Assembly: GCF_003018255.1 (NCBI RefSeq)
Contig: NZ_CP027440.1
DNA length: 64,000 nucleotides
DNA from: Escherichia coli
GTDB lineage: Bacteria > Pseudomonadota > Gammaproteobacteria > Enterobacterales > Enterobacteriaceae
Reading direction: 5' to 3' (one strand)
Shown: piece by piece, positions 1 to 64,000 of the stretch
Numbering within the stretch: the first letter of the stretch is position 1
Layout: each line of letters begins with the position of its first letter
The notes under the pieces: generated by a model
What the model was told of the DNA's origin: nothing
Seen by the model: the letters and a program-made list of their open reading frames with translations, nothing else
The model's database searches: none
Translations under genes and position numbers: made by a program

Positions 1-854
<854 letters not shown>

Positions 855-1115
855 TTACTCCAGAATGCAGCGCAAGGCGAGGAGTATCCCCGTCTCATCT
901 CTCTGGTTTCAGGGTTACGGTGCGTTGGCAGGAATTAACGCGTACGTCTTTTCAGAAGGAAATCGACAAAGCGGGAAGTTTGCCTGGTACAGGCGGCGAT
1001 TGTCAATGATGTGAAAAAGGGAACCATAGGGTTCCCTTATTCTTTAGTACCGGAGGCAGCATTGCCGCATATCGTCGGATGCGACGCTGACGCGTCCTAT
1101 CCGACCTACTCCGAA

Positions 1116-2336
1116 TTAATCTTTCAGCTTGCGCATTACCAGCGTGGCGTTGGTGCCGCCGAAGCCGAAGCTGTTAGACATAACGGTGGTCAGTTCGCGA
1201 TCGGTCGTTTCGGTCACGATGTTCAGACCCGCAGCCTGCTCGTCCAGCTCTTCAATGTTGATGCTCGGGGCGATAAAGCCGTGTTCCAGCATCAGCAGAG
1301 AGTAGATAGCTTCCTGTACGCCAGCAGCGCCCAGAGAGTGACCGGTCATTGCTTTGGTTGCAGAAATCGCCGGGCTCTTATCGCCGAACACTTCACGGAT
1401 AGCAGCCAGCTCTTTCACGTCGCCAACCGGAGTCGAAGTACCGTGGGAGTTCAGGTAGTCGATTGGGGTATCAACACCGTGCATCGCCATCTTCATGCAA
1501 CGCACTGCGCCTTCGCCAGACGGAGCAACCATGTCTGCGCCATCAGACGTTGCGCCGTAGCCAACGATTTCAGCGTAGATATGAGCACCACGTGCCAACG
1601 CGTGTTCCAGTTCTTCGACCACCACCATACCGCCGCCGCCAGCGATAACGAAACCGTCACGGTGAGCGTCATAAGTACGGGAGGCTTTTTCCGGGGTGTC
1701 GTTGTATTTGGTAGACAGCGCACCCATCGCGTCGAATTCACAAGCCATTTCCCAGCACAGCTCTTCGCCGCCACCAGCAAACACGATGTCCTGTTTGCCC
1801 AGTTGGATCTGCTCTACTGCGTTACCGATACAGTGTGCGGAGGTCGCACACGCGGAGCTGATGGAGTAGTTTACACCGTGAATTTTAAACGGCGTGGCGA
1901 GACAGGCAGAAACGCCGGATGCCATCGCTTTGGTGACCACATACGGGCCAACCGCTTTCAGGCCGCGCGGGCCGCGCATTGCGTCAGCGCCGAACACCTG
2001 AAAACGCGGGGAACCGCCGCCGGAACCTGCAATCAGGCCAACGCGCGGGTTATTCTGGTAAGCTTCCGGAGAGAGGCCAGCATCTGCAATTGCCTGCTCC
2101 ATAGAAAGGAATGCATAAATGGATGCGTCGCTCATAAAGCGCACAACTTTGCGGTCAATGAGGCCAGTGGTATCCAGTTTTACGTTGCCCCAGACGTGGC
2201 TACGCATGCCGGAATCCTTCAGCTCCTGAGAGAAAGTGATCCCTGAACGTCCTTCACGCAGAGATGCCAGGACTTCCTGCTGGTTATTACCGATGCTGGA
2301 AACAATGCCCAGGCCAGTAATCACTGCACGTTTCAT
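1116..2336 (-). CDS. fabB: 3-oxoacyl-ACP synthase I (KAS I)
   Basis: 406 aa ORF, recognisable FabB sequence ([22 protein letters not shown]..., active-site region [12 protein letters not shown]). Confidence 0.97.
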
Positions 2337-2384
2337 TCAATACCTCTGTAAGTCGCACATAGAGTAAGTTTCGAATGCACAATA

Positions 2385-2400
2385 GCGTACACTTGTACGC
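2385..2400. promoter_or_regulatory. Inverted repeat GCGTACA-N2-TGTACGC in fabB upstream region, candidate FabR operator
   Basis: Palindromic arms read directly in the fabB-mnmC divergent intergenic region; matches recalled FabR operator position at fabB. Confidence 0.5.
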
Positions 2401-2428
2401 CGAACAAGTCCGATCAGCCAATTAATAG

Positions 2429-4501
<2,073 letters not shown>

Positions 4502-4519
4502 TCAGCTCTGGCATTGCTT

Positions 4520-4549
4520 GCCGGATATGGCGTGAACGCCTTATCCGGC
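4520..4549. repeat. REP-like palindromic unit (GCCGGATA...TATCCGGC)
   Basis: Imperfect palindrome with the typical REP motif in the mnmC-yfcL convergent intergenic region. Confidence 0.5.
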
Positions 4550-4556
4550 ACATTAC

Positions 4557-4835
4557 TTACTGCTGTGACGCCTTCTGAAACAGGTTTTCCCACATATCGG
4601 TCACCAGCGCCTGGTCACGCGGCGACAACTCACCGGCACCAATCGCTTTTTCCAGACTCTGGCTAACGGTTGTATGTACCGCCTGGGCGGAGTGGTCATC
4701 ACCACTTTCCAGTTCTGCGATGGCTAATGTCAGGTGGCCACGCAAATACCCACTGGCAAACAACTCATCATCACTGGCATGGTCAACCATACCGTCGATT
4801 AATGCCAGAATGCGTGATTCAAACTCCGCGATCAT
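4557..4835 (-). CDS. yfcL: Uncharacterised protein YfcL
   Basis: 92 aa ORF, conserved position and sequence. Confidence 0.85.
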
Positions 4836-4868
4836 CTTCTTTCCTCATTGTAAAACGTGGCGCTGGCT

Positions 4869-5417
4869 TCAGTTGAGCGCTTCCGGCCACGGGAACTGTT
4901 CCGCCGTAAGTTCCGGCGTGTGATAATAATTTTGTAGTGCTTTAATGAAGCGTGCCGGACGTTCGGGAATGCCGTTTGCCAGATAATCCATTACCTGCGC
5001 ATGTACCCGCCGTTGAAACACCACGCGGTCCGGTTCGAAATCCCCTTCCAGATTGTCGCAGCTAACATTAAACGGATATCCCGCCGCCACGCAGAACAAC
5101 CAGTCCAGCGCCTGCGGCTTCACTTCAACATCTTCAAACTGGCTTTGCGTCTGGGCATCGCGACCGTCCGGGCAATACCAGTAGCCGAAATCAACCTGCT
5201 CACGGCGCGCTTTTCCGGCAATACACCAGTGCGAAATCTCATGAATTGCGCTGGCATAAAAGCCATGAGCAAAGACGATTCGGTTATACGGTACTTCCGC
5301 ATCAGCAGGAAGATAGATCGGTTCGTCGTCGCCTTTAATCAGACGGGTATTAAATTCATCGGCAAAGCAGCTATTAAAAATCTCAATCAACTGCTCATAG
5401 TGGTGTGTACTGTTCAT
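4869..5417 (-). CDS. epmC: Elongation factor P hydroxylase EpmC (YfcM)
   Basis: 182 aa ORF, recognised sequence and synteny. Confidence 0.88.
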   Translation of the reverse strand: MNSTHHYEQLIEIFNSCFADEFNTRLIKGDDEPIYLPADAEVPYNRIVFAHGFYASAIHEISHWCIAGKARREQVDFGYWYCPDGRDAQTQSQFEDVEVKPQALDWLFCVAAGYPFNVSCDNLEGDFEPDRVVFQRRVHAQVMDYLANGIPERPARFIKALQNYYHTPELTAEQFPWPEALN

Positions 5418-6226
5418 TAGTTCATCCCCAACCAGTGGAGGATCTCCTGTCCGTGGCTATCGTAAAGTAATTTTGCACTCATCACCGCCGAGACGATAAC
5501 GATCATCGGGCGGATCAGCTTTTGTCCTTTGCTCAACACCAGTCTTGAACCCATGCGCGCGCCGAGGAACTGCCCCACCAGCATCACAAAGCCCGTCGCC
5601 CAAATCACTTTGCCGCCGAGAATAAACAGCAGCAGACCGCCAATGTTTGACGTTGCGTTGAGTAATTTGGCGTGAGCCGTGGCTTTGGCGAGGTTGAATC
5701 CGCACAGCGTAACGAAGGCCAGCGCGTAAAACGATCCGGCAGCTGGCCCAAAGAATCCATCGTAAAAACCGACGCAGCCCCCCGCCACCAGCGCAAATGG
5801 CAGTCCATACATCCGGCGCTGGCGATCTTCTTCACCCAGCTTTGGCATCAGCAAGAAATAGAGGCCGATACAAATCACCAGAATGGGCAGAATCTGCCGT
5901 AAGACATCAGCCTGAACATACTGCACCAGTAATGCGCCGCTCATTGAGCCGACAAAGGTCATGGCGATATTGAGTTTCTGATCGCTTAAACTAACCACTT
6001 TGCGGCGAATAAAGTAGATAGTGGCGGAAATAGAGCCGCCGCAGGCTTGCAGTTTATTGGTTGCCAGCGCGTTAGCCGGAGACATCCCCGCCGCCATCAA
6101 TGCCGGAATGGTGAGTAACCCACCGCCACCGGCAATCGAGTCGATAAATCCCGCCAGCATGGCGACAAAAAAGAGAACTCCCAGCAGCAGCGGGGAAACC
6201 ATAAACAGGCTATTAAACGTTTCCAT
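5417..6226 (-). CDS. yfcA: TauE/SafE-family inner membrane protein YfcA
   Basis: 269 aa hydrophobic ORF with Gly-rich TM segments; synteny. Confidence 0.88.
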   Translation of the reverse strand: METFNSLFMVSPLLLGVLFFVAMLAGFIDSIAGGGGLLTIPALMAAGMSPANALATNKLQACGGSISATIYFIRRKVVSLSDQKLNIAMTFVGSMSGALLVQYVQADVLRQILPILVICIGLYFLLMPKLGEEDRQRRMYGLPFALVAGGCVGFYDGFFGPAAGSFYALAFVTLCGFNLAKATAHAKLLNATSNIGGLLLFILGGKVIWATGFVMLVGQFLGARMGSRLVLSKGQKLIRPMIVIVSAVMSAKLLYDSHGQEILHWLGMN

Positions 6227-7050
6227 TAGATCACGTGCTCATCCAGTAGCGCCTGGCAGGAAGGCGGCAACGGAGGCGGTGTCTTCTTCTCAGGCTTTGT
6301 TGTTCCCGGTTTTGGTGGTTCAAACCAGCTTTGCAGTTCTGCCCCGCAACCATCGCCCGGTGGCGGTAAAGGTTGATCTTCACACTCCAGGCTATCGGCA
6401 GGACAACGTAGTCGTACATGCATATGGGCGCGATGCTGGAACCAGGGCCGCACTTTGCGTAACCAGTCGCGATCGGTGCCCGCATCAAGGCAAAGTTGTT
6501 GTTTAATCGCCGGATTAACAAAAATGCGCGTGACGTCTTTGTCCTGCGCGGCGAGTTTAATCAAGCTGAAAATTTCCGGCTTCCACAGCGTCGGGACAAC
6601 GTGTTTACCGTCGCGGGAAACTAAATCTAACGCTTGCGGGCGCAAGAGCTGCGCGGAGGTCCAGCGTGTTTTTGGCAGTTGCAGGAAGATATCGACATCC
6701 AGTCCAGTCTGGTGGCTGGCGTGACCGCCGTTGAAACGACCACCAGCAGGCATCCCCATATCGCCAATCAGCACCGTACCCATACCCAGATTGCTCACCT
6801 GGCGACTCAGACGCTGGATAAACATCACCAGATCCGGGTGTCCGAAATAGCGACGCTGATCGGTACGCATGACCTGATAATGTTCGGACTGTATCGGCAG
6901 CGTGTCAGCACCGACGATACAGCCATTTGAAAAACTGCCTATCGATTGTGCACTACCCGGCACAGGTTGGGTTATTTTTTGCCACGGCGTCGCTGCCAGG
7001 CTGGCGCTACTGGCAAGCAGGGCCAGCAGCACAATCGCAGTTTTGTTCAT
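6226..7050 (-). CDS. mepA: Penicillin-insensitive murein DD-endopeptidase MepA
   Basis: 274 aa ORF with signal peptide; recognised MepA sequence. Confidence 0.92.
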
Positions 7051-7052
7051 TT

Positions 7053-8138
7053 TTACCAGCGTGGAATATCAGTCTTCACATCAGCATTTTGCGCCCGTTG
7101 CCGTAACAGGTGATCCATTAAAACGATCGCCAGCATCGCTTCAGCGATCGGCACCGCGCGGATCCCAACACACGGATCGTGACGGCCTTTGGTGATCATC
7201 TCAACTTCTTCGCCAAAGCGGTTAATCGTGCGCCCCGGCACAGTAATGCTTGAGGTCGGTTTCAGCGCCATATGGGCAATGATTTGCTGCCCGCTGCTGA
7301 TACCACCAAGAATGCCGCCCGCATGGTTGCTCTGGAAACCGTCTTTGGTGATTTCGTCACGGTTCTGGCTGCCACGCAGCGCTACCACGTCAAAACCATC
7401 ACCAATTTCCACACCTTTCACCGCGTTAATGCTCATTAGCGCATGGGCGATGTCGGCATCCAGGCGGTCAAAAACCGGCTCGCCAAGTCCGGCGGGTACG
7501 CCACTGGCAACGACGGTGACTTTCGCGCCGATGGAGTCACCCTCTTTTTTCAGCGCGCGCATCAGTTCATCTAACGCGTCGATTTTGTCCGGGTCCGGGC
7601 AGAAAAACGGATTTTGCTCGACCTGCGACCAGTCTTTGATTTCCAGCGGAATATCACCCATCTGGGTCAGGCAGCCGCGAATCTCAATGCCAAATTTCTC
7701 GGCGAGATATTTTTTGGCAATCGCCCCTGCTGCAACGCGCATAGCGGTTTCGCGGGCGGAAGAACGTCCACCGCCGCGATAATCGCGCAGGCCGTATTTT
7801 TGTTCATAGGTGTAATCGGCATGACCTGGACGGAAAACGTCCTTAATCGCACTATAATCCTGAGAACGCTGGTCGGTATTTTCGATCAACAATCCGATGC
7901 TGGTGCCAGTAGTAACACCTTCAAAAACACCGGAGAGAATTTTGACCTGATCCGGCTCGCGGCGCTGGGTGGTATAGCGCGATGTCCCAGGTCGACGACG
8001 ATCAAGGTCATGTTGCAAGTCCGCTTCCGTCAGCGGAATGCCTGGCGGAACACCATCGACGATGCAGCCGAGCGCCAGCCCGTGCGATTCGCCGAAGGTG
8101 GTTACGCGAAAGAGTTGTCCAATTGTGTTTCCAGCCAT
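7053..8138 (-). CDS. aroC: Chorismate synthase
   Basis: ORF 7053-8141; second Met taken as start giving 361 aa [20 protein letters not shown]... Confidence 0.95.
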
Positions 8139-8172
8139 CACGGCTCCGTTATTGTTGTGTTTGCGTGTTTAC

Positions 8173-9105
8173 TTAATCTTTATAAATCGCGAAATGTTCT
8201 CGTGCGGCAATAAGCTGCTCTTTAGTGAGCATAAACACACCATCGCCGCCGTTATCAAACTCCAGCCAGGTGAACGGAACATCCGGATATTGTTCCATAA
8301 GATGTACCATGCTGTTGCCCACTTCACAAATCAGCACGCCATCATCAGCGAGGTAATCTGCCGCGTTACCAAGAATGCGACGCGTCAGTTTCAGGCCGTC
8401 AGTGCCAGATGCCAGACCGAGTTCCGGCTCGTGGCGGTATTCGTTTGGCAGGTCGGACATATCTTCCGCATCGACATACGGCGGGTTGGTGACAATCAGG
8501 TCGTACTGCACTTTCGGCAAATCACGGAACAAGTCGGAACGAATCGGAATGACGTTGTGGATCAAACCGTGTTCTTCGATGTTCTGTTCAGCAACCGCCA
8601 GCGCGTCGGGAGAGATGTCTACCGCGTCGACTTCCGCTTCCGGGAAGGCATAAGCACAGGCAATGGCGATGCAGCCGCTACCGGTACACATATCTAAAAT
8701 GTGCTGCGGTTGCTTGCTGATGAGTCCGGCAAATTTATTGTTGATCAGTTCACCAATCGGCGAGCGCGGCACCAGCACGCGTTCATCGACGTAAAATTCA
8801 TGGCCACAGAACCAGGCTTTATTGGTCAGGTAAGCCACCGGAATGCGTTCGTTGACGCGGCGGATCACGCGCTCAACAATACGGTGTTTTTCGCTGGAAG
8901 TCAGACGCGCGGTGCGCATATCTTCCGGAATATCCAGCGGCAGGTAGAGTGAAGGCAACACCAGTTGCACGGCTTCATCCCACGGGTTATCGGTGCCGTG
9001 GCCGTACCAGATATTCGCCGCGCTGAAGCGGCTCACCGACCAGCGCAACATGTCCTGAATGGTTTGCAGCTCATTTACTGCTTCATCAACGAAAATTTTA
9101 TCCAC
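8173..9105 (-). CDS. prmB: Ribosomal protein uL3 glutamine N5-methyltransferase PrmB
   Basis: Six-frame ORF is 421 aa; start placed at in-frame GTG (complement of 9103-9105) giving 310 aa (M)[12 protein letters not shown]...; NPPY motif present. Confidence 0.88.
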
Positions 9106-9270
9106 GTATTCCTCCAGGGCATGATCGCAATAATTTCGGCGGCTAGTTTGCCATGAAGATGACGATAAATCAGCATTCACGCGCTGTGAGTGAGGAAAAA
9201 TACGTTTAAAACGATCGATTGTGCTACGAGTCAGGTAAACTGTAGGAAAATTAGAAATAGAGACAGTTAA

Positions 9271-9822
9271 ATGAAAAAGAAAACAACACTTAGCGAGGAG
9301 GACCAGGCGCTGTTTCGCCAGTTGATGGCGGGGACTCGCAAGATTAAGCAGGACACGATTGTCCACCGACCGCAGCGTAAAAAAATCAGCGAAGTACCGG
9401 TCAAGCGGTTGATTCAGGAGCAGGCCGATGCCAGCCATTATTTTTCCGATGAGTTTCAGCCATTATTAAATACCGAAGGTCCGGTGAAATATGTTCGCCC
9501 GGATGTCAGCCATTTTGAAGCGAAGAAACTGCGGCGCGGTGATTATTCACCGGAGTTGTTTCTTGATTTGCACGGTCTGACGCAGTTGCAAGCCAAACAG
9601 GAACTGGGGGCGTTGATTGCCGCCTGCCGCCGTGAACATGTGTTTTGTGCCTGCGTGATGCATGGTCACGGGAAGCATATTTTGAAGCAGCAAACGCCGC
9701 TGTGGCTGGCGCAGCATCCACATGTAATGGCATTTCACCAGGCACCAAAAGAGTATGGTGGCGATGCGGCTTTGTTGGTGTTGATTGAAGTGGAAGAGTG
9801 GCTGCCGCCTGAATTGCCCTGA
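9271..9822 (+). CDS. smrB: Smr-domain ribosome rescue endonuclease SmrB (YfcN)
   Basis: 183 aa ORF, recognised sequence. Confidence 0.9.
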
Positions 9823-9937
9823 ATGCTGGCATCGAATGCTGTAGAGGGAAAGTTCGCCTTAGCCATCATATCATAAAACAGACGCCGGAAATGACGACAG
9901 GGCCAGATGGCCCCGTCGACTTGTGAAAATATCGTCA

Positions 9938-10780
9938 CTACAATTCATTCAGTACATACTGGAATCGGCACGTAGAATCAATCGGTTGTCGGCTACTGGT
10001 GTTCACATTTACCACGATATCATGTAGCTGTTTATCGGTTACCGGATGCCGTGTGGGAGAAACCGTTACCGTTGATTTATCGCAACCGTAGGAGGTAAAG
10101 GTTAACAGTTCCGAGACCACGCGGCAGTATGCACCTCTGCTATCAAAAACGCTGCCATCACAGAGTTTGCCATCTTCCATCAGGTAGGTCGAAAGCGTGG
10201 TGGTGATTGTCGAGCCATTGGATTGCAACTGTAACGCCTTATTGTGGCTGACGTAATTCTCACTCCACGAGATGTCATACGACGCGACAGGGATCGTCGG
10301 ACATACTGTGGCATGGTTCGTTGGCCCAGTATATCTCCCGAATCCGGGTTGATCTGTGATCGTATAAAAAGAAGCGAGCCACGGGCAACCATAACTGTCG
10401 GACTGAACGGTTATCTTAAACGTCTCATATGCACACTGAAATGTCGCCGTATTTATCCCAGGACAATTCGAGCTATCAGCATTACCGTAGTCAGTTAAGA
10501 TCAACACTGGCGCTGGTCCCGACCCCGTCCACGAAATAACGCTGGCTTGCTCGTTCTTCCTTATGGCATCGTTGTACACCCCATAGGCCGCCTCGTTGGG
10601 AGTTAACACCGTGACATACAAACCTCCGGTGTTATGAATAGACATTTTCCCCTTCCCATAATAAATCTTCACACTGTCGAAACTCGCGCTGGTGAGTTTA
10701 TCCCCGGCATAGCTCTTTGGAACGCTCGCACTCATCACCAGCAACACCAGGCTCGCAAAAATCATTGTCCATTTTTTCAT
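9938..10780 (-). CDS. yfcO: Fimbrial-type protein YfcO (putative tip adhesin of Yfc fimbriae)
   Basis: ORF 9938-10825; start placed at MKKWTMIFASLVLLVMSA (signal peptide) immediately after yfcP stop; last gene of fimbrial operon. Confidence 0.7.
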   Translation of the reverse strand: MKKWTMIFASLVLLVMSASVPKSYAGDKLTSASFDSVKIYYGKGKMSIHNTGGLYVTVLTPNEAAYGVYNDAIRKNEQASVISWTGSGPAPVLILTDYGNADSSNCPGINTATFQCAYETFKITVQSDSYGCPWLASFYTITDQPGFGRYTGPTNHATVCPTIPVASYDISWSENYVSHNKALQLQSNGSTITTTLSTYLMEDGKLCDGSVFDSRGAYCRVVSELLTFTSYGCDKSTVTVSPTRHPVTDKQLHDIVVNVNTSSRQPIDSTCRFQYVLNEL

Positions 10781-10781
10781 G

Positions 10782-11306
10782 TTAAAAATACTCAAAGGTT
10801 GCCGTCGCCGTAGCGCTGAAATCACCGGACGTCACATCCCGCCCGCCCTTCGCCTGTAGCCAGGCATTAAAATTGAGACTGTTATTGCCCTGGTTTAGCG
10901 GGAACGTGACACCCGTTGTGCTGTTGACTGGCACCGCCGCGCCTGCCGCCGTTTCAATACCAATCCCAGCTCCGGATGCAGAAGATGAGGCGTCAAAGGC
11001 CAGAAATCCGGGCAGTTCGCTATCTTCCGTTCCCGTCAGCGTTACCCTGACGCTAAACAGCGTGGAGCTTTTGCAATCCTTCAATTGAAATACCAACGGT
11101 ACTCGCTCTGACTGCCCGAGGTTCATTAAATCGCTGGCGGCAATGGTGGGAAAGTGCACCTCCGCCAACAGGCTACCGTTGATCACTGGCGTACAGGATT
11201 TACCGAGCAAATTACCGGTAAAGTGCAGGTTGTCGACCGCCGGGGCAGTAACGCTGTACAACAGCATCAGGCTACAGATAAAAACCAACGCACGCTTTTT
11301 CTTCAT
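10782..11306 (-). CDS. yfcP: Fimbrial minor subunit YfcP
   Basis: 174 aa ORF with signal peptide and C-terminal beta-strand motif (...FEYF) typical of pilin subunits. Confidence 0.75.
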   Translation of the reverse strand: MKKKRALVFICSLMLLYSVTAPAVDNLHFTGNLLGKSCTPVINGSLLAEVHFPTIAASDLMNLGQSERVPLVFQLKDCKSSTLFSVRVTLTGTEDSELPGFLAFDASSSASGAGIGIETAAGAAVPVNSTTGVTFPLNQGNNSLNFNAWLQAKGGRDVTSGDFSATATATFEYF

Positions 11307-11773
11307 TGATAATCCACCTGTAACGTGGCCCAGGCTTCAAAGTCTGCCTCAGGCAAATCGACACCGCTCTTTTTGACCGGTACTGCGGTTAACACCGGTA
11401 AGGCCGTTTCATTCACCACCAGTGCCGTATTGAGCTTAAAGCTCTGCCCTGCCTGTTTAAGCCGAATCGCCAGGCCAGAGATATCGGTGCTAACCGCGGC
11501 ATCGTCAAAGTCGCTCTGCGTACCGCTCCAGCTCAATTTCATTTCCATTGATGGGTCGCGAACCGCCGTATCACAGGTAATGGAATACGGCACGGTTTGC
11601 TCATAGTTACTGCCATTAATGTCATCAACAAAAACATCCTGAAAGGTTATTTCAATGGTTTTACCGTTGCTAATAGTGCAGTTAGGTGGCTGCACTAAAT
11701 AGCCGTGAAAAGAGACATTTGAGAGTGCCATCGAGCTAAAGCCCCACAGCATAAGAAGTGAGATCCGTTTCAT
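11303..11773 (-). CDS. yfcQ: Fimbrial minor subunit YfcQ
   Basis: 156 aa ORF with signal peptide, C-terminal ...VDYQ pilin-like terminus; overlapping stops/starts with neighbours. Confidence 0.75.
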   Translation of the reverse strand: MKRISLLMLWGFSSMALSNVSFHGYLVQPPNCTISNGKTIEITFQDVFVDDINGSNYEQTVPYSITCDTAVRDPSMEMKLSWSGTQSDFDDAAVSTDISGLAIRLKQAGQSFKLNTALVVNETALPVLTAVPVKKSGVDLPEADFEAWATLQVDYQ

Positions 11774-12276
11774 TGGTAATCCACCACAATTGTGGCACTG
11801 GCGTTAAATTCCGCTGCCGATAAGGTTGTACCACTCTGTTTCACCGGCACTGCTTCGAGTGCAGGGACGCCCGAGGAAAAATTAAACGGCAACCATGAAC
11901 CAGACGTTAAGTCGAGTGTTGAGTGATCACTACTTTTCTGAACCCGAATACCAAACCCTGAAATACCTGTGCTGATAACTGTTTCACCGTTGATCACAAC
12001 CGTTGTTGCCCGCATCTGTAAACGCAGGTCATCCATTGCCAGGTTGTTACAAACAAGCGAGTAATCAATGGGTTGTTTATAACCTACCCCATCGATCTTA
12101 TTGATGAATACATTACCAAACTCAACCGTCGCACCATTAACCGTGCAAGGAGGAGGGGCATCAACGAGCACTCGTAAACTCAAATTTACTGATTTACTCC
12201 CTGCAACTGCAAAGTCGCTACCAATACAACACATCAGTAACCATGTTCCCGCCCAGACTGAACAAGATCTTTTCAT
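11770..12276 (-). CDS. yfcR: Fimbrial minor subunit YfcR
   Basis: 168 aa ORF with signal peptide, C-terminal ...VDYQ pilin-like terminus. Confidence 0.75.
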   Translation of the reverse strand: MKRSCSVWAGTWLLMCCIGSDFAVAGSKSVNLSLRVLVDAPPPCTVNGATVEFGNVFINKIDGVGYKQPIDYSLVCNNLAMDDLRLQMRATTVVINGETVISTGISGFGIRVQKSSDHSTLDLTSGSWLPFNFSSGVPALEAVPVKQSGTTLSAAEFNASATIVVDYQ

Positions 12277-12292
12277 ACTTACTTCCCCGTCA

Positions 12293-13042
12293 TTAACCTT
12301 TGCGGCTCAGCTCTTCATCAACCTGACAACTGTTGCCGCTACAGGTGAAAAAGAGTGGCATCCGTGCGCCATAGTCGTTGACATAGGTCAGCACCGGCAC
12401 GCTAGCCATCTTCACCTTGAGCGGTGCGGAGGTTTTTGGCGACATCACTATCGGCGAGAAACCGTCTGCCGGATTGCCATTTTTTTGCGCGCTGGCATTA
12501 CTGAAAATGACGTAATACGGAGTAGGGTTATTGACGGTAAATTCCTGACCGTTACGGGTTAAGGTCACTTTATGCTGCCATGGGTTTTGCATGCTAGCTT
12601 TTTCCAGGGCTTTAGGTCGCCAGAAAAGTTTGATGCGTGTCTGCAGCGCAATTTGTAACGTATTGGCTTTGTTCGATTTCGGCGGAATTTCACGCACATT
12701 GAAATAAAATATCGATTCACGATCGGCAGGCAATTTATGGATATCTGGCAATCCCTGAATTTTCACCTGACCATTCATCATTGCATCAATGCGCTGTACG
12801 GGGGGCAATACTGCCAGCGGCGAACTAATCTTGACGCCCTTTTCATCTTCGATCCAGCTTTGTGCCAGATAAGGCTGTTTCGGGTCGTTATTACGCAGCG
12901 TGACGCTGATGGATTTATCGCTTTCATTAAAAATCAGGCGAGTACGATCGGGCGTTACTGACGCCAGAGCAGAAAAACTTACCGTTGCAGCCAGTAACGA
13001 CAGTACCGTTGCCAATGTTTTGACAGAGAGATGTTTAGTCAT
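12293..13042 (-). CDS. yfcS: Periplasmic fimbrial chaperone (PapD-like) YfcS
   Basis: 249 aa ORF with signal peptide and PapD-family features. Confidence 0.85.
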   Translation of the reverse strand: MTKHLSVKTLATVLSLLAATVSFSALASVTPDRTRLIFNESDKSISVTLRNNDPKQPYLAQSWIEDEKGVKISSPLAVLPPVQRIDAMMNGQVKIQGLPDIHKLPADRESIFYFNVREIPPKSNKANTLQIALQTRIKLFWRPKALEKASMQNPWQHKVTLTRNGQEFTVNNPTPYYVIFSNASAQKNGNPADGFSPIVMSPKTSAPLKVKMASVPVLTYVNDYGARMPLFFTCSGNSCQVDEELSRKG

Positions 13043-13061
13043 GGATCATTCCTTAATCACG

Positions 13062-15701
13062 TTATTGGTTCGATGAAACAGACATCGGCGGTTCCATTGG
13101 TGTCACCTGTTGTGTCTGCTCCTGAATTACAGGTTGAATATCATGCGTTATGACGGGAGCACTTCCCCCTTTTTGCTGGCATGGCAACAACAAGCCATTG
13201 AACAGGTCATTCGGTAACGGATCTGGCAGGCTGATATCGCAGTGAGATTCTCCCTCCCAGAAAACGGTCATATGTTCACCCGGCTTAACGCCTGCAAGAT
13301 AAACATTACCTTCGTCATCAACCAGCCCAACTTGTTGTTGATTATCGTTTTTCACTTCCGCCCCAAATGGCGGATGGCTGCCATCCTGCAAGCGCAGCAC
13401 TACCATCGCCTTCTCACCGCTGATCACCGCAAATTTACGGTAGCCAATAGCGCCTTCCGTCAGCGTTGCCTGGACCACCGATTGGGTAGCTTCGGCGTTT
13501 TCCGGTAGTTTGTTCAAATCGATATAAGCCTGGTTACGGTAGTAATCATTAACATCTGCCACCACCGCTTTCCCGAACATGTTGGTATAAACGGCGGAAC
13601 CATTACCTTCGACCGGCACATTAGCAACGCCATCGGCGTCGATTAGCAGACGTGTGCCTCCCATATTTTGCGTACGATGCAACGCCCCGCCGTGAGCAGT
13701 CAGTGTTACACCGCCCTGTAAGGAGACCCCCGCAGATGTGTATTGCCCCTCATGGTAGTTTGCACTCAGGTCAACTTTTGCCAGCGTACCGTCATGACTG
13801 TAATAACCATCAAGACTGGTGTGATTTTCACTGGTTCCGGCGCTCAACGTATAGTGGCTAGCGTCATCGATGCGGTGATACAAACTCGCCTGGCTGCTGT
13901 CGGCACCACTGCCATAATTGCCGTTGTAACTGATGGTGCTGTTGTCACCCCATGGCAAACTCAAGGACAGATAAACACCTTTGTCGGCACTTTTATCATA
14001 TTCGTAGCGATAACCGGTGAGAGAAACGCTCAGGTTGCGAAGACTTCCTAAATTGAAATAATGAGAAAGCATCATGTTGTAGTTGGTCTGATCCTCGCGA
14101 TCCCAATAGGTATGGTGAGAATAATTGAGATAGACCGAAACGCGCGCATCCCTAAAGTTCTGGTTGTAAGTGACCGTGTACATTTCCTTGTCGTTACCCG
14201 TGCGCGCACGGTCGGTGTCGTTCGCATCCAGATACTCACTCATGGTCATGTAGTTTTTTTCAGAGAAGCGATATCCGGCAAACGTCACCCGACTGTTGAG
14301 TTCATCGAAATCTTTGGCATAGCTGACGCGATAAGAGTTGCCGTCCAGCGTTTTGTTGCCATACACGCTGTTATCGTCGAGTTGAACACGAGAGTGAGTG
14401 ACATCAAACGCTAGCGCTCCGAACAGCGCGAGGTCACGACCGAGGCCTAACGCTGCCGACTGGTAGTTTTCATCGGCCAATGCCCCGCCGTAGAGCGACC
14501 AGCCATTCGCAATCCCCCATGACGCCTCACCGCCCGAGAAGAAGCTGCCTGCAACCTGATGGTCCCAGTTTTGTGGACGCCCCATTGTCACTTTGTAACG
14601 CACCTGACCGGGGCGGGTCAGAAACGGCATGGACGCCGTGCTGACGTCATATTCCTGTACCTGACCGTTTTGTTCTTCAATGCGGACATGCAGCGTGCCA
14701 GATACGGAATCGCCAATATCCTGAATGCGGAATGGACCTGCGGGCACCTGGGTTTCGTAAATGACACGGCCCATTTGGGTTACGGTCACTTTAGCGGTAG
14801 TGTGTGCAACGCCGGAAATATCGGGTGCGTAGCCGCGCATGTTTGGCGGTAACATTTGATCATCGGTACTGATGCTGCCGCCAATGTAACTGAAGCCATC
14901 AAAAATATCGGAGTTGAGATAATCTTCACCCAGCGAAAGTTTGGCTTTTAATGACGGCAAGGCGCGCCAGGCGTAGTAACGGCTCCACTCCCAGTTTTTT
15001 TGCGTACCGCTATCATCAGTGTCGCCGTCATCGTTACTGCGGGTATGTTGGTAATCGCTCTGCCAGTCGGCTCGTAAGCGCCACGGCCCCACGTTAACGC
15101 CGACCGTACCATTACCGCTGATGTCGTTAGTGTCATCCCCCCCATTTTCATGTCGGGTTTGTGCGTTGATACTGTAATCGGCAATAAGCCCAGGAATCCC
15201 CTCATCCCAACGCGAAGGTGGGTCCCAGTCATCGTCAGTGTATTCGAGATATGCCTGTGGCACAGAAACTAAGAGCGCAGATTGACTTAAATCGCCCTTA
15301 ATTTCCATACCTCCTATTTGGTCAGTTTTCAGACATTGTCCATCATGACCCCATTGCAAACTCTTCGCAAAATCATCTTTGAAGCCAAACTGGGCTATCA
15401 GTTCAGGTGGTAAGCAGGCATATGATTTATTCGGATCGTTTTCAGCTACATACCAATAGATATCGTATTCATCAGGTAATGGGTGATTATTTACATGAAC
15501 ACGTAAATTGTATTTCCCTGGTTCAACATACCCTTTTTGAGAAAAACGCCCCAGATCAATTTTGGTATTTCCTTTTAACTCCAGAAATCGAGCATCAAAT
15601 TGAATGGTATCATCTGCCAGTACATTAAAAGGACTCCCGGAAATTGCCAGAGCAATCCACCATGAAAGCCCCCGTAAACGAAGAAAAGAATGTTCAGGCA
15701 T
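13062..15701 (-). CDS. yfcU: Outer-membrane fimbrial usher, intact (879 aa)
   Basis: Single uninterrupted 879 aa ORF with usher-family composition and C-terminal domain; in K-12 the equivalent is split (yfcT/yfcU pseudogene). Confidence 0.85.
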   Translation of the reverse strand: MPEHSFLRLRGLSWWIALAISGSPFNVLADDTIQFDARFLELKGNTKIDLGRFSQKGYVEPGKYNLRVHVNNHPLPDEYDIYWYVAENDPNKSYACLPPELIAQFGFKDDFAKSLQWGHDGQCLKTDQIGGMEIKGDLSQSALLVSVPQAYLEYTDDDWDPPSRWDEGIPGLIADYSINAQTRHENGGDDTNDISGNGTVGVNVGPWRLRADWQSDYQHTRSNDDGDTDDSGTQKNWEWSRYYAWRALPSLKAKLSLGEDYLNSDIFDGFSYIGGSISTDDQMLPPNMRGYAPDISGVAHTTAKVTVTQMGRVIYETQVPAGPFRIQDIGDSVSGTLHVRIEEQNGQVQEYDVSTASMPFLTRPGQVRYKVTMGRPQNWDHQVAGSFFSGGEASWGIANGWSLYGGALADENYQSAALGLGRDLALFGALAFDVTHSRVQLDDNSVYGNKTLDGNSYRVSYAKDFDELNSRVTFAGYRFSEKNYMTMSEYLDANDTDRARTGNDKEMYTVTYNQNFRDARVSVYLNYSHHTYWDREDQTNYNMMLSHYFNLGSLRNLSVSLTGYRYEYDKSADKGVYLSLSLPWGDNSTISYNGNYGSGADSSQASLYHRIDDASHYTLSAGTSENHTSLDGYYSHDGTLAKVDLSANYHEGQYTSAGVSLQGGVTLTAHGGALHRTQNMGGTRLLIDADGVANVPVEGNGSAVYTNMFGKAVVADVNDYYRNQAYIDLNKLPENAEATQSVVQATLTEGAIGYRKFAVISGEKAMVVLRLQDGSHPPFGAEVKNDNQQQVGLVDDEGNVYLAGVKPGEHMTVFWEGESHCDISLPDPLPNDLFNGLLLPCQQKGGSAPVITHDIQPVIQEQTQQVTPMEPPMSVSSNQ

Positions 15702-15786
15702 CTACGTATCCATCCATGATTATTATAATTTAGTTATCTTTTATTTATAAACCCCATAACATTGCAGTTATGGGGGAACAGCATAA

Positions 15787-16353
15787 TTAGAGATATGTAA
15801 TCTGGAACGTCGTTAGCGTTTCAAACGGCGCTGGGGTTGGTGTTACCGCTGCAGTTTCACCTACTAACCAGGCTTTAAAGTTCAACGTTTGTTTCTGTTT
15901 GCCTTTTCCTGTTGAACTGTCCATCGCGATGTCCTGATCGATGCCTGCCCCCAGGTCATAACCAGTACCACGTTGGTCGCCAATCACCAGACTTACATTT
16001 GGAATTTCAGTTCCATTATCCATGTTAGACAGGGAATAGTTTTTTGAGTTGCCGGAGTACGGATTACCAGTGAATGTCGTGGTCATTGTCGTTTCAGTAT
16101 TGAAATTACAATCCTGTAAACGAATCTGGAAATCTTTAGGTGTGGTAGTCTTGCCACCGGTTAAAGAACCTGTACCAATGCTGCCCATATCCACTTCCAG
16201 TTTATGATCGTCAGGAACAATCGAGCACGGAGAGTCTTCAATTGTGCCGTAAAATCTCACTGTACCGTTGTTACCTGCGGCAACGACTGATGCTGAAGTC
16301 AGCGCCCCCATGAGCATTGCCGTGGCAACTGCTGCTTTTACAAACTTACTCAT
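15787..16353 (-). CDS. yfcV: Major fimbrial subunit YfcV
   Basis: 188 aa ORF with signal peptide, Cys pair, C-terminal ...FQITYL; first gene of operon. Confidence 0.8.
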   Translation of the reverse strand: MSKFVKAAVATAMLMGALTSASVVAAGNNGTVRFYGTIEDSPCSIVPDDHKLEVDMGSIGTGSLTGGKTTTPKDFQIRLQDCNFNTETTMTTTFTGNPYSGNSKNYSLSNMDNGTEIPNVSLVIGDQRGTGYDLGAGIDQDIAMDSSTGKGKQKQTLNFKAWLVGETAAVTPTPAPFETLTTFQITYL

Positions 16354-16959
16354 TATTTGTCCTTAAATCATAAATAATTAGAATATAAGCCAACTGAAAT
16401 ATTGACGCAGAGCTTCTTCAATTTTTACAGCGACTTTTAACCAGCCAATGAACAGATTTTCAGCTCCTGAAAAAACAGGTTCCTTGATATAATATTCTTT
16501 GGCGTGCCGAACATATTGATATTTTAATATGACTGACGCAATTTAGATTTTCTAACATTCAAAGTTAGAAATGCTTAATTAATAGGCAGGAATAATAATT
16601 ACTGAAATTTTTCATCTCAATCATGAAGAATAAGTTCAAAAAAACGGCAAATGCAAAAACCCAGTGAATAAATTAAAGTCAAAAACAATCACATGGCAAT
16701 GACTATCTTGTGATATTAATTTCGCAACGATATAATATTAAAACACTATAATTAATATAAAATCAAGACCCAATTATATTTTTCACTTTAGTCATTATTT
16801 ACCTAAAAATGCTTCCAGAAAAATAATTTATGAATAAAAGTAAATTCTCTTTCAATATGTAAATTTTTACAAATAAAAGCGTCATGCCGTATAAAATAAA
16901 GACCATTCGATCACAAGCGGATCATTGTTAGTACAATAAGATTGAATAAATTCAACATT
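16354..16959. promoter_or_regulatory. AT-rich upstream region of yfc fimbrial operon (promoter / likely nucleoid-protein-bound region)
   Basis: About 600 bp with no credible ORF and visibly very high A+T content directly upstream of yfcV. Confidence 0.4.
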
Positions 16960-17003
16960 GCCAGAAAAAATAAAGGCCCGATAGCTTACGCCAGCGGGCC
17001 TTG
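16960..17003 (-). terminator. Putative intrinsic terminator downstream of sixA
   Basis: GC stem GGCCCG/CGGGCC with 13-nt loop; A-run on plus strand (= U-run on minus transcript) following the stem. Confidence 0.45.
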
Positions 17004-17013
17004 TGCATGCGTA

Positions 17014-17499
17014 TTAAATCGCCTTTGCCATCTTCAAATTACATGGGCTCATCTGCCAGTTAAATGTGCCGTTTCCGCTTTCATCAAGCGTTACGCTGGC
17101 AATGGCCGAGGTGGTAAACATAGGCGGCGTTTCGCCCGGACATAACTCAGCAACCAGATACCCGACTAAGGGTAAGTGGGAGATCACCAGTACCGAAGCA
17201 ACACCTTCATTGGTCAACGCCTGCAAATAGGCACTGACCAGACCAACATCGCCGCAGGGCGTTAACTCCGGCAGAACTTCTGCACTGGAAGGCAGGTTCA
17301 GACAATCCCCTACTTCTTCAAGTGTTTGCTCGGCTCGCAGGAACGGGCTCACCAGAACGCGTTCGATTTCCACTTTTTGACCTTTCAGCCAGTTCGCCAT
17401 CAGGCGAGATTCGTCACAACCGTTAGTGGTCAGAGGACGAACCGAATCACTGGCGGCATCGAGGGCTGCGTCGCCGTGACGCATGATAAAAACTTGCAT
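17014..17499 (-). CDS. sixA: Phosphohistidine phosphatase SixA
   Basis: 161 aa ORF, RHG motif at N-terminus (MQVFIMRHGDA...). Confidence 0.93.
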   Translation of the reverse strand: MQVFIMRHGDAALDAASDSVRPLTTNGCDESRLMANWLKGQKVEIERVLVSPFLRAEQTLEEVGDCLNLPSSAEVLPELTPCGDVGLVSAYLQALTNEGVASVLVISHLPLVGYLVAELCPGETPPMFTTSAIASVTLDESGNGTFNWQMSPCNLKMAKAI

Positions 17500-17701
17500 A
17501 TTGCACCGCTTTTGTTAACCAGATTCGCCCGTTTTCTTTCATCTGAAACCAGAGAAAGAAAACGGTGGCCGGCATTGTGCCTTATCCATTCACCGAATGA
17601 AACGCTGTTTTTTACCTCAATGGCGTAAGTATAGTCAATATGCGTTTACATTTTGAGCAACACTCCGCCATTCAGCGCGGATTCATATAGCTTTGACCTT
17701 C

Positions 17702-19846
17702 TTATTGCAGGTCAGTTGCAGTTGTTTTCCAAAAACTTTCCCCACGCTTGCTCATCTCGACTAAACGCTCGCAAGGGGTAAAACGGGAACCATACTGCGT
17801 GGCCAGTCGTTGCATTATTGCAACCACTTCACCCGCACCGAGAGAATCGATGTAGCGGAACGGACCACCGAGAAATGGCGGAAAACCAATGCCAAATACC
17901 GCGCCAATATCTCCGTCACGCACGCTACGGATAACCTGCTCGTCCAGACAACGTACTGCTTCATTCAGCATCAACATCACACACCGTTCAGCTACCTGCG
18001 GTGCGGAGAGTCGCCCCTGCCCTTGTGTGCCAATGAGCGGGTAAATGGCGGGATCGACCTGTTTTTTGCTTTTACGCCCTTTCTGACCATAAAGATAGAA
18101 ACCCCGGCCATTTTTTCTGCCTTTGCGATCGTCGTTCAAAATTGAAGAAACAACATTTGCAGGCGCGCTAAAACGTTCTCCATAAGCGGCTTCCAGTACA
18201 GGAATAATTTTAGTCCCGGTGTCGATTCCTACCTCATCCAAAAGTTGGATTGGGCCTACCGGAAAACCAAATTTCACCAGCGCGGTATCAATGTGCTCTA
18301 CCCGTTCACCTTCGGTCAACATGCGGATAGCTTCATTAATGTAAGGCGCTAAGATGCGATTGACGTAAAACCCGGCTTTGTCACGCACGACAATTGGCGT
18401 TTTGCCCTGTTTTTTCGCCAGTTTTACTGTGGTGGCGATGGTTTGCGCCGATGTACCGGCATGGGGAATAATTTCTACCAACGGCATTTTTTCCACCGGA
18501 CTGAAGAAATGCAGGCCAATAACTTGCTCAGGTCGCGCGGCGTGAGCGGCGATATCGCCAATCGGTAAAGATGACGTGTTCGAAGCAAAGATGGTATGAG
18601 CGGCGCAATTTTGCTCAACTTCCGCCACCATTTGTTGTTTTAATTCGAGATTTTCAAACACCGCTTCAATAATCAGATCGCGATGGGCAAAGCCGCAATA
18701 GTCCGTCGTTCCGGAGATTAATGCCAGCTGTCTGTCACGTTCGCTGGCTTTGAGATGACGACGGCGAACTTTGCCCTCCAGCTGATCCCAACTGTACTTC
18801 AGCGCATGATTTATGCCCTGCGGGTTGATATCTTTAATTCTGACCGGAAGCCCCGCTTTACAAGCAGTGACATAAGCAATACCGCCGCCCATCAAGCCAC
18901 CACCTAAAATTCCCACGCTGTTTAATGGCGCAGGCGGCGCATCACTGCCAGGATCTTTCTTCACGTCCGTACTGGCAAAAAAGATACTACGCAGCGCCTG
19001 CGATTGCGGCGTCATCACCAGTTCGCCAAAAGCACGGGCTTCAGCGTCATAGCCGCCACTGGTGCCCTGCGCTAATCCCGTTTCGACAACCTCCAGGATG
19101 CGTTCTGTCGCCGGATAGTTACCTTGAGTTTTGTGTTCTGTTTTCTTACCGACCATTTTGAACAGCAGCGCACGACCTAACGGCCCCGCCAGAATACGCT
19201 CGCGTACAGGTAGAGGGCGTGAAGATGGGCGATCCTGCTTTGCCAGCTCAACAGCGGCTTCCAGTAAAATGGATTGCGGAACGACGTCATCCACCAGCCC
19301 CAGCTTTAATGCCTGTTTCGCCCGAAGTTGTTTTCCAGTGAGGATCATCTCCAATGCTGTGCTGACACCTATCAGGCGCGGTAAACGCTGGGTGCCGCCT
19401 GAACCGGGTAATAATCCAAGTTGTACTTCAGGCAAACCGAGCACCGTTTTAGGATCGTCAGTACACATGCGACCGTGGCACGCCAGCGCCAACTCCAGCC
19501 CACCGCCCAGGCAAGCGCCATGAATAGCCGCGATAACCGGAACGGGCAAAGCATGAATCTCCGCCATCAACTGTTGGCCCTGCCGCGCCAGTGCTTCCGC
19601 TTCTTGCGCCGTTTTGCAGTTGGCGATCATGTTGATGTCTGCGCCAGCAATGAAGTTGTCTGGTTTCGCGGAGATAAACACCACGCCGCGCAACTCTTTG
19701 TTTTCACGGAGTTGCTTAATAATGGCGCGCACCTGCGAGGCAAACTCCGCCTTCAGGGTATTCATTTTCTCACCCGGTACGTCGATGGTGATAACAGCAA
19801 TGTTGTCCAGACGGACATTAAGGGTAAACGCTGATGCCATTTCCAT
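17702..19846 (-). CDS. fadJ: Anaerobic fatty-acid oxidation complex alpha subunit (enoyl-CoA hydratase / 3-hydroxyacyl-CoA dehydrogenase)
   Basis: 714 aa ORF, recognised FadJ. Confidence 0.95.
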
Positions 19847-21156
19847 TATTCCGCCTCCACAACCATTGCCGCGCCAAGCCCACCCGCAGCACAGGCGGTC
19901 ACTAAACCAAATCCACCGCCGCGACGGCGAAGTTCATGCAATGTCTGGGTAATCATCCGCGCGCCGGTCGCCGCGAAGGGATGCCCGTAAGCAATCGAAC
20001 CGCCAAGCACGTTAAATTTGCTATCGTCCATTTCGCCAGTGGCATGTGCACGCCCCAGTACATCACGAGCAAAACGTTCGCTACCCAGCAACTGAATATT
20101 CGCCAGTGTCTGAGCTGCAAAGGCTTCGTGCATATCGAGCAATGTCAGATCGCTCATTGTCAAACCGGCACGTTCCAGCGCCAGCGGCGTTGACCAGGCC
20201 GGACCGAGCAACATGTCCTGCCAGACATCTATCGCAGTAAATGCGTAACTGCGCAGATACCCCAGCGGTACCAGCCCTAATTCTTTCGCCCGCGATTCGG
20301 TCATCAGGATCACCGCCGCTGCGCCATCGGTCAGCGGCGTACTGTTTGCTGCCGTTACCGTCCCGTGTTTACGATCAAACGCCGGACGCAACTTTGCGTA
20401 ATCAGCAAGCGAGGAATTACCGCGAATATTGTTGTCTTCGGCAAGCGGTTGTTTATAAGGAGGGATAAAGGCAGTCATCACCTCTTCTTTGAGTTTACCG
20501 TCTGACCACGCCTGAGCGGCTCGCTGATGCGAACGGTGCGCTAATGCATCTTGCTGTTCGCGAGTAATACCGTAGGTTTTCGCCATTTGTTCAGCGGTGT
20601 CGCCCATCCGCAAGCCAGTAGAGTATTCCGCCACTGCCGGAGGCACCGGCATTAAGTCGCGCAAACGCAGGCGAGAGAAGAGTTTCAGGCGCTGGCTCAT
20701 GGTTCGAGCTTTGTTGACATCAACCAGCACGCGCGCCAGTTTTTTACTGACGCCAATTGGCAATACGGAAGAGGAATCGGCCCCACCGGCAATCCCCGCG
20801 CGAATAGTTCCCGCCATCAGGCTTTCTGCGACGTTTGCAATCGCCTGGAAACTGGTAGCGCAAGCGCGGCTGACGCTGTAAGCATCGGTATGCACATTCA
20901 TTCCGGTACCGAGAACAATTTCACGCGCAATGTTGGGGGCTTCAGGCATTTGTACGACCTGACCAAAAACCAGTTGTTCAATCACTTCGGCGGGGATCTC
21001 GCTGCGTGCCAGCAGTTCGCCTACCACCATCTTCCCCAAATCAACAGCAGGAATGCCATGAAAAGCCGTCGCCTGGCGGGCAAAAGGCGTACGTAAACCG
21101 CTAACAATGGCGATACGATCGCCCTGGCGGGTAACCAGCGGTAAAACCTGACCCAT
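19846..21156 (-). CDS. fadI: 3-ketoacyl-CoA thiolase FadI
   Basis: 436 aa ORF, thiolase motifs, stop/start overlap with fadJ. Confidence 0.95.
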
Positions 21157-21183
21157 AACACTCCCCTGTAAAATAATAAATAA

Positions 21184-21199
21184 AGTGGTCTGACCTGAT
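21184..21199. promoter_or_regulatory. FadR-box-like site AGTGGTCTGACCTGAT upstream of fadIJ
   Basis: Sequence matches FadR operator consensus (TGGTCNGACCTG core) about 30 bp upstream of fadI start. Confidence 0.5.
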
Positions 21200-21274
21200 C
21201 ATAGTCTTAACCATTTTTTTACATTTAGCCAAGTGGAGAAAAGGGAAAGTGGGAGCTATGACACAGAGAGAAAA

Positions 21275-21320
21275 GTAGAAGAGAAAAGAAAACGCCCCTG
21301 CCAGCAACTGACAGGGGCGT
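21275..21320 (-). terminator. Putative intrinsic terminator downstream of yfcZ
   Basis: Stem GCCCCTG/CAGGGGC with loop, followed on the minus transcript by a U-rich run. Confidence 0.45.
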
Positions 21321-21336
21321 ATGTACCCGAGAGGAA

Positions 21337-21621
21337 TTAACGCAGACCCAGCTGGAAGATCAGCATTTCAGCTTCGCAGGCAAAAGTGAAATCGATATCC
21401 AGGCGCACACCGTCAGACTCTTCAGTGAAAGTCGGGGTGATTTTGCACGGTTCGGATTCCACGCTACGGGCTTTTTCAGTCAGCGCCGCCAGCGTTTGTT
21501 CTGCTTCTGCGCGGTTTGCAAACACACGGCTGTAAGACGCGGTGCAGTCGGAGTTGTCCATAATGGTGCCAACATCCATACAGCAGCAAACCGGGGTTTC
21601 ATCAGCACTACATTTACTCAT
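21337..21621 (-). CDS. yfcZ: UPF0381 protein YfcZ
   Basis: ORF 21337-21645; start placed at internal Met giving 94 aa MSKCSADETPVCCCMDVG... Confidence 0.85.
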   Translation of the reverse strand: MSKCSADETPVCCCMDVGTIMDNSDCTASYSRVFANRAEAEQTLAALTEKARSVESEPCKITPTFTEESDGVRLDIDFTFACEAEMLIFQLGLR

Positions 21622-21866
21622 CGTTGATTTCCTCTGTATGTGCACCCAAGGTGCCAGATAAACGTTGTGGATATTTTACGCTTCCGGAAAGTGCTGCTCC
21701 AGTTGTTAATTCTGCAAAATCGGATAAGTGACCGAAATCACACTTAAAAATGATCTAAAACAAAATTCACCCGAATCCATGAGTGCGCCACCTCCCAATT
21801 TTGCCAGCTGGATCGCGTTTCTTAGATCATATCTGAAAAAAGATAGAAACATACTTGCAACATTCC

Positions 21867-21883
21867 AGCTGGTCCGACCTATA
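21867..21883. promoter_or_regulatory. FadR operator in fadL promoter (AGCTGGTCCGACCTATA)
   Basis: Strong match to FadR consensus about 110 bp upstream of fadL start. Confidence 0.6.
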
Positions 21884-21891
21884 CTCTCGCC

Positions 21892-21907
21892 ACTGGTCTG
21901 ATTTCTA
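21892..21907. promoter_or_regulatory. Second FadR-like half-degenerate site (ACTGGTCTGATTTCTA) in fadL promoter
   Basis: TGGTCTGA core adjacent to first site. Confidence 0.4.
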
Positions 21908-21992
21908 AGATGTACCTCAGACCCTACACTTCGCGCTCCTGTTACAGCACGTAACATAGTTTGTATAAAAATAAATCATTGAGGTTATGGTC

Positions 21993-23333
21993 ATGAGCCA
22001 GAAAACCCTGTTTACAAAGTCTGCTCTCGCAGTCGCAGTGGCACTTATCTCCACCCAGGCCTGGTCGGCAGGCTTTCAGTTAAACGAATTTTCTTCCTCT
22101 GGCCTGGGCCGGGCTTATTCAGGGGAAGGTGCAATTGCCGATGATGCAGGTAACGTTAGCCGTAACCCCGCATTGATTACCATGTTTGACCGCCCGACAT
22201 TTTCTGCGGGTGCGGTTTATATTGATCCGGATGTAAATATCAGCGGAACGTCTCCGTCTGGTCGTAGCCTGAAAGCCGATAACATCGCGCCTACGGCATG
22301 GGTTCCGAACATGCACTTTGTTGCACCGATTAACGACCAATTTGGTTGGGGGGCTTCAATTACCTCTAACTATGGTCTGGCGACAGAGTTTAACGATACT
22401 TATGCAGGCGGTTCTGTCGGTGGTACCACCGACCTCGAAACCATGAACCTGAACTTAAGCGGTGCATATCGCTTAAATAATGCATGGAGCTTTGGTCTTG
22501 GTTTCAACGCCGTCTACGCTCGCGCGAAAATTGAACGTTTCGCAGGCGATCTGGGGCAACTGGTGGCTGGTCAGATTAGGCAATCTCCTGCTTGGCTGAC
22601 TCCTCAGGGGCAAGCATTAGCAGCTACCGCCAACGGCATCGACAGTAATACCAAAATCGCTCACCTGAACGGTAACCAGTGGGGCTTTGGCTGGAACGCC
22701 GGTATCCTGTATGAACTGGATAAAAACAACCGCTACGCATTGACCTACCGCTCTGAAGTGAAAATTGACTTCAAGGGTAACTACAGCAGCGATCTTAACC
22801 CGGCTTTTAATAACTACGGTTTGCCAATTCCTACCGCGACAGGTGGCGCAACGCAGTCGGGTTATCTGACGCTGAACCTGCCTGAAATGTGGGAAGTGTC
22901 GGGTTATAACCGTGTTGATCCGCAGTGGGCAATTCACTATAGCCTGGCTTACACCAGCTGGAGTCAGTTCCAGCAGCTGAAAGCGACCTCAACGAGTGGC
23001 GACACGCTGTTCCAGAAACATGAAGGCTTTAAAGATGCTTACCGCATCGCGTTGGGAACCACTTATTACTACGATGATAACTGGACCTTCCGTACCGGTA
23101 TCGCCTTTGATGACAGCCCAGTTCCGGCACAGAATCGTTCTATCTCCATTCCGGACCAGGACCGTTTCTGGCTGAGTGCAGGTACGACTTACGCATTTAA
23201 TAAAGATGCTTCAGTCGATGTTGGTGTTTCTTATATGCACGGTCAGAGCGTGAAAATTAACGAAGGCCCATACCAGTTCGAGTCTGAAGGTAAAGCCTGG
23301 CTGTTCGGTACTAACTTTAACTACGCGTTCTGA
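21993..23333 (+). CDS. fadL: Long-chain fatty acid outer membrane transporter FadL
   Basis: ORF 21987-23333; start at [21 protein letters not shown] (signal peptide); C-terminal ...FNYAF. Confidence 0.95.
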
Positions 23334-23343
23334 TAACGCGTTC

Positions 23344-23376
23344 GCTTAATAAGAAAAAAGGTGAGTTTTGCGACTC
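23344..23376. terminator. Bidirectional intrinsic terminator between convergent fadL and mlaA
   Basis: Perfect stem AGGTGAGT/ACTCACCT with 6-nt loop flanked by A-run upstream and T-run downstream. Confidence 0.65.
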
Positions 23377-23394
23377 ACCTTTTTTGTTTGTTTC

Positions 23395-24150
23395 TTATTC
23401 AGAATCGATATCTTTTAAATCATCCTGAATCGCTTGCGCGTTCGGATTTTCCTGCGGTTTGAGTTCGCCGCCATTAGCGATGAAATCATGACGCTGGAAG
23501 TACGCTTCGCGCACCATAATATAAGGATCGGACGACTGACGCAGCAGACCATCGGAATCCAACAACTGCGCACGAGTTTCTATCCCTTCAAGCGTCCATT
23601 TACCCACAGACATCGGCCAGGTCAGCCAGGAAAGAACCGGGTAAAGACCATCCGCCATATCACCACCGTCATCACGCAGCGTGAAGCTACCGTAGAACGG
23701 TAACTGAACGTATGGCCCATAACCCACACCATAATGACCAAGCGTACTACCGAAGCGGTGAGGTTCAGTCCGTTGCAGTTTCGGGTTCGCCATCCCTGCA
23801 ACATCAATAAAGCCGCCCATCCCCAAAATGGTGTTCAGGAAAAAGCGGGTAAAGTGGACCATCCCCTGATAAGGGTCGCCCTGCAAGAAGTAGTTAACCA
23901 TCACCGCAGGTTCTTCAAGGTTGCCAGTAAAGTTGCTCAAACCGTTACGCGCCGGTTGCGGAACATAATCACGCCAGGCGACAGCGACCGGTCGAACAAT
24001 ATACGGGTCTAATACATTGAAATTGAAGTTGTACATGGTGCGGTTGAACCCTTCTAGCGGGTCAGAACGCCCTTGCTGATCTGTACCGGAACTCGCACAC
24101 CCCACCAGAAGCGTAGTTCCCAGAGCAAGCGCCGACAGGCGAAGCTTCAT
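23395..24150 (-). CDS. mlaA: Outer-membrane lipoprotein MlaA (VacJ), phospholipid asymmetry maintenance
   Basis: 251 aa ORF with lipobox (LLVGC), recognised sequence. Confidence 0.93.
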   Translation of the reverse strand: MKLRLSALALGTTLLVGCASSGTDQQGRSDPLEGFNRTMYNFNFNVLDPYIVRPVAVAWRDYVPQPARNGLSNFTGNLEEPAVMVNYFLQGDPYQGMVHFTRFFLNTILGMGGFIDVAGMANPKLQRTEPHRFGSTLGHYGVGYGPYVQLPFYGSFTLRDDGGDMADGLYPVLSWLTWPMSVGKWTLEGIETRAQLLDSDGLLRQSSDPYIMVREAYFQRHDFIANGGELKPQENPNAQAIQDDLKDIDSE

Positions 24151-24443
24151 AAATGTCTCCCTGTTTTTTTATGGCTTATGCAGTTTGCCATCCATGACGG
24201 AACGATACCGTATCCGCCTGTTTAGGTGTGGGCGATTGTAACAGCACGTCAACTGATGTCCAGACGCCCTGATTTGCTGATTTGATCATAGCCTGGTAAT
24301 CGCCGCCCTGTAGGCTACTTGATTCTATAGAAACAGAAAAAGGCAAACGCAGCCTTTTCTACATTTTCAGAGTAACTCCCGCCAGTTGCGAGCAAAAAAG
24401 CCGCTACGCTTTAGCTATACGTGCTAATTCAAGAGAAGAGACC

Positions 24444-25376
24444 ATGGACAACGACAAAATTGATCAACACAGCGACGAAATTGAAGTTGAGAGCGAAGAA
24501 AAAGAGCGCGGCAAAACAATAGAAATAGATGAAGATCGACTCCCCTCCCGGGCGATGGCAATTCATGAGCATATCCGCCAGGATGGTGAAAAAGAGCTGG
24601 AACGCGACGCAATGGCACTACTGTGGTCAGCCATTGCGGCGGGTCTGTCGATGGGCGCTTCGCTACTGGCAAAAGGGATATTTCATGTCGAACTGGAAGG
24701 CGTGCCGGGCAGCTTCTTGCTGGAGAATCTCGGTTATACCTTTGGTTTTATTATCGTCATTATGGCCCGCCAGCAATTATTTACCGAAAACACCGTGACT
24801 GCGGTACTACCCGTCATGCAAAAACCGACAATGAGCAACGTTGGCTTACTTATGCGGTTATGGGGCGTCGTGCTGCTGGGTAATATTCTCGGGACAGGTA
24901 TTGCGGCGTGGGCATTTGAATATATGCCAATCTTCAATGAAGAAACTCGCGATGCATTTGTCAAAATCGGCATGGATGTGATGAAGAACACCCCCAGCGA
25001 GATGTTTGCCAACGCGATCATTTCCGGCTGGCTGATCGCCACTATGGTTTGGATGTTTCCTGCAGCGGGTGCGGCAAAGATTGTGGTGATTATATTGATG
25101 ACCTGGCTTATTGCCCTGGGTGACACCACTCACATCGTTGTCGGTTCTGTTGAAATCCTCTATCTGGTGTTTAACGGTACGCTGCACTGGAGCGATTTCA
25201 TCTGGCCCTTCGCACTACCTACTTTAGCGGGGAACATCTGCGGCGGCACCTTTATCTTCGCGTTAATGAGTCATGCACAGATCCGTAACGACATGAGCAA
25301 CAAGCGCAAAGCAGAAGCACGCCAAAAAGCAGAACGTGCGGAAAACATTAAGAAAAATGATAAAAACCCGGCATAA
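24444..25376 (+). CDS. yfdC: Formate/nitrite transporter family inner membrane protein YfdC
   Basis: 310 aa ORF, recognised sequence and synteny upstream of argW. Confidence 0.9.
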   Translation: MDNDKIDQHSDEIEVESEEKERGKTIEIDEDRLPSRAMAIHEHIRQDGEKELERDAMALLWSAIAAGLSMGASLLAKGIFHVELEGVPGSFLLENLGYTFGFIIVIMARQQLFTENTVTAVLPVMQKPTMSNVGLLMRLWGVVLLGNILGTGIAAWAFEYMPIFNEETRDAFVKIGMDVMKNTPSEMFANAIISGWLIATMVWMFPAAGAAKIVVIILMTWLIALGDTTHIVVGSVEILYLVFNGTLHWSDFIWPFALPTLAGNICGGTFIFALMSHAQIRNDMSNKRKAEARQKAERAENIKKNDKNPA

Positions 25377-25451
25377 ATGGCGAGGGTTTAAGCAATCGAG
25401 CGGCAGCGTACTTACCCCGCAGTCCATTAGCGGGTATACTCATGCCGCATT

Positions 25452-25526
25452 GTCCTCTTAGTTAAATGGATATAACGAGCCCCTCCTAAGGGCTAATTGC
25501 AGGTTCGATTCCTGCAGGGGACACCA
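25452..25526 (+). tRNA. argW: tRNA-Arg (anticodon CCU)
   Basis: 75-nt sequence GTCCTCTTAGTTAAATGGATATAACGAGCCCCTCCTAAGGGCTAATTGCAGGTTCGATTCCTGCAGGGGACACCA; cloverleaf with CCT anticodon loop, T-loop GGTTCGATTCC. Confidence 0.95.
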
Positions 25527-25735
25527 GATACCCTTCAAACCAAATCTACCTTCACCCCGTAAAAGATGGGTTTGGCAGCACACTTGCCCTATATCTACTC
25601 ATTTTTACTGCAACAGGTTGAAATCTCAGCACTGTCAGAAAGCGCTGATGACTAAACAGCCCTGGGCCGGGCGATGTAACCATCATACAGAATCCTGATA
25701 GCGAAATATGGCGTGACTCGATACTTCACTCTGCA

Positions 25736-25888
25736 ATGCATTCCTTGATGAATTCGCAGGCCCGTGATACACGGGACACGTGGCTGAATGACGACAATGT
25801 CCTGGAAATCAGCGAACCGCGTATCCGGAGTACATTTGAGCGACTGTACCAGAACATGAATGAGGCGTTTGGATTAGGTGATTATTAG
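25736..25888 (+). other. Short unassigned ORF (50 aa) / possible gene remnant adjacent to argW
   Basis: Open frame with internal ATG 25736 ending TAG 25886-25888; frame is open back to 25652 and an out-of-frame ATG at 25648 precedes it, suggesting a degraded or frameshifted gene; below the 60 aa cutoff of the ORF track. Confidence 0.2.
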
Positions 25889-25967
25889 CAGGGGTAAGCA
25901 TTTTTGTATTATTATTTTCCGGTTGAGGGATATGGAGATATCGACAACAACCGGAAAAAGTTTACGT

Positions 25968-27215
25968 CTATATTGCTGAAGGTACAGGCGTTTCCATAAC
26001 TATTTGCTCGCGTTTTTTACTCAGGAAGAAAATGCCAAATAGCAACATCAGGCAGACAATACCCGAAATTGCGAAGAAAACTGTCTGGTAGCCTGCGTGG
26101 TCAAAGAGTATCCCAGTCGGCGTTGAAAGCAGCACAATCCCAAGCGAACTGGCAATTTGAAAACCAATCAGAAAGATCGTCGACGACAGGCGCTTATCAA
26201 AGTTTGCCACGCTGTATTTGAAGACGGATATGACACAAAGTGGAACCTCAATGGCATGTAACAGCTTCACTAATGAAATAATCCAGGGGTTAACGAACAG
26301 CGCGCAGGAAAGGATACGCAACGCCATAATCACAACACCGATAAGTAATGCATTTTTTGGCCCTACCCGATTCACAAAGAAAGGAATAATCGCCATGCAC
26401 AGCGCTTCGAGTACCACCTGGAATGAGTTGAGATAACCATACAGGCGCGTTCCTACATCGTGTGATTCGAATAAACCTGCATAAAAGACAGGAAAGAGTT
26501 GTTGATCAAAAATGTTATAGAAAGACCACGTCCCCACAATAAATATGACAAAAACCCAGAAGTTTCGATCCTTGAAAACTGCGATAAAATCCTCTTTTTT
26601 TACCCCTCCCGCATCCGCCGCTATGCACTGGTGATCCTTATCTTTAAAACGCATGTTGATCATCATAAATACAGCGCCAAATAGCGAGACCAACCAGAAG
26701 TTGATATGGGGACTGATACTAAAAAATATACCAGCAAAGAACGCGCCAATAGCATAGCCAAAAGATCCCCAGGCGCGCGCTGTTCCATATTCGAAATGAA
26801 AATTTCGCGCCATTTTTTCGGTGAAGCTGTCAAGCAAACCGCATCCCGCCAGATACCCCAGGCCAAAAAAGAGCGCCCCCAGAATTAGACCTACAGAAAA
26901 ATTGCTTTGCAGTAACGGTTCATAAACGTAAATCATAAACGGTCCGGTCAAGACCAGAATGAAACTCATACACCAGATGAGCGGTTTCTTCAGACCGAGT
27001 TTATCCTGAACGATGCCGTAGAACATCATAAATAGAATGCTGGTAAACTGGTTGACCGAATAAAGTGTACCTAATTCCGTCCCTGTTAATCCTAGATGTC
27101 CTTTCAGCCAAATAGCGTATAACGACCACCACAGCGACCAGGAAATAAAAAAGAGAAATGAGTAACTGGATGCAAAACGATAGTACGCATTTCTGAATGG
27201 AATATTCAGTGCCAT
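25968..27215 (-). CDS. cscB: Sucrose:H+ symporter (MFS, oligosaccharide/H+ symporter family)
   Basis: 415 aa ORF with 12-TM composition, recognised CscB sequence. Confidence 0.93.
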   Translation of the reverse strand: MALNIPFRNAYYRFASSYSFLFFISWSLWWSLYAIWLKGHLGLTGTELGTLYSVNQFTSILFMMFYGIVQDKLGLKKPLIWCMSFILVLTGPFMIYVYEPLLQSNFSVGLILGALFFGLGYLAGCGLLDSFTEKMARNFHFEYGTARAWGSFGYAIGAFFAGIFFSISPHINFWLVSLFGAVFMMINMRFKDKDHQCIAADAGGVKKEDFIAVFKDRNFWVFVIFIVGTWSFYNIFDQQLFPVFYAGLFESHDVGTRLYGYLNSFQVVLEALCMAIIPFFVNRVGPKNALLIGVVIMALRILSCALFVNPWIISLVKLLHAIEVPLCVISVFKYSVANFDKRLSSTIFLIGFQIASSLGIVLLSTPTGILFDHAGYQTVFFAISGIVCLMLLFGIFFLSKKREQIVMETPVPSAI

Positions 27216-27286
27216 AATTACCTGCCTGTCGTTAAAAAATTCATGTCCTATTTAGAGATAAGAGCGGCCTCGCCGTTTACTTCTCA

Positions 27287-28201
27287 CTATTCCAGTTCTT
27301 GTCGACATGGCAGCGCTGTCATCGCCCCTTTCGCCGTTACTGCAAGCGCTCCGCAACGTTGAGCGAGATCGATAATTCGTCGCATTTCTCTTTCATCTGT
27401 AGATAATCCCGTAGAGGACAGACCTGTGAGTAACCCGGCAACGAACGCATCTCCCGCCCCCGTGCTATCGACACAATTCACAGACATTCCAGCAAAATGG
27501 TGAACTTGTCCTCGATAACAGACCACCACCCCTTCTGCACCTTTAGTCACCAACAGCATGGCGATCTCATACTCTTTTGCCAGGGCGCATATATCCCAAT
27601 CGTTCTGTGTTTTTCCACTGATAAGTCGCCATTCTTCTTCCGAGAGCTTGACGACATCCGCCAGTTGTAGCGCCTGCCGCAAACACAAGCGGAGCAAATG
27701 CTCGTCTTGCCATAGATCTTCACGAATATTGGGATCGAAGCTGACAAAACCTCCGGCATGCCGGATCGCCGTCATCGCAGTAAATGCGCTGGTACGCGAA
27801 GGCTCGGCAGACAACGCAATTGAACAGAGATGTAACCATTCGCCATGTCGCCAGCAGGGCAAGTCTGTCGTCTCTAAAAAAAGATCGGCACTGGGGCGGA
27901 CCATAAACGTAAATGAACGTTCTCCTTGATCGTTCAGATCGACAAGCACCGTGGATGTCCGGTGCCATTCATCTTGCTTCAGATACGTGATATCGACACC
28001 CTCAGTTAGCAGCGTTCTTTGCATTAACGCACCAAAAGGATCATCACCGACCCGACCTATAAACCCACTTGTTCCGCCTAATCTGGCGATTCCCACCGCA
28101 ACGTTAGCTGGCGCGCCGCCAGGACAAGGTAGTAGCCGCCCGTCTGATTCTGGCAAGAGATCTACGACCGCATCCCCTAAAACCCATACTTTGGCTGACA
28201 T
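27287..28201 (-). CDS. cscK: Fructokinase (ROK/pfkB-family sugar kinase of csc regulon)
   Basis: 304 aa ORF with pfkB-family motifs (GG..N, DSTGAGDAF). Confidence 0.93.
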   Translation of the reverse strand: MSAKVWVLGDAVVDLLPESDGRLLPCPGGAPANVAVGIARLGGTSGFIGRVGDDPFGALMQRTLLTEGVDITYLKQDEWHRTSTVLVDLNDQGERSFTFMVRPSADLFLETTDLPCWRHGEWLHLCSIALSAEPSRTSAFTAMTAIRHAGGFVSFDPNIREDLWQDEHLLRLCLRQALQLADVVKLSEEEWRLISGKTQNDWDICALAKEYEIAMLLVTKGAEGVVVCYRGQVHHFAGMSVNCVDSTGAGDAFVAGLLTGLSSTGLSTDEREMRRIIDLAQRCGALAVTAKGAMTALPCRQELE

Positions 28202-28306
28202 TTTTTTCCCTTAAATTCATCTGACTTACGCATAGTGATAAACCTCTTTTTCGCAAAATCGTCATGGATTTACTAAAACATGCATATTCGATCACAAAAC
28301 GTCATA

Positions 28307-28318
28307 GTTAACGTTAAC
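28307..28318. promoter_or_regulatory. Perfect 12-bp palindrome GTTAACGTTAAC, candidate CscR operator (site 1)
   Basis: Read directly in the cscK-cscA divergent intergenic region; identical copy 64 bp downstream. Confidence 0.5.
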
Positions 28319-28370
28319 ATTTGTGATATTCATCGCATTTATGAAAGTAAGGGACTTTATTTTTATAAAA

Positions 28371-28382
28371 GTTAACGTTAAC
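28371..28382. promoter_or_regulatory. Perfect 12-bp palindrome GTTAACGTTAAC, candidate CscR operator (site 2)
   Basis: Identical to site 1, about 35 bp upstream of cscA start. Confidence 0.5.
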
Positions 28383-28416
28383 AATTCACCCAATTTGCTT
28401 AACCAGGATGATAAAA

Positions 28417-29850
28417 ATGACGCAATCTCGATTACATGCGGCGCAAAACGCACTAGCAAAACTTCACGAGCGCCGAGGTAACACTTTCTATCCCCATTTT
28501 CACCTCGCGCCTCCCGCCGGGTGGATGAACGATCCAAACGGCCTAATCTGGTTTAACGATCGTTATCACGCGTTTTATCAACATCACCCGATGAGCGAAC
28601 ACTGGGGGCCAATGCACTGGGGACATGCCACCAGCGACGATATGATCCACTGGCAGCATGAGCCTATTGCGCTAGCGCCAGGAGACGAGAATGACAAAGA
28701 CGGGTGTTTTTCAGGTAGTGCTGTCGATGACAATGGTGTCCTCTCACTTATCTACACCGGACACGTCTGGCTCGATGGTGCAGGTAATGACGATGCAATT
28801 CGCGAAGTACAATGTCTGGCTACCAGTCGGGATGGTATTCATTTCGAGAAACAGGGTGTGATCCTCACTCCACCAGAAGGCATCATGCACTTCCGCGATC
28901 CTAAAGTGTGGCGTGAAGCCGACACATGGTGGATGGTAGTCGGGGCGAAAGATCCAGGCAACACGGGGCAGATCCTGCTTTATCGCGGCAGTTCATTGCG
29001 TGAATGGACTTTCGATCGCGTACTGGCCCACGCTGATGCGGGTGAAAGCTATATGTGGGAATGTCCGGACTTTTTCAGCCTTGGCGATCAGCATTATCTG
29101 ATGTTTTCCCCGCAGGGAATGAATGCCGAGGGATACAGTTACCGAAATCGCTTTCAAAGTGGCGTAATACCCGGAATGTGGTCGCCAGGACGACTTTTTG
29201 CACAATCCGGGCATTTTACTGAACTTGATAGCGGGCATGACTTTTATGCACCACAAAGCTTTTTAGCGAAGGATGGTCGGCGTATTGTTATCGGCTGGAT
29301 GGATATGTGGGAATCGCCAATGCCCTCAAAACGTGAAGGCTGGGCAGGCTGCATGACGCTGGCGCGCGAGCTATCAGAGAGCAATGGCAAACTTCTACAA
29401 CGCCCGGTACACGAAGCTGAGTCGTTACGCCAGCAGCATCAATCTATCTCTCCCCGCACAATCAGCAATAAATATGTTTTGCAGGAAAACGCGCAAGCAG
29501 TTGAGATTCAGCTGCAGTGGGCGTTGAAGAACAGTGATGCCGAACATTACGGATTACAGCTCGGCACTGGAATGCGGCTGTATATTGATAACCAATCTGA
29601 GCGACTTGTTTTGTGGCGGTATTACCCACACGAGAATTTAGATGGCTACCGTAGTATTCCCCTCCCGCAGGGTGACATGCTCGCCCTAAGGATATTTATC
29701 GATACATCATCCGTGGAAGTATTTATTAACGACGGGGAGGCGGTGATGAGTAGCCGAATATATCCGCAGCCAGAAGAACGGGAACTGTCGCTCTATGCCT
29801 CCCACGGAGTGGCTGTGCTGCAACATGGAGCACTCTGGCAACTGGGTTAA
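28417..29850 (+). CDS. cscA: Sucrose-6-phosphate hydrolase / invertase (GH32)
   Basis: ORF 28408-29850; start placed at MTQSRLHAAQN; GH32 N-terminal motif WMNDPNG present. Confidence 0.93.
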   Translation: MTQSRLHAAQNALAKLHERRGNTFYPHFHLAPPAGWMNDPNGLIWFNDRYHAFYQHHPMSEHWGPMHWGHATSDDMIHWQHEPIALAPGDENDKDGCFSGSAVDDNGVLSLIYTGHVWLDGAGNDDAIREVQCLATSRDGIHFEKQGVILTPPEGIMHFRDPKVWREADTWWMVVGAKDPGNTGQILLYRGSSLREWTFDRVLAHADAGESYMWECPDFFSLGDQHYLMFSPQGMNAEGYSYRNRFQSGVIPGMWSPGRLFAQSGHFTELDSGHDFYAPQSFLAKDGRRIVIGWMDMWESPMPSKREGWAGCMTLARELSESNGKLLQRPVHEAESLRQQHQSISPRTISNKYVLQENAQAVEIQLQWALKNSDAEHYGLQLGTGMRLYIDNQSERLVLWRYYPHENLDGYRSIPLPQGDMLALRIFIDTSSVEVFINDGEAVMSSRIYPQPEERELSLYASHGVAVLQHGALWQLG

Positions 29851-29857
29851 CATAATA

Positions 29858-30853
29858 TCAGGTGGAACAACGGATCAACAGCGGGCAAGGGATCCGCGTC
29901 ACTCTTCCCCCTTCACGATCTTCAATAATATGCAATGCAGCTTCCCGCCCGATAATGTCATGTGGAAGCTGAATTGTGGTCAGCGGCGGTAAAAACAGAT
30001 GCCCGACGCCAACCAGATTATCAAAGCCCATTACGGCGACATCCTGCGGGATACGTACCCCCTTCGCCAGGAGAACCTGATAAGCGACAAAGGCTGCGCG
30101 ATCGTTACCACATATCAGAACATCAAAATCTGGTTTGCCCGATTTGAAGTGGTCATTGAGTAAACTTGCGAGATCGGTGTAGTGATCATCACCTGTTGCC
30201 ATGTGAAATTGTTTCACCTCAGCCAGATCTCGTCCAGCATCACGCCAGGCCTGCTCAAATCCCTGCCGACGATACCCTGTTGCCAACGCACTTTCCGGTA
30301 GCCAGAAGCATAACGGTTGACGATAGCCCGCCGCGAGCAAATGCTGTGTTGATTCATATTGTGCAGTGTAATCATCAGGGATATAACTGGGTAACGCTGG
30401 GTCATCCGCCACACAGTTCGCCAATACAATATTTTCACCATACAGAGACTCAGGCAGCGAGATATGTCGCAGCCCCATTGTAGTATAGATAATGCCATCC
30501 GGACGGTGGGCAAGCAGCTGACGTGCCGCGCGGGCAGCGTCATCTTCAGAAAAAATATTGATTAAAAAACTATTCCAGCCAAACTCGCTGGCGGTTTGCT
30601 CAATGGCAAGCAGAATATCAACAGAGAAAGGAGTGGTGGCCGTGTCCTGCGCCAGCACGGCGAGAGTCGACGGCTTACGTCCTTGAGCGCGCATCTTACG
30701 GGCGGAAAGATCAGGAACATAATTCAGGGTCTGGATTGCCTGCAATACGCGGTCACGCGTTGCAGGACGCACAGATTCTGCATTATGCATCACCCGGGAG
30801 ACTGTCATCATCGACACTCCCGCCAGGCGTGCGACATCCTTTAATGAAGCCAT
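29858..30853 (-). CDS. cscR: LacI-family sucrose operon repressor
   Basis: Six-frame ORF is 397 aa; start placed at internal Met giving 331 aa MASLKDVARLAGVSMMTVSRV (LacI-type HTH at the N-terminus). Confidence 0.9.
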   Translation of the reverse strand: MASLKDVARLAGVSMMTVSRVMHNAESVRPATRDRVLQAIQTLNYVPDLSARKMRAQGRKPSTLAVLAQDTATTPFSVDILLAIEQTASEFGWNSFLINIFSEDDAARAARQLLAHRPDGIIYTTMGLRHISLPESLYGENIVLANCVADDPALPSYIPDDYTAQYESTQHLLAAGYRQPLCFWLPESALATGYRRQGFEQAWRDAGRDLAEVKQFHMATGDDHYTDLASLLNDHFKSGKPDFDVLICGNDRAAFVAYQVLLAKGVRIPQDVAVMGFDNLVGVGHLFLPPLTTIQLPHDIIGREAALHIIEDREGGRVTRIPCPLLIRCST

Positions 30854-31083
30854 ACCCAAGCCGTTTGCCGTAAAACGGGCACTGTAGCAGAAACAGACGT
30901 CACTGGCGAGATCCAACGATATTCTCAACGCCCTATCACCCGACACGGCAATACAATAAAAAATAACAATAATTCCCGGACAATTGTACCCAATTCCGCC
31001 TCTGTTCTCGCCAACGAGTAACCATGTAGGCAAGTAGGTAAAACATGCCAACTGGCATCGCCAACCTGGAGAAGAAAATATAA

Positions 31084-31314
31084 ATATGGATCATTGTGCT
31101 GCCGCTGTATCCCGACATCAGTCCGGAAATTATTGCGATTGCTATCGGTTCAGGTGCGATTGGCTGCACGATCGTTACGGACTCGCTTTTCTGGCTGGTG
31201 AAGCAATATTGCGGCGCTACGCTCAATGAAACATTTAAATACTATACGACAGCGACATTTATCGCTTCAGTCGTCGCTCTGGCGGGCACATTCCTGCTGT
31301 CATTTATCATCTAA
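31084..31314 (+). pseudogene. dsdX: 3' remnant of D-serine permease gene dsdX (GntP family), truncated at the csc cassette boundary
   Basis: Open frame of about 76 codons ending 18 bp before dsdA; hydrophobic C-terminal TM segment consistent with DsdX C-terminus; no full-length permease ORF upstream. Confidence 0.75.
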
Positions 31315-31331
31315 GCGCAAAGAGACGTACT

Positions 31332-32663
31332 ATGGAAAACGCTAAAATGAACTCGCTCATCGCCCAGTATCCGTTGGTAAAGGATCTGGTTGCTCTTAAA
31401 GAAACCACCTGGTTTAATCCTGGCACGACCTCATTGGCTGAAGGTTTACCTTATGTTGGCCTGACCGAACAGGATGTTCAGGACGCCCATGCGCGCTTAT
31501 CCCGTTTTGCACCCTATCTGGCAAAAGCATTTCCTGAAACTGCTGCTACTGGGGGGATTATTGAATCAGAACTGGTTGCCATTCCGGCTATGCAAAAACG
31601 GCTGGAAAAGGAATATCAACAACCGATCAGCGGGCAACTGCTACTGAAAAAAGATAGCCATTTGCCCATTTCCGGCTCCATAAAAGCACGCGGCGGGATT
31701 TATGAAGTCCTGGCACATGCAGAAAAACTGGCTCTGGAAGCGGGGTTGCTGACGCTTGAAGATGACTACAGCAAACTGCTTTCTCCGGAGTTTAAACAGT
31801 TCTTTAGTCAATACAGCATTGCTGTGGGCTCAACCGGAAATCTGGGGTTATCAATCGGCATTATGAGCGCCCGCATTGGCTTTAAGGTGACAGTACATAT
31901 GTCTGCTGATGCCCGGGCATGGAAAAAAGCGAAACTGCGCAGCCATGGCGTTACGGTCGTGGAATATGAGCAAGATTATGGTGTTGCAGTCGAGGAAGGA
32001 CGTAAAGCAGCGCAATCTGACCCGAACTGTTTCTTTATTGATGACGAGAATTCCCGCACGTTGTTCCTTGGGTATTCCGTCGCTGGCCAGCGTCTTAAAG
32101 CGCAATTTGCCGAGCAAGGTCGTATTGTCGATGCTGATAACCCTCTGTTTGTCTATCTGCCGTGTGGTGTTGGCGGTGGTCCTGGTGGCGTCGCATTCGG
32201 GCTTAAACTGGCATTTGGCGATCATGTTCACTGCTTTTTTGCCGAACCAACGCACTCCCCTTGTATGCTGTTAGGCGTCCATACAGGATTACACGATCAG
32301 ATTTCTGTTCAGGATATTGGTATCGATAACCTTACCGCAGCGGATGGCCTTGCAGTTGGTCGCGCATCAGGCTTTGTCGGGCGGGCAATGGAGCGTTTAC
32401 TGGATGGCTTCTATACCCTTAGCGATCAAACCATGTATGACATGCTTGGCTGGCTGACGCAGGAAGAAGGTATTCGTCTTGAACCTTCGGCACTGGCGGG
32501 TATGGCCGGACCTCAGCGCGTGTGTGCATCAGTAAGTTACCAACAGATGCACGGTTTCAGCGCAGAACAACTGCATAATGCCACTCATCTGGTGTGGGCG
32601 ACGGGAGGTGGAATGGTGCCGGAAGAAGAGATGGAGCAATATCTGGCAAAAGGCCGTTCATAA
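31332..32663 (+). CDS. dsdA: D-serine ammonia-lyase (D-serine dehydratase)
   Basis: 443 aa [22 protein letters not shown]..., PLP-lysine region SGSIKARGG. Confidence 0.95.
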
Positions 32664-32767
32664 CGTTTCAACGCAGCATCGCCATCCTTTCCCTGGGTGA
32701 GCGATGCTGCCGATGGCGCAGACTTAAGATCCCCGGTCTTACCTGCTATAATTCTCTCTTTATACCA

Positions 32768-34306
32768 TCACCCAACGCCTTTCGCTGTAAACGGCGGTTT
32801 CGCAAACCAAACCAATACCGTAAGTAAGATAAAAGCAATAGCCGCCATACGGAAAATCTCATTTGCAGAAATTGAAAGTGACTGCTGAGTTATTTCATTA
32901 TTAATTTCATTAAGAACTCCTGAAAGCGAACCATAGTATTTATCCATAATTTGTGACGATGAATTAAATACGGGGTTAAATTGATCGATGGTTGCTGTCA
33001 ACTGACTATGGTGTAACGATTCGCGTCGTCCCCACAGCGTCATTGTCAACGACGTACCAACTGATCCTGACAAGGTACGAAAAAAATTACTCATACTCGA
33101 GGCATTGGCAAATTTATTATCTGGCAACCCTGAAAACGAAATCGTTGTTAAGGGTAAAAAGAAACAGGCAACGGCGAATCCCTGGAAAAACTGTGGCAAA
33201 ATGATGCCTGTAAAATCAATCGTTGGCATAAATGTCACAGAACGCCAGTAATAGCAAACCGCATACATCAAAAAACTAAATGTCACCAACAACCGCATAT
33301 CAATTTTGTTGCCATAACGTCCTATCAAAGGTGATATTAATAGCGGCATGATGCCGATGGGCGCATAGGCAAGTCCGGCCCATATCGCATTATACCCCAT
33401 CGTTTCCTGGAGTAACTGCGGCATAAGGACTATCGCCCCAGAGTAAAATAAATACGCGCATGTGATACTCACAATACCAATGGTGAAATTACGGGACTTA
33501 AACAAACTGAGATCAAGAATCGGATTCTCTGAGGTCGACTCCCAAATGACTAAAGAAATCAGAGAAATAACTGACACTACTGTTAGTATTATTATTGTAC
33601 TCGAGTTGAACCAATCCAGATCGCGCCCTTTATCAAGCATTATCTGCAAGCCACCAACACCGAGCACTAACAGGGTCAGTCCTGGTAGATTCATTTTGAC
33701 CGGTGAAGTCTCAGTTTCTCTTCCTTTAAGTAAGGTTAAGCATAATGTCAGAACGATAATCCCCATAGGGACATTGATTAAAAATATCCAACCCCAGCTA
33801 AAGTTATCGCAAATATAGCCGCCCAATATCGGCCCACATATCGGAGCGATAATTACGGTCATTGACCATAATGCCAAAGCAAATGTTCTTTTTTCTGGCG
33901 GATAATTCCTTAATAATAAACTCTGTGACAGTGGAATTAACGGCCCCGCCATTAAGCCCTGAACGACTCTAAAAAATATCAGCACATCAAGATTGGTCGA
34001 TAGGCTACACATTAATGAAGATAGTGAAAAAAAGGTTACTGAAAGTAAAAATAATCTTAATTCGCCTATTCTTTGTGCCAGCCTGCCGGTAACAGGGATC
34101 GCAATGGCATTTGCTACGCCAAACGAAGTGATAACCCAGGTGCCTTCGTCTGTTGATGCTCCCAGAAAGCCAGATATTGTCGGTATTGCGACGTTAGAAA
34201 TAGTGGAATCCAACATTTGCATAAACGTCGCTAAGGACAATGCAATAGTAACGCACCATAACGTCCCACCGGTTAATGGTGCCGGAGTTGATTTAGTGAT
34301 TGCCAT
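32768..34306 (-). CDS. emrY: MFS multidrug efflux pump EmrY (EmrB paralogue)
   Basis: 512 aa 14-TM-type ORF, recognised sequence. Confidence 0.93.
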   Translation of the reverse strand: MAITKSTPAPLTGGTLWCVTIALSLATFMQMLDSTISNVAIPTISGFLGASTDEGTWVITSFGVANAIAIPVTGRLAQRIGELRLFLLSVTFFSLSSLMCSLSTNLDVLIFFRVVQGLMAGPLIPLSQSLLLRNYPPEKRTFALALWSMTVIIAPICGPILGGYICDNFSWGWIFLINVPMGIIVLTLCLTLLKGRETETSPVKMNLPGLTLLVLGVGGLQIMLDKGRDLDWFNSSTIIILTVVSVISLISLVIWESTSENPILDLSLFKSRNFTIGIVSITCAYLFYSGAIVLMPQLLQETMGYNAIWAGLAYAPIGIMPLLISPLIGRYGNKIDMRLLVTFSFLMYAVCYYWRSVTFMPTIDFTGIILPQFFQGFAVACFFLPLTTISFSGLPDNKFANASSMSNFFRTLSGSVGTSLTMTLWGRRESLHHSQLTATIDQFNPVFNSSSQIMDKYYGSLSGVLNEINNEITQQSLSISANEIFRMAAIAFILLTVLVWFAKPPFTAKGVG

Positions 34307-35469
34307 TAAAGTTGTCCATTATGCGAAATAATGTTGCTAATTTCTTTTTCTATCGGAGTAGTATCGATAACTAAAGCCTTACTGGTATAAGCAGGCATGG
34401 AGGTCACGGTTGAAGCCAGCTCAGGCATCTCAGCAATGTCTTCGTCCTTCGTATCAATAGTTGCAGTCATCGATAAACCAATACGTAAGGGATGTTCCAT
34501 GAGTTCTTTTGGATCAAGAGAAACTTCAACCGGTACACGCTGAACGATTTTGATCCAGTTCCCTGTCGCATTTTGTGCAGGTAATAAGGAGAACGCATTG
34601 CCGGTTCCCATATTGATTCCTGTCACCCGACCATGAAACACAACATTTTCACCATAAAGATCGCTGATAATATTGACCGATTGACCAATCCGTACATCCG
34701 TGAGTTGTGTTTCTTTAAAGTTGGCATTAACCCACATTTGACGTGCCGGTACGACAGCCATTAACGATTGTCCGGGACTCACTGTTTCGCCGACCTGAAC
34801 ACTTCGCTGGGCAATATAGCCGGTAACAGGACTCTTAATATCCGTACGTTTAAGCGCTAACCAGGCTTCTTTGGTTGCATCTGCCGCTTCAACGACTTGT
34901 GGCTGACGGTTTAATGGTGTGTTCATTACTAAAGCTTTATTCGCTTTATAAGCCTGGATAGCGGCATTCAATGCCGCTTTGCTACTTATTAACGTATCTT
35001 TGGTATGCTCCAGCGTTTCTTTTGAAATAACCCCCTGCTTCGCTAAAGGCACACGACGGTTATAATCTTCTAAAGATTGTTGATACTGAATACGTGCTGA
35101 AGCGACTTCGGCACTGTATTGTTTATCCTGTAAGTACAGTTTATTCGTTTGCCGAACAATATTTGCCAGATTATTTTTAGCTTTATTGAGTGCGATAGTG
35201 GCATCAGTCTTATCCAGTGAGACTAAAATGTCACCCTGTCGAACGTAGTTCGTATCTTTATGATTAACGACAGTGACGCTGCCTGAAACTTGTGCAGAAA
35301 TTGGATCTGCATTCCCCGTGACATAGGCGTCATCTGTACTAATCATGTCTTCTAATTCCATTGACCAATAGGCATAGGCACCTGAAAACGCAATAAATAA
35401 AACTACCGCCAATAAAGAAAAGTATTTTCTTCTGTTAGAATGTTTTTTATTTGAATTAATCTGTTCCAC
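34306..35469 (-). CDS. emrK: Membrane fusion protein EmrK (EmrA paralogue)
   Basis: 387 aa ORF with N-terminal TM anchor and coiled-coil region; stop/start overlap with emrY. Confidence 0.93.
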   Translation of the reverse strand: MEQINSNKKHSNRRKYFSLLAVVLFIAFSGAYAYWSMELEDMISTDDAYVTGNADPISAQVSGSVTVVNHKDTNYVRQGDILVSLDKTDATIALNKAKNNLANIVRQTNKLYLQDKQYSAEVASARIQYQQSLEDYNRRVPLAKQGVISKETLEHTKDTLISSKAALNAAIQAYKANKALVMNTPLNRQPQVVEAADATKEAWLALKRTDIKSPVTGYIAQRSVQVGETVSPGQSLMAVVPARQMWVNANFKETQLTDVRIGQSVNIISDLYGENVVFHGRVTGINMGTGNAFSLLPAQNATGNWIKIVQRVPVEVSLDPKELMEHPLRIGLSMTATIDTKDEDIAEMPELASTVTSMPAYTSKALVIDTTPIEKEISNIISHNGQL

Positions 35470-35642
35470 TTTTATCTCTCATTTCGCATAGATGAAATTT
35501 ATGAATTGAATGAAAAGAGTATTCATTCTTCATATCAAACACAGTGCATGTGTTGCACATTATCCCAGGAACGTTGGAGGCCTAATTTAAATGAGGTGCA
35601 AAAAAAACAACAGAGGACTAAACCGTGGCTTTTGCAATACAA

Positions 35643-35660
35643 TTCTTACGCATGTAGGAT
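35643..35660. promoter_or_regulatory. 18-bp EvgA-box-like inverted repeat TTCTTACG-CA-TGTAGGAT in emrK-evgA divergent region
   Basis: Matches the TTCYTACA-NN-TGTARGAA pattern shared by three other sites in this window. Confidence 0.5.
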
Positions 35661-35884
35661 TAGTGAGAAGACTTATAGTGCTAATGTGAAACTATAAATC
35701 ATCGGTACAATCCCTGATTTTATTGTTGACATTTCATTTATGCCGACTATTTATATGGTATACTTGTTGAATTATCTTAAAGGAAGCTCAAATTTTCTTA
35801 TTTTGATTGAGAAAATGAGATGATGCCTTATGTCTGTATTACTACAGGGAGAAGGGAAATGCTTCATTGCAAAGGGAATAATCT

Positions 35885-36499
35885 ATGAACGCAATAATTA
35901 TTGATGACCATCCTCTTGCTATCGCAGCAATTCGTAATTTATTGATCAAAAACGATATTGAAATCTTAGCGGAGTTGACTGAAGGGGGAAGTGCCGTTCA
36001 GCGGGTGGAAACACTTAAACCTGATATCGTCATCATTGATGTCGATATCCCCGGAGTTAACGGTATCCAGGTGTTAGAAACGCTGAGGAAGCGCCAATAT
36101 AGCGGAATTATTATTATCGTCTCCGCTAAAAATGACCATTTTTACGGGAAACATTGTGCTGATGCTGGCGCTAATGGTTTCGTGAGTAAAAAAGAAGGCA
36201 TGAACAATATCATTGCAGCTATTGAAGCTGCAAAAAATGGCTACTGCTATTTCCCCTTCTCTCTCAACCGGTTTGTTGGAAGTTTAACGTCCGACCAGCA
36301 AAAACTCGACTCCTTATCGAAACAAGAAATTAGTGTCATGCGGTATATTCTTGATGGCAAGGATAATAATGACATTGCTGAAAAAATGTTCATCAGCAAC
36401 AAAACTGTCAGCACTTATAAAAGTCGCTTGATGGAAAAATTAGAATGCAAATCACTGATGGATCTTTACACATTCGCACAACGTAACAAAATCGGCTAA
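35885..36499 (+). CDS. evgA: Response regulator EvgA (NarL/FixJ family)
   Basis: 204 aa ORF, receiver domain plus LuxR-type HTH. Confidence 0.95.
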   Translation: MNAIIIDDHPLAIAAIRNLLIKNDIEILAELTEGGSAVQRVETLKPDIVIIDVDIPGVNGIQVLETLRKRQYSGIIIIVSAKNDHFYGKHCADAGANGFVSKKEGMNNIIAAIEAAKNGYCYFPFSLNRFVGSLTSDQQKLDSLSKQEISVMRYILDGKDNNDIAEKMFISNKTVSTYKSRLMEKLECKSLMDLYTFAQRNKIG

Positions 36500-36503
36500 C
36501 CAC

Positions 36504-39500
36504 ATGAAGTTTTTACCCTATATTTTTCTTCTCTGTTGTGGTCTTTGGTCGACCATAAGTTTCGCAGACGGAGATTACATCGAATATCGTGGCATCAGTA
36601 GTAACAACCGTGTCACACTTGATCCACTACGTCTGAGCAACAAGGAATTACGTTGGCTCGCGAGCAAAAAAAATCTTGTGATTGCAGTACACAAGTCCCA
36701 AACAGCTACGTTGTTGCATACCGATTCGCAGCAACGGATTCGTGGTATTAATGCTGATTATTTAAATCTTTTAAAAAGAGCGTTAAATATCAAATTAACA
36801 CTCCGGGAATACGCAGATCATCAAAAAGCAATGGACGCGCTGGAAGACGGTGAAGTTGATATAGTGTTATCACATTTAGTTGCTTCGCCGCCTCTTAATG
36901 ATGACATTGCTGCAACCAATCCTCTGATAATTACCTTTCCGGCGCTGGTCACTACCCTTCACGATTCAATGCGACCGCTTACCTCATCAAAACCAGTAAA
37001 TATTGCTCGAGTAGCAAATTATCCCCCAGACGAGGTAATTCATCAATCATTTCCAAAAGCAACAATTATCTCTTTTACAAATTTATATCAGGCATTAGCA
37101 TCCGTCTCAGCCGGACAGAATGATTACTTTATTGGTAGTAACATCATTACCAGCAGTATGATTTCCCGTTATTTTACTCACTCCTTAAATGTAGTGAAGT
37201 ATTATAACTCACCGCGTCAATATAACTTTTTATTAACCAGAAAAGATTCTATCGTTCTTAATGAAGTACTCAATCGATTTGTTGATGCTTTAACAAATGA
37301 AGTTCGCTATGAAGTATCACAAAATTGGCTTGATACAGGAAATCTGGCCTTTCTGAACAAACCATTAGAACTCACTGAACATGAAAAACAGTGGATTAAG
37401 CAGCATCCCGATTTAAAGGTGCTAGAAAATCCTTACTCGCCACCCTATTCTATGACAGATGAAACTGGCTCAGTTCGGGGCGTGATGGGTGATATTCTTA
37501 ATATTATTACCTTGCAAACAGGTTTAAATTTTTCTCCGATCACCGTTTCACACAATATTCATGCTGGGACACAGCTTAACCCCGGTGGATGGGATATATT
37601 GCCCGCCGCTATTTATAGTGAAGATCGAGAAAATAATGTTTCATTTGCTGAAGCCTTCATAACAACGCCTTACGTTTTTGTCATGCAAAAAGCGCCTGAC
37701 AGTGAACAAACATTAAAAAAAGGAATGAAAGTTGCCATTCCCTATTATTATGAGCTTCATTCGCAATTAAAAGAGATGTATCCGGAGGTAGAGTGGATAA
37801 AAGTCGATAACGCCAGCGCTGCATTTCACAAGGTTAAAGAAGGTGAACTTGATGCTCTGGTCGCGACACAGTTAAATTCGCGTTACATGATCGACCATTA
37901 CTATCCTAATGAACTTTATCATTTTCTTATTCCCGGCGTTCAGAATGCATCACTTTCGTTCGCTTTTCCTCGCGGAGAACCGGAACTTAAGGATATTATT
38001 AATAAAGCACTGAATGCAATTCCCCCAAGCGAAGTTCTGCGCCTGACCGAAAAATGGATTAAAATGCCCAATGTGACCATTGACACATGGGACCTCTATA
38101 GCGAGCAATTTTATATTGTTACGACATTATCCGTTTTATTAGTTGGCAGTAGCCTTTTATGGGGATTCTACCTGTTACGCTCAGTTCGTCGTCGTAAAGT
38201 TATTCAGGGTGATTTAGAAAACCAAATATCATTCCGGAAAGCGCTCTCGGATTCCTTACCGAATCCAACTTATGTTGTAAACTGGCAAGGTAATGTCATT
38301 AGTCACAATAGTGCATTTGAACATTATTTCACTGCTGATTACTATAAAAATGCAATGTTACCATTAGAAAACAGTGAATCCCCCTTTAAAGATGTTTTTT
38401 CTAATACGCATGAAGTCACAGCAGAAACGAAAGAAAACCGAACAATATACACACAGGTATTTGAAATTGATAATGGCATCGAGAAAAGATGCATTAATCA
38501 CTGGCATACCTTATGTAATCTGCCAGCAAGCGAACATGCTGTTTATATTTGTGGTTGGCAAGATATTACCGAGACGCGTGATTTAATTCATGCACTCGAA
38601 GTAGAGAGAAATAAAGCGATCAATGCAACTGTCGCAAAAAGCCAGTTTCTGGCAACAATGAGTCACGAAATAAGAACACCAATAAGCTCCATTATGGGCT
38701 TCCTGGAACTTCTGTCGGGTTCTGGTCTTAGCAAGGAACAACGGGTGGAGGCGATTTCACTTGCCTACGCCACCGGACAATCACTCCTCGGCTTAATTGG
38801 TGAAATCCTTGATGTCGACAAAATTGAATCGGGTAACTATCAACTTCAACCACAATGGGTCGATATCCCTACTTTAGTCCAGAACACTTGTCACTCTTTC
38901 GGTGCGATTGCTGCAAGCAAATCGATCGCATTAAGTTGCAGCAGTACGCTTCCTGAACGCTACCTGGTTAAGATCGACCCTCAGGCGTTTAAGCAGGTCT
39001 TATCTAATTTACTGAGTAATGCTCTCAAATTTACTACCGAGGGGGCAGTAAAAATTACGACCTCCCTGGGTCACATTGATGACAACCACGCTGTTATCAA
39101 AATGACGATTATGGATTCTGGAAGTGGATTATCGCAGGAAGAACAACAACAACTGTTTAAACGCTATAGCCAAACAAGTGCAGGTCGTCAGCAAACAGGT
39201 TCTGGTTTAGGCTTAATGATCTGCAAAGAATTAATTAAAAACATGCAGGGCGATTTGTCATTAGAAAGTCATCCAGGCATAGGAACGATATTTACGATCA
39301 CAATCCCGGTAGAAATTACCCAACAAGTGGCGGCTGTCGAGGCAAAAGCAGAACAACCTATAACACTACCTGAAAAGTTGAGCATATTAATCGCGGATGA
39401 TCATCCGACCAACAGGCTATTACTCAAACGCCAGCTAAATCTATTAGGATATGATGTTGATGAAGCCACTGATGGTGTGCAAGCGCTACACAAAGTCAGT

Positions 39501-40097
39501 ATGCAACATTATGATCTGCTTATTACTGACGTTAATATGCCGAATATGGATGGTTTTGAGTTGACTCGCAAACTCCGAGAGCAAAATTCTTCCTTACCCA
39601 TCTGGGGGCTTACAGCCAACGCACAGGCTAACGAACGTGAAAAAGGGTTAAATTGCGGCATGAACTTATGTTTGTTCAAACCGTTGACTCTGGATGTACT
39701 GAAAACACATTTAAGTCAGTTACACCAGGTTGCGCATATTGCACCTCAGTATCGCCACCTTGATATCGAGGCCCTGAAGAATAATACGGCGAATGATCTA
39801 CAACTGATGCAGGAGATTCTCATGACTTTCCAGCATGAAACGCATAAAGATCTACCCGCTGCGTTTCATGCACTAGAAGCTGGCGATAACAGAACTTTCC
39901 ATCAGTGTATTCATCGCATCCACGGTGCGGCTAACATCCTGAATTTGCAAAAGTTGATTAATATTAGCCACCAGTTAGAAATAACACCTGTTTCAGATGA
40001 CAGTAAGCCTGAAATTCTTCAGTTGCTGAACTCTGTAAAAGAACACATTGCAGAGCTGGACCAGGAGATTACTGTTTTCTGTCAGCAAAATGACTAA
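36504..40097 (+). CDS. evgS: Hybrid sensor histidine kinase EvgS (BvgS-like, periplasmic Venus-flytrap domains, HK, receiver, HPt)
   Basis: 1197 aa ORF, H-box (MSHEIRTP), receiver and HPt regions recognisable. Confidence 0.95.
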   Translation: MKFLPYIFLLCCGLWSTISFADGDYIEYRGISSNNRVTLDPLRLSNKELRWLASKKNLVIAVHKSQTATLLHTDSQQRIRGINADYLNLLKRALNIKLTLREYADHQKAMDALEDGEVDIVLSHLVASPPLNDDIAATNPLIITFPALVTTLHDSMRPLTSSKPVNIARVANYPPDEVIHQSFPKATIISFTNLYQALASVSAGQNDYFIGSNIITSSMISRYFTHSLNVVKYYNSPRQYNFLLTRKDSIVLNEVLNRFVDALTNEVRYEVSQNWLDTGNLAFLNKPLELTEHEKQWIKQHPDLKVLENPYSPPYSMTDETGSVRGVMGDILNIITLQTGLNFSPITVSHNIHAGTQLNPGGWDILPAAIYSEDRENNVSFAEAFITTPYVFVMQKAPDSEQTLKKGMKVAIPYYYELHSQLKEMYPEVEWIKVDNASAAFHKVKEGELDALVATQLNSRYMIDHYYPNELYHFLIPGVQNASLSFAFPRGEPELKDIINKALNAIPPSEVLRLTEKWIKMPNVTIDTWDLYSEQFYIVTTLSVLLVGSSLLWGFYLLRSVRRRKVIQGDLENQISFRKALSDSLPNPTYVVNWQGNVISHNSAFEHYFTADYYKNAMLPLENSESPFKDVFSNTHEVTAETKENRTIYTQVFEIDNGIEKRCINHWHTLCNLPASEHAVYICGWQDITETRDLIHALEVERNKAINATVAKSQFLATMSHEIRTPISSIMGFLELLSGSGLSKEQRVEAISLAYATGQSLLGLIGEILDVDKIESGNYQLQPQWVDIPTLVQNTCHSFGAIAASKSIALSCSSTLPERYLVKIDPQAFKQVLSNLLSNALKFTTEGAVKITTSLGHIDDNHAVIKMTIMDSGSGLSQEEQQQLFKRYSQTSAGRQQTGSGLGLMICKELIKNMQGDLSLESHPGIGTIFTITIPVEITQQVAAVEAKAEQPITLPEKLSILIADDHPTNRLLLKRQLNLLGYDVDEATDGVQALHKVSMQHYDLLITDVNMPNMDGFELTRKLREQNSSLPIWGLTANAQANEREKGLNCGMNLCLFKPLTLDVLKTHLSQLHQVAHIAPQYRHLDIEALKNNTANDLQLMQEILMTFQHETHKDLPAAFHALEAGDNRTFHQCIHRIHGAANILNLQKLINISHQLEITPVSDDSKPEILQLLNSVKEHIAELDQEITVFCQQND

Positions 40098-40099
40098 AT

Positions 40100-40135
40100 A
40101 GCGGCTCCCACAATGTTCAAATGTGGGAGCTATTT
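40100..40135. terminator. Bidirectional hairpin terminator between convergent evgS and yfdE
   Basis: Perfect 9-bp stem GCTCCCACA/TGTGGGAGC with 9-nt loop, T-rich downstream. Confidence 0.55.
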
Positions 40136-40152
40136 ACCAGCACATCTTACAT

Positions 40153-41298
40153 TTATGATGAGAACTCCTGGCGAATTTGTTCCCCATGCTGGTCGAGCGT
40201 TGCCGCTCCCGGCATAACATGCGGGTCCGCGCAGCCGCTGATTTTTATCGGATTCCCCGGCATCATTATTCCCCCGGCTTCAATCAACATATTTCTCGCC
40301 TGAGTTTGTGGCAAATTAATGGCCTCAGCCACACTTAATAACGGCGCGACGGGTACACCAACTTCATGTATTCTGGCTAACCAAACTTCAGCTGCCTGCG
40401 TTTTTAACGTCCGCTCAATATATTGTTTAAGAATAGCCTGGTTTTGTACGCGTAAAATATTGCTGCTAAATCTGGGATCATTAACCAGTTCCGTAAGCTC
40501 CAGTGCCTGGCATAACGCAGAAAAAAGCTTGTCATTACCACAACAAATCGTAATCGGCTTATCCTGAGTATCGAAAACATCAAAAGGTGCCATGTAGGGA
40601 TGGCGATTTCCCAGGCGTTGTGGTGACTTCCCTGTCGCAATATATGCCATCAGACCATGCTCCAGAAAACTCAGCGTGGCATCAAACATCGCTATATCGA
40701 CATGCGCCCCTCTTTGGCTCTTTTCGCGGCCATAAAGTGCACTCACTATTCCGCTGAATAAATAGACACCGCCGCATAGATCCGCAAGAGAGGTACCCAC
40801 GCGCACTGGCGGAGCATCAGGGTATCCTGTTTCCATCATTATCCCGCTCATTGCCTGAATGATGGTATCGTAGGCAGGAGCATCTTTTAGCGGACCGGTA
40901 TGTCCGAAACCTGACGATGAAGCATATATAAGGCGCGGGTTGATTTCTTGTAACCTTTCCCATGAAAACCCGAGTTTTTCCATTGTACCTGGGCGAAAAT
41001 TCTCAGCTAATACATCCGCTTGTTTAAGCATATTTATAAATATACTTTTATCGTGATCATTCTTTAAATCAAGAACCACACTCTCTTTGCCATGATTAAT
41101 AAAACTGTAATAGAGTGACTGTCCATCCACATAGGGACCAAATGTGCGGGTATCATCACCATGACCCGGCGGCTCAACTTTAATTACCCTTGCGCCCATA
41201 TTACAAAGAAGTTGAGTTCCGAAAGGCCCATTAAGGACATGCGTCATATCGATAACTAATAAGCCTTCAAACGGCCCTTTGCATTCATTATTTGTCAT
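40153..41298 (-). CDS. yfdE: Acetyl-CoA:oxalate CoA-transferase (family III CoA-transferase)
   Basis: ORF 40153-41337; start placed at MTNNECKGPF giving 381 aa. Confidence 0.9.
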   Translation of the reverse strand: MTNNECKGPFEGLLVIDMTHVLNGPFGTQLLCNMGARVIKVEPPGHGDDTRTFGPYVDGQSLYYSFINHGKESVVLDLKNDHDKSIFINMLKQADVLAENFRPGTMEKLGFSWERLQEINPRLIYASSSGFGHTGPLKDAPAYDTIIQAMSGIMMETGYPDAPPVRVGTSLADLCGGVYLFSGIVSALYGREKSQRGAHVDIAMFDATLSFLEHGLMAYIATGKSPQRLGNRHPYMAPFDVFDTQDKPITICCGNDKLFSALCQALELTELVNDPRFSSNILRVQNQAILKQYIERTLKTQAAEVWLARIHEVGVPVAPLLSVAEAINLPQTQARNMLIEAGGIMMPGNPIKISGCADPHVMPGAATLDQHGEQIRQEFSS

Positions 41299-41371
41299 TT
41301 GCTTATGCCTTGAAAAAAGCCGAAGGTGAAAAGACACTTCGGCATTTATGTAAAATCAATAACATGATTAA

Positions 41372-42316
41372 TTATGAAACCAGTCGACTGACATAAATCC
41401 ACAAAGGAGCCGTGACGACAAAACCCAGTACGCTCACAGCCAATGACGCTGTACCAGTGCGGGTGTAGACATTAAACCGGCTGGCAATAATGATTCCGGA
41501 GAATGCCGGCGGTAAGGCGCCTGCCAGTACCATCATCTGCAAATGTTCGCTGTTCAAATGACATGCCATACCAACGAGAAGCAGCGCCAGTGGCATCAGA
41601 ATCAGCTTCAGGAAGGTGTTATAAGCAATTTCGGCACTGAACTCGAATTTATGTGCAGCCAGAGTCAACCCCGCAGCGAATACCGCTACCCCTGAGTTAG
41701 CCTTCGCAATCAGATTAAAGGTTGGGTCCCATGCTGCCGGAATTTTTACCCCAACCAACACCAGGATCGTTGCCAGAACAGGTGCCCATACTACTGGCTC
41801 CTTTGCCGCAGAAATTAATGCGCTCAGATTACTATTCTTCTTACCATCCGCTCCTGAGGAAGGATTCAGCAAATACAGACCAATAGGAATAGTAATTGCA
41901 TTAACAATAATAGAAATAATTGCTACCACTAAACCTGTTGATACGGAATCACCATAAATAGGATCGAGAACTGCAAATCCCAGGAATCCAATGGTAGGTG
42001 AACCTGCAATTAATGCACATACTGCTGCTTCTGCATGAGTACGTTTAAAAAATTTGTAGCAACCGAACCAGGAGAAAAAGAAACATCCGACAATAACCAC
42101 AAGTGATACAAGGGTCAGACGAGTGTCCGCAAAAATCATTTCCCTGTTTGCCCGGGTAATAGATACAAATAGAGCTGCAGGAAGAGCGTAGTTTAATACC
42201 AGTTTATTAAATGCCCGGGCTTGATCTTCTGAAAAAGTTTCTCGTCTGCCGCTAAAATAACCCAACAGCATGATTACGATAATAGGCAATAAATCGCCAA
42301 TAAAAAATGTTAGCAT
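41372..42316 (-). CDS. yfdV: AEC-family membrane transporter YfdV
   Basis: 314 aa hydrophobic ORF; synteny in oxalate catabolic cluster. Confidence 0.9.
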
Positions 42317-42385
42317 AATAGTATTTCCGATAAGGGTCCCCTCACCATCGCATAATGAGTTGGCAAGAGGAGACGATGTCAGTAT

Positions 42386-44080
42386 TTAATTACCAGCGAC
42401 TTGTTTTGGGTTAAGTTTGGTAATATGGCCACTTTCAGTTCCTGCTGCAGGGTCGATGACCACATTAATAATGGTCGGTTTGCGCGACTGAATACCGGTG
42501 GTTAAAGCATGACGAAGTTCATCTGTCGTAGTGACGTTATAGCCAACGCCACGAAACGCATCCATTAATTTGTCATACCTTGCATGGTGCAGCAGATCCG
42601 TTGGTGATGGTGCACCAGCGCCGCTGAGATCAACACCGTCTCCTCTGTAGATGCCGCCATTATTAAAAATAACGATCGTCACCGGCAGGTTATATCGACA
42701 AATCGTTTCAATTTCCATCCCACTGAAACCAAAAGCACTATCACCTTCAATGGCAACAACCGGAGAACCAGAGGTCACGCTAGCACCGATGGCATAGCCC
42801 ATACCGATGCCCATGACACCCCAGGTGCCACAATCCAGACGACGACGTGGTTTATACATATCAATAATATTTCGTGCATTATCCAGGGTATTTGCCCCTT
42901 CATTAACTAAATAAATATCCTGGTTCTCGCGCAATACGTCGCGCACAGCACTTAATGCATTAAAGTAATTTAATGGTTGAGTATCTGTGCTTAACTTTTC
43001 ATGCATTTTTTGTGCATTTTGCTGCTTGTGGATATTTAAAATATCGCGCCATACCAGTGGAGTCGTAAATGTGTTTTGTTTCAGTTCTGCCAGCATACCT
43101 TGCATACTGGATGCAATATCGCCAACGACTGGCACAGCAATGGGGCGGTTGCTGTCAATTTCCTGCGGTTCAATATCCAGTTGAATAAACTGTGTATCTG
43201 CCGCCCATCCTTTTTTACCGTGTGCCAGTAACCAATTCAGTCGTGCACCAACAAGCATGACAACGTCAGCATTTGCCAGGGCAAACGAACGCGCAGCCGC
43301 CGCAGAAAGTGGATGCGTATCTTCGAGGATCCCTTTCGCCATAGACATTGGCAGGAATGGAATCTGGGCACTTTCAATAAATTCACGAAGCTGTTCATCC
43401 GCTTGTGAATACGCCGCGCCTTTGCCAAGGATAACTAATGGTCGTTCAGCTTTTGCTAATAGCGAAATTGCGCTAGCGACTGACTTCGGGCATGGCAATA
43501 ATGCTGGCGACGGATTTTCAACTTTTACAATCGTGGTTAACGCTTCGTCTTTTTCCATCGTCGCGGCCAGGACATTTGCTGGCAAATCAAGATAAACTCC
43601 GCCAGGGCGACCCGATACTGAGACCCGGATAGCGCGTGCCAATGCAATGCCAAGATCCTGCGGCTGATTAACGCGGAATGCTGCTTTGGCATACGGTTTT
43701 GCCGCATTCATTTGGTCCAGCTCTTCATAATCACCTTGCTGTAGGTCGACGATCGCGCGGTCGCTGGAGCCGCTAATCATGATCATCGGAAAACCATTTA
43801 CCGTTGCGTTGGCCAATGCGGTCAAACCATTGAGGAATCCTGGCGCAGAAACTGTCAGGCAGATCCCCGGTTTTTGGGTAAGAAAACCGCTTGCCGCAGC
43901 GGCATAGCCTGCCGACTGCTCATGACGAAAACCAATATAACGAATGCCTTCCGCCTGGGCATGGCGCGCCATATCCGTCACAGGAATACCTACAACACCA
44001 TAAATAGTGTCAATACCATTCTGTTTTAATGCTTCAACGATGATATGCATACCATCTGTCATTTGAAGTTGATCTGACAT
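42386..44080 (-). CDS. oxc: Oxalyl-CoA decarboxylase (ThDP-dependent)
   Basis: 564 aa ORF with ThDP-binding motif region. Confidence 0.95.
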   Translation of the reverse strand: MSDQLQMTDGMHIIVEALKQNGIDTIYGVVGIPVTDMARHAQAEGIRYIGFRHEQSAGYAAAASGFLTQKPGICLTVSAPGFLNGLTALANATVNGFPMIMISGSSDRAIVDLQQGDYEELDQMNAAKPYAKAAFRVNQPQDLGIALARAIRVSVSGRPGGVYLDLPANVLAATMEKDEALTTIVKVENPSPALLPCPKSVASAISLLAKAERPLVILGKGAAYSQADEQLREFIESAQIPFLPMSMAKGILEDTHPLSAAAARSFALANADVVMLVGARLNWLLAHGKKGWAADTQFIQLDIEPQEIDSNRPIAVPVVGDIASSMQGMLAELKQNTFTTPLVWRDILNIHKQQNAQKMHEKLSTDTQPLNYFNALSAVRDVLRENQDIYLVNEGANTLDNARNIIDMYKPRRRLDCGTWGVMGIGMGYAIGASVTSGSPVVAIEGDSAFGFSGMEIETICRYNLPVTIVIFNNGGIYRGDGVDLSGAGAPSPTDLLHHARYDKLMDAFRGVGYNVTTTDELRHALTTGIQSRKPTIINVVIDPAAGTESGHITKLNPKQVAGN

Positions 44081-44133
44081 GATTAATAACCTCGAAATTT
44101 TTATAAATTGGGAGCCAGAAGCCCCCGTTAATA

Positions 44134-45384
44134 TCAGATGGCGTGGTTTTGCTTCATTGCAGCAATTTCATCGTCGCTATAACCCAGCTCCTGCAATACA
44201 GCAGCGGTATGCTCACCTAATAGCGGCGCAGCTTTAATATCCGGCGTAAAGGCAGAGAATTTCATTGGACAACCAACGGTCAGATATTTTCCACGCAACG
44301 GTTGTTCCACTTCGACAACACTACCACTTTGGCGCAAAGAGGGATCAAGTGAAATTTCTTTCATACTTAAAACCGGTGCACAAGGAATATCAAACTGAGT
44401 CAAATAGGCCACCGCTTCATGTTTATCAATAGTGACAGTGTATTTTTCGATTTCAGCAAAAATATCGAAAATATGTGGCTGTCGGGCATGGGCTGTACTG
44501 TATGCCGGATCGGTAATCCATTCTGGTTTGCCGATGGCTTTACAGGTGTTTTCCCAGTTTTGCTCCTGAATAGTGAAATAAATATAGGCGTTAGGATCGG
44601 TTTCCCAGCCTTTACATTTCAGGATCCAGCCAGGCTGACCGCCACCACCCGCATTACCACCGCGGGGAACTGCATCACCAAATGTGCCATTCGGATACTG
44701 CGGGTATTCTTCCAGATACCCCAACTTATCGAGACGCTGCTGGTCGCGTAATTTCACGCGGCAAAGGTTCAACACGGCATCCTGCATTGACATGGTGACT
44801 CGTTGCCCACGCCCCGTTTTTTCGCGATGCAGCAAAGCAGCAAGTAAACCGATCAGCAAATGCATTCCGGTGTTGCTGTCACCCAACGCTGCAGCGCTTA
44901 CCAGCGGCGGACCGTCCCAAAAACCTGTAGTAGATGCCGCGCCACCCGCTGCCTGAGCAACGTTTTCATAGGCTTTTACATTCACATAAGGCGAACACTC
45001 ATCAAACCCTTTGATCGAACCAAAAATCAGACGTGGATTGATTTCTTGAATATGCTCCCAGGTGAAGCCCATATGATCAATGGCCCCTGGATGAAAGTTC
45101 TCGACTAAGATATCAGCTTCGCGGATCAGCTTTTCCATTACCTCTTTGCCTTCCGCTGTTTTGGTATTTAATTCAATAGAACGTTTGTTACTGTTAAGCA
45201 TGGTGAAGTAAAGCGCATCGATATCAGGAATATCTCGCAGCTGGTGGCGCGTTACGTCACCAACGCCGGGACGTTCAATTTTAATGACGTCAGCGCCAAA
45301 CCAGGCCAGCATCTGAGTACAAGATGGGCCAGATTGCACACCAGTGAAATCGAGAACTTTAATTCCTTGAAGTGGAGTTGACAT
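44134..45384 (-). CDS. frc: Formyl-CoA:oxalate CoA-transferase
   Basis: 416 aa ORF, family III CoA-transferase, recognised sequence. Confidence 0.95.
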
Positions 45385-45636
45385 AGCAATACCTATTAGT
45401 TAATTAAATATATGTTAATTTAGCGTTTATTTAAGGCATAATGCTCTCTATAAATAATCCGCAAAATATCGTCGTAGCTGCACTCGATATTTTTAAATTC
45501 CTGTATCAAGTGCTGATAATCATTTCATCGCCACTTCCAATTCCTTTCTGCATGGTAAGTAGTGAGGACGAAAAGAAGAATATGATAAATATTGGTTCGC
45601 GGTAATCAGAGAGGGCCGCGACATTTGTGATGTTAT

Positions 45637-45654
45637 TCTTACAACTGTAAGAAG
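45637..45654. promoter_or_regulatory. 18-bp EvgA-box-like inverted repeat TTCTTACA-AC-TGTAAGAA upstream of frc
   Basis: Near-perfect palindrome about 250 bp upstream of frc start; best match to the shared pattern. Confidence 0.55.
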
Positions 45655-45804
45655 CGCCGGTGATGTACAAGTAAGGGTATGATTACGCTTTTTAAAGCGT
45701 ACCATAAAACATAACATAATAAATGATTTATGATGACACGGGATTATTGCGGTTTACTTTGAAGAATATAAAATGCGAGTTTATAGCACCGCGAGCGCCA
45801 AATA

Positions 45805-45846
45805 ATTTTATGGCCACAACCTGTCGTATTGTGGCCATAAAAAATT
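45805..45846 (-). terminator. Hairpin terminator downstream of yfdX
   Basis: Perfect 10-bp stem ATGGCCACAA/TTGTGGCCAT with 9-nt loop, flanked by T-run and A-run. Confidence 0.55.
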
Positions 45847-45896
45847 GTCGGCTGGAGGGAGTAAAATCCTTTACCTCAATATATTGCCTGTCAGCT

Positions 45897-46529
45897 TTAG
45901 TTCACAAACAGTGCTTCGCTATCGACGATGATTCCATCTTCCGCACCTTTAAGCGCCAGGTTTGCCTCGTAGTATTGCTTTTTATCAAGCAGTTTCTGCG
46001 CATCAGCAAGTGCATTACGAGTCTGTTTGAGCGGCATCAGATATTGGTTTTCCATTACACCAACACCGGCCAGGCGAAGCTCTTCCATTGCGCCCTTTTT
46101 ATCCCCTTTCGCCATTTTTTCGTTGGCAATTTTTATCGCGGCTTCTTTTTCGGGTGTCGCTACATAACTCTCAGAAATTCCGACAGATGCATTAATGACA
46201 ATATATTGGTCATCATTGAGATTGGTCTTTTTACCTGGCTTAGCGAACTTTGCCCATTCGGTACTGTCATCTGACAACAAAGCTGAAGCTTCATTGGTCA
46301 GTTCTTTTGCCTTTTCCGGATCGCCATGAAACAGAGCCAGGCGCGCTACCTGCACGTCACGCATCGCATATAAACCTTGTTCAGAGATACGCTCTGCTGC
46401 TGCCGTTTTCTGGGTTTGCTGAACTTGCTGAGTTTGCTGTTGTGCCGCTACCGGTGCATTATCAGCAGCCCATACAGTTGAAGATGCCAGAATTGCTGTG
46501 ACCATCGTAGCCATAATTAAACGTTTCAT
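45897..46529 (-). CDS. yfdX: Periplasmic protein YfdX (EvgA-regulated)
   Basis: 210 aa ORF with signal peptide, recognised sequence. Confidence 0.9.
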
Positions 46530-46626
46530 ACTTACCTCATTCTTTAACAGTTTTAGAAAACGCCGCCATCATATTGGGTGAGCATGAAATGAGAAATCAG
46601 AGAGCAACGGTCATTTTGAAAGGGTT

Positions 46627-46644
46627 ATCTTACAGTTGTAGTTA
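46627..46644. promoter_or_regulatory. EvgA-box-like inverted repeat ATCTTACA-GT-TGTAGTTA upstream of yfdX
   Basis: Matches shared pattern; about 100 bp upstream of yfdX start. Confidence 0.45.
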
Positions 46645-46664
46645 TTATCGCAAGAAGTATTTTA

Positions 46665-46682
46665 GTCTTACAATTGTAGGAA
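46665..46682. promoter_or_regulatory. EvgA-box-like inverted repeat GTCTTACA-AT-TGTAGGAA upstream of yfdX
   Basis: Matches shared pattern; second site 38 bp from the first. Confidence 0.5.
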
Positions 46683-46824
46683 TATGCTTCCTGTCACAGA
46701 GAACTATTCTTATATACCACAAAGAGATGTCATTTATTATATCGATGTAAATACTGATTAATTAAATGTAAATACAGCCATAACATCGTAGGTTCTCAGT
46801 GAACCATTTTCAGGATAACTTTCT

Positions 46825-47100
46825 ATGAAAGTAAACTTAATGATTTTTAGCTTATTTTTATTGGTCTCTATTATGGCATGCAATGTTTTTGCATTTTCCA
46901 TTTCTGGTGGTAGAAGTGAGACGAGCTATAAAGAGACAGAAAAAACGTCAGTGATGACGACAACTCATTCTACAAAACTTCAGCCATCACAGGCGATTTT
47001 GTTTAAGTTGAGAGAAGATGCGCCACCATTAAATCTCACAGAAGACATTACGCCCCCTTTTTCGACAAAGGCGAATTATCTTATTCATCCTGTGCGATAG
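46825..47100 (+). CDS. ypdI: Small lipoprotein YpdI
   Basis: 91 aa ORF with signal peptide and Cys lipobox-like motif (IMAC). Confidence 0.8.
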   Translation: MKVNLMIFSLFLLVSIMACNVFAFSISGGRSETSYKETEKTSVMTTTHSTKLQPSQAILFKLREDAPPLNLTEDITPPFSTKANYLIHPVR

Positions 47101-47176
47101 CGTCTGTCACCTGGCAGGTGAACAATCATGCCTGATGCTGATGTGAACACCTGCCCAAATGAACCATCCTGACCCA

Positions 47177-47419
47177 CTAGCGCCTGCCATACCCCACCAT
47201 AAAGCGAATCATCAAGCCACAAGCCGGGGCAAGAAACATAAATATCCCCGTCACTAGTTCATTACCGCCAGTTAACCACATGGTGAAGTAGTAAATGAGT
47301 GCAGCGAGGATCACCATGCCGAAGAAAGAAGAGACCGCCGAGACCACGTTCAGTACCTGACCGATGTATCCGCTTACGCAGACAATACACAGGGCGAGAA
47401 ACATCCATAAATAAATCAT
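47177..47419 (-). CDS. yfdY: Small inner membrane protein YfdY
   Basis: 80 aa ORF, two predicted TM helices. Confidence 0.8.
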   Translation of the reverse strand: MIYLWMFLALCIVCVSGYIGQVLNVVSAVSSFFGMVILAALIYYFTMWLTGGNELVTGIFMFLAPACGLMIRFMVGYGRR

Positions 47420-47771
47420 AGCTCAACCTCCTGCCGCGCTAAAAAACCTGTAACTTCAGTCACTTTAATAGTAAGACAATCCTTAACCTCTGGCAATTTT
47501 TGCTAAGCATCAATGAAAACAGCACGTTAAATGCAACGCTATTGCGTGCGGAAAATTTTTTACTTTGCACGATTAATAATCAGTAGCTGAAAGCAGTCAG
47601 CCAGTGATAAAGTAGAGCCACCGCATTCATGCTCCTCGTGGTTATGTCCTGACTAGTCTTTACACTCTTTACAGGAACCATTGTCGTACATGATGGCCCA
47701 ACCAATTGAGTGTACCGCTGTCGACATGGAATCTTCTGCGATACAACAATTCGTATCTACAGAAGGTAACT

Positions 47772-48692
47772 ATGTTTCCACAATGCAAATTTTCCCGCGA
47801 GTTTCTACATCCTCGCTACTGGCTCACATGGTTTGGGCTTGGTGTACTCTGGCTTTGGGTACAGCTTCCTTATCCTGTTCTCTGCTTTCTCGGCACGCGT
47901 ATTGGCGCAATGGCGCGACCATTCCTGAAACGGCGTGAATCTATCGCCCGTAAAAACCTGGAACTTTGTTTCCCACAGCATTCTGCGGAAGAACGCGAGA
48001 AGATGATTGCCGAAAACTTTCGTTCACTCGGCATGGCGCTGGTAGAAACCGGCATGGCGTGGTTCTGGCCCGACAGTCGCGTACGTAAATGGTTTGATGT
48101 TGAAGGGTTGGATAACCTTAAACGCGCACAAATGCAAAATCGCGGCGTAATGGTTGTCGGCGTCCATTTTATGTCGCTGGAACTGGGCGGCCGCGTGATG
48201 GGACTGTGCCAACCAATGATGGCTACCTATCGTCCACATAATAATCAGCTGATGGAATGGGTGCAGACCCGTGGGCGCATGCGCTCTAACAAAGCGATGA
48301 TCGGCAGAAATAATCTGCGCGGCATTGTCGGTGCACTGAAGAAAGGTGAAGCGGTATGGTTTGCTCCCGATCAGGATTATGGTCGTAAAGGCAGCTCCTT
48401 CGCGCCGTTCTTTGCGGTGGAAAATGTCGCCACAACCAATGGTACGTATGTCCTTTCACGTCTCTCTGGCGCAGCCATGTTAACCGTAACGATGGTAAGA
48501 AAAGCAGATTACAGCGGATATCGTTTGTACATCACCCCAGAGATGGAAGGCTACCCGGCAGATGAAAATCAAGCCGCTGCCTATATGAACAAGATTATCG
48601 AAAAAGAGATCATGCGCGCACCGGAGCAGTACCTCTGGATCCACCGTCGCTTTAAAACGCGCCCGGTGGGAGAATCGTCGCTATACATTTAA
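47772..48692 (+). CDS. lpxP: Lipid A palmitoleoyltransferase (cold-induced Kdo2-lipid IVA acyltransferase)
   Basis: ORF 47706-48692; start placed at MFPQCKFSREF giving 306 aa; LpxL/LpxM family. Confidence 0.9.
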   Translation: MFPQCKFSREFLHPRYWLTWFGLGVLWLWVQLPYPVLCFLGTRIGAMARPFLKRRESIARKNLELCFPQHSAEEREKMIAENFRSLGMALVETGMAWFWPDSRVRKWFDVEGLDNLKRAQMQNRGVMVVGVHFMSLELGGRVMGLCQPMMATYRPHNNQLMEWVQTRGRMRSNKAMIGRNNLRGIVGALKKGEAVWFAPDQDYGRKGSSFAPFFAVENVATTNGTYVLSRLSGAAMLTVTMVRKADYSGYRLYITPEMEGYPADENQAAAYMNKIIEKEIMRAPEQYLWIHRRFKTRPVGESSLYI

Positions 48693-49046
48693 CAAACTGC
48701 TCTTACTCTTTCCCTCCTCAAATCAGCCATAATAACCTCATGGTTTTTATGGCTTTTTTCTTAAGGTTTTTTCCTTCGCTGAATCTCTAATTATTACCGT
48801 CAGAAATTAAACTGTCGCCGATATGAGACACCTGTAAGTTACTAAAAGTAAATAAGAAAATGCCTCTTGTCTCGTTTCAGTTTTAGGCGTACATTAGCGC
48901 CGTCTGGAGCAGTTTAGCTCAGAATTCTGGGGTGATGCCCACGGTAAAATACAGGACTTTTAAGGTCGTTTTGCCCGGTGTCAACTCACTGTATCAGGTG
49001 TAATGAAGTCATTCAGGCGTAACAGTAATTACGCGGAGAGATGTAA

Positions 49047-49118
49047 AGTGAAATATTTCTTTATGGGCATTTCTTTTATGGTCATCGTTTGGGCCGGTAC
49101 TTTTGCCCTGATGATCTA
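49047..49118 (+). CDS. ypdK: Small membrane protein YpdK (23 aa)
   Basis: GTG-initiated 24-codon frame encoding (M)KYFFMGISFMVIVWAGTFALMI; too short for the ORF track; matches recalled small protein between lpxP and alaC. Confidence 0.5.
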
Positions 49119-49183
49119 AAAGCAAACTGTGCAATGAAAAACAGGAGCCATCTGGCTCCTGTTTGCATTTCTGGCGATGGTGT

Positions 49184-50422
49184 TTATTCCGCGTTTTCGT
49201 GAATATGTTTGCTGCTGGCGGGTAGTAAACCGTCGGCACGGAACATCGCTTTAATTCCACGAATCGCCTGACGAATACGGTCGCGGTTTTCAATCAGTGC
49301 AAAGCGAACATGCGTGTCGCCGTAGTCGCCAAAGCCAATCCCCGGCGAGACACAGACCTTCGCTTCGTTCAGCAGCTTCTTGGCAAATTCCAGCGAGCCC
49401 ATGGCAGCATACGGTTCCGGGATTTTCGCCCAGACATACATCGAAGCCTTCGGCATTTCGACCATCCAGCCCGCTTCATGCAGCCCTTTTACCAGTACAT
49501 CACGGCGGCGTTTGTACTGTTCAGCAATGTCGCGCACGCACTGTTGATCGCCCTCCAGCGCCGCAATCGCTGCCACCTGCAACGGCGTAAAGGTGCCGTA
49601 ATCGTGATAGCTTTTAATACGTGCCAGCGCGCTGACCAGCGTTTTGTTGCCAACCATAAAGCCGATACGCCAGCCCGCCATGTTGTAGCTTTTCGACAGC
49701 GTAAAGAACTCGACCGCCACATCGCGTGCACCTGGCACCTGCATGATTGACGGCGCTTTCCAGCCATCGTAGACGATATCGGCATAGGCCAGGTCATGGA
49801 CCACCAGCACATCGTAGCGTTTCGCCAGCGCCACAACCTTTTCGAAGAACTCCAGCTCCACGCATTGCGCGGTTGGATTCGACGGGAAGCCGAGGATCAT
49901 CATCTTCGGTTTCGGATAACTTTCGCGAATGGCGCGTTCCAGTTCGTTGAAGAAATCGACACCTTCCACCAGCGGCACTGAGCGTACCTGCGCCCCGGCA
50001 ATCACCGCGCCGTAAATATGAATCGGGTAGCTTGGATTAGGCACCAGTACAGTGTCACCATGATCCAGCGTCGCCAGCATCAGATGCGCCAGTCCCTCTT
50101 TCGAACCAATAGTGACGATGGCTTCTGATTCCGGGTCGATCTCAATGCCGTAGCGATCCTGATACCAGCGGGAAATGGCGCGACGTAACCGCGGAATGCC
50201 GCGTGACGTGGAGTAACCATGCGTGTCCGGGCGCTGGGCCACCGTACATAATTTTTCGACGATATGCGGCGGAGTCGCACCGTCCGGGTTACCCATACTG
50301 AAATCAATAATATCTTCGCCGCGCCGACGCGCAGCCATTTTCAGTTCAGCGGTAATGTTAAAAACATAGGGCGGGAGACGATCAATGCGCGTAAAGCGAC
50401 GTTCAGGGCGAGTGTCAGCCAT
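49184..50422 (-). CDS. alaC: Glutamate-pyruvate aminotransferase AlaC (YfdZ)
   Basis: 412 aa ORF, class I aminotransferase with PLP-lysine region. Confidence 0.93.
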
Positions 50423-50798
50423 AATTTCCTCAGATTAACGTTAGCGCCCGGACCGTCCGAGCGACGCTGCCACGATGGTGGCTGTTTTGAAAATAGCCTG
50501 ATTAATTTCTGTCTGTCCAGCGTTTTAGAACATTTTTATTAATGACGTTAAATGAGGAACTCTGCTTTAAAAACAGGAAATTTATCTGCGCTAACAAGAA
50601 AATTACCACCCATTTTATTAACATAATAATTTCAATAAATTTACTAACCAGAAGTGCATTATCAAGAGATGCATTGCTAATACACCATTTATCTATCAAT
50701 CCCCTTTTAAAATTGTGGTTTTTCCTCAAAAACGGCCTGCTGGTCATCAGCCTTCAGGTTACCTATCATAGAGGTTTAATCCTTATTCAGAGTCACCC

Positions 50799-52496
50799 GT
50801 GCACGAAATATTCAACATGCTGCTGGCGGTCTTCGATCGGGCAGCGTTAATGCTTATCTGCCTGTTCTTTCTCATCCGTATCCGTCTGTTTCGCGAACTG
50901 TTGCACAAGTCGGCGCACTCCCCAAAAGAGTTGCTCGCCGTTACCGCCATTTTCTCGCTGTTCGCCCTGTTCAGCACCTGGTCCGGCGTTCCTGTAGAAG
51001 GTTCGCTGGTGAACGTACGTATTATCGCGGTGATGTCAGGCGGGATTCTGTTTGGCCCGTGGGTGGGCATCATTACCGGCGTGATTGCGGGTATTCACCG
51101 TTATTTAATTGATATCGGTGGCGTGACGGCGATCCCCTGCTTTATCACCAGCATTCTGGCGGGTTGTATATCGGGCTGGATCAACCTGAAAATCCCCAAA
51201 GCACAGCGCTGGCGCGTCGGTATTCTCGGCGGCATGTTGTGTGAAACGTTGACCATGATTCTGGTGATTGTCTGGGCACCAACTACCGCATTGGGGATCG
51301 ATATCGTCTCTAAAATCGGGATTCCAATGATCCTCGGCAGCGTCTGTATCGGCTTTATTGTGTTGCTGGTACAAAGTGTTGAGGGCGAAAAAGAGGCCAG
51401 CGCCGCGCGGCAGGCCAAGCTGGCGCTGGATATCGCCAACAAAACGCTGCCGCTGTTTCGCCATGTCAATAGCGAGTCATTACGCAAGGTCTGCGAAATT
51501 ATCCGCGATGACATTCACGCTGACGCGGTGGCAATCACCAATACCGATCATGTGCTGGCCTACGTTGGCGTGGGTGAACATAACTATCAGAATGGCGATG
51601 ACTTCATTAGCCCGACTACCCGCCAGGCGATGAATTATGGAAAAATCATCATTAAAAACAATGATGAAGCCCACCGCACACCAGAGATTCATTCCATGCT
51701 GGTGATCCCATTGTGGGAGAAAGGCGTTGTGACCGGAACGCTGAAAATTTACTACTGCCACGCGCATCAGATAACCTCGTCATTACAGGAAATGGCGGTC
51801 GGTCTGTCACAAATCATCTCCACGCAACTGGAAGTTTCGCGCGCTGAGCAGCTGCGTGAAATGGCAAATAAGGCAGAGCTTCGCGCCCTGCAAAGCAAAA
51901 TTAATCCCCATTTCCTGTTTAACGCTTTGAACGCTATTTCATCGTCAATCCGTCTGAATCCGGATACCGCTCGCCAGCTGATCTTTAATCTGTCGCGTTA
52001 TCTGCGCTATAACATTGAATTAAAAGACGATGAGCAAATCGATATCAAAAAAGAGCTGTATCAAATTAAAGACTATATTGCCATTGAGCAGGCCCGCTTT
52101 GGCGACAAGCTGACGGTTATCTATGATATTGATGAAGAGGTGAATTGCTGCATTCCCAGCCTGCTGATCCAGCCGTTGGTGGAAAACGCCATTGTCCACG
52201 GTATCCAGCCTTGCAAAGGTAAAGGCGTTGTCACCATCAGCGTTGCAGAGTGCGGTAATCGGGTACGCATTGCGGTGCGGGATACCGGGCACGGCATCGA
52301 TCCAAAGGTGATTGAGCGGGTCGAAGCGAACGAAATGCCGGGCAATAAAATTGGCCTGCTGAATGTCCATCATCGCGTGAAGTTATTGTATGGCGAGGGG
52401 CTGCATATCCGCCGCCTGGAACCAGGAACGGAAATTGCGTTTTACATTCCTAACCAACGCACCCCTGTCGCCTCACAGGCTACGTTATTGCTTTGA
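50799..52496 (+). CDS. ypdA: LytS-type sensor histidine kinase YpdA (pyruvate-responsive)
   Basis: 565 aa ORF with 5TM-LYT N-terminus, GAF and His-kinase domains. Confidence 0.93.
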
Positions 52497-52510
52497 GCCG
52501 GAGTGATATT

Positions 52511-53245
52511 GTGAAAGTCATCATTGTTGAAGACGAATTCCTGGCACAACAGGAACTGAGCTGGCTAATTAAAGAGCACAGCCAGATGGAGATTGTCGGC
52601 ACCTTTGACGACGGTCTGGACGTGTTGAAGTTTTTGCAGCATAACCGCGTCGACGCCATTTTTCTGGATATCAATATTCCGTCGCTGGATGGTGTGTTAC
52701 TGGCACAAAACATCAGCCAGTTCGCCCATAAACCGTTTATTGTGTTTATCACCGCGTGGAAAGAACATGCGGTAGAAGCGTTTGAACTGGAGGCGTTTGA
52801 CTACATTCTCAAACCGTATCAGGAGTCACGCATTACCGGGATGCTGCAAAAACTGGAAGCAGCCTGGCAGCAACAGCAGACCAGCAGTACGCCTGCCGCG
52901 ACGGTAACGCGTGAGAATGACACCATTAATCTGGTGAAAGATGAGCGAATCATCGTCACGCCAATTAACGATATCTATTACGCCGAAGCGCACGAGAAAA
53001 TGACCTTTGTCTATACGCGGCGTGAATCCTACGTAATGCCGATGAACATTACCGAATTTTGCAGCAAACTGCCGCCATCGCATTTTTTCCGCTGCCATCG
53101 CTCATTTTGTGTCAATCTGAACAAAATCCGCGAGATCGAACCGTGGTTTAATAACACCTATATTCTGCGGCTGAAAGATCTGGATTTTGAAGTGCCGGTC
53201 AGCCGCAGCAAAGTTAAAGAATTCCGCCAGTTAATGCATCTTTAA
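52511..53245 (+). CDS. ypdB: LytTR-family response regulator YpdB
   Basis: ORF 52493-53245; start placed at GTG 52511 giving 244 aa (M)KVIIVEDEFLAQ... Confidence 0.92.
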   Translation: MKVIIVEDEFLAQQELSWLIKEHSQMEIVGTFDDGLDVLKFLQHNRVDAIFLDINIPSLDGVLLAQNISQFAHKPFIVFITAWKEHAVEAFELEAFDYILKPYQESRITGMLQKLEAAWQQQQTSSTPAATVTRENDTINLVKDERIIVTPINDIYYAEAHEKMTFVYTRRESYVMPMNITEFCSKLPPSHFFRCHRSFCVNLNKIREIEPWFNNTYILRLKDLDFEVPVSRSKVKEFRQLMHL

Positions 53246-53257
53246 TCGGGAACTTTC

Positions 53258-54115
53258 ATGAAAGCACCAGGCTTGCCCGCCGATCAACAATTTTTCGCCG
53301 ATCTGTTCAGCGGCCTGGTGCTTAACCCGCAACTACTGGGGCGCGTCTGGTTTGCCAGCCAGCCTGCCTCGTTACCGGTGGGCAGTTTATGTATTGATTT
53401 TCCCCGTCTGGATATCGTGCTGCGCGGCGAATACGGCAATCTGCTGGAAGCAAAGCAGCAACGTATGGTTGAAGGAGAAATGCTGTTTATTCCGGCGCGC
53501 GCGGCTAATTTACCGATCAACAACAAACCGGTGATGCTGTTAAGCCTGGTGTTCGCACCGACCTGGCTTGGGTTATCGTTTTACGATAGCCGCACCACGT
53601 CGTTGTTGCATCCGGTTCGCCAGATCCAACTTCCCAGCCTGCAACGCGGCGAAGGTGAAGCAATGCTTACTGCCCTCACCCATCTTAGCCGTTCGCCGCT
53701 GGAGCAGAATATCATTCAGCCGCTGGTGTTAAGTTTGCTGCATCTTTGCCGTAACGTGGTGAATATGCCGCCGGGCAATTCGCAGCCGCGCGGCGATTTT
53801 CTCTATCACAGCATTTGTAACTGGGTTCAGGATAATTATGCCCAGCCGCTCACCCGTGAGAGCGTGGCGCAGTTTTTTAATATCACGCCAAATCATCTGT
53901 CAAAACTGTTTGCTCAGCATGGAACAATGCGTTTTATCGAGTATGTTCGCTGGGTACGAATGGCAAAAGCGAGGATGATTTTGCAAAAATATCATCTGTC
54001 GATTCATGAAGTGGCGCAGCGTTGCGGGTTTCCGGATAGCGACTATTTTTGTCGCGTTTTCCGGCGTCAGTTTGGTCTGACGCCGGGAGAGTACAGCGCC
54101 CGTTTTCAGGGCTAA
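53258..54115 (+). CDS. ypdC: AraC-family transcriptional regulator YpdC
   Basis: 285 aa ORF with C-terminal AraC-type HTH. Confidence 0.9.
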   Translation: MKAPGLPADQQFFADLFSGLVLNPQLLGRVWFASQPASLPVGSLCIDFPRLDIVLRGEYGNLLEAKQQRMVEGEMLFIPARAANLPINNKPVMLLSLVFAPTWLGLSFYDSRTTSLLHPVRQIQLPSLQRGEGEAMLTALTHLSRSPLEQNIIQPLVLSLLHLCRNVVNMPPGNSQPRGDFLYHSICNWVQDNYAQPLTRESVAQFFNITPNHLSKLFAQHGTMRFIEYVRWVRMAKARMILQKYHLSIHEVAQRCGFPDSDYFCRVFRRQFGLTPGEYSARFQG

Positions 54116-54117
54116 CG

Positions 54118-56613
54118 TCAGAAGGTTAATTCTGTTTCCAGCAGCGTCAGGATGCTTTGTGCATCTTGCGCGGCAAACAACGACTGGCGGAAGTTTTTAT
54201 TCACCAGTTTACGCGCCAGCTGCGAGAAGACTTTCACATGATTCATCCCTTCGTTAGCGCCCAGTGTCAGCATGATCACCAGTTCGACTTCGCCCATTTC
54301 TGACTGCCAGTCAACCGGTTTCACCAGTCGGGCAATGCTGATACTGGAATGACGGATCCACTGAGATTTGGTGTGCGGGATCGCTACGCCAAAACCAACG
54401 CCGGTGGTAACAATCTCTTCCCGCTGCCAGACATCCTCTTCCAGCTCGAACGGATGTTCAGTGCGCCCGTTAACGCCGAGGTTACCGCACAGGAACTGGA
54501 TCGCCTGCTCTTTATTGCTAAAAGCCTGATCAACAAAGATATTCTCCAGCGCCAGCAGAGGGCGAACGTCTTCTTCCGGCGTAAACGCGGTGAGTAACGC
54601 TTCAATCTCCTGCGCGCTGCGGCATTCACATGCCTGACGCGCCAGTTCCCGACACGCCTCGCTATCCAGTTGACGAAGCTGGCTTTTCACCGCCGGAATG
54701 CGCGGGCTACTCATACTCAGCTCGTCCAGGCCCAGCCCAAGCAGTAGCGGCAGATAACGGCTTTCACCGCCCAGTTCACCGCAAATACCTACCCATTTAC
54801 CCCGCTGATGCGCAGTGGTAACAATCTGCTGCAACATGCGCAGGAACGATGGCGTAATCGGGTTATACAGCGGCGATACGCGCGGGTTATTACGATCGAC
54901 CGCATACAGATACTGGGTCATATCGTTGGAGCCGATACTGAAGAAATCGACCTCATCGCAGAAGTGATCGATGATGTAGCACACCGACGGCACTTCCACC
55001 ATGATACCCAGCGTAATCGTCTCTGCATGACGCAGGCCATCGCGCTTAAGCTCAACGATCGCTTTTTGGATCTCGCCCTTCACCCATAAGATCTGATCGA
55101 GGCTGTGAACCATTGGGATCATCAACTGGGCGTTGCCGAAACTGGCGGCGCGCAAAATGGCCCGCAGTTGAGTGCGGAACAGGCCAGCAAATTCCGGGTA
55201 AATTCGTACCGCACGATAGCCGAGGAACGGGTTCTCTTCCTGGGGAATGTTGAGGTAAGGAATGCTTTTATCGCCGCCGATGTCCATTGTGCGGAAGATA
55301 ATCGGCTTGTCGCCCGCGGCCAGTAGCACCTGCTGGTAGGCTTCAAATTGCTCCTGCTCGTCCGGCGCACTGTCGCGATCCATATAGAGCATTTCGGTAC
55401 GAAACAGCCCGACGCCTTCCGCGCCGTTGGCAAACGCGCCAGGCGCTTCCAGCGCGGTGCCAATATTCGCCGCGATATCAATGCGCTTGTTATCACGGGA
55501 ATAGGCCAGCTGCGCGGCGGCCTGCGCCTGCTGCTGCTGACGTTTATCCGCCAGCATCTGCGCAACCTGATAATAACCGCTCACCGCGTCATTCGGGTTA
55601 ATCGCCAACACGCCGCACTGGGCGTCAAGCACCGCCGGTTGCCCGGCATAGCGCGCAATGGCATCCAGCGGCAGGCCGCTCAGTACCGGGATCGCCGAGG
55701 CGCGGGCCAGAATCAGGGTATGCGAGGTGCGCCCGGTTTTCTCCAGAATCATGCCCGCAAGATTTTTTAAATTGAGGCTCAAAAACTGGCTAGGGGTTAA
55801 ATCCTCTGCCACCAGAATGGTCGGTTTTTCCAGCACCAGATTGTTGCGCGGTTTTAGTTCCGGCCAGGTGATATGCAGTAACTGTTCGCTGATATCGCGA
55901 ATGTCGCTAACCCGCTCGCGCAGATAATCACTGGCAGAAGCAGAAAGTTTGGCGCAAACCTGCTCCATATTGCTGATGATCGCCGCCCCCAGCCCCTGAT
56001 GCTGTTCTGCCATCAGGTGACGGATATTGCCTGCAAATTCATCATCCTGAATCAGCGACAAATGGGCGCTGAGGATAGTTTTGCTTTCGCCGTCACGCTC
56101 ACGCAATTGCTGGTTCAGTTGCTCGGCAAGCGTTGCCAGGCTGTGCTCCAGCCGGGTGGAATCTTGCGCACTGGCGGGGATCGCCCGGTAACTGTCGAGG
56201 CTGTCGCTCTGTAACAGGGTCAGCGTACCCACGCCGACGCCGCTTGCCAGCACATTGCCGTACAGTAAATCAGGATTCAGACGGCTTAATGAACGCGGCA
56301 GCGGATGCGCCGTCAGTTCTGCCTGCGTTGGCTGGACGCTGTCGCTGTCGATAAAGCGCACCTGGATGTACTCTTCCAGCACGCGCCGCGCCTGCTCTTC
56401 ATCGCTGCCGCTAATGTTCAGGCTGCAACCGTCATTAAATAGGGTGCCGGTGCCAATCAGCGCCAGCGAGCTTTTGGCATCTGCCTTTGCGTTCTGGCGA
56501 TGGTTAATAAAAGTGATTTCGCTTTGCCACTGGCTGCACTGTTCTTTAAGTTCCCACGCCGGACGAGCATGCAGACCGTTTGGCAAAGGACAGAGAAATT
56601 GAATCGTTAACAT
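54118..56613 (-). CDS. fryA: PTS multiphosphoryl transfer protein FryA (EIIA-HPr-EI fusion)
   Basis: 831 aa ORF, recognised domains. Confidence 0.93.
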   Translation of the reverse strand: MLTIQFLCPLPNGLHARPAWELKEQCSQWQSEITFINHRQNAKADAKSSLALIGTGTLFNDGCSLNISGSDEEQARRVLEEYIQVRFIDSDSVQPTQAELTAHPLPRSLSRLNPDLLYGNVLASGVGVGTLTLLQSDSLDSYRAIPASAQDSTRLEHSLATLAEQLNQQLRERDGESKTILSAHLSLIQDDEFAGNIRHLMAEQHQGLGAAIISNMEQVCAKLSASASDYLRERVSDIRDISEQLLHITWPELKPRNNLVLEKPTILVAEDLTPSQFLSLNLKNLAGMILEKTGRTSHTLILARASAIPVLSGLPLDAIARYAGQPAVLDAQCGVLAINPNDAVSGYYQVAQMLADKRQQQQAQAAAQLAYSRDNKRIDIAANIGTALEAPGAFANGAEGVGLFRTEMLYMDRDSAPDEQEQFEAYQQVLLAAGDKPIIFRTMDIGGDKSIPYLNIPQEENPFLGYRAVRIYPEFAGLFRTQLRAILRAASFGNAQLMIPMVHSLDQILWVKGEIQKAIVELKRDGLRHAETITLGIMVEVPSVCYIIDHFCDEVDFFSIGSNDMTQYLYAVDRNNPRVSPLYNPITPSFLRMLQQIVTTAHQRGKWVGICGELGGESRYLPLLLGLGLDELSMSSPRIPAVKSQLRQLDSEACRELARQACECRSAQEIEALLTAFTPEEDVRPLLALENIFVDQAFSNKEQAIQFLCGNLGVNGRTEHPFELEEDVWQREEIVTTGVGFGVAIPHTKSQWIRHSSISIARLVKPVDWQSEMGEVELVIMLTLGANEGMNHVKVFSQLARKLVNKNFRQSLFAAQDAQSILTLLETELTF

Positions 56614-56637
56614 AACCGCTCCGGGTTAATCAGGAGA

Positions 56638-57675
56638 TCATCTGAAATCCGTCAGTTGAACAACCGTCTCACGCGTAAGACGTTGAATAAGGGCAGATAA
56701 AAGCTGCTGCATCTGCAAAATGTCACGGCAATCGGCAATCGATGCGGCGCAATGTCCGTGGCGGGTGGCAGGCCCCATCACCACTGTGGGTACGCCAGTG
56801 CCGGTTAAGTGCACCGCCCCACCGTCCGTGCCACCGTTGCTGAACATATCCGCCTGCAACGGCACGCCAATTTCTGCCGCCACGGTTTCAATCCACGCGG
56901 TAAGTTTTGGCGGCGCAATCAGCGATTTATCGCTTAACACCAGCATCGGCCCGTTACCAATCTGACGATGGTTAGCCGCGCCATAATCAAAGTTTTTCGC
57001 CCAGCAGGCGGTATCAAGCACAATGGCGACGTCCGGCGACACCGCGCGGGTGGCAGTTTGCCCGCCGCGTAATCCCACCTCTTCGCTGGAACTTGCCACC
57101 AGCCACACCTCCGCAGGCAGTTCGGCGTCGTGCAGCTCACGTAGTAACGTCACCAGCAGATAGCAACCGAGGCGATCATCAAAGGCTTTCCCCATCACCC
57201 GCTGGTGAGGGAGAACCTGAAAAGTTGTATCAAAGGTGACGCGATCGCCTGGACGAATTCCCGCCTGCATCACTTCGTCATACGAGCGCGCACCAATGTC
57301 CACGCGTATGGTGCTGACGTCATTCCCCTGCCGGTCGCCGTCAAGCAGGCCTGGAATTTTGCACTCTTCACGGGTAGTGATACGCACCGACTGAAGCTGG
57401 CGGGCAGCCATGCGTACATTGCCAACCGGCAACACATCGATCGCCCCTTCGCGGGAGATGCTGCGCACCATAAATCCCACTTCGTCCATATGCGCACAGA
57501 TCATCACCTTCGGACCTGTCGACTCATTGAGTCGGATCAGCACCGATCCCAGCCCATCAAATCGCACTTCTTTTTGCAGGCGATCCGCTTCTTCCAGCAG
57601 GATCTGCCGTACTTCCTGTTCCGAGGAGGCGATCGCATCTGCCTCGCTCAACGCTTTTAATAACGATAAATCCAT
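56638..57675 (-). CDS. ypdE: M42-family aminopeptidase YpdE
   Basis: 345 aa ORF. Confidence 0.9.
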
Positions 57676-58760
57676 TATGCCTCTCCCGTGAGCAACACTG
57701 TTTTCGGCATGGCGTAGAGCACTTCTACGCCTTGCGGGGTGACCAGCACAACATCTTCGATGCGCACGCCCCCTTGCCCTGGCAAATAAATCCCCGGCTC
57801 CACGGTCAGTAACATGCCTGGCTGTAGCGTCGTGGTGTCCCGCGGTGAAAAACGCGGATCCTCATGGACTTCAATACCGATAGCATGACCGGTGTTATGA
57901 CCGAAATAGTCGCCATAACCGGCTTCTGTAATCACCCGGCGCGCGGCGTCGTCAACCTGCTGGCAGCGTACGCCGGGGCGAATCGCGGAGATTGCTGCGA
58001 GCTGTGCCTGCAGGACAATCTGATAGACGTTAAACAGCGGGTGGGATTCGGCACTTACCCCTTCGCCATTCACCAGCAAGGTGCGCGTCATATCAGAGCA
58101 GTAGCCCTGATACAGCGCACCGAAATCGAGAGTGACAAACTCGCCCGCTGCAACAATCTTGTCGCTGGCTTTGCCGTGCGGCAGCGCCCCACGCCAGCCG
58201 CTGGCGACAATGGTATCGAAAGAGGCTTTTTCTGCGCCCTGCTGGCGCATAAACCACTCCAGTTCAGCGGCTATCTCGCGCTCGCTCATCCCCGCCTGAA
58301 TAAAGCGGCGAATATGCTCTGCACCGCGATCGGCAATCCCACAGGCGAGACGGATTTTCTCCACCTCCTCTGGCGTTTTGAGTTGCCGCAGCACATCCGG
58401 CGTGGCGCTAACCAGTTTCGCATTGAGTTCAGACTGCCAGCGGTGCGCGGTTTCCCAACTCACCTGCTGGCCTTCAAAACCGAGCGTTTGCAACTGCTCA
58501 TCGGCAAAGATTTGCCTGACGATGGTGGCAAGCGTGTGCATCGCGTCGAGCAAATGCAGCTGGTAACCTTGCGTGCGGGCTTCTACATCCGCGTAATAGC
58601 GCGAGTCCACCAGAATGTGCGCACTTTCACGGCAAATCACCACATAGCCTGATCCGGTGGAGATCCCCAGATGCGGCTGTTTGTTCTGCCGTGAGGAGAG
58701 AAGCACCGCATCCAGTTGTTGCGCCTTAAGCCAGTCGCGCAGCGAAGCGAGTAATGTCAT
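57675..58760 (-). CDS. ypdF: M24-family Xaa-Pro aminopeptidase YpdF
   Basis: 361 aa ORF; stop/start overlap with ypdE. Confidence 0.9.
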
Positions 58761-58774
58761 CAGGATTGTCCTTC

Positions 58775-60022
58775 TTACAGGCTATCGATTAACAATTTGC
58801 CTTTACGGAACATCATCAGACGCAGGAACACCACCATCAGCGCAGTTATGACTGCCCCCAGCGCGATCCCCGCCATGTAGACGCCGAGGTTAGTGACCAG
58901 CGGCCATGCCCAGATAGCGGACTCCGGGAACCATTGCACTGCGCCCAGCCAGACAGCGGCGGTTGAGCCGACAATCGCGCCGACCATATAGGACGGAATG
59001 GCGGTGATGGGGCTTTCCAGCGCAAACGGAATCGCACCCTCACTGATCCCCATAAACGCCAGGAACATGGCGGTTTTACCCTGCGGATAAAGCTGAGCAC
59101 TGAACAGACGTTTGCCGGTTAAACGGCGGTCGATAATGGTCGCCAGACCCAGACCAATCGGCGGAATAACAATAGCGATGGAACGCGCGGTAACCGGTAA
59201 TACGTGGTCAGTGGTAAAGCTGAAGGCAACGAAACCAGCTGCTTTGTTGATCGGGCCACCAAGGTCGATTGCTGTCGCCGCGGCGATCCCCATCGCGTAC
59301 ATTAGCGCACCCTTCTCACCTGCGGCAGTCAGCACGGTACGGATACCGCCGTTGATCCAGCCACCAAAGGGGGTGATGACGTAGTACATCGCCAGCATGA
59401 CAAAAATGGCGGAAAGAATCGGTAGCAAAAATGTGGTTTTGAACGCTAACAGGAAATCCGGTAACTGGATTTTCTGGTTCATCCACTTCACAAGGTAACC
59501 AGCAACGATAGAAATAATCAGGGCACCAATGAAGGTGGACGGCACCGGCGAAGAGGTCGCCCATTGCATCGTGCTGGGATCGAAGTTCAGCAGTTGCGTC
59601 GGCTGGGTAGACATCAACCCACCGATAAAACCAGCCGGGAACGCCAGTTTGCCACCGATAGAGTTCGCCACAAATGCAGCAAACATCGGAATGGCAAAAC
59701 CAAACAACACGCCGCCGAAGGACTGCGACAACCAGGCAAATTTCAGTAAGGAGAGGTCGAAACCGGAGAATTTCCCGCTATTAAGAGCATCCATGATGCC
59801 GATATCAGCAGGAATTTTAAGCCAGCTATAAGCAATCAGCTGGCTGAAAGCGAGGATCACACCGCCCATAATTAAGGTCGGCACCATGCGTGAAATCCCT
59901 GACATCACATGCTGCGGGAGTTCACCCCAGAAGCTGGTTTTAGAGGCCTGCGGATTCTTAACTGCCGCTGCCGCACCGGATGCGCCAGGCACAACGGTTG
60001 CACTGCGTTTTTTAATGGCCAT
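58775..60022 (-). CDS. fryC: PTS fructose-like EIIC component FryC
   Basis: 415 aa polytopic membrane ORF. Confidence 0.9.
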
Positions 60023-60043
60023 AACAATTATCCCTGTCGAATA

Positions 60044-60370
60044 TTACTGTTGTTCAGAGGCAATCATCTCTTCGATTTCTTTGATGATGCCCGCAGCGTT
60101 TTTAATTGCGTCCTGCAAAGTGATTTCATAAACGTCGCGTGATTCGAAACGTTCGTTATCTTCCGGGGTAACCGCCACGGAGTGGATGATGATGGTCGCT
60201 TCGGCGATATCCTGCGCGGTCAGGCGATTCTGGATGCCGTCCGCGCCCTGAGTTTCAATTTTCACTTCATAGCCTGCTTCCACCGCCGCTTCTTCCAGCG
60301 CCTGGGCTGCCATAAAGGTGTGAGTCAGACCCATCGGGCAGGCACATAAAGCAATCAGTTTCTTACTCAT
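60044..60370 (-). CDS. fryB: PTS fructose-like EIIB component FryB
   Basis: ORF 60044-60421; start placed at MSKKLIALCACPMG (EIIB active-site Cys) giving 108 aa. Confidence 0.9.
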   Translation of the reverse strand: MSKKLIALCACPMGLTHTFMAAQALEEAAVEAGYEVKIETQGADGIQNRLTAQDIAEATIIIHSVAVTPEDNERFESRDVYEITLQDAIKNAAGIIKEIEEMIASEQQ

Positions 60371-60588
60371 CGTTAATTCCTCGTTCAGTGATAGTTGACG
60401 AGTGAAATTATGAACGTGCAAAACAAATCGCCGTTACCAGACAAATAATGCATTTACTGGAGAATTAATCCCGCTGTACGGAAGTGTGACGCAGGTCGGC
60501 CTTGTGAGGGGACACAAAGGAAAATTGAATTAACTGTATGATTTAAAAGATTATCGGGAGAGTTACCTCCCGATATAACAGGAAGGAT

Positions 60589-61554
60589 TTAGAGAATGTG
60601 ACCTAAGGTCTGGCGTAAATGTGCACCGGAACCAAGAAGGCCCGGATTGTCATGGACGATGAGATACACCGGAATATCATGGACATATTCTTTAAAGCGC
60701 CCTTTATCTTCAAATGCGGCACGGAAACCAGAGGCTTTGAAGAACTCAAGGAAGCGCGGCACGATACCACCCGCAATAAACACGCCGCCAAATGTCCCGA
60801 GATTGAGCGCCAGATTGCCGCCAAAACGGCCCATAATGACGCAAAACAGCGACAACGCGCGGCGGCAATCGGTGCAGCTGTCAGCCAGCGCGCGTTCGGT
60901 AATATCTTTTGGCTTGAGATTTTCTGGCAGGCGGTTGTCGGCTTTAACAATTGCGCGATACAAATTCACCAGCCCAGGGCCAGAAAGCACGCGCTCTGCC
61001 GAAACATGACCAATTTCTGCACGCAGTATTTCGAGGATAATGCCCTCTTCTTCACTATTCGGCGCAAAATCAACGTGACCGCCTTCGCCTGGCAAGCTTA
61101 CCCAACGCTTATCGACATGGACCAGATGCGCAACCCCTAGCCCCGTTCCGGCACCGTAAACCGCAATAGGCTTACCTTCTACCGGTTCTGCGCCACCAAA
61201 CTGAATCAGATGCTCTTTTTTCAGCATCGGGATCGCCATCGATACAGCGGTAAAATCGTTGATAATTTCCAGATGGCTAAAACCGAGATTCTTTTTCATT
61301 TCGGCAATTGAGAACGCCCAGGTATGGTTGGTCATTGCCACCCAGTCACCGGTAATTGGGCAAGCGATGGCAATACAGCCGTCTTGCACCTCGATCTTAT
61401 GTTCTTCAAGATAAACGCGAATGACCGCTTCGAGGCTGGGGTAATCAAGCCCTGAATAGGTCTTAGCCTGCGAGATTTCACCACTGGCAATATCACACAG
61501 AGCAAGACGTGCGTTGGTGCCGCCCACATCACCGACTAATGCATACTTTGTCAT
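60589..61554 (-). CDS. glk: Glucokinase
   Basis: 321 aa [23 protein letters not shown]... Confidence 0.95.
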
Positions 61555-61757
61555 TCTTCAACTGCTCCGCTAAAGTCAAAATAATTCTTTCTCACACTGT
61601 AAATACCTGGGGGCATAACAACAACGCCGGAAAGGCAGGCTCCCTGTAAATATCGATCTGGGTCACACAATTACTTTATCGTTTCAGCACCAATTGCAGC
61701 GATGCCTTTTTGCAAGCTGGGCAAACTAAGTATCTGACCCCGCATAAGGAATAGAAC

Positions 61758-63014
61758 ATGCTCCATCCGCGAGCCAGAACCATGTTGTTATTATCGCTCC
61801 CCGCCGTGGCAATTGGGATTGCGTCCAGTCTTATTCTGATTGTGGTGATGAAAATCGCCTCGGTATTACAGAATTTGCTCTGGCAACGACTGCCGGGAAC
61901 TCTGGGGATAGCCCAGGATTCACCTCTCTGGATCATCGGTGTATTAACGCTAACGGGTATTGCAGTGGGGTTGGTTATCCGTTTCAGCCAGGGTCATGCC
62001 GGACCAGACCCCGCCTGTGAACCGCTGATCGGCGCACCAGTTCCGCCCTCTGCGCTACCAGGACTTATCGTAGCATTAATTCTTGGTCTTGCTGGTGGCG
62101 TCAGCCTGGGGCCAGAACATCCGATCATGACCGTCAATATCGCCCTTGCGGTTGCCATTGGCGCTCGTCTGTTACCGCGCGTCAACCGAATGGAGTGGAC
62201 TATTTTAGCCTCTGCCGGAACCATCGGCGCGCTGTTTGGCACACCTGTTGCGGCGGCGTTGATATTTTCGCAAACCTTAAATGGCAGTAGTGAAGTTCCG
62301 CTATGGGATCGTCTTTTTGCGCCGTTAATGGCGGCAGCAGCTGGTGCACTAACTACCGGATTATTTTTCCATCCTCATTTTTCACTGCCCATTGCGCATT
62401 ACGGACAGATGCAAATGACCGATATTCTCAGTGGTGCAATTGTCGCGGCGATTGCCATCGCAGCAGGGATGGTCGCCGTATGGTGCTTACCACGATTGCA
62501 CGCGATGATGCATCAAATGAAAAATCCGGTGCTCGTGCTGGGTATTGGCGGATTTATTCTCGGTATTCTGGGGGTTATGGGTGGACCAGTTTCGCTGTTT
62601 AAAGGGCTGGATGAGATGCAGCAGATGGTGGCAAATCAGGCTTTCAGCACCAGCGATTACTTTTTGCTGGCGGTGATTAAACTTGCCGCCCTGGTCGTTG
62701 CTGCCGCCAGTGGCTTTCGCGGTGGGCGAATCTTCCCGGCAGTGTTTGTCGGCGTGGCATTAGGGTTGATGCTGCATGAGCACGTCCCCGCCGTTCCAGC
62801 GGCAATAACCGTTTCCTGCGCTATTCTCGGCATCGTGCTGGTGGTAACACGCGATGGCTGGTTAAGTCTTTTTATGGCGGCAGTCGTTGTACCCAATACC
62901 ACATTGCTACCGCTGCTCTGTATCGTCATGCTTCCGGCATGGCTGTTATTAGCAGGTAAGCCGATGATGATGGTCAATCGTCCGAAGCAACAGCCCCCCC
63001 ACGATAACGTTTAG
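61758..63014 (+). CDS. yfeO: ClC-family putative ion transporter YfeO
   Basis: 418 aa hydrophobic ORF. Confidence 0.9.
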
Positions 63015-63128
63015 CAAAAAATGCTCTCCTTTATGATTTAAGAGTTATGGCGATGATACGGGGCTTTACCTCCCCGTAATATTGCGTTAACAGGCCGCTG
63101 ACGGCTTCGATCGTGAAGGAGAATAACA

Positions 63129-63455
63129 ATGTTCAGGTCACTGTTTCTGGCGGCCGCCCTGATGGCATTTACCCCGCTTGCGGCAAACGCAGGTGAAATC
63201 ACCCTACTGCCATCAATCAAATTACAAATTGGCGATCGCGATCATTACGGTAATTACTGGGACGGTGGTCACTGGCGCGACCGTGACTACTGGCATCGCA
63301 ATTATGAATGGCGTAAAAACCGCTGGTGGCGTCATGATAATGGCTACCACCGTGGCTGGGATAAGCGTAAAGCGTATGAGCGTGGCTATCGTGAAGGCTG
63401 GCGCGATCGTGACGATCATCGCGGAAAAGGCCGCGGACATGGACACCGCCATTAA
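63129..63455 (+). CDS. ypeC: Periplasmic DUF2502 protein YpeC (basic, W/R/H-rich repeats)
   Basis: 108 aa ORF with signal peptide and repetitive WR/HR-rich mature region. Confidence 0.85.
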
Positions 63456-63477
63456 ACACATTCGCCAATGGAGCACA

Positions 63478-64000
<523 letters not shown>

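Follow-up and report, generated by a model that had tools for sequence, protein, structure and literature searches.

A common csc-type allele of the Escherichia coli argW-dsd region with an intact but probably cryptic dsdA

The stretch of DNA analysed here, which has a length of 64,000 nucleotides and is referred to as the window, is ordinary Escherichia coli chromosome running from yfcJ to mntH. The features relevant to its D-serine locus are collected in Table 1, with annotation based on the RefSeq entry of strain JNE23-011, which is 100% identical over positions 29800-32800. All four csc genes, namely, cscB, cscK, cscA and cscR (25968-30853), are intact and adjoin argW, and they are followed by a fragment of the permease gene dsdX, hereafter dsdX', and by dsdA. 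The annotation of cscA, at 7618-9051 of the JNE23-011 locus, corresponds to 28417-29850 of the window. The longest open reading frame of cscA starts at 28408, and a gap of 7 bp separates the convergent cscA and cscR genes. The latter, which encodes the repressor of cscBKA (PMC7486766), is divergent from dsdX'-dsdA.

Table 1. Features of the window around the csc island and the dsd locus.
Feature	Coordinates	Strand	Evidence or remark
yfdC	24444-25376	+	
argW, tRNA-Arg(CCT)	25452-25526	+	ARAGORN and annotation; left edge of the variable island
DUF4942 fragment (50 aa)	25736-25888	+	
cscB, sucrose:H+ symporter (MFS, 415 aa)	25968-27215	-	TIGR00882 oligosaccharide MFS transporter, 594.6 bits
cscK, fructokinase (304 aa)	27287-28201	-	NF006957, 505.9 bits
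cscA, sucrose-6-phosphate hydrolase / invertase (477 aa as annotated)	28417-29850	+	TIGR01322, 478 bits
cscR, LacI-family repressor of csc genes (331 aa)	29858-30853	-	LacI-family matches; annotated intact
cscR upstream spacer and right end of csc island	30854-31096	.	K-12 alignment loses homology left of 31097
dsdX' stub, pseudogene fragment	31096-31314	+	NF007395 DsdX profile; annotated 'incomplete; missing N-terminus'
dsdA, D-serine ammonia-lyase (443 aa)	31332-32663	+	TIGR02035
emrY	32768-34306	-	
emrK, then evgA and evgS	from 34306	-, then +	

Only 441 bp (25527-25967) lie between argW and the stop codon of cscB, and these hold the DUF4942 fragment. There is no prophage at argW in the window; in the K-12-type locus, CPS-53/KpLE1 genes (yfdP to torI) are found beside dsdC. 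Elsewhere in the window, between smrB and sixA, positions 9936-16351 contain a complete yfc-type chaperone-usher fimbrial operon (adhesin, three minor subunits, chaperone, usher and major subunit), in which nothing unusual was seen.

The product of dsdA matched the TIGR02035 D-serine ammonia-lyase equivalog with 811.8 bits, against a cut-off of 368.25, along the entire profile (positions 1-431 of 431). It is identical to a K-12-like DsdA at 436 of 442 residues (99%), without gaps, and it has the PLP-binding Lys118, within the motif SGSIKARGG. This full-length match above the curated cut-off, together with the PLP-binding lysine, places the protein among the DsdA enzymes of PLP fold-type II, and bears out an earlier reading of these letters alone, hereafter the sequence-only reading, which had described the D-serine dehydratase as intact. 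The window's DsdA has 443 rather than 442 residues because a TCA (Ser) codon stands at the place of the K-12 stop codon TAA, with a TAA directly after it (32655-32663). The variant with the extra C-terminal Ser is common to the csc+ strain 3347558 and the dsd+ strain 98203, and the changes private to the allele in the window are A376T and R415H. An intact dsdA was also found in all of the csc+ genomes sampled (7/7).

Of dsdX, only the 3' end is left. Positions 31096-31311 encode 72 amino acids, which correspond to positions 374-445 of the 445-position DsdX model, followed by a stop codon (to 31314), and a tblastn search of the 64-kb window with K-12 DsdX recovered residues 374-445 only. The fragment scored 146 bits against a cut-off of 618, short of what a functional DsdX, a GntP-family permease of about 445 residues, should reach; the lost part comprises 373 codons (1-373). 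Alignment with the K-12-type locus places the breakpoint between 31096 and 31097, with ...GGATCATTG to its left and TGCTGCCGCTG... to its right. DNA homology with K-12 thus starts at 31097, and the ATG of K-12 codon 374 is GTG here. The start at 31084 given by the sequence-only reading lies 12-13 bp too far to the left, and the ATG at 31086 opens an ORF of 47 residues in a frame that differs from that of the stub. To the right of the breakpoint, dsdA is preceded by 235 bp of native DNA (31097-31331), which departs from K-12 at 4 positions, all of them outside the final 134 bp, and the 17-bp dsdX-dsdA spacer has the same length as in K-12.

The gene of the activator, dsdC, was not found in the 64-kb window by tblastn (best E = 0.51), nor was the 217-bp K-12 dsdC-dsdX control region, for which blastn-short returned only 11-12-mer chance matches. 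Within the window, then, both dsdC and the DsdC-dependent dsdX promoter are absent. The claim that the LysR-type activator gene and most of the transporter gene have gone holds on both counts.

To place this arrangement in the species, we compared positions 29800-32800 with 5426 complete E. coli genomes, 5399 of which matched at least part of the query. The segment cscA'-cscR-dsdX'-dsdA is spanned in one piece (>=80% of 29800-32800) in 2660 of the 5426 genomes, and the remaining matching genomes align only from query position 1298 onward, that is, from window position 31097, the breakpoint itself. The K-12 segment consisting of dsdC and the 5' part of dsdX is present in 2770 genomes, and the csc-dsdX' and dsdC-dsdX sets are nearly complementary. 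The exchange of dsdC and most of dsdX for csc genes is a known polymorphism, found in about half of sequenced E. coli, and is not specific to one strain, a point that the sequence-only reading had missed. At the base level, the junction is identical in 7/7 csc+ genomes compared, which come from different hosts and continents and include O157:H7, so that dsdX is cut in the window where it is cut in O157:H7 and the other csc+ strains; the stub has 219 bp in all seven, where annotation lists it as a pseudogene lacking its N-terminus. Since both the junction and the length of the stub are identical in these seven genomes, a single ancestral event is the likely origin.

The alleles of dsdA tell a different part of this history, as similarity among them tracks lineage rather than csc/dsd status. 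The dsdA of the csc+ strain ET479 is the K-12-type dsdA of dsd+ strains (0/1326 differences), and that of the csc+ strain AREA486 is 5 bases away from the dsd+ strain SFAD3. Because dsdA alleles follow lineage while the junction is constant, the csc allele appears to have moved among lineages by homologous recombination, which agrees with the published role of argW as a hotspot of integration and recombination (PMC4366372, PMC11251922). Close relatives of the segment are few: identity of >=99% over 29800-32800 was found in 7/5399 matching genomes, and the best match after the 100% one reaches 98.7%, which suggests that the source lineage is sparsely sampled. The exact match, JNE23-011, is a human isolate from Japan with a genome of 4.76 Mb.

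The csc genes between argW and dsdA are arranged and oriented as in known csc-type loci, and every sequence-level feature that defines the csc-type argW-dsd allele is found in the window. The arrangement with an orphan dsdA is thus real but ordinary, and already known. Chromosomal sucrose and D-serine use were reported to be mutually exclusive by Alaeddinoglu and Charles 1979, and molecular descriptions of the swap are credited to Jahreis et al. 2002 and Moritz and Welch 2006. What the swap means for niche adaptation was addressed by Connolly et al. 2015, 2016, and the reactivation of the cryptic gene by O'Boyle et al. 2020 (PMC7486766). The swap has been reported for EDL933 and most LEE+ strains (PMC4366372, PMC4699771) and for E. 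coli W (PMC3032704).

The closest comparison is with the argW-csc/dsd locus of O157:H7 EDL933, which has the same order, argW-cscB-cscK-cscA-cscR-dsdX'-dsdA-emrY, the same 219-bp stub and a base-identical breakpoint; O157:H7 MB9-1 aligns over 29800-32800 in one piece at 98.5%. The differences are allelic only, namely, a few positions in the spacer and, in DsdA, A376T, R415H and a length of 443 rather than 442 residues. E. coli W (ATCC 9637) and EC3132 (Bockmann 1992; Archer et al. 2011, PMC3032704) likewise have csc between the argW region and dsdX, and E. coli W, compared here by its published description, has lost D-serine utilisation (PMC3032704). However, E. coli W has a lambdoid prophage remnant at argW (PMC3032704), where the window has the short argW-cscB interval with its DUF4942 fragment. 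The canonical dsdCXA locus, as in K-12 and UPEC CFT073, shares with the window dsdA, the 3' end of dsdX and the downstream emrYK-evgAS genes, whereas in the window csc stands in place of dsdC, the divergent dsdC/dsdX control region and dsdX codons 1-373.

The sequence-only reading had left two ways open for dsdA: either it is silent, or it is expressed from a new upstream promoter, by read-through or from the cscR-dsdX junction, for which promoter prediction over 30854-31331 was proposed as a check. A consensus scan of this interval revealed no sigma-70 consensus site on the + strand. Relaxing the scan yielded 5 weak matches at 8/12 positions, as compared with 2.6 +/- 1.7 in shuffled sequences, which is not above chance. 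A TCGCCA/TATAAA pair seen by eye was rejected, as its spacer is 15 bp and the scan did not recover the pair. Read-through from cscR is ruled out by geometry, given that this gene lies on the minus strand and points away from dsdA. Transcription could in principle reach dsdA from cscA across the antisense cscR, but the wild-type reporters in the literature are low. Thus, the divergent cscR, the lack of a good sigma-70 match in the interval and the low wild-type reporters of EHEC all speak against a new promoter or read-through at the junction. A weak internal promoter, 'dsdAp', has been placed in the literature 115 bp before the dsdA ATG, and any such weak promoter would be retained in the window, because the 235 bp before dsdA are still native and the last 134 bp of them are unchanged.

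Experiments published on this architecture point to the first of these ways. Strains with dsdCXA transcribe dsdX and dsdA together, under induction by DsdC with D-serine (PMC7486766, PMC4699771). EHEC TUV93-0 does not grow on D-serine and is inhibited by it in M9-glucose (PMC7486766); EHEC accumulates D-serine, and dsdA provided in trans restores growth (PMC4699771). Wild-type gfp fusions from cscAp or z3622p to codon 6 of dsdA gave 63-134 RFU in EHEC, compared with 2001 RFU, and a 33-fold increase in dsdA mRNA, for a cscA-cscR deletion fusing dsdA to cscAp, and with 257 RFU for a deletion placing dsdA under z3622p (PMC7486766). These activating deletions were spontaneous and removed cscR, so that D-serine catabolism was gained and sucrose use was lost; dsdA was activated only by deletions bringing in the cscA or the z3622 promoter, and CscR itself does not repress dsdA, a gene termed 'previously nonfunctional' in EHEC (PMC7486766). 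The same swap has cost E. coli W its use of D-serine (PMC3032704), and among human gut isolates this trait was found to be 'strictly associated' with the dsd locus (PMC13054288). The silent branch of the sequence-only reading is supported by the low wild-type dsdA reporters and the failure of EHEC to grow on D-serine. Its suggestion that D-serine handling is altered, in a way linked to niche, is backed by O157:H7 EDL933/TUV93-0, E. coli W and the gut isolates (PMC7486766, PMC4366372, PMC4699771, PMC3032704, PMC13054288).

Taken together with these published strains, which have an identical junction, the window very probably carries the common csc-type allele of the argW-dsd region, with a dsdA that is functional but essentially silent, that is, cryptic. 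An ancestral recombination would have put cscBKAR in place of dsdC, the dsdC-dsdX control region and dsdX codons 1-373, and the resulting allele would then have spread among E. coli lineages. From this event dsdA has come out with its coding sequence, ribosome-binding site and native upstream DNA, and without the DsdC- and D-serine-dependent dsdX promoter from which the dsdXA operon is normally transcribed; it is because of this loss that the gene is expected to be essentially silent. Some basal DsdA may nevertheless be made, as the EHEC wild-type reporter is low and not zero. The source strain, judged from strains with the same architecture, should be sucrose-positive and D-serine-non-utilising, and D-serine entering by other carriers (CycA, SstT, YhaO) would accumulate in the cell. 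Deletions that remove cscR and bring in either the promoter of cscA or that of the gene preceding argW could re-awaken dsdA.

This last prediction may be compared with the evolved EHEC strains LCV2 and LCV10B (PMC7486766), which had the same starting architecture, the window being its unrearranged wild-type form; the same route of reactivation, by a deletion spanning cscR that brings in cscAp or the z3622 promoter, should therefore be open. In LCV10B, the dsdA-activating deletion of 5.6 kb was mediated by an 8-bp direct repeat, CCGGATAA (PMC7486766). One of the two copies of this repeat reads CCGGACAA in the window, at 30976-30983 upstream of cscR, and exact CCGGATAA was not found anywhere in 24001-31400. 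From the reported distances, z3622 is taken to be yfdC of the window, in which case the LCV10B deletion would also have removed argW.

Other readings of the locus have to be weighed against a cryptic dsdA. One of them is that dsdA is transcribed constitutively at a low but useful level, from 'dsdAp' in the stub or from the AT-rich end of the island, which would allow trickle detoxification independent of DsdC and so explain the intact reading frame. The conserved native DNA before dsdA, with only 4 substitutions relative to K-12 in its 235 bp and none in its last 134 bp, would fit such a promoter, as would EHEC wild-type reporters above zero (PMC7486766), the intact dsdA of 7/7 csc+ genomes, and a tolerance of mM D-serine in MEM-HEPES that is better in EHEC than in a UPEC dsdA mutant (PMC4699771). 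However, EHEC accumulates D-serine and cannot grow on it until dsdA is supplied in trans (PMC4699771), D-serine is a strong inhibitor of its growth in M9-glucose (PMC7486766), promoter-like sequence in 30854-31331 is not above chance, and allele exchange with dsd+ strains can account for the intact reading frames, as the K-12 dsdA of ET479 illustrates. We thus regard useful low-level expression as unlikely.

We consider it very unlikely that D-serine catabolism is supplied by a second, complete dsdCXA elsewhere in the genome, as in many K1/NMEC strains. Some genomes do have 2-3 places for dsdA and as many as 2 for dsdC-dsdX, and two-copy strains such as NMEC CE10 are known (PMC7486766). Nevertheless, JNE23-011, the only genome 100% identical over 29800-32800, has no second dsdA place, each of the 15/15 csc+ genomes among the matches listed has a single one, and dsdC-like sequence was not found in the 64-kb window; even if DsdC were supplied in trans, the copy in the window is without the DsdC-dependent promoter. 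As for the truncation being a private deletion or an assembly artefact, this is conceivable a priori, but scarcely credible for a junction that recurs in 2660 complete genomes of diverse host and geographic origin and is base-identical in the seven compared, which for practical purposes rules it out.

A cryptic dsdA raises the question of why the gene is intact. It may be speculated that dsdA is maintained by selection in csc+ strains, either as a standby gene that can be re-armed or for a basal role independent of DsdC, although we hold this to be unlikely. Pairwise dN/dS of dsdA is 0.059 among the seven csc+ genomes and 0.043 among dsd+ genomes. The csc+ value would agree with ongoing selection, but it does not discriminate, as alleles are shared between the two backgrounds. 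Private synonymous and nonsynonymous substitutions, respectively, number 8:4 in csc+ and 15:3 in dsd+ genomes, a small sample with few counts. Were the standby version true, encounters with D-serine would bring dsdA back into use again and again, through deletion or recombination.

In functional terms, the csc/dsd switch trades the catabolism of D-serine, an asset in urine and at extraintestinal sites, for the use of sucrose, and in LEE-positive pathogens it couples exposure to D-serine with repression of type III secretion. By analogy, the source strain is predicted to be sensitive to D-serine as well as sucrose-positive and unable to use D-serine. The value of this assignment lies in annotation and typing and not in discovery, as nothing in it goes beyond publications from 1979-2020.

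Minor variation was also observed around the junction. The spacer between cscR and dsdX' (30850-31065) is prone to indels in other strains, namely, a 12-bp deletion in CFS3273, a 13-bp deletion in AREA486 that takes out GCCAACTGGCATC, one arm of a small hairpin at 31045-31066, and a 7-bp duplication (CCATACC) in CV261 that abuts the cscR start codon. In strain 3347558 (L006, positions 1797-1860, homologous to window 31097-31155), the first 58 bp of the stub have 5 private substitutions, each of which alters the encoded residue (P to A, I to F, A to T, A to D and G to S), as compared with at most one private substitution in each of the other stubs. These changes reflect either local decay of a pseudogene or a small patch of recombination or repair.

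Follow-up and report, generated by a model that had tools for sequence, protein, structure and literature searches.

The DNA analysed here (the window) is a stretch of 64,000 nucleotides from the chromosome of Escherichia coli, in which the genes of interest are ordered emrY-emrK (minus strand), evgA-evgS (plus strand), yfdE-yfdV-oxc-frc-yfdX (minus strand) and ypdI (plus strand). The emrK gene (34306..35469, minus) encodes the periplasmic adaptor subunit of the EmrKY-TolC efflux pump, its product being assigned to the EmrA/EmrK adaptor subfamily, and is followed by emrY (32768-34306, minus). In the opposite direction, evgA (35885..36499, plus) encodes a response regulator and is followed by evgS (36504-40097, plus). 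With the NCBI EvgA equivalog model (cut-off 251), the product of evgA reaches 437.9 bits and is thus confirmed as an EvgA equivalog; the regulator EvgA is therefore present at the locus.

The emrK start codon (35469, minus) and the evgA ATG (35885) are separated by 415 bp, and the range 35470-35884, which a sequence-only reading of the window had given for the emrK/evgA divergent promoter, turned out to be exactly this spacer. This non-coding spacer has a G+C content of 33% (vs 49% for the window); an Rfam scan of positions 35300-36000 matched no RNA family. At the evgA end lies the 9-codon leader ORF evgL (35859..35888, plus; MLHCKGNNL), whose stop codon overlaps the evgA ATG. The evgL ORF is annotated in K-12 and is present in the window as well; both the ORF and its translational coupling have been described (PMC11210196).

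Within the spacer, the sequence TTCTTACGCATGTAGGAT is present at 35643-35660, exactly as quoted in the sequence-only reading, which had proposed it as a binding site (box) for EvgA. The box lies upstream of both genes, its edges being 174 bp from the emrK start codon and 225 bp from the evgA ATG. The box consists of two half-sites with a 2-bp spacer, TTCTTACG-CA-TGTAGGAT (no strand is assigned to this or to any other box), and each half-site agrees with TTCYTACA at seven of eight positions: the left half has G for A at position 8, and the right half has T for A at its outer end. With a 701-bp query around the box, matches with annotated emrK and evgA were found in 5398 of 5426 complete E. coli genomes.

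We scanned the 64-kb window with the pattern TTCYTACANNTGTARGAA (TTCYTACA-NN-TGTARGAA, 16 specified positions), a consensus reportedly due to Masuda & Church 2003. The box at 35643-35660 fits the pattern at 14 of the 16 specified positions. The scan also recovered the three further sites that had been claimed for the window: 45636-45653 (TTCTTACAACTGTAAGAA, no mismatches), located between yfdX and frc (yfdW) and upstream of frc, as well as 46665-46682 (one mismatch) and 46627-46644 (three mismatches), both located between yfdX and ypdI and upstream of yfdX. The two yfdX boxes (46627..46682) are 38 bp apart, centre to centre. The number of sites with up to three mismatches, four in the window, compares with 0.63 expected, and none of 100 shuffled sequences reached four; with up to two mismatches there are three sites vs 0.03 expected, and the expectation for a 415-bp spacer is ∼2 × 10−4. 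Extrapolation from the window scan gives about two chance sites with up to two mismatches per whole genome, thus the motif match alone is not decisive.

Two K-12 loci that had no part in deriving the pattern carry such boxes as well: TTCTTACAGCTGTAGGCA is found upstream of safA and TTCTTACAGGTGTAGGCT upstream of ydeP. The boxes of frc/yfdW, yfdX, safA-ydeO and ydeP have the same 8-2-8 layout as the emrK/evgA box and the same CTTAC and GTAG cores. Among the boxes of the acid-resistance regulon, only the emrK/evgA box sits in a divergent spacer that is shared with the operon of the regulator itself.

The site had been described as an 18-bp inverted repeat, and this description holds for the match to the consensus more than for the symmetry of the site itself. 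Its dyad symmetry is weak, with five of the eight arm positions self-complementary, and a repeat search of the region did not list the box as an inverted repeat; the significance of the box thus comes from the consensus match and not from symmetry. A weight matrix built from the five other sites, which themselves score 18.9–26.5 bits, gave the box 13.8 bits, the fourth rank in the window behind three of the sites used for building; in shuffled sequence, 0.23 hits of this score or higher would be expected per 64 kb. This is a conservative figure, as the matrix includes the two spacer columns, is overfit and penalises the CA allele. By score and rank, as well as by the pairing of its arms, the emrK/evgA box is one of the weaker boxes in comparison with those of the acid-resistance regulon.

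In the genome of K-12 MG1655 the EvgA site is TTCTTACGCCTGTAGGAT (∼2,483,513-2,483,530, by offset), with the same locus, position, orientation and flanking genes, evgL included. All 16 specified positions are identical between K-12 and the window, and the only difference within the box is in the unspecified 2-bp spacer (CC in K-12, CA in the window). We aligned nine E. coli alleles (those of the window and K-12 plus seven picked across the identity range), and all nine keep the 16 specified positions of the window's box. The 34-nt K-12 allele (spacer CC) is found exactly in 4889 of the 5426 genomes, and the 34-nt window allele (spacer CA) in 369; the window has the minority form, which within the box departs from that of K-12 only in the non-specified spacer dinucleotide. 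Over the spacer as a whole the allele of the window is uncommon, with at least 99% identity in 28 of the 5426 E. coli genomes and ∼97% in most. The accession of the EvgA protein is identical in all seven fetched alleles.

Beyond these alleles, a diverged lineage, labelled E. coli SCPM-O-B-8794, has a perfect box, TTCTTACACCTGTAGGAA, at the orthologous place. A second diverged lineage, L004, has TTCTTACACGTGTAGGCA (one mismatch), also at the orthologous place, and in an Enterobacter genome (L007) TTCCTACGTCTGTAGTCC is located between a gene of the HlyD family (EmrK-like) and a gene for an EvgA homologue, 68% identical. Klebsiella and Buttiauxella have a common sequence, TTCCTACAGCTGTCATCC, upstream of their evgA homologues. 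In the first two of these lineages, the box has come closer to the EvgA consensus instead of departing from it.

In an alignment of 11 sequences, conservation within the spacer is highest over the box and its flank (35631-35658). At 35631-35649, 17 of 18 columns are invariant (the spacer mean is 56%), and the longest invariant run, 35636-35649, comprises the emrK-proximal half-site with its flank; of the 18 box columns, 14 are invariant. The conserved flank on the emrK side, 35631..35642 (TTTGCAATACAA, no strand assigned), holds a CA dinucleotide that is found 9–10 nt after every box examined.

Two of the records deserve a separate description. L004 is a 590-kb contig (NZ_CACVAF010000001.1) labelled Yersinia vastinensis IP38594 that carries emrK-evgA; its EvgA is 94% identical to that of the window, and the spacer itself is far more diverged. 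The record reflects either a horizontal transfer or a wrong label. Between 14 and 20 of the E. coli matches are on plasmids. One of them, the 114-kb plasmid pCFSAN061762 (NZ_CP042902.1), matches the window from ∼35512 onward, at ∼8183-13889 of the plasmid; there evgA-evgS is located between IS1 copies, emrK is absent, and the EvgA box has been retained together with the promoter of evgA, which suggests an IS1-mobilised evgAS module.

The published data agree with these observations. The box stands upstream of emrK, a gene whose dependence on evgA is reported in passages of PMC6393483 and PMC8350985. Direct binding of EvgA to the emrKY promoter is attributed to Kato 2000 in statements of PMC8350985 and PMC9496106, and a passage of PMC5573083, citing Tanabe 1998 and Kato 2000, has EvgA binding upstream of evgAS and regulating both evgAS and emrKY. 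An emrK-gfp fusion was silent without evgA (PMC6393483), and EmrK and EmrY increase together with other EvgA-regulated proteins. For other members of the regulon, inverted repeats bound by EvgA at yfdX and yfdWUVE are mentioned in PMC3720670 with reference to Masuda & Church 2003, and all directly regulated genes were described as having an EvgA binding site (PMC4283999). The EvgS/EvgA system has been presented as the equivalent, in E. coli, of BvgS/BvgA (PMC9496106, PMC5573083). Our literature searches found no EvgA ChIP or SELEX data and almost no matches to the sequence or the name of the box in text; a search prompted by the PDB entries 8ZWN and 5F64 found no paper on an EvgA structure.

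We conclude, with a probability of about 90%, that 35643-35660 is an EvgA operator in the emrK-evgA spacer of E. coli. The observations made here are the sequence match, the recurrence in the regulon, the conservation and the spacing shared with other promoters (see below); the binding and the dependence on evgA are taken from the literature, as far as the passages cited above report them. The box is the already described EvgA site of this spacer, real and conserved, and not a new one. The proposal that the divergent promoter region of emrK and evgA holds an EvgA box is thus supported by the locus, the regulon, the conservation peak and the literature. The accompanying claim, that EvgA controls both operons from this site, stands for the activation of emrKY, which is well supported by the literature including the emrK-gfp fusion, and is contested for the autoregulation of evgAS.

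The proposed mechanism is as follows. Mild acid together with alkali metal would activate the sensor kinase EvgS, which would then phosphorylate EvgA, a regulator of the NarL/FixJ family. A dimer of EvgA would bind the half-sites TTCTTACG and ATCCTACA, with 2 bp between them, and from this position would activate the otherwise weak emrK promoter, so that the EmrKY-TolC efflux pump would be made. The exact start site of emrK, the position of the box relative to it and the way in which EvgA would contact RNA polymerase are inferred.

For the analysis of the geometry, the DNA following each box was aligned in the direction of the regulated gene and anchored on the box; the set included five distinct promoters and two lineage copies of the emrK promoter. 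At offset 53/54, and at no other, a −10-like hexamer is present in at least three of the five distinct promoters; four of the five have one there: emrK (TAAATT), yfdX (TATGAT), safA (TGtTATATT) and frc (TATTCT). The fifth promoter, that of ydeP, has TGtTAATTT at this offset, under the scoring threshold, and the two emrK lineage copies have TAGAAT (L004) and TACAAT (Enterobacter). With a background density of −10-like hexamers of 0.046 per position, we estimate the probability of such a coincidence as ∼0.005, counting the promoters as about four independent groups and allowing for about 75 offsets. The pairs safA/ydeP and frc/yfdX look paralogous, and the common spacing thus rests on fewer independent observations than the number of promoters.

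The predicted −10 hexamer of emrK, TAAATT, is located at 35584..35589 (minus), 54–59 nt after the box. Transcription of emrK is predicted to start near 35577, which is ∼2,483,447 in K-12 MG1655. With this −10 hexamer, the centre of the box would be near −74.5, a position predicted to be that of an upstream activator (class I-like), not of a replacement for the −35 element. A further −10-like hexamer on the emrK side, GATAAT, follows the box at a distance of 79 nt, and a genomic SELEX paper (PMC3946193) predicts a different, constitutive emrK promoter, closer to the gene.

Another arrangement considered was a class II geometry, with the box abutting TTGTAT as the −35 element and AGTCCT as the −10 element. 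It was rejected: the element has neither the A at −11 nor the T at −7, and its counterpart in frc and yfdX is TCTCTG. The AGTCCT element itself is located at 35614..35619 (minus), 24–29 nt after the box toward emrK, or at about −42 to −37 of the predicted promoter. At the same offset safA has AGTCCT and ydeP AGTCTT, and TCTCTG is found at the Enterobacter locus as well as in frc and yfdX; the statistics of this sharing are weak, as some of the promoters are apparently paralogous.

The emrK side of the spacer has one more feature, a palindrome GTGCA-TGTGT-TGCAC at 35544-35558, flagged as a terminator-like hairpin on the minus strand. If the predicted transcription start is right, it is inside the 5′ leader of emrK. 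The arms of this hairpin differ in B2-type strains (GTTTTGCAC).

Of the alternatives, a role of the box as mainly, or also, a positive autoregulatory operator for evgAS survives best, although we regard it as distinctly less probable than not. The two operons share the spacer that holds the box, with 225 bp from the box to the evgA ATG, and EvgA binding upstream of evgAS with regulation of the operon is reported in the passage of PMC5573083 that refers to Tanabe 1998 and Kato 2000; in PMC11210196 EvgA is said to be ‘reported to be autoregulatory’. EvgA-like boxes occur upstream of the evgA homologues in Klebsiella and Buttiauxella, and in Buttiauxella the tested upstream ORFs had no EmrK-type match; the IS1-flanked plasmid copy of evgAS has lost emrK and kept the box. 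Other data point in the opposite direction. PMC8174306, in a statement citing Eguchi 2003, has evgAS not autoregulated and the EvgS levels constant; evgA fusions did not respond to mild acid (PMC11210196); the EvgA and EvgS protein levels stayed steady while proteins of the regulon rose 2- to 11-fold; and in macrophages emrK was induced with evgA expression (mRNA) unchanged (PMC6393483). Thus, the response of evgA and evgS to activation is given as regulated in some reports and as unchanged in four later sources.

The arrangement toward evgA also differs. The core promoter region of evgA is located at 35726..35764 (plus), with TTGACA at 35726-35731 and an extended −10 element, TGgTATACT, at 35756-35764; from PMC11210196 a start site near 35771 is inferred, ∼114 nt ahead of the ATG. 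Relative to the start site used in that study, the box is centred ∼119.5 bp upstream. On this side of the box there is no −10-like hexamer at offset 53/54, and the nearest one, TACAAT, is at offset 46. This hexamer (35706-35711), 46 nt from the box and upstream of TTGACA, may belong to an additional evgA promoter. All 11 aligned sequences conform to TAnnnT here, which leaves room for an upstream evgA promoter that may respond to EvgA. By lineage, the plus-strand sequence at 35706-35711 varies between TACAAT, TATAAT, TATCAT and TATAGT, with T1, A2 and T6 constant. Given the conflicting literature and the different geometry on the evgA side, autoregulation of evgAS via this box is possible but unproven.

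The surroundings of the box allow for a more elaborate reading of EvgA promoters. Binding sites of BvgA in Bordetella pertussis, such as the one of the fha promoter, are inverted heptads TTTCCTA. The core of the EvgA half-site, TTCYTA, is essentially the BvgA heptad, and the primary BvgA site is also far upstream of the core promoter, with weaker downstream sites filled cooperatively toward −35. Unlike this array, the emrK/evgA box is accompanied only by short conserved remnants, CA at +9/10 and TC at +26/27, which are located between box and promoter and are common to all the promoters; the likely paralogy of safA/ydeP and of frc/yfdX makes the two dinucleotides statistically unconvincing. 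EvgA promoters could share a fixed multi-part layout, with a strong box at about −74.5, the CA and, at about −42 to −37, an element with the TC (AGTCYT or TCTCTG), in which the remnants would be weak secondary EvgA half-sites filled cooperatively toward −35.

On the evgA side of the box, starting 7 nt from it, there is an inverted repeat, 35667-35679 / 35691-35703 (GAAGACTTATAGT / ACTATAAATCATC), with arms of 13 nt that show 85% complementarity and are separated by 11 nt. All 11 aligned sequences have the arm cores ATAGT and ACTAT unchanged and the DNA between the arms is variable, a pattern expected of a protein-binding site. A second regulator of the divergent promoters might bind to the repeat. 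Taken jointly, this suggestion and the multi-part layout of EvgA promoters are offered as a speculative and rather unlikely reading.

Comparison with other regulators is less specific. In NarL 7-2-7 sites and in RcsB boxes, as with EvgA, a dimer with GerE-type helix-turn-helix domains is bound to an inverted repeat with a short spacer, and the sequence and orientation of the NarL and RcsB half-sites are unlike those of the EvgA box. The EvgA protein has sequence similarity to the NarL and RcsB structures.

It is also conceivable, though in our estimation quite improbable, that EvgA bound at the box acts chiefly by displacing H-NS from a silenced spacer (counter-silencing). The spacer is AT-rich in comparison with the window, the genomic SELEX table of PMC3946193 lists H-NS at the emrK/evgA spacer, and a box centred at about −74.5 would be far from the core promoter. 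Against this, several promoter sequences that are unrelated have the same distance between box and −10 hexamer; such a distance would not be needed to displace H-NS, and its recurrence therefore favours a stereospecific contact. Counter-silencing is plausible as a contribution to the activation of emrK by EvgA, with the fixed spacing left unexplained by it.

Finally, a match that is due to chance or belongs to another regulator of the NarL/FixJ family (RcsB, NarL or UhpA), with EvgA bound elsewhere in the spacer, is very improbable: the two mismatches, the weak dyad symmetry, the two or so such chance matches per genome and the resemblance of the half-site core TCYTA to motifs of related regulators of this family are outweighed by the low expectation for a single spacer, by the scan of the spacer, which found no second site with up to four mismatches to the consensus, by the position of the box at the conservation peak with its 16 specified positions kept in nine E. 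coli alleles, and by the approach of diverged lineages to the EvgA consensus.

The link between EvgA and emrKY is established, and identification of the site as an EvgA operator therefore adds no new biology. The additions made here are modest: conservation of the spacer peaks at the box in E. coli and beyond, and the window has a minority spacer allele. The common distance from box to −10 hexamer, as seen also at frc, yfdX, safA and ydeP (53–54 nt), leads to a testable prediction of the emrK start site. For the autoregulation half of the usual account, the evidence is contested and the geometry is different. For the biology of E. coli, the site connects the sensing of acid by EvgS/EvgA with synthesis of the EmrKY-TolC pump, which contributes to deoxycholate resistance and to Shigella survival within macrophages (PMC8350985, PMC6393483).

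Follow-up and report, generated by a model that had tools for sequence, protein, structure and literature searches.

Known and conserved EvgA sites upstream of two adjacent putative transcription units, yfdX and frc-oxc-yfdV-yfdE, in Escherichia coli

Three 18-bp inverted repeats that precede yfdX and the oxalate genes frc-oxc-yfdV-yfdE in Escherichia coli are known, strongly conserved EvgA sites, and we consider it very probable that these genes form two adjacent transcription units, each activated by EvgA at its own operators. The arrangement is already in print; because EvgA sites have been published before the same genes, what we describe is a rediscovery of known sites. The sites, their conservation, a hairpin that follows yfdX and a compensatory change in its stem come from our own analysis of a 64,000-nucleotide stretch of E. 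coli DNA (hereafter the window) and its relatives, and for EvgA binding and induction we draw on the literature.

The relevant intergenic regions lie in a 1440-bp interval that is matched in 5413 of 5426 complete E. coli genomes, with 100% identity in strain JNE23-011 and ∼97.5% identity in K-12. RefSeq, in both the identical strain and K-12, gives the gene names used here and the order emrY-emrK (minus strand), evgA-evgS (plus), yfdE-yfdV-oxc-frc (minus), yfdX (minus) and ypdI (plus). The genes that matter here, as annotated in RefSeq, and the cluster that four of them form are as follows.

40153-41298, minus strand: yfdE
41372-42316, minus strand: yfdV
42386-44080, minus strand: oxc
44134-45384, minus strand: frc (also called yfdW)
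40153-45384, minus strand: frc-oxc-yfdV-yfdE cluster, with intergenic gaps of 53-73 bp
45897-46529, minus strand: yfdX, 210 aa
46825-47100, plus strand: ypdI

We defined an EvgA box as an 18-bp inverted repeat of the form TTCYTACA-N2-TGTARGAA, i.e. with 8-2-8 geometry, and scanned the window for it. With up to 3 mismatches allowed, there are 4 matches in the 64 kb where 0.63 would be expected, and none of 100 shuffled sequences yielded 4. One match is a classical EvgA target in the divergent emrK/evgA region, which serves as a reference site.

35643-35660: EvgA box of the emrK/evgA divergent region (pattern scan)
45636-45653: frc EvgA box, TTCTTACAACTGTAAGAA, i.e. TTCTTACA-AC-TGTAAGAA, 0 mismatches to TTCYTACANNTGTARGAA
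46627-46644: yfdX proximal, weaker EvgA box, ATCTTACAGTTGTAGTTA, 3 mismatches to TTCYTACANNTGTARGAA
46665-46682: yfdX distal, stronger EvgA box, GTCTTACAATTGTAGGAA, 1 mismatch to TTCYTACANNTGTARGAA

All three repeats named in a preliminary description of this DNA are therefore present, with 0, 1 and 3 mismatches to the inverted-repeat pattern, the only correction being that the frc site had been placed at 45637-45654, 1 bp away from its true position. The palindrome claimed for frc holds up fully: its arms match at 8 of 8 positions on either side of the 2-bp spacer AC. The two yfdX boxes are 38 bp apart, centre to centre, and the heptamer TGTAAGA occurs seven times in the window, four of them within the three boxes.

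How tightly are these boxes held among strains? Both intergenic regions were aligned from 11 E. coli, including the markedly divergent L003; this footprinting is confined to E. coli diversity because a scan of a genome collection gave, among the matches listed, a single Escherichia representative along with Moellerella and Providencia that lack the box. Throughout the 11 strains, the half-sites are constrained, with invariant cores, and the central 2 bp are free: the frc box varies only in its spacer (GT to GC), the distal yfdX box likewise (AT or AC), and the proximal yfdX box retains the cores CTACA and TGTAAGA around a spacer of AC or GT. Variable positions make up 6%, 22% and 6% of the three boxes and are located at spacers and edges, whereas 24-40% of the flanking DNA is variable; for example, the figure is 40% for the 20-nt linker separating the yfdX boxes and 34% for the 89 nt upstream of the frc box, and the 19 nt downstream of the latter are invariant. 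Of the 5426 complete genomes, 5403 have the 44-nt segment with the frc box, at an identity of at least 99% in 5121 records. Invariant half-site cores combined with free spacers are the pattern expected of operators that bind dimers. By this conservation, the boxes are under purifying selection across the E. coli population, and the same pattern validates the weak proximal yfdX box. The close frc relatives of Moellerella and Providencia, at 87% and 86% identity respectively, have no EvgA box within 4 kb, among the matches listed; in the few genomes so compared, the oxalate genes look to have come under EvgA control specifically in Escherichia.

The 18-bp motif was reportedly discovered by Masuda & Church (2002), EvgA footprints are said to have been reported by Itou et al. 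(2009), and the K-12 EvgA regulon with 18-bp inverted repeats comprises emrK/evgA, ydeP, safA, yfdX, frc/yfdW, yegR and gadE. The sites described here are orthologous to those of the K-12 regulon, with the same sequences (the frc box and both yfdX boxes are identical in K-12 MG1655), the same genes downstream and the same 8-2-8 geometry. There is no substantive difference from K-12, only a surrounding divergence of ∼2.5% and a G-C variant of one pair in the stem of the putative terminator. Published work agrees with the proposal that yfdX and frc-oxc-yfdV-yfdE are under separate EvgA control: a figure legend places EvgA-binding inverted repeats before 'yfdX and yfdWUVE' (PMC3720670, Fig. 2 legend, citing Masuda & Church 2003), a list of EvgA-bound promoter regions includes those of both yfdX and frc (PMC8147483), and a PyfdX-yfp reporter, described as "directly activated by phosphorylated EvgA", is induced up to 60-fold at pH 5.7 (PMC5706723). 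Additionally, EvgA sites have been found only at already known direct targets, frc among them (PMC4283999).

A boundary between the two units is suggested by a hairpin that follows yfdX, and a further hairpin lies beyond the far end of the oxalate genes.

45798-45842, minus strand: intrinsic-terminator-like hairpin plus tail (stem-loop 45842-45806), 55 nt past the yfdX stop
40104-40130: strong hairpin in the convergent evgS/yfdE gap, -26.2 kcal/mol, z -4.3

A strong hairpin terminator had been noticed at 45805-45846; the hairpin is real and the span slightly too wide. It has a stem of 15 bp and a loop of 7 nt, followed by the tail UUAUUUGG, with a folding energy of -27.5 kcal/mol (z = -5.4 against shuffles). 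Like canonical Rho-independent terminators, it is a stable, GC-containing stem-loop just past the stop codon on the sense strand, with a U-rich tail behind it that has 5 U in 8 and passes the scan rule; unlike them, it has an interrupted U-tract and needs an A/U extension to bring the stem to 15 bp. Because the tract is interrupted, termination may be partial. The stem is 100% paired in every aligned row, even though one pair differs among strains: it reads ATGGCC...GGCCAT in this strain and one other and ATGACC...GGTCAT in the remaining strains, a G-C to A-U compensatory pair that, given the little divergence available, provides modest but consistent evidence that pairing may be maintained. 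No other strong terminator-like hairpin occurs inside the cluster, and the 53-73 bp gaps from frc to yfdE contain no strong or comparable one; the hairpin in the evgS/yfdE gap is likely to end the frc-yfdE unit. The sequence thus supports two units, and the suggestion that yfdX is monocistronic draws support from the stability of the stem, the compensatory pair and the hairpin-free gaps between frc and yfdE. K-12 Term-seq tables list no 3′ end in the frc-yfdX gap, in uninduced cells in which yfdX is barely expressed (PMC7815308), and the supplementary tables of an acid ribosome-profiling study have no entry for this gap.

The distance from the frc ATG (45384) to the yfdX stop (45897) leaves a gap of exactly 512 bp, as the preliminary description had it, but the gap is not unexplained, as was also said; although neither K-12 nor the identical strain has a feature annotated in it, it splits into recognisable parts. 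In the direction of transcription, these are a 54-nt untranslated tail, the hairpin (45842-45806), a spacer of ∼150 bp that is AT-rich and poorly conserved, the box (45653-45636), a conserved segment of ∼60 bp with weak promoter-like hexamers and then what would be a leader of ∼190 nt. Elements within the spacer and the leader are listed below.

45743-45772, minus strand: sigma-70 promoter-like TTTATA-18-AATAAT found by scan, upstream of the frc EvgA box
45385-45575, minus strand: inferred frc 5′ leader, ∼190 nt, with GGA motifs
45553-45506, minus strand: candidate leader ORF of 15 codons (ORF reading)

Among the 11 strains, the AATAAT hexamer of the promoter-like sequence in the spacer is invariant and TTTATA is polymorphic. 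A SELEX study recovered a peak of sigma-70 holoenzyme, without activator, in the frc/yfdX spacer, assigned TTTATA-18-AATAAT to it and flagged H-NS (Shimada 2014, PMC3946193). The leader is conserved over its first 60 nt (10% variable), and a 10-bp hairpin at 45513-45480, GCACUUGAUA/UAUCGAGUGC, keeps its pairing through four wobble-type changes. The overall fold of the leader is not significant (z -1.1), and a search of 45000-47200 against the Rfam covariance models (E up to 1) gave no match to a known riboswitch, leader or sRNA. A coding explanation for the gap was rejected: apart from the 15-codon leader ORF, there are only short overlapping ORFs that lack a Shine-Dalgarno sequence, none of them annotated.

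Where would transcription begin? Downstream of the boxes we can point to one candidate core promoter for each unit.

45579-45613, minus strand: predicted EvgA-dependent frc core promoter, inferred start ∼45570-45577
46568-46604, minus strand: predicted yfdX core promoter, inferred start ∼46561

At frc, the 10-mer CTCTCTGATT (45613-45604) contains a -35-like CTGATT (45609-45604), and the candidates for the -10 element, TATCAT (45587-45582) and CATATT (45584-45579), overlap; this predicted promoter is not among the 9-of-12 matches of the promoter scan. At yfdX, CTCTCTGATT (46604-46595) is followed by TTCTCA-16-TATGAT (46595-46568), which the scan does find, and the core promoter region is almost invariant among strains. 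Both predicted promoters match the consensus weakly. Relative to the predicted starts, the frc box is centred at about -70 to -73 and the yfdX boxes at about -75 (proximal) and -113 (distal). The distance from box to -10 element is similar at yfdX, frc, K-12 safA and K-12 ydeP, as read by eye from -10-like hexamers. This similar spacing, together with the conserved segment from box to -10, fits position-dependent activation, and the position of the box would fit an upstream, class I-like activator.

The window contains CTCTCTGATT as an exact 10-mer just twice, in both cases at an offset of exactly 22 nt downstream from a box (the frc box and the proximal yfdX box). None of the safA, ydeP and emrK promoters has it. 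We rejected the idea that the promoter modules of frc and yfdX are homologous, as a local alignment of the two was not significant (149 of 2000 shuffles scored as high); we thus regard the shared 10-mer as a post hoc curiosity. The K-12 safA and ydeP promoters, for their part, are clearly homologous for ∼60 nt downstream of their boxes (0 of 2000 shuffles).

These elements can be assembled into a model in which we infer the exact starts, the geometry of activation and how efficiently transcripts terminate. When the pH is mildly acidic, EvgS would phosphorylate EvgA, and a dimer of EvgA would bind each 18-bp inverted repeat. At yfdX, the strong distal site and the weaker proximal site, the latter with its centre ∼75 bp ahead of the inferred start, would jointly activate a weak sigma-70 promoter, and the resulting transcript would end mostly at the stable hairpin 55 nt beyond the stop codon. 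Some 150 bp past that hairpin, the single perfect frc site would drive frc-oxc-yfdV-yfdE by way of a second weak promoter, from a position centred ∼70-73 bp upstream of it; this second transcript would carry a leader of ∼190 nt and would stop at the evgS/yfdE hairpin. One published observation sits uneasily with this model, namely that the promoter assigned by Shimada lies upstream of the frc box and not downstream (PMC3946193).

Is one operon sufficient to explain the locus? The name 'yfdXWUVE operon' is in use (PMC3720670, PMC6128205), and the genes respond to acid almost in unison, with log2 inductions of 4.9 for yfdX, 4.8 for frc, 4.3 for oxc and 4.4 for yfdV by ribosome profiling and RNA-seq (PMC10746267). 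A single yfdX-frc-oxc-yfdV-yfdE operon, transcribed mainly from the yfdX promoter, would be in keeping with both observations, and with the imperfect U-tract of the hairpin as well; the hairpin would then be a leaky terminator or an element that stabilises or processes the RNA, and the frc box would boost or fine-tune expression. We nevertheless think a single operon unlikely, given a frc box that is perfect and essentially invariant, a conserved promoter-like segment just downstream of it, sigma-70 holoenzyme binding in the spacer (PMC3946193), a very stable stem kept by compensatory change, and literature that has EvgA at both promoter regions (PMC3720670, Fig. 2 legend; PMC8147483). RcsB and EvgA half-sites have TAAGA-like cores in common. 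RcsB also binds the yfdX promoter of Klebsiella pneumoniae (PMC6394985), but we find it highly improbable that the repeats are sites of RcsB or another NarL/FixJ-type regulator, or chance palindromes: they share geometry and sequence with the EvgA sites of emrK, safA and ydeP, the RcsB motif KMRGAWTMWYCTGS, with 1 mismatch allowed, has 7 matches in the window of which none is in 45385-45896 or 46530-46824, and chance is excluded by the shuffles and by conservation.

How EvgA would activate these promoters is a separate matter. At these horizontally acquired, AT-rich regions, EvgA may act mainly by displacing H-NS (counter-silencing) and not as a recruiter of RNA polymerase bound at a fixed upstream position, which would account for the long AT-rich gap and for the sigma-70 site upstream of the box. 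The GC content of both intergenic regions is low (28-41%), H-NS is flagged at a spacer that holoenzyme can bind without activator (PMC3946193), a Rho termination region lies within yfdX in uninduced K-12 (PMC7815308), as is typical of silenced DNA, and the frc relatives of Moellerella and Providencia do without an upstream box, among the matches listed. As the main mechanism, counter-silencing strikes us as somewhat unlikely in view of the similar distance between box and promoter at four EvgA promoters and the tight conservation from box to -10. The low GC, the H-NS flag and the Rho region make it plausible as an additional mechanism, and counter-silencing and position-dependent activation are mutually compatible.

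The closest characterised homologue of EvgA is BvgA of Bordetella, a member of the NarL/FixJ family. BvgA promoters have inverted repeats well upstream of a weak sigma-70 promoter and combine strong distal with weaker proximal sites, and BvgA dimers are aligned ∼22 bp apart down to the -35 element. A strong distal site paired with a weaker promoter-proximal one is also seen at yfdX; the half-site sequence is different, a distance of 38 bp separates the two yfdX boxes and there is no visible third site abutting the -35 element. The yfdX gene of K. pneumoniae belongs to the same family, is acid-induced, is under NarL/FixJ-type control and is located beside kvhAS, the homologue of evgAS, but it has the RcsB motif KMRGAWTMWYCTGS, absent here, and its neighbours are hdeDB and not frc-oxc (PMC6394985).

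The yfdX boxes also vary in number. Most E. coli have 2 copies of a 38-bp unit that includes the yfdX box, and there is a natural copy-number polymorphism of 2, 3 or 4; for example, JL05 has three yfdX boxes and IBS28 has four. The three-box allele is present in roughly 340-425 of ∼5090 genomes, or roughly 7-8%, as gauged from an evenly spaced listing. In ETEC6, an insertion of ∼260 bp with an IS5-family fragment separates the two boxes. It is possible, and we offer it as speculation, that box copy number tunes the gain of the EvgA response by lineage and that CTCTCTGATT is a second, promoter-class-specific element. The copy-number polymorphism is minor and may be the only new part of this work; it is somewhat relevant to users of PyfdX reporters and to comparisons of acid responses between strains.

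For the EvgA regulon as a whole, the present analysis adds nothing beyond the published K-12 picture; it does show that a reader with the sequence alone can recover the true architecture of a regulon. Its practical value is modest: in this strain, the operators now have precise coordinates, as do the probable terminator of yfdX and the likely promoter and ∼190-nt leader of frc. For the biology of E. coli, selection on all three boxes extends to strains of the B2 lineage, whose EvgS is reportedly no longer acid-responsive (PMC5706723).

Downstream of their EvgA boxes, the frc and yfdX promoters share an exact 10-mer, CTCTCTGATT, which occurs just twice in the 64 kb, each copy exactly 22 nt downstream of a box (the frc box in one case and the proximal yfdX box in the other), and which is kept in K-12. 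This element and the other features of interest are located as follows, in window coordinates unless another locus is named.

45604-45613 and 46595-46604, minus strand: exact 10-mer CTCTCTGATT
L083 (K-12 comparison locus) 2990-3071 and 5650-5730, minus strand: module of ~60 nt common to safA and ydeP, downstream of their EvgA boxes
45480-45573, minus strand: inferred frc leader features
45553-45506, minus strand: 15-codon open reading frame in the inferred frc leader, MQKGIGSGDEMIIST
45513-45480, minus strand: 10-bp hairpin in the inferred frc leader
45684-45701: 8-2-8 palindrome TACGCTTT-TT-AAAGCGTA
46627-46682, with L088:1443-1536 (JL05) and L093:419-550 (IBS28): EvgA-box unit upstream of yfdX
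K-12 coordinate 2494302, roughly window 46430, minus strand: Rho-dependent termination region (Adams et al. 2021)
40104-40130: strong hairpin in the 55-bp convergent evgS-yfdE gap (-26.2 kcal/mol, z -4.3)

The 10-mer may belong to the -35 region or form an additional element; the safA, ydeP and emrK promoters lack it, and a general alignment of the frc and yfdX promoters was not significant. For safA and ydeP, none of 2000 shuffles scored as high as the ungapped alignment of the common promoter module, and this suggests a promoter duplication inside the EvgA regulon. The TACGCTTT-TT-AAAGCGTA palindrome, whose centre is 48 bp from that of the frc EvgA box on the upstream side, is identical to the box in geometry but unrelated to it in sequence. 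Its conservation is only partial: the divergent strain among those compared carries a double change from G-C to A-T.

The inferred frc leader might conceivably be under post-transcriptional control, for instance by CsrA. The initial 60 nt are well conserved and contain two GGA motifs (AAGGAAUUGGAAG) as well as the 15-codon reading frame, which has no obvious Shine-Dalgarno sequence, and pairing in the hairpin survives substitutions via wobble. At the far end of the cluster, the evgS-yfdE hairpin is predicted to be a bidirectional terminator, probably ending both units.

Upstream of yfdX, the copy number of the 38-bp EvgA-box unit differs between E. coli strains: most have two boxes, JL05 and several hundred further genomes (roughly 7-8% of complete E. 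coli genomes) have three, and IBS28 has four. In ETEC6, the two yfdX boxes are separated by a ~260-bp insertion (L094:440-700) that contains an IS5/IS1182 transposase fragment and displaces the strong distal box to ~300 bp from the proximal one. Within yfdX itself, ~100 nt into the gene, a supplementary table places the Rho-dependent termination region in uninduced K-12 (Adams et al. 2021), as would fit a yfdX promoter region that is silenced and whose transcripts are poorly translated.

EvgS of phylogroup B2 has been reported to be unresponsive to acid (PMC5706723), and yet the B2 strain EC958 keeps all three boxes intact (compare window 45636-45653 and 46627-46682); the EvgA operators are thus still under selection even in this strain. 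Among the matches listed, the nearest frc orthologues besides one Escherichia genome belong to Morganellaceae (86-87% identity) and not to other Enterobacteriaceae. Taken together with the absence of EvgA boxes from the frc loci of Moellerella wisconsensis and Providencia stuartii, these relationships suggest that the oxalate genes were acquired horizontally and then captured by EvgA in Escherichia.

Follow-up and report, generated by a model that had tools for sequence, protein, structure and literature searches.

The lpxP-alaC spacer of Escherichia coli very probably comprises the end of the lpxP unit and a whole ypdK transcription unit with a conserved, structured leader

The 491-bp spacer between lpxP and the convergent alaC gene of Escherichia coli (positions 48693-49183 of the window, that is, of the whole 64,000-nt stretch of DNA that was analyzed) is very probably made up of the end of the lpxP unit followed by the whole ypdK unit, with its promoter, leader, gene, and terminator. 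The spacer is unusually rich in non-coding function. Transcribed and conserved as it is, this non-coding region contains neither a separate small RNA (sRNA) nor a long lpxP 3' untranslated region (UTR). Its features are ordinary and essentially already known, being present in public annotation and in high-throughput datasets. No description of the cross-genus conservation of the ypdK leader structure and of the block upstream of the promoter was found in the literature searched, and the conserved leader together with a candidate operator constitutes a modest lead. The features on which this account is built are listed below in window coordinates.

47772-48692, plus strand: lpxP coding sequence, left flank (RefSeq annotation; NCBIfam NF005952, LpxP equivalog)
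48321-48756, minus strand: Tpke70, a historic and unsupported candidate sRNA (published length 436 nt), antisense to the lpxP 3' end
48693-48759, plus strand: lpxP 3' UTR, 67 nt (Term-seq end, hairpin energy, inverted repeat I1)
48725-48754, plus strand: stem AGCCATAA/TTATGGCT of the lpxP intrinsic terminator, with a T-run to 48759 (inverted repeat I1)
48778-48866, plus strand: conserved upstream regulatory block of ypdK, approximately 90 bp
Within 48778-48866, plus strand: block motifs TCGCTnAAT...ATTTATT and GAAATtAAA
48812-48831, plus strand: palindrome CTGTCGccgatatgaGACAC, centered near -80; GTGTCG-N8-CGACAC in Klebsiella
48835-48849, plus strand: GTAAGTnaCTAAAA (GTAAGT box), inside the upstream block
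48850-48861, plus strand: A-rich UP-like tract, inside the upstream block
48867-48902, plus strand: ypdK core promoter, with -35 TTGTCT (48867-48872), 17-nt spacer, -10 TACATT (48890-48895), GC-rich discriminator AGCGCC, and transcription start site (TSS) G at 48902
48902-49047, plus strand: structured ypdK 5' leader, 146 nt (mapped TSS, covariation)
48903-48923, plus strand: leader hairpin HP1, starting at +2
48929-48987, plus strand: leader hairpin HP2, with a conserved base and a variable tip
49017-49034, plus strand: leader hairpin HP3, abutting the Shine-Dalgarno sequence
49035-49040, plus strand: Shine-Dalgarno sequence GGAGAG, directly after HP3
49048-49119, plus strand: ypdK coding sequence, GTG start, 23 aa, TAA stop (RefSeq; NF033437)
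49120-49167, plus strand: ypdK 3' UTR with the bidirectional terminator common to alaC (Term-seq, inverted repeat I2)
49139-49164: stem AAACAGGAGCCA/TGGCTCCTGTTT of the shared terminator, with an A-run upstream and TTTGCATTT downstream
49184-50422, minus strand: alaC coding sequence, right flank, convergent (RefSeq annotation; NCBIfam NF006033)

The spacer, used as a 491-nt query, was 100% identical to the sequence in NZ_CP033635, an E. coli chromosome, and was found in 5422 of 5426 complete genomes at a median of one copy per genome. It differs from the K-12 spacer by nine single-base differences and no indels, so that the K-12 annotation, TSS, and 3' ends transfer directly to the window. The products of the flanking genes scored well above their NCBIfam cut-offs, with 664.9 bits against 517 for LpxP (equivalog NF005952) and 880.6 bits against 647 for AlaC (NF006033). 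Between them, ypdK was the sole annotated gene in the RefSeq annotation of both NZ_CP033635 and K-12 MG1655, lying on the same strand as lpxP at a distance of 355 bp. Its product matched the equivalog model NF033437 with 57.5 bits against a cut-off of 30, over residues 1-23 of 23; Pfam holds no family for YpdK. An earlier note on this DNA had put about 490 bp between lpxP and the convergent alaC, in agreement with the 491 bp and the gene order of RefSeq. It had also named a ypdK-like GTG frame at 49047-49118 as the only coding feature; the identity, the GTG start, the 23-aa length, and the status as sole coding feature all stand, and the coordinates need to be moved up by one base to those of RefSeq (49048-49119). 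Its remark that the 350 bp before ypdK contain no open reading frame (ORF) was true in substance, as the frames present are small (21-38 aa) and all occupy stretches that vary or are missing among relatives. They are a GTG frame at 48932-49003 (23 aa) and a 38-aa version of ypdK beginning at an in-frame ATG at 49003, both rejected as genes on this ground, and a minus-strand frame at 48919-48984 (21 aa). The A of the ATG at 49003 also completes the stop codon of the 48932-49003 frame, and E. coli carries in addition an ATG-TAA start-stop pair at 49041-49046, between the Shine-Dalgarno sequence and the GTG; the pair, the ATG at 49003, and the 48932-49003 frame are not conserved in other genera.

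To compare the locus across the order, AlaC was used to scan one genome per species, which gave 80 Enterobacterales loci. In 74 of these loci, in genera ranging from Escherichia to Pantoea, Erwinia, and Serratia, ypdK and alaC formed a convergent pair and the shared terminator was kept. lpxP was the upstream neighbor only in Escherichia, Citrobacter, Salmonella, Enterobacter, Lelliottia, and Leclercia; elsewhere the upstream neighbor was a transporter or another unrelated gene that changed from genus to genus. In some Citrobacter species, approximately 1 kb separates lpxP from ypdK. ypdK is a real gene, and its ORF is under protein-level selection. The start codon was GTG in all 74 loci and the length was 23 or 24 aa; the entropy by codon position was 0.57, 0.19, and 1.16 bits, which is the substitution pattern of a coding gene; and 42 distinct proteins shared the invariant residues M6, G7, S9, G17, T18, and F19, with W15 nearly invariant. 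When mean identity to the window was calculated by segment over 11 other lpxP-adjacent loci, the values were 31% after the lpxP stop codon, 46% for the lpxP terminator, 73% for the upstream block, 84% for the ypdK core promoter, 37% for the tip of HP2, 88% for the ypdK coding sequence, and 80% for the shared ypdK/alaC terminator. The sequence of the post-stop segment (31% mean identity outside Escherichia) and of the lpxP terminator is conserved only within Escherichia.

Both ends of the spacer carry intrinsic terminators with mapped RNA 3' ends. On the lpxP side, the transcript ends at K-12 position 2496632, the last T of the run following the hairpin, which corresponds to window position 48759 (Term-seq; Adams et al. 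2021, PMC7815308). The hairpin is stable (-15.8 kcal/mol, z -5.73) and is followed by a run of six T, within which the RNA 3' end falls. On the ypdK side, the 3' end classified as "primary" is K-12 position 2497040, or window position 49167 (Term-seq, PMC7815308). The stem there is a perfect 12-bp inverted repeat (-23.1 kcal/mol, z -4.09) with changes on both sides in 4 of its 11 pairs, and this stable GC-rich hairpin is followed by a U-rich tail and the mapped end. Because an A-run stands on the 5' side of the same hairpin, termination of alaC on the other strand is also possible. The relevant plus-strand 3' ends in K-12 are four, namely the two above, one at 2495560 in the lpxP leader, and a Rho-related one at 2496246 inside lpxP (PMC7815308), all obtained under ordinary laboratory growth conditions rather than the cold shock that induces lpxP. 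As a 3' end lies at 48759 and none was found on the plus strand at 48760-49166, the lpxP 3' UTR is 67 nt and not long.

The start of the ypdK transcript has likewise been mapped. A promoter and a start near 48902 were predicted from the sequence before the TSS table was checked, and the table gives the ypdK TSS at 2494797 (U00096.2), which is window position 48902, with 18 reads from one dataset, a 146-nt 5' UTR, and an identical upstream sequence (Kim et al. 2012, PMC3415461). The -10 hexamer ends 7 nt before this position, and the GTG follows 146 nt downstream of it. A tiling-array transcript on the plus strand, 2494795-2494997 (approximately 48900-49102 in the window), showed two-fold UV induction. 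The accessible parts of the Cappable-seq and SMRT-Cappable-seq supplements contained no entry for the ypdK locus. With its two hexamers at 17-nt spacing and the mapped TSS 7 nt downstream, the promoter appears to be of the sigma-70 type. The hexamers are weak, agreeing with the consensus at 8 of 12 positions, and for this reason a consensus scan missed the promoter; owing to its thresholds, the same scan missed both real terminators, and its output was limited to a single promoter-like site on the minus strand and a single chance hairpin within ypdK. The sequence CTTGT, followed after approximately 18 nt by GTACATTAGCGCC, was near-invariant in approximately 58 loci, out to Serratia and whatever the upstream neighbor. 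With its GC-rich discriminator, AGCGCC, the promoter may respond to ppGpp or growth rate.

The approximately 140 bp between the lpxP terminator and the TSS is the ypdK promoter together with its upstream regulatory DNA. The upstream block was kept in most of the genera nearest to Escherichia (e.g., Citrobacter, Salmonella, Klebsiella, and Enterobacter) and was less clear in distant ones, and it accompanied ypdK in genera that do not have lpxP at this position. The palindrome within it may be an operator for a dimeric DNA-binding regulator. Copies of the palindrome and of the extended -10 motif elsewhere in the window occurred at chance frequency only, with one near-match at 59297, inside a coding region. 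Resemblance to the binding sites of OmpR, CpxR, TyrR, LexA, PhoB, EvgA, IHF, sigma-32, sigma-E, and sigma-54 was not convincing, and we claim no regulator. A decamer, TT(T/C)AGGCGTA, occurs twice, at 48882-48891 in the promoter spacer and -10 hexamer and at 49012-49021 in the 5' arm of HP3 (repeat D7). In other genera both sites read ...TTTAGGCGTAC, and the repetition may be due to chance or to an old local duplication.

Because 48902 is the sole mapped plus-strand start in the spacer, reads into ypdK, and is followed by no 3' end before the gene, the RNA from the seemingly empty stretch is the ypdK 5' leader. The earlier note had left room there for an unannotated sRNA or a long 3' UTR of lpxP. 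Neither was borne out, the one since the only plus-strand start within the spacer runs into ypdK, and the other since lpxP transcripts end at an intrinsic terminator 67 nt past the stop codon. The transcript ends and the conservation to which that note pointed for an answer are both present, in the form of Term-seq ends, a mapped TSS, and good conservation. The leader was 105-183 nt long (mostly 145-151 nt) in 54 of 56 loci and approximately 60 nt in the other two.

The leader has a conserved secondary structure that is backed by compensatory changes. An alignment of 32 transcripts gave a consensus with three hairpins (RNAalifold and pair counts), in which changes on both sides were found in seven of nine pairs at the base of HP2 and in five of six pairs of HP3. 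For the structure tested as a whole, whose totals take in the terminator and a helix in the coding region, pairing was found in 96.5% of cells, compared with 38-47% when the partners were slid, and none of 500 shuffles reached the observed pairing values. HP1 was absent from the automatic alignment; among 30 distinct 5' ends, it was predicted almost throughout, with inner stems that differ yet remain complementary (AGC/GCU, GCGUA/UACGC, GGUGA/UCACC, GUACC/GGUGC, and UUGCGU/ACGCAA). The three covarying hairpins were kept across many genera of Enterobacteriaceae, and the core promoter reaches Serratia. Taken singly, the E. coli leader folds only modestly better than its shuffles (z -1.96), and its minimum-energy fold has long-range pairing in place of HP1. 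The E. coli Shine-Dalgarno sequence can pair with codons 3-5; this helix was formable in 90% of cells, showed no covariation, and was not above shuffles. A scan of 47000-51000 against Rfam 15, with E values up to 10, returned chance matches only, the best being plastid and snoRNA models at 17-24 bits against gathering thresholds of 48-75.

From these data, the following sequence of events is very probable. Transcription of lpxP would stop at its strong intrinsic terminator, leaving a 67-nt 3' UTR. The next approximately 140 bp would act as regulatory DNA, comprising the block with its palindromic candidate operator, the A-rich tract, the sigma-70-type promoter, and the GC-rich discriminator. 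Initiation at 48902 would then yield a monocistronic ypdK mRNA of approximately 266 nt, whose 146-nt leader would fold into three hairpins, the first at the 5' terminus, the second long and variable at its tip, and the third short and placed right before a strong Shine-Dalgarno sequence for the invariant GTG. The mRNA would end at 49167, at a two-way terminator that also closes the convergent alaC. Of these elements, the gene identities, the two 3' ends, the TSS, the conservation, and the helices with compensatory changes rest on direct observation. The 5'-terminal hairpin may guard the mRNA against decay that depends on the 5' end, and the leader, the GTG start, and the possible pairing of the Shine-Dalgarno sequence with codons 3-5 may hold translation of the hydrophobic peptide at a low or conditional level.

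Other readings start from the lpxP side. The spacer could be mainly lpxP 3' UTR, or lpxP transcription could read through, with ypdK expressed together with lpxP in the cold; the shared strand and the 355-bp distance allow this, the datasets cover ordinary growth and not low temperature, and Kim et al. assigned to ypdK a weak 5' end (12 reads) at 2494578, window position 48683, inside the 3' end of lpxP (Kim et al. 2012, PMC3415461). We nevertheless regard this as improbable, as the Term-seq end coincides precisely with the T-run of a strong terminator located 67 nt past the stop codon, ypdK starts from a mapped TSS of its own, its promoter and leader are kept in genera where lpxP is not the neighbor, and the lpxP-proximal part of the spacer is poorly conserved. 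The same weak 5' end, together with the 3' end at 48759, would bound a 77-nt RNA (approximately 48683-48759) that might accumulate and act as a 3'-UTR-derived sRNA, since its predicted fold leaves CUCUUACUCUUUCCCUCCUC, CU-rich and within the first approximately 40 nt, single-stranded upstream of the stable terminator hairpin. Such an RNA might also be what was once detected as "Tpke70", which overlaps it in position, is annotated on the opposite strand, and measures approximately 40 nt according to one paper. Its read support is very low, its sequence is conserved only within Escherichia, so that a seed would not be conserved beyond the genus (31% mean identity), and decay fragments protected by terminators are common; we consider such an sRNA quite unlikely. 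As for Tpke70 itself, it is given as 436 nt in a supplement that quotes 399 nt of sequence (PMC6172242). The quoted part aligns to the minus strand at 48756-48358, and 436 nt would reach 48321, so that the candidate lies mostly inside lpxP and overlaps the spacer by its first 64 nt, which include the lpxP terminator hairpin. A genuine minus-strand RNA running from the spacer antisense into the lpxP 3' end would agree with its listing as an sRNA in older annotations, with its use in several screens, and with a minus-strand promoter-like site (GCGACA-17-AATAAT, 48818-48790) that lies inside the conserved ypdK upstream block and points to lpxP; no transcript evidence for this site was found. Against such an RNA, Tpke70 has been dropped from the current MG1655 annotation, it bears no TSS or expression marks in the sRNA table of Kim et al. 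(2012), Term-seq lists no 3' end on the minus strand in lpxP, its published 5' end is the lpxP terminator hairpin and not a mapped start, and an overexpression screen that included it gives no phenotype for it. We therefore consider its existence very improbable, since the plus-strand 48683-48759 fragment could instead account for any small signal formerly detected at this place, and our analysis favors withdrawing Tpke70, a candidate that some sRNA screens continue to include.

The remaining readings concern the RNA that begins at 48902. High conservation, covarying helices, and the lack of a conserved ORF could point to an independent, unannotated plus-strand sRNA within 48760-49047. An independent sRNA gene has its own start and its own 3' end, and the 48902 start has no 3' end of its own: it is the only start, and no 3' end was detected before 49167. 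No terminator-like hairpin with a T-run precedes ypdK, HP3 being followed by the Shine-Dalgarno sequence and not by uridines, and no Rfam family matched, all of which makes such a gene very unlikely. A type I toxin-like or dual-function locus, in which the leader keeps a toxic peptide untranslated until processing or the 266-nt RNA regulates by base pairing, would suit the hydrophobic 23-aa product, the long structured leader, the Shine-Dalgarno sequence that can be paired with codons 3-5, and the two-fold UV induction reported from the tiling array. We disfavor this reading and hold it to be quite unlikely, because no antisense or divergent complementary RNA was found, only repeats of chance length (10-17 nt) being shared by the upstream region and the mRNA; neither Term-seq nor Kim et al. 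(2012) provides evidence of a minus-strand transcript; ypdK is single-copy and syntenic across the whole order, unlike type I toxins; and the Shine-Dalgarno helix shows no covariation. A divergent antitoxin-type RNA, considered separately, was rejected in view of the lack of a meaningful repeat between the upstream block and the mRNA. More speculatively, the leader and the upstream palindrome could form an uncharacterized control module, either a cis-acting RNA switch or a docking site for an sRNA or protein that gates YpdK translation, or part of a dual-function RNA. We think this unlikely on the whole, with some chance of being right; if true, it would explain why ypdK has stayed welded to the 3' end of alaC while the upstream content changes.

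The leaders of the neighboring genes also showed features that deserve mention. The mapped TSS of lpxP is 152 nt upstream of its ATG (leader 47620-47771), and an "orphan" Term-seq 3' end is located at 47687, 85 nt upstream of the lpxP ORF. Together, these two ends point to a leader RNA of approximately 68 nt, or to premature termination, in the cold-induced lpxP gene. A genomic SELEX study of minor sigma factors places a peak in the yfdY/lpxP intergenic region (approximately 47420-47771), under a heading that indicates the heat-shock sigma factor (PMC5493296). On the minus strand, alaC has a strong TSS (1217 reads) with a 61-nt leader (50423-50483), and a very abundant Term-seq 3' end is present within this leader at 50434, 12 nt upstream of the ATG. 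This end suggests a leader-derived RNA of approximately 50 nt, or a strong pause or attenuation site.

On the preferred reading, in which the spacer holds the end of the lpxP unit and the whole ypdK unit, the lesson for annotation is that a long gap beside a tiny gene does not necessarily conceal a further one. In this spacer, a terminator, a promoter and its upstream control DNA, and a long leader together explain the whole gap. Among small-protein genes of unknown function, ypdK is one of the most widely conserved in enteric bacteria, and its GTG start, structured leader, and candidate operator offer handles on when the gene is expressed and what YpdK does.

Compared with known systems, the gene examined here is the same as ypdK (b4680) of E. 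coli K-12, with nothing substantive to distinguish them. Tpke70, which came from early computational screens, lies on the opposite strand and outside the 290 bp upstream of ypdK. The type I toxin mRNAs of tisB, shoB, zorO, and dinQ carry a very small hydrophobic ORF after a long structured leader, and ypdK resembles them in this arrangement and in its weak UV induction; it differs from them in having no antitoxin RNA or complementary repeat and in being single-copy, order-wide, and syntenic. As in other bidirectional terminators between convergent genes, a perfect 12-bp GC-rich stem lies between an A-run and a T-rich run; in this case, it stands 20 nt past the end of ypdK and 19 nt past that of alaC, the ypdK 3' end being mapped and the alaC-side end deduced from the A-run. 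Finally, 5'-terminal stem-loops of the ompA-leader type stabilize mRNAs, and ypdK likewise has a hairpin 1-2 nt from its mapped 5' end, conserved in position and covarying in its inner stem, which by analogy may play a stabilizing role in the ypdK mRNA.

Follow-up and report, generated by a model that had tools for sequence, protein, structure and literature searches.

The E. coli operons frvABXR and sgcXBCQAER are PTS operons in which an M42 family protein (FrvX and SgcX, respectively) is embedded. Both proteins share their M42 metal ligands with YpdE, yet they are only 33-37% identical to it, lack both an M24 partner and an EI/HPr of their own, and stand with other regulators (FrvR and SgcR). 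Together with YpdE, all three M42 paralogues of E. coli (3/3) are found inside PTS operons.

Use of sugar-amino acid conjugates has its precedent in the frl system of E. coli and B. subtilis (fructoselysine) and in Salmonella gfr, a glucoselysine/fructoselysine PTS, where glycated amino acids are imported, phosphorylated and split in the cytoplasm. Uptake in gfr is likewise by a PTS, yet frl and gfr use SIS-domain deglycases and kinases rather than peptidases, and no SIS deglycase recurs in clusters of the fry type. In the Cys-Gly-3M3SH pathway of Staphylococcus hominis, peptide uptake is combined with a dipeptidase and the C-S lyase PatB. The non-enterobacterial relatives of the fry locus resemble it in joining peptidases to a PatB-type cysteine-S-conjugate beta-lyase (best PDB matches 6QP3, 8Y54 and 9K71), but the S. 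hominis pathway takes up its substrate by a peptide transporter and not by a PTS, and a lyase is missing from the E. coli operon. Among the known PTS substrates, no peptide conjugate exceeds a glycated amino acid in size.

Organization and conservation of the fry locus

The window, by which we mean the whole 64,000-nt stretch of E. coli DNA that was analysed (NZ_CP027440.1), carries five co-directional minus-strand ORFs at 54118-60370 (Table 1), annotated as fryB, fryC, ypdF, ypdE and ptsP/fryA in a 100%-identical RefSeq genome. The gaps between fryB and fryC, fryC and ypdF, and ypdE and fryA are 21, 14 and 24 nt, while the ypdF stop and the ypdE start overlap by 1 nt (TAATG; junction -1). Terminator-like and promoter-like matches within the cluster were at or below shuffle expectation, and "fryBC ypdF ypdE fryA" has been given as a single unit (PMC2731931); we infer that the five genes form a single transcript.

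An earlier note on this DNA had proposed these gene identities, a complete PTS relay, two embedded peptidases and tight junctions, all of which were borne out by the ORFs, domains and junctions. Its cluster end at 60421 has to be moved, as the longest possible fryB ORF begins there with a TTG, 51 nt beyond the true start, an ATG at 60370 preceded by a GAGGAA Shine-Dalgarno sequence. It had also placed a sensor pair and an AraC regulator upstream, whereas ypdA, ypdB and ypdC are all convergent with the operon and lie at its 3′ end, where the stops of ypdC (54113-54115) and fryA (54118-54120) are 2 nt apart. On its upstream side fryB has glk as its neighbour (60589-61554), after which comes a hairpin resembling a terminator (60552-60575).

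Table 1. Genes and predicted regulatory features at the fry locus (window coordinates)
Feature	Coordinates	Strand	Description	Basis
ypdA	50799-52496	+	LytS-type sensor	5TMR_LYT, GAF, His_kinase, HATPase_c
ypdB	52511-53245	+	LytTR response regulator	Response_reg + LytTR
ypdC	53258-54115	+	AraC/XylS-family regulator, 285 aa, convergent with fryA	HTH_18/HTH_AraC
fryA	54118-56613	-	Fused HPr-EI-IIA(Fru) multiphosphoryl transfer protein, 831 aa	Five Pfam domains
ypdE	56638-57675	-	M42 aminopeptidase, 345 aa	Peptidase_M42
ypdF	57675-58760	-	M24B aminopeptidase, 361 aa	Creatinase_N + Peptidase_M24
fryC	58775-60022	-	PTS enzyme IIC, membrane permease, 415 aa	PF02378
fryB	60044-60370	-	PTS enzyme IIB, 108 aa, first operon gene	PF02302, TIGR00829
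fryB promoter/operator block (predicted)	60371-60551	-		Alignment conservation
-10 hexamer (inferred)	60407-60412	-	CATAAT	CCATAAT conserved in 9/11 species
Proximal 18-bp direct repeat R2	60434-60451	-	GCATTATTTGTCTGGTAA; predicted YpdC half-site abutting -35	Cross-genus conservation
Distal 18-bp direct repeat R1	60454-60471	-	GGATTAATTCTCCAGTAA	Repeats R2 with a 20-nt period
CRP-like site	60482-60503	-	AAGGCCGACCTGCGTCACACTT	CGA-N6-TCACA core conserved in alignment

Because the locus is annotated, the operon itself is an already known E. coli core operon (fryB-fryC-ypdF-ypdE-fryA), for which no substrate is reported. Genes, order, lengths and junctions are the same as in the K-12 locus (fryBC-ypdFE-fryA, b2387-b2383, with ypdC and pyrSR, i.e. 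ypdAB); nucleotide identity is 96-97.5% and the differences are allelic only. All but two of the 5426 complete E. coli genomes carry the cluster (5424), with the lineage of the window being rare (at least 99% identity in 4/5426). All five genes are under purifying selection (dN/dS against K-12 of 0.02-0.135, with 0.135 in ypdF), and the GC content of the locus is 54-58% against 46-53% in its flanks.

PTS components and peptidases

FryA carries, in Pfam order, PTS-HPr, PEP-utilisers_N/mobile/C (EI) and PTS_EIIA_2. The phosphorylatable His of the HPr domain (PF00381, 52.3 bits) lies in GLH15ARP; the EI domain (PF05524/PF00391/PF02896; TIGR01417 at 506 bits, cutoff 341.7) has intact GRTSH298TLILAR, SIGSNDMTQY and CGE motifs; and the IIA domain (PF00359, 110 bits; TIGR00848 at 140.9 bits, cutoff 103.5) contains AIPH747T. 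FryB matches PTS_IIB (PF02302, 68.6 bits) and the fructose IIB model TIGR00829 (89.4 bits, cutoff 76.85), with its active-site Cys in LCACPMG. FryC matches PTS_EIIC (PF02378), reaches 157.3 bits with the fructose IIC model TIGR01427, just under the cutoff of 157.55, and is far below cutoff for all equivalog models; it appears fructose-like and is not demonstrably fructose-specific. By domains and motifs, FryABC is predicted to be a complete, autonomous phosphorelay of the Fru family. FryABC has been called a putative PTS with its substrate stated as unknown, and an in-frame fryA deletion led to better fitness after prolonged LB culture (PMC5364489). The view that substrate and logic of the operon are poorly defined, also taken in the earlier note, agrees with this description and with the lack of YpdC ChIP-exo sites (PMC8464067).

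YpdE scores 286.6 bits with Peptidase_M42 (PF05343) and 678 bits with the equivalog NF007421; the residues for metal binding and catalysis in M42 enzymes (H62, D64, D166, E198, E199, D221 and H308) are present, and are invariant in A1 and A2. The structure of the Shigella orthologue is available (1YLO). YpdF is composed of Creatinase_N (PF01321) and Peptidase_M24 (PF00557), scores 809 bits with the equivalog NF007310 and shows D/D/H/E/E ligand motifs, and its solved structure, 5CNX, is titled "Aminopeptidase YpdF". Zheng et al. in 2005 reportedly found that purified YpdE and YpdF act on ordinary peptides, and therefore both could be general peptidases. In the bladder, a UPEC strain deleted for ypdE had a competitive index of 0.30 (PMC8767336).

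Related clusters in other bacteria

M42 genes of the YpdE clade, in about 30 species of three phyla, cluster with PTS IIA/IIB/IIC genes and an M24 gene, and metagenome contigs repeat this PTS-M24-M42 pattern. In the enterobacterial loci M24 stands beside M42 in 11/11 and IIC is present in 10/11, the eleventh contig being cut. At 36-60% identity, 20/24 M42 genes are accompanied by IIC, 20/24 by a PRD regulator, 19/24 by a PatB-type lyase and 18/24 by M24; below 36% identity, only one of 45 M42 genes has an M24 partner. Blocks outside Enterobacterales are usually tight, co-directional and equipped with a PRD regulator. The fry locus has the core of this module, IIB/IIC lying next to, and being read in the same direction as, M24 and a YpdE-clade M42 gene. 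Such synteny marks the joining of two aminopeptidases to a PTS as a conserved module of old standing. The case that the earlier note named as refuting its view, ypdE and ypdF being independent of and unrelated to the fry genes, is contradicted by linkage kept across three phyla.

The peptidase/lyase set is joined to two PTS families, a Fru-type and a Lac/cellobiose-type (TIGR00410, 257 bits), and the IIC of the latter shows no BLAST similarity to FryC. The occurrence of the same set on two unrelated PTS families marks the peptidases as the catabolic core that stays constant. Neither glycosidases nor deglycases are a recurrent part of such clusters.

The clostridial/lachnospiraceal clusters of type A, such as those of Caproiciproducens faecalis (L023) and Enterocloster lavalensis (L048), contain a PRD regulator, IIA(Fru), IIB, IIC, M24, M42 and a PatB-type lyase, and share the IIB-IIC-M24-M42 order with fry at identities of 70-76% for FryB, 56-64% for FryC, 44-49% for YpdF and 41-49% for YpdE. 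Their IIA is separate, their regulator is of the PRD/Mga type and a C-S lyase is present, whereas E. coli has the fused FryA, a convergent YpdC and no lyase. A PatB/MalY-family C-S lyase was found in 0/11 enterobacterial loci, and so was a PRD/Mga-type regulator with an EIIA_2 domain, whose position is held by YpdC; the product of the nearby alaC is 19-23% identical to the cluster lyases, which match TIGR04350. Lacking both lyase and PRD regulator, the enterobacterial version may be a truncated or a different pathway. In comparison with E. coli paralogues, FryB is 39-45% identical to FrwB/FrvB and FryC 27-29% to FrwC/FrvB, FryA is 45% identical to PtsA over 99% of its length, and YpdC is 35% identical to YijO, whose gene adjoins frw. 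From these identities the ancestry of the locus reads as mosaic, with fryB-fryC-ypdF-ypdE nearest to clostridial clusters, and with ptsA and yijO as the E. coli paralogues of fryA and ypdC.

The fryB promoter and YpdC

At ParaBAD, CRP binds at -93.5 and araI1 and araI2 abut the -35 element. Upstream of fryB, 50 of the 100 alignment columns of the operator block are shared by nine or more of the 11 Enterobacterales compared, which range from E. coli to Hafnia, against 2/100 in the 100 columns upstream of it. The predicted -10 sits 36 nt upstream of the fryB ATG, and the transcription start was placed from this conserved -10 only. Repeat R2 ends 21 nt before the -10 and is one of only two matches at ≤1 mismatch in the window, the motif having been derived from these sites. 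Counted from the predicted start, the two repeats would lie at about -71 to -54 and -51 to -34 and the CRP-like site would be centred at about -92.5; 13 of its 22 positions fit the CRP consensus by manual count, the left half being poor. The predicted layout, two direct repeats of ~17-18 bp and a CRP-like site, is like that of ParaBAD, but the repeat period is 20 nt and not 21. In K-12, a TCCAG/TCCAC pair resembling these repeats, and likewise of 20-nt period, precedes frwC beside yijO.

In the AF2 model of YpdC (pLDDT 85), an N-terminal beta-barrel with helices is joined by a linker to two HTH. The DNA-binding domain, a C-terminal double HTH (PF12833, 74 bits; PF00165, 49 bits), gave Foldseek matches to AraC, MarA and GadX domains at rmsd 1-2.4 A and the full-length model to Rns/CsvR/ToxT, while the N-domain alone had weak RhaR/BgaR matches (E about 0.01-0.04) and no Pfam match. 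By its model, YpdC may be a two-domain, ligand-type AraC protein. Its gene directly follows fryA in all ten enterobacterial loci with sequence there (10/10), four of which are without ypdAB. ChIP-exo in K-12 gave no YpdC peaks under the conditions tested (PMC8464067).

Proposed function and alternative explanations

We give about even chances to a YpdC/CRP-controlled operon that would import a sugar-amino acid or sugar-peptide conjugate to be trimmed by the peptidases. One transcript would start from the promoter about 40 nt upstream of fryB, where YpdC, bound to the two 18-bp direct repeats abutting the -35, would activate transcription with the assistance of the upstream CRP site. FryA would draw phosphate from PEP and relay it to FryB by way of the HPr and IIA domains that it carries itself, and FryC would import and phosphorylate a sugar to which an amino acid or short peptide is still attached. 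Stripping off the amino-acid part would fall to two cytoplasmic enzymes, YpdF (Xaa-Pro/Met-type M24B) and YpdE (broad M42), and would feed both carbon and nitrogen metabolism. The ypdE and fryA mutant phenotypes are compatible with a peptide-rich niche (PMC8767336, PMC5364489). Counting against this reading are the negative YpdC ChIP-exo result (PMC8464067), a start placed from the conserved -10, the poor left half of the CRP-like site, a repeat motif scored on the sites that defined it, the missing lyase and PRD regulator, the chance that both enzymes are general peptidases, and the size limit among known PTS substrates.

It seems unlikely that ordinary cytoplasmic aminopeptidases are simply co-expressed with a plain fructose-like sugar PTS, coordinating carbon and nitrogen scavenging without a common substrate. 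YpdE and YpdF are indeed typical members with intact sites, whose close solved homologues are aminopeptidases or prolidases, FryB and FryC score as fructose-family components, and the E. coli operon has no enzyme to split sugar from amino acid. Nevertheless, an M42-M24 pair kept by two unrelated PTS families in three phyla, usually as a tight block with a PRD regulator, is hard to obtain from loose co-regulation, and generic M42 genes almost never have the M24 partner. We consider it quite improbable that in Enterobacterales the locus is silent and without a current physiological role, being what is left, after partial dismantling and loss of lyase and regulator, of a clostridial-type pathway gained by horizontal transfer. 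Five intact genes under strong purifying selection, near-universal presence in E. coli, a promoter block conserved out to Hafnia, the recruitment of a dedicated fryA and ypdC to the locus and mutant phenotypes on record (PMC8767336, PMC5364489) all speak against decay, even though the clostridial clusters resemble fryB-fryC-ypdF-ypdE much more closely than the E. coli paralogues do, none of the 11 enterobacterial loci has the lyase or the PRD regulator, GC content exceeds that of the flanks and YpdC binding was not seen under laboratory conditions (PMC8464067).

Control by pyruvate is an equally slim prospect. YpdA-YpdB (PyrSR) is pyruvate-responsive with yhjX as target (PMC5552118, PMC4847170), and YpdB might bind the fry direct repeats, the PTS making pyruvate from PEP and so being linked to pyruvate signalling. 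In E. coli ypdAB adjoins the fry genes, and ypdC, 12 nt after ypdB, is listed in one unit with ypdAB, so that its expression may depend on the ypdA promoter; moreover, the 20-nt repeat period is near the 21-nt LytTR period, with a loose likeness to GGCATTTCAT (7/10, manual count). Yet the conserved units are 18 bp and AraC-like, not 10 bp, and a search of the window with GGCATTTCAT-N11-GGCATTTCAT (PMC4847170) gave no YpdB-type site at ≤3 mismatches. The two gene sets are convergent, and ypdAB lies beside the fry cluster only in Escherichia/Citrobacter/Pseudocitrobacter loci; those of Superficieibacter, Pluralibacter, Enterobacter sp. ENT03 and Hafnia have no ypdAB nearby and still carry ypdC after fryA, and the operator is kept in species with ypdC but not ypdAB at the fry locus. 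The YpdAB link implied in the earlier note is therefore weak, its adjacency being lineage-specific and its motif giving no match in the window at ≤3 mismatches. ypdA-ypdB probably stands outside the fry module, and the operon is probably switched on by YpdC and not by the pyruvate sensor YpdAB.

What comparison adds to the known operon is the peptidase-PTS linkage, the lyase and PRD partners, the mosaic ancestry, a ypdC that travels with the operon and the ParaBAD-like promoter layout. Perhaps, and we propose this with considerable doubt, fry/ypdEF represents a version, rewired in Enterobacterales, of a pathway widespread among gut bacteria, whose substrates would be an undescribed PTS class: sugars linked covalently to an amino acid or short peptide that contains cysteine or serine (glycated, S- or O-glycosylated). 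A PTS would import and phosphorylate the sugar, M24 and M42 enzymes would trim the peptide and, in most lineages, a PatB-type beta-lyase would free the sugar phosphate by beta-elimination, while in Enterobacterales a private EI-HPr-IIA protein would drive uptake and YpdC together with CRP would switch the pathway on.

Organization and neighbours of the fry operon

The fry operon, a core operon of E. coli, is already known: it is listed as the transcription unit "fryBC ypdF ypdE fryA" together with a unit "ypdA ypdB ypdC" (PMC2731931), and FryABC is considered a putative PTS of unknown substrate (PMC5364489). Among the complete PTS systems of E. coli it belongs to the few without a substrate and to the three with an M42 peptidase. 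In-frame deletion of fryA improved fitness after prolonged LB culture (PMC5364489), and deletion of ypdE lowered the bladder fitness of UPEC to a competitive index of 0.30 (PMC8767336). No mechanistic account of M42/PTS, PatB/PTS or fry function was found in literature searches.

The ORF list, Pfam and NCBIfam domains and a 100%-identical RefSeq record bear out the feature that an earlier note had placed at 54118-60421, namely a full PTS set with two embedded peptidases on five co-directional minus-strand ORFs, named fryB, fryC, ypdF, ypdE and ptsP (fryA) in that record and laid out identically in K-12. FryA joins HPr, EI and IIA(Fru) in a single chain, FryB is a IIB(Fru), FryC a fructose-like IIC (TIGR01427, 157.3 bits, just below the 157.55 cutoff), YpdE an M42 peptidase, and YpdF combines Creatinase_N and M24 peptidase domains. 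All phosphorylation motifs and metal ligands are present, and structures have been solved for the Shigella YpdE orthologue (1YLO) and for YpdF (5CNX). The junctions are tight or overlapping, as claimed: 21, 14, -1 (TAATG) and 24 nt from fryB to fryA. The end at 60421 has to be moved, as it is the TTG of the maximal fryB ORF and not the true start. The picture of the neighbouring genes was also partly wrong: the LytS/LytTR pair and the AraC regulator, said to lie upstream, are ypdA, ypdB and ypdC, which converge on the 3′ end of the operon, with 2 nt between the stop codons of ypdC and fryA. In the same RefSeq record alaC follows on that side, and glk, separated by a 218-nt spacer, lies upstream with yfeO. 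A hairpin with a 10-bp stem and a T-rich tail directly after glk is likely its terminator, insulating the fry promoter against glk read-through. Within the operon, matches to terminators and promoters did not exceed shuffle expectation, and no Rfam match reached the gathering threshold in 48000-64000.

Positions of the features discussed (window coordinates unless a contig is named; offsets are approximate and run from the start inferred from the -10 element)
Feature	Position	Strand	Remark
fryB-fryC-ypdF-ypdE-fryA	54118-60370	minus	fryB ATG at 60370, preceded by GAGGAA Shine-Dalgarno
ypdABC	50799-54115	plus
81-nt segment of ypdE	57382-57462
ypdF/ypdE overlap	57675		TAATG
-10 element	60407-60412		CCATAAT; conserved block; begins 21 nt after R2
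Direct repeat R2	60434-60451		20 nt from R1; conserved block; -51..-34
Direct repeat R1	60454-60471		conserved block; -71..-54
CRP-like site	60482-60503		CGA-N6-TCACA; conserved block; about -92.5
Hairpin after glk	60552-60575
frwC repeats	L092 (K-12 region), about 3420-3480		ptsA/frwC intergenic region, next to yijO
RDD-family genes	L034 15363; L037 15512; L038 13109; L039 10265; L040 14586; L041 14495; L043 10756; L044 11059		type B contigs
Second PTS gene set	L005 144-5862		directly upstream of type B cluster

Conservation and variation within E. coli

Of 5426 complete E. coli genomes, 5424 gave a megablast match to the 6.3-kb stretch. Against K-12, dN/dS was 0.038 for fryA, 0.031 for ypdE, 0.135 for ypdF, 0.021 for fryC, 0.023 for fryB and 0.054 for ypdC. 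The copy at 54118-60421 belongs to an uncommon lineage, since only four of the 5426 genomes (JNE23-011, JNE112863, 200164 and E04) are at least 99% identical to it, the others reaching about 97.5% or lower. Across 49184-63014, alaC through fryB differ from K-12 by a synonymous divergence of 0.10-0.18, and glk and yfeO by only about 0.06, a drop that suggests a boundary of recombination close to the spacer between glk and fryB, at about 60.4-60.6 kb.

Many 318-aa E. coli and Shigella YpdE variants in the protein database (e.g. P0024) lack exactly residues 72-98 (27 residues), and the corresponding 81-nt segment alone was matched by megablast in just 1932 genomes. A common 81-bp in-frame deletion allele was nevertheless rejected, because a 381-nt query was covered by at least 80% in 5420 of 5421 genomes; the shortfall reflects local divergence and not deletion, and the segment looks like a local divergence hotspot. 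In one E. coli genome a 472-aa protein (P0018) carries both M24 and M42 domains, probably because a frameshift or read-through joins ypdF and ypdE at their 1-nt overlap.

Predicted promoter and candidate regulator

The fry cluster of Superficieibacter, Pluralibacter, Enterobacter sp. ENT03 and Hafnia is found in other genomic contexts, with no glk, ypdAB or alaC nearby and with ypdC convergent after fryA; the travelling unit is thus fryB to fryA plus ypdC. When the 200 nt upstream of fryB were aligned for 11 Enterobacterales, a conserved block of about 95 nt was seen, with 50 of 100 columns kept in at least 9 of the 11 sequences versus 2 of 100 further upstream. The block persists out to Hafnia, whose YpdE protein is merely 64% identical. 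It holds four elements, a CRP-like site, two 18-bp direct repeats (R1 and R2) and a putative -10 element, in an arrangement that matches the layout of ParaBAD.

The frwC promoter, which lies beside yijO, the closest paralogue of ypdC, resembles that of fryB in having a TCCAG/TCCAC pair of 20-nt period and, at the corresponding distance, a TATTGT. The R1/R2 motif itself was derived from the very sites it matches. In the AlphaFold model of YpdC (pLDDT 85) a helical linker joins an N-terminal beta-barrel to a double HTH, and the full-length structural matches of the model are Rns, CsvR and ToxT. From the conserved operator, the linkage of ypdC, the frwC/yijO repeats and this model, we predict that YpdC, aided by CRP, activates the fryB promoter. 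A ChIP-exo study recorded no YpdC sites under the conditions used (PMC8464067).

The peptidase-PTS module in other bacteria

YpdE, FrvX and SgcX, the three M42 paralogues of E. coli, all lie within PTS operons. Among 1.8 billion representative proteins, the nearest YpdE relatives outside enterobacteria are 42-45% identical, and their contigs hold the fry-type parts too. When a YpdE-clade alignment was searched against 100,044 species genomes, 80 loci were obtained, and their genes were labelled by phmmer with the window proteins.

Loci holding each gene type, by identity of the M42 protein to YpdE
M42 identity	Loci	IIC	M24	PatB-type lyase	PRD regulator	YpdC
At least 60% (Enterobacterales; loci without IIC or YpdC are cut contigs)	11	10	11	0	0	10
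36-60% (Clostridia, Lachnospiraceae, Enterococcus, Streptococcus, Lactobacillus, Erysipelotrichales, Coriobacteriia)	24	20	18	19	20	0
Below 36%	45	7	1	7 (class I/II aminotransferase-fold matches, not confirmed PatB members)	6	0

Outside Enterobacterales two architectures recur: type A (regulator, IIA(Fru), IIB, IIC, M24, M42, lyase) and type B (regulator, M42, IIA(Lac), IIB, IIC of the Lac/cellobiose family TIGR00410, M24, lyase). BLAST detects no similarity between FryC and the type B IIC, so that one peptidase/lyase set is wired to two unrelated transporter families; what stays constant in the module is its peptidases and not the family of its transporter. The "aminotransferase" of the clusters is a PatB/MalY-family C-S lyase (TIGR04350), with PatB, cysteine-S-conjugate beta-lyases, MalY and cystalysin as best PDB relatives, entry 6QP3 among them. 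For this reason alaC was rejected as a detached part of the module, although it lies just past ypdABC on the same strand and Aminotran_1_2 domains occur in the clusters of other phyla: AlaC is only 19-23% identical to the lyases. Relatives bearing the lyase include Clostridium cavendishii DSM 21758, Enterococcus sp. HY326 and Faecalibacillus faecis.

No recurrent glycosidase or deglycase was found in the related clusters. A co-directional RDD-family membrane protein (PF06271, about 200 aa) recurs in 8 of 18 type A/B clusters, all eight of type B, and in 3 of 18 a phosphomannose isomerase is encoded no more than about 6 kb away, in Caproiciproducens faecalis (L023) immediately after the lyase. 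One type B cluster (L005) is preceded by a second, Fru-type PTS (IIBCA) with HAD, SIS, PfkB and class II aldolase genes, a set resembling a tagatose or amino-sugar pathway. Lachnospiraceae and Clostridium have another PTS-linked layout (PRD regulator, IIA(Lac), IIB, IIC, M42, M42), and M42-M42 tandem fusions of about 700 aa exist; these M42 genes are more distant from YpdE (loci L046, L056, L072, L075, L080 and L086; proteins P0138, P0148, P0154 and others). M24-M42 fusions as Rosetta-stone evidence were dropped, the matches of about 700 aa being such tandems.

Mosaic ancestry

Protein identity of the fry gene products to two sets of relatives
Protein	Type A clostridial clusters	E. coli paralogues
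FryB	70-76%	39-45% (FrwB/FrvB)
FryC	56-64%	27-29% (FrwC/FrvB)
YpdF	44-49%
YpdE	41-49%	33-37% (FrvX/SgcX)
FryA	26-35%, IIA domain only	45% (PtsA, full length)
YpdC	no counterpart	35% (YijO, AraC gene beside frw)

The transport-plus-peptidase block is thus common to E. coli and Clostridia. The energy-coupling protein FryA and the regulator YpdC are enterobacterial paralogues that took the place of the separate IIA and PRD regulator, and the lyase is absent. A Firmicute-like low GC content was discarded as a signature of transfer, since the operon is slightly GC-rich (54-58% versus 46-53% in the flanks).

A possible function and its alternatives

YpdC would sense a ligand and, together with CRP, switch on a single fryB-to-fryA transcript; FryA, FryB and FryC would then import and phosphorylate a sugar still joined to an amino acid or short peptide, and YpdF and YpdE would remove the amino-acid part. 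We give this explanation as a whole roughly an even chance of being right. The conjugate idea draws on a peptidase core that stays constant with both PTS families, on the lack of glycosidases in the clusters, on their gut-associated host range, and on the lyase of the relatives, which hints at an end product linked through Cys or Ser.

Perhaps YpdE and YpdF are general peptidases that are simply co-expressed with a PTS; YpdE is said, by Zheng et al. in 2005, to be a broad aminopeptidase and YpdF a Met/Xaa-Pro aminopeptidase. That the two are unrelated passengers, a finding that the earlier note named as one that would refute it, is contradicted by the recurrence of the M42, M24 and lyase set with both transporter families. 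A silent, decaying remnant is unlikely given the low dN/dS, near-universal presence and conserved promoter. Control by YpdAB, a system that responds to pyruvate and is known to target yhjX via the GGCATTTCAT direct repeat (PMC5552118, PMC4847170), has also to be considered. No YpdB-type site was found in the window at up to 3 mismatches, however, and ypdC is kept after fryA where ypdAB is absent. Any effect of YpdAB on the operon in E. coli could be only indirect, by way of ypdC, which begins 12 nt after ypdB and may be co-transcribed with it.

The comparison singles out YpdC, with CRP, as a likely regulator and gives the exact operator bases to mutate, and the culturable gut Firmicutes and Coriobacteriia with lyase-bearing clusters are places where the substrate could be found. 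If this is a sugar-peptide or sugar-amino acid conjugate, the range of known PTS imports would be extended, and the reported bladder-colonisation and LB-fitness phenotypes could also be explained. The conserved module, its mosaic ancestry and the predicted YpdC/CRP promoter offer testable leads on a "y-gene" puzzle of long standing.
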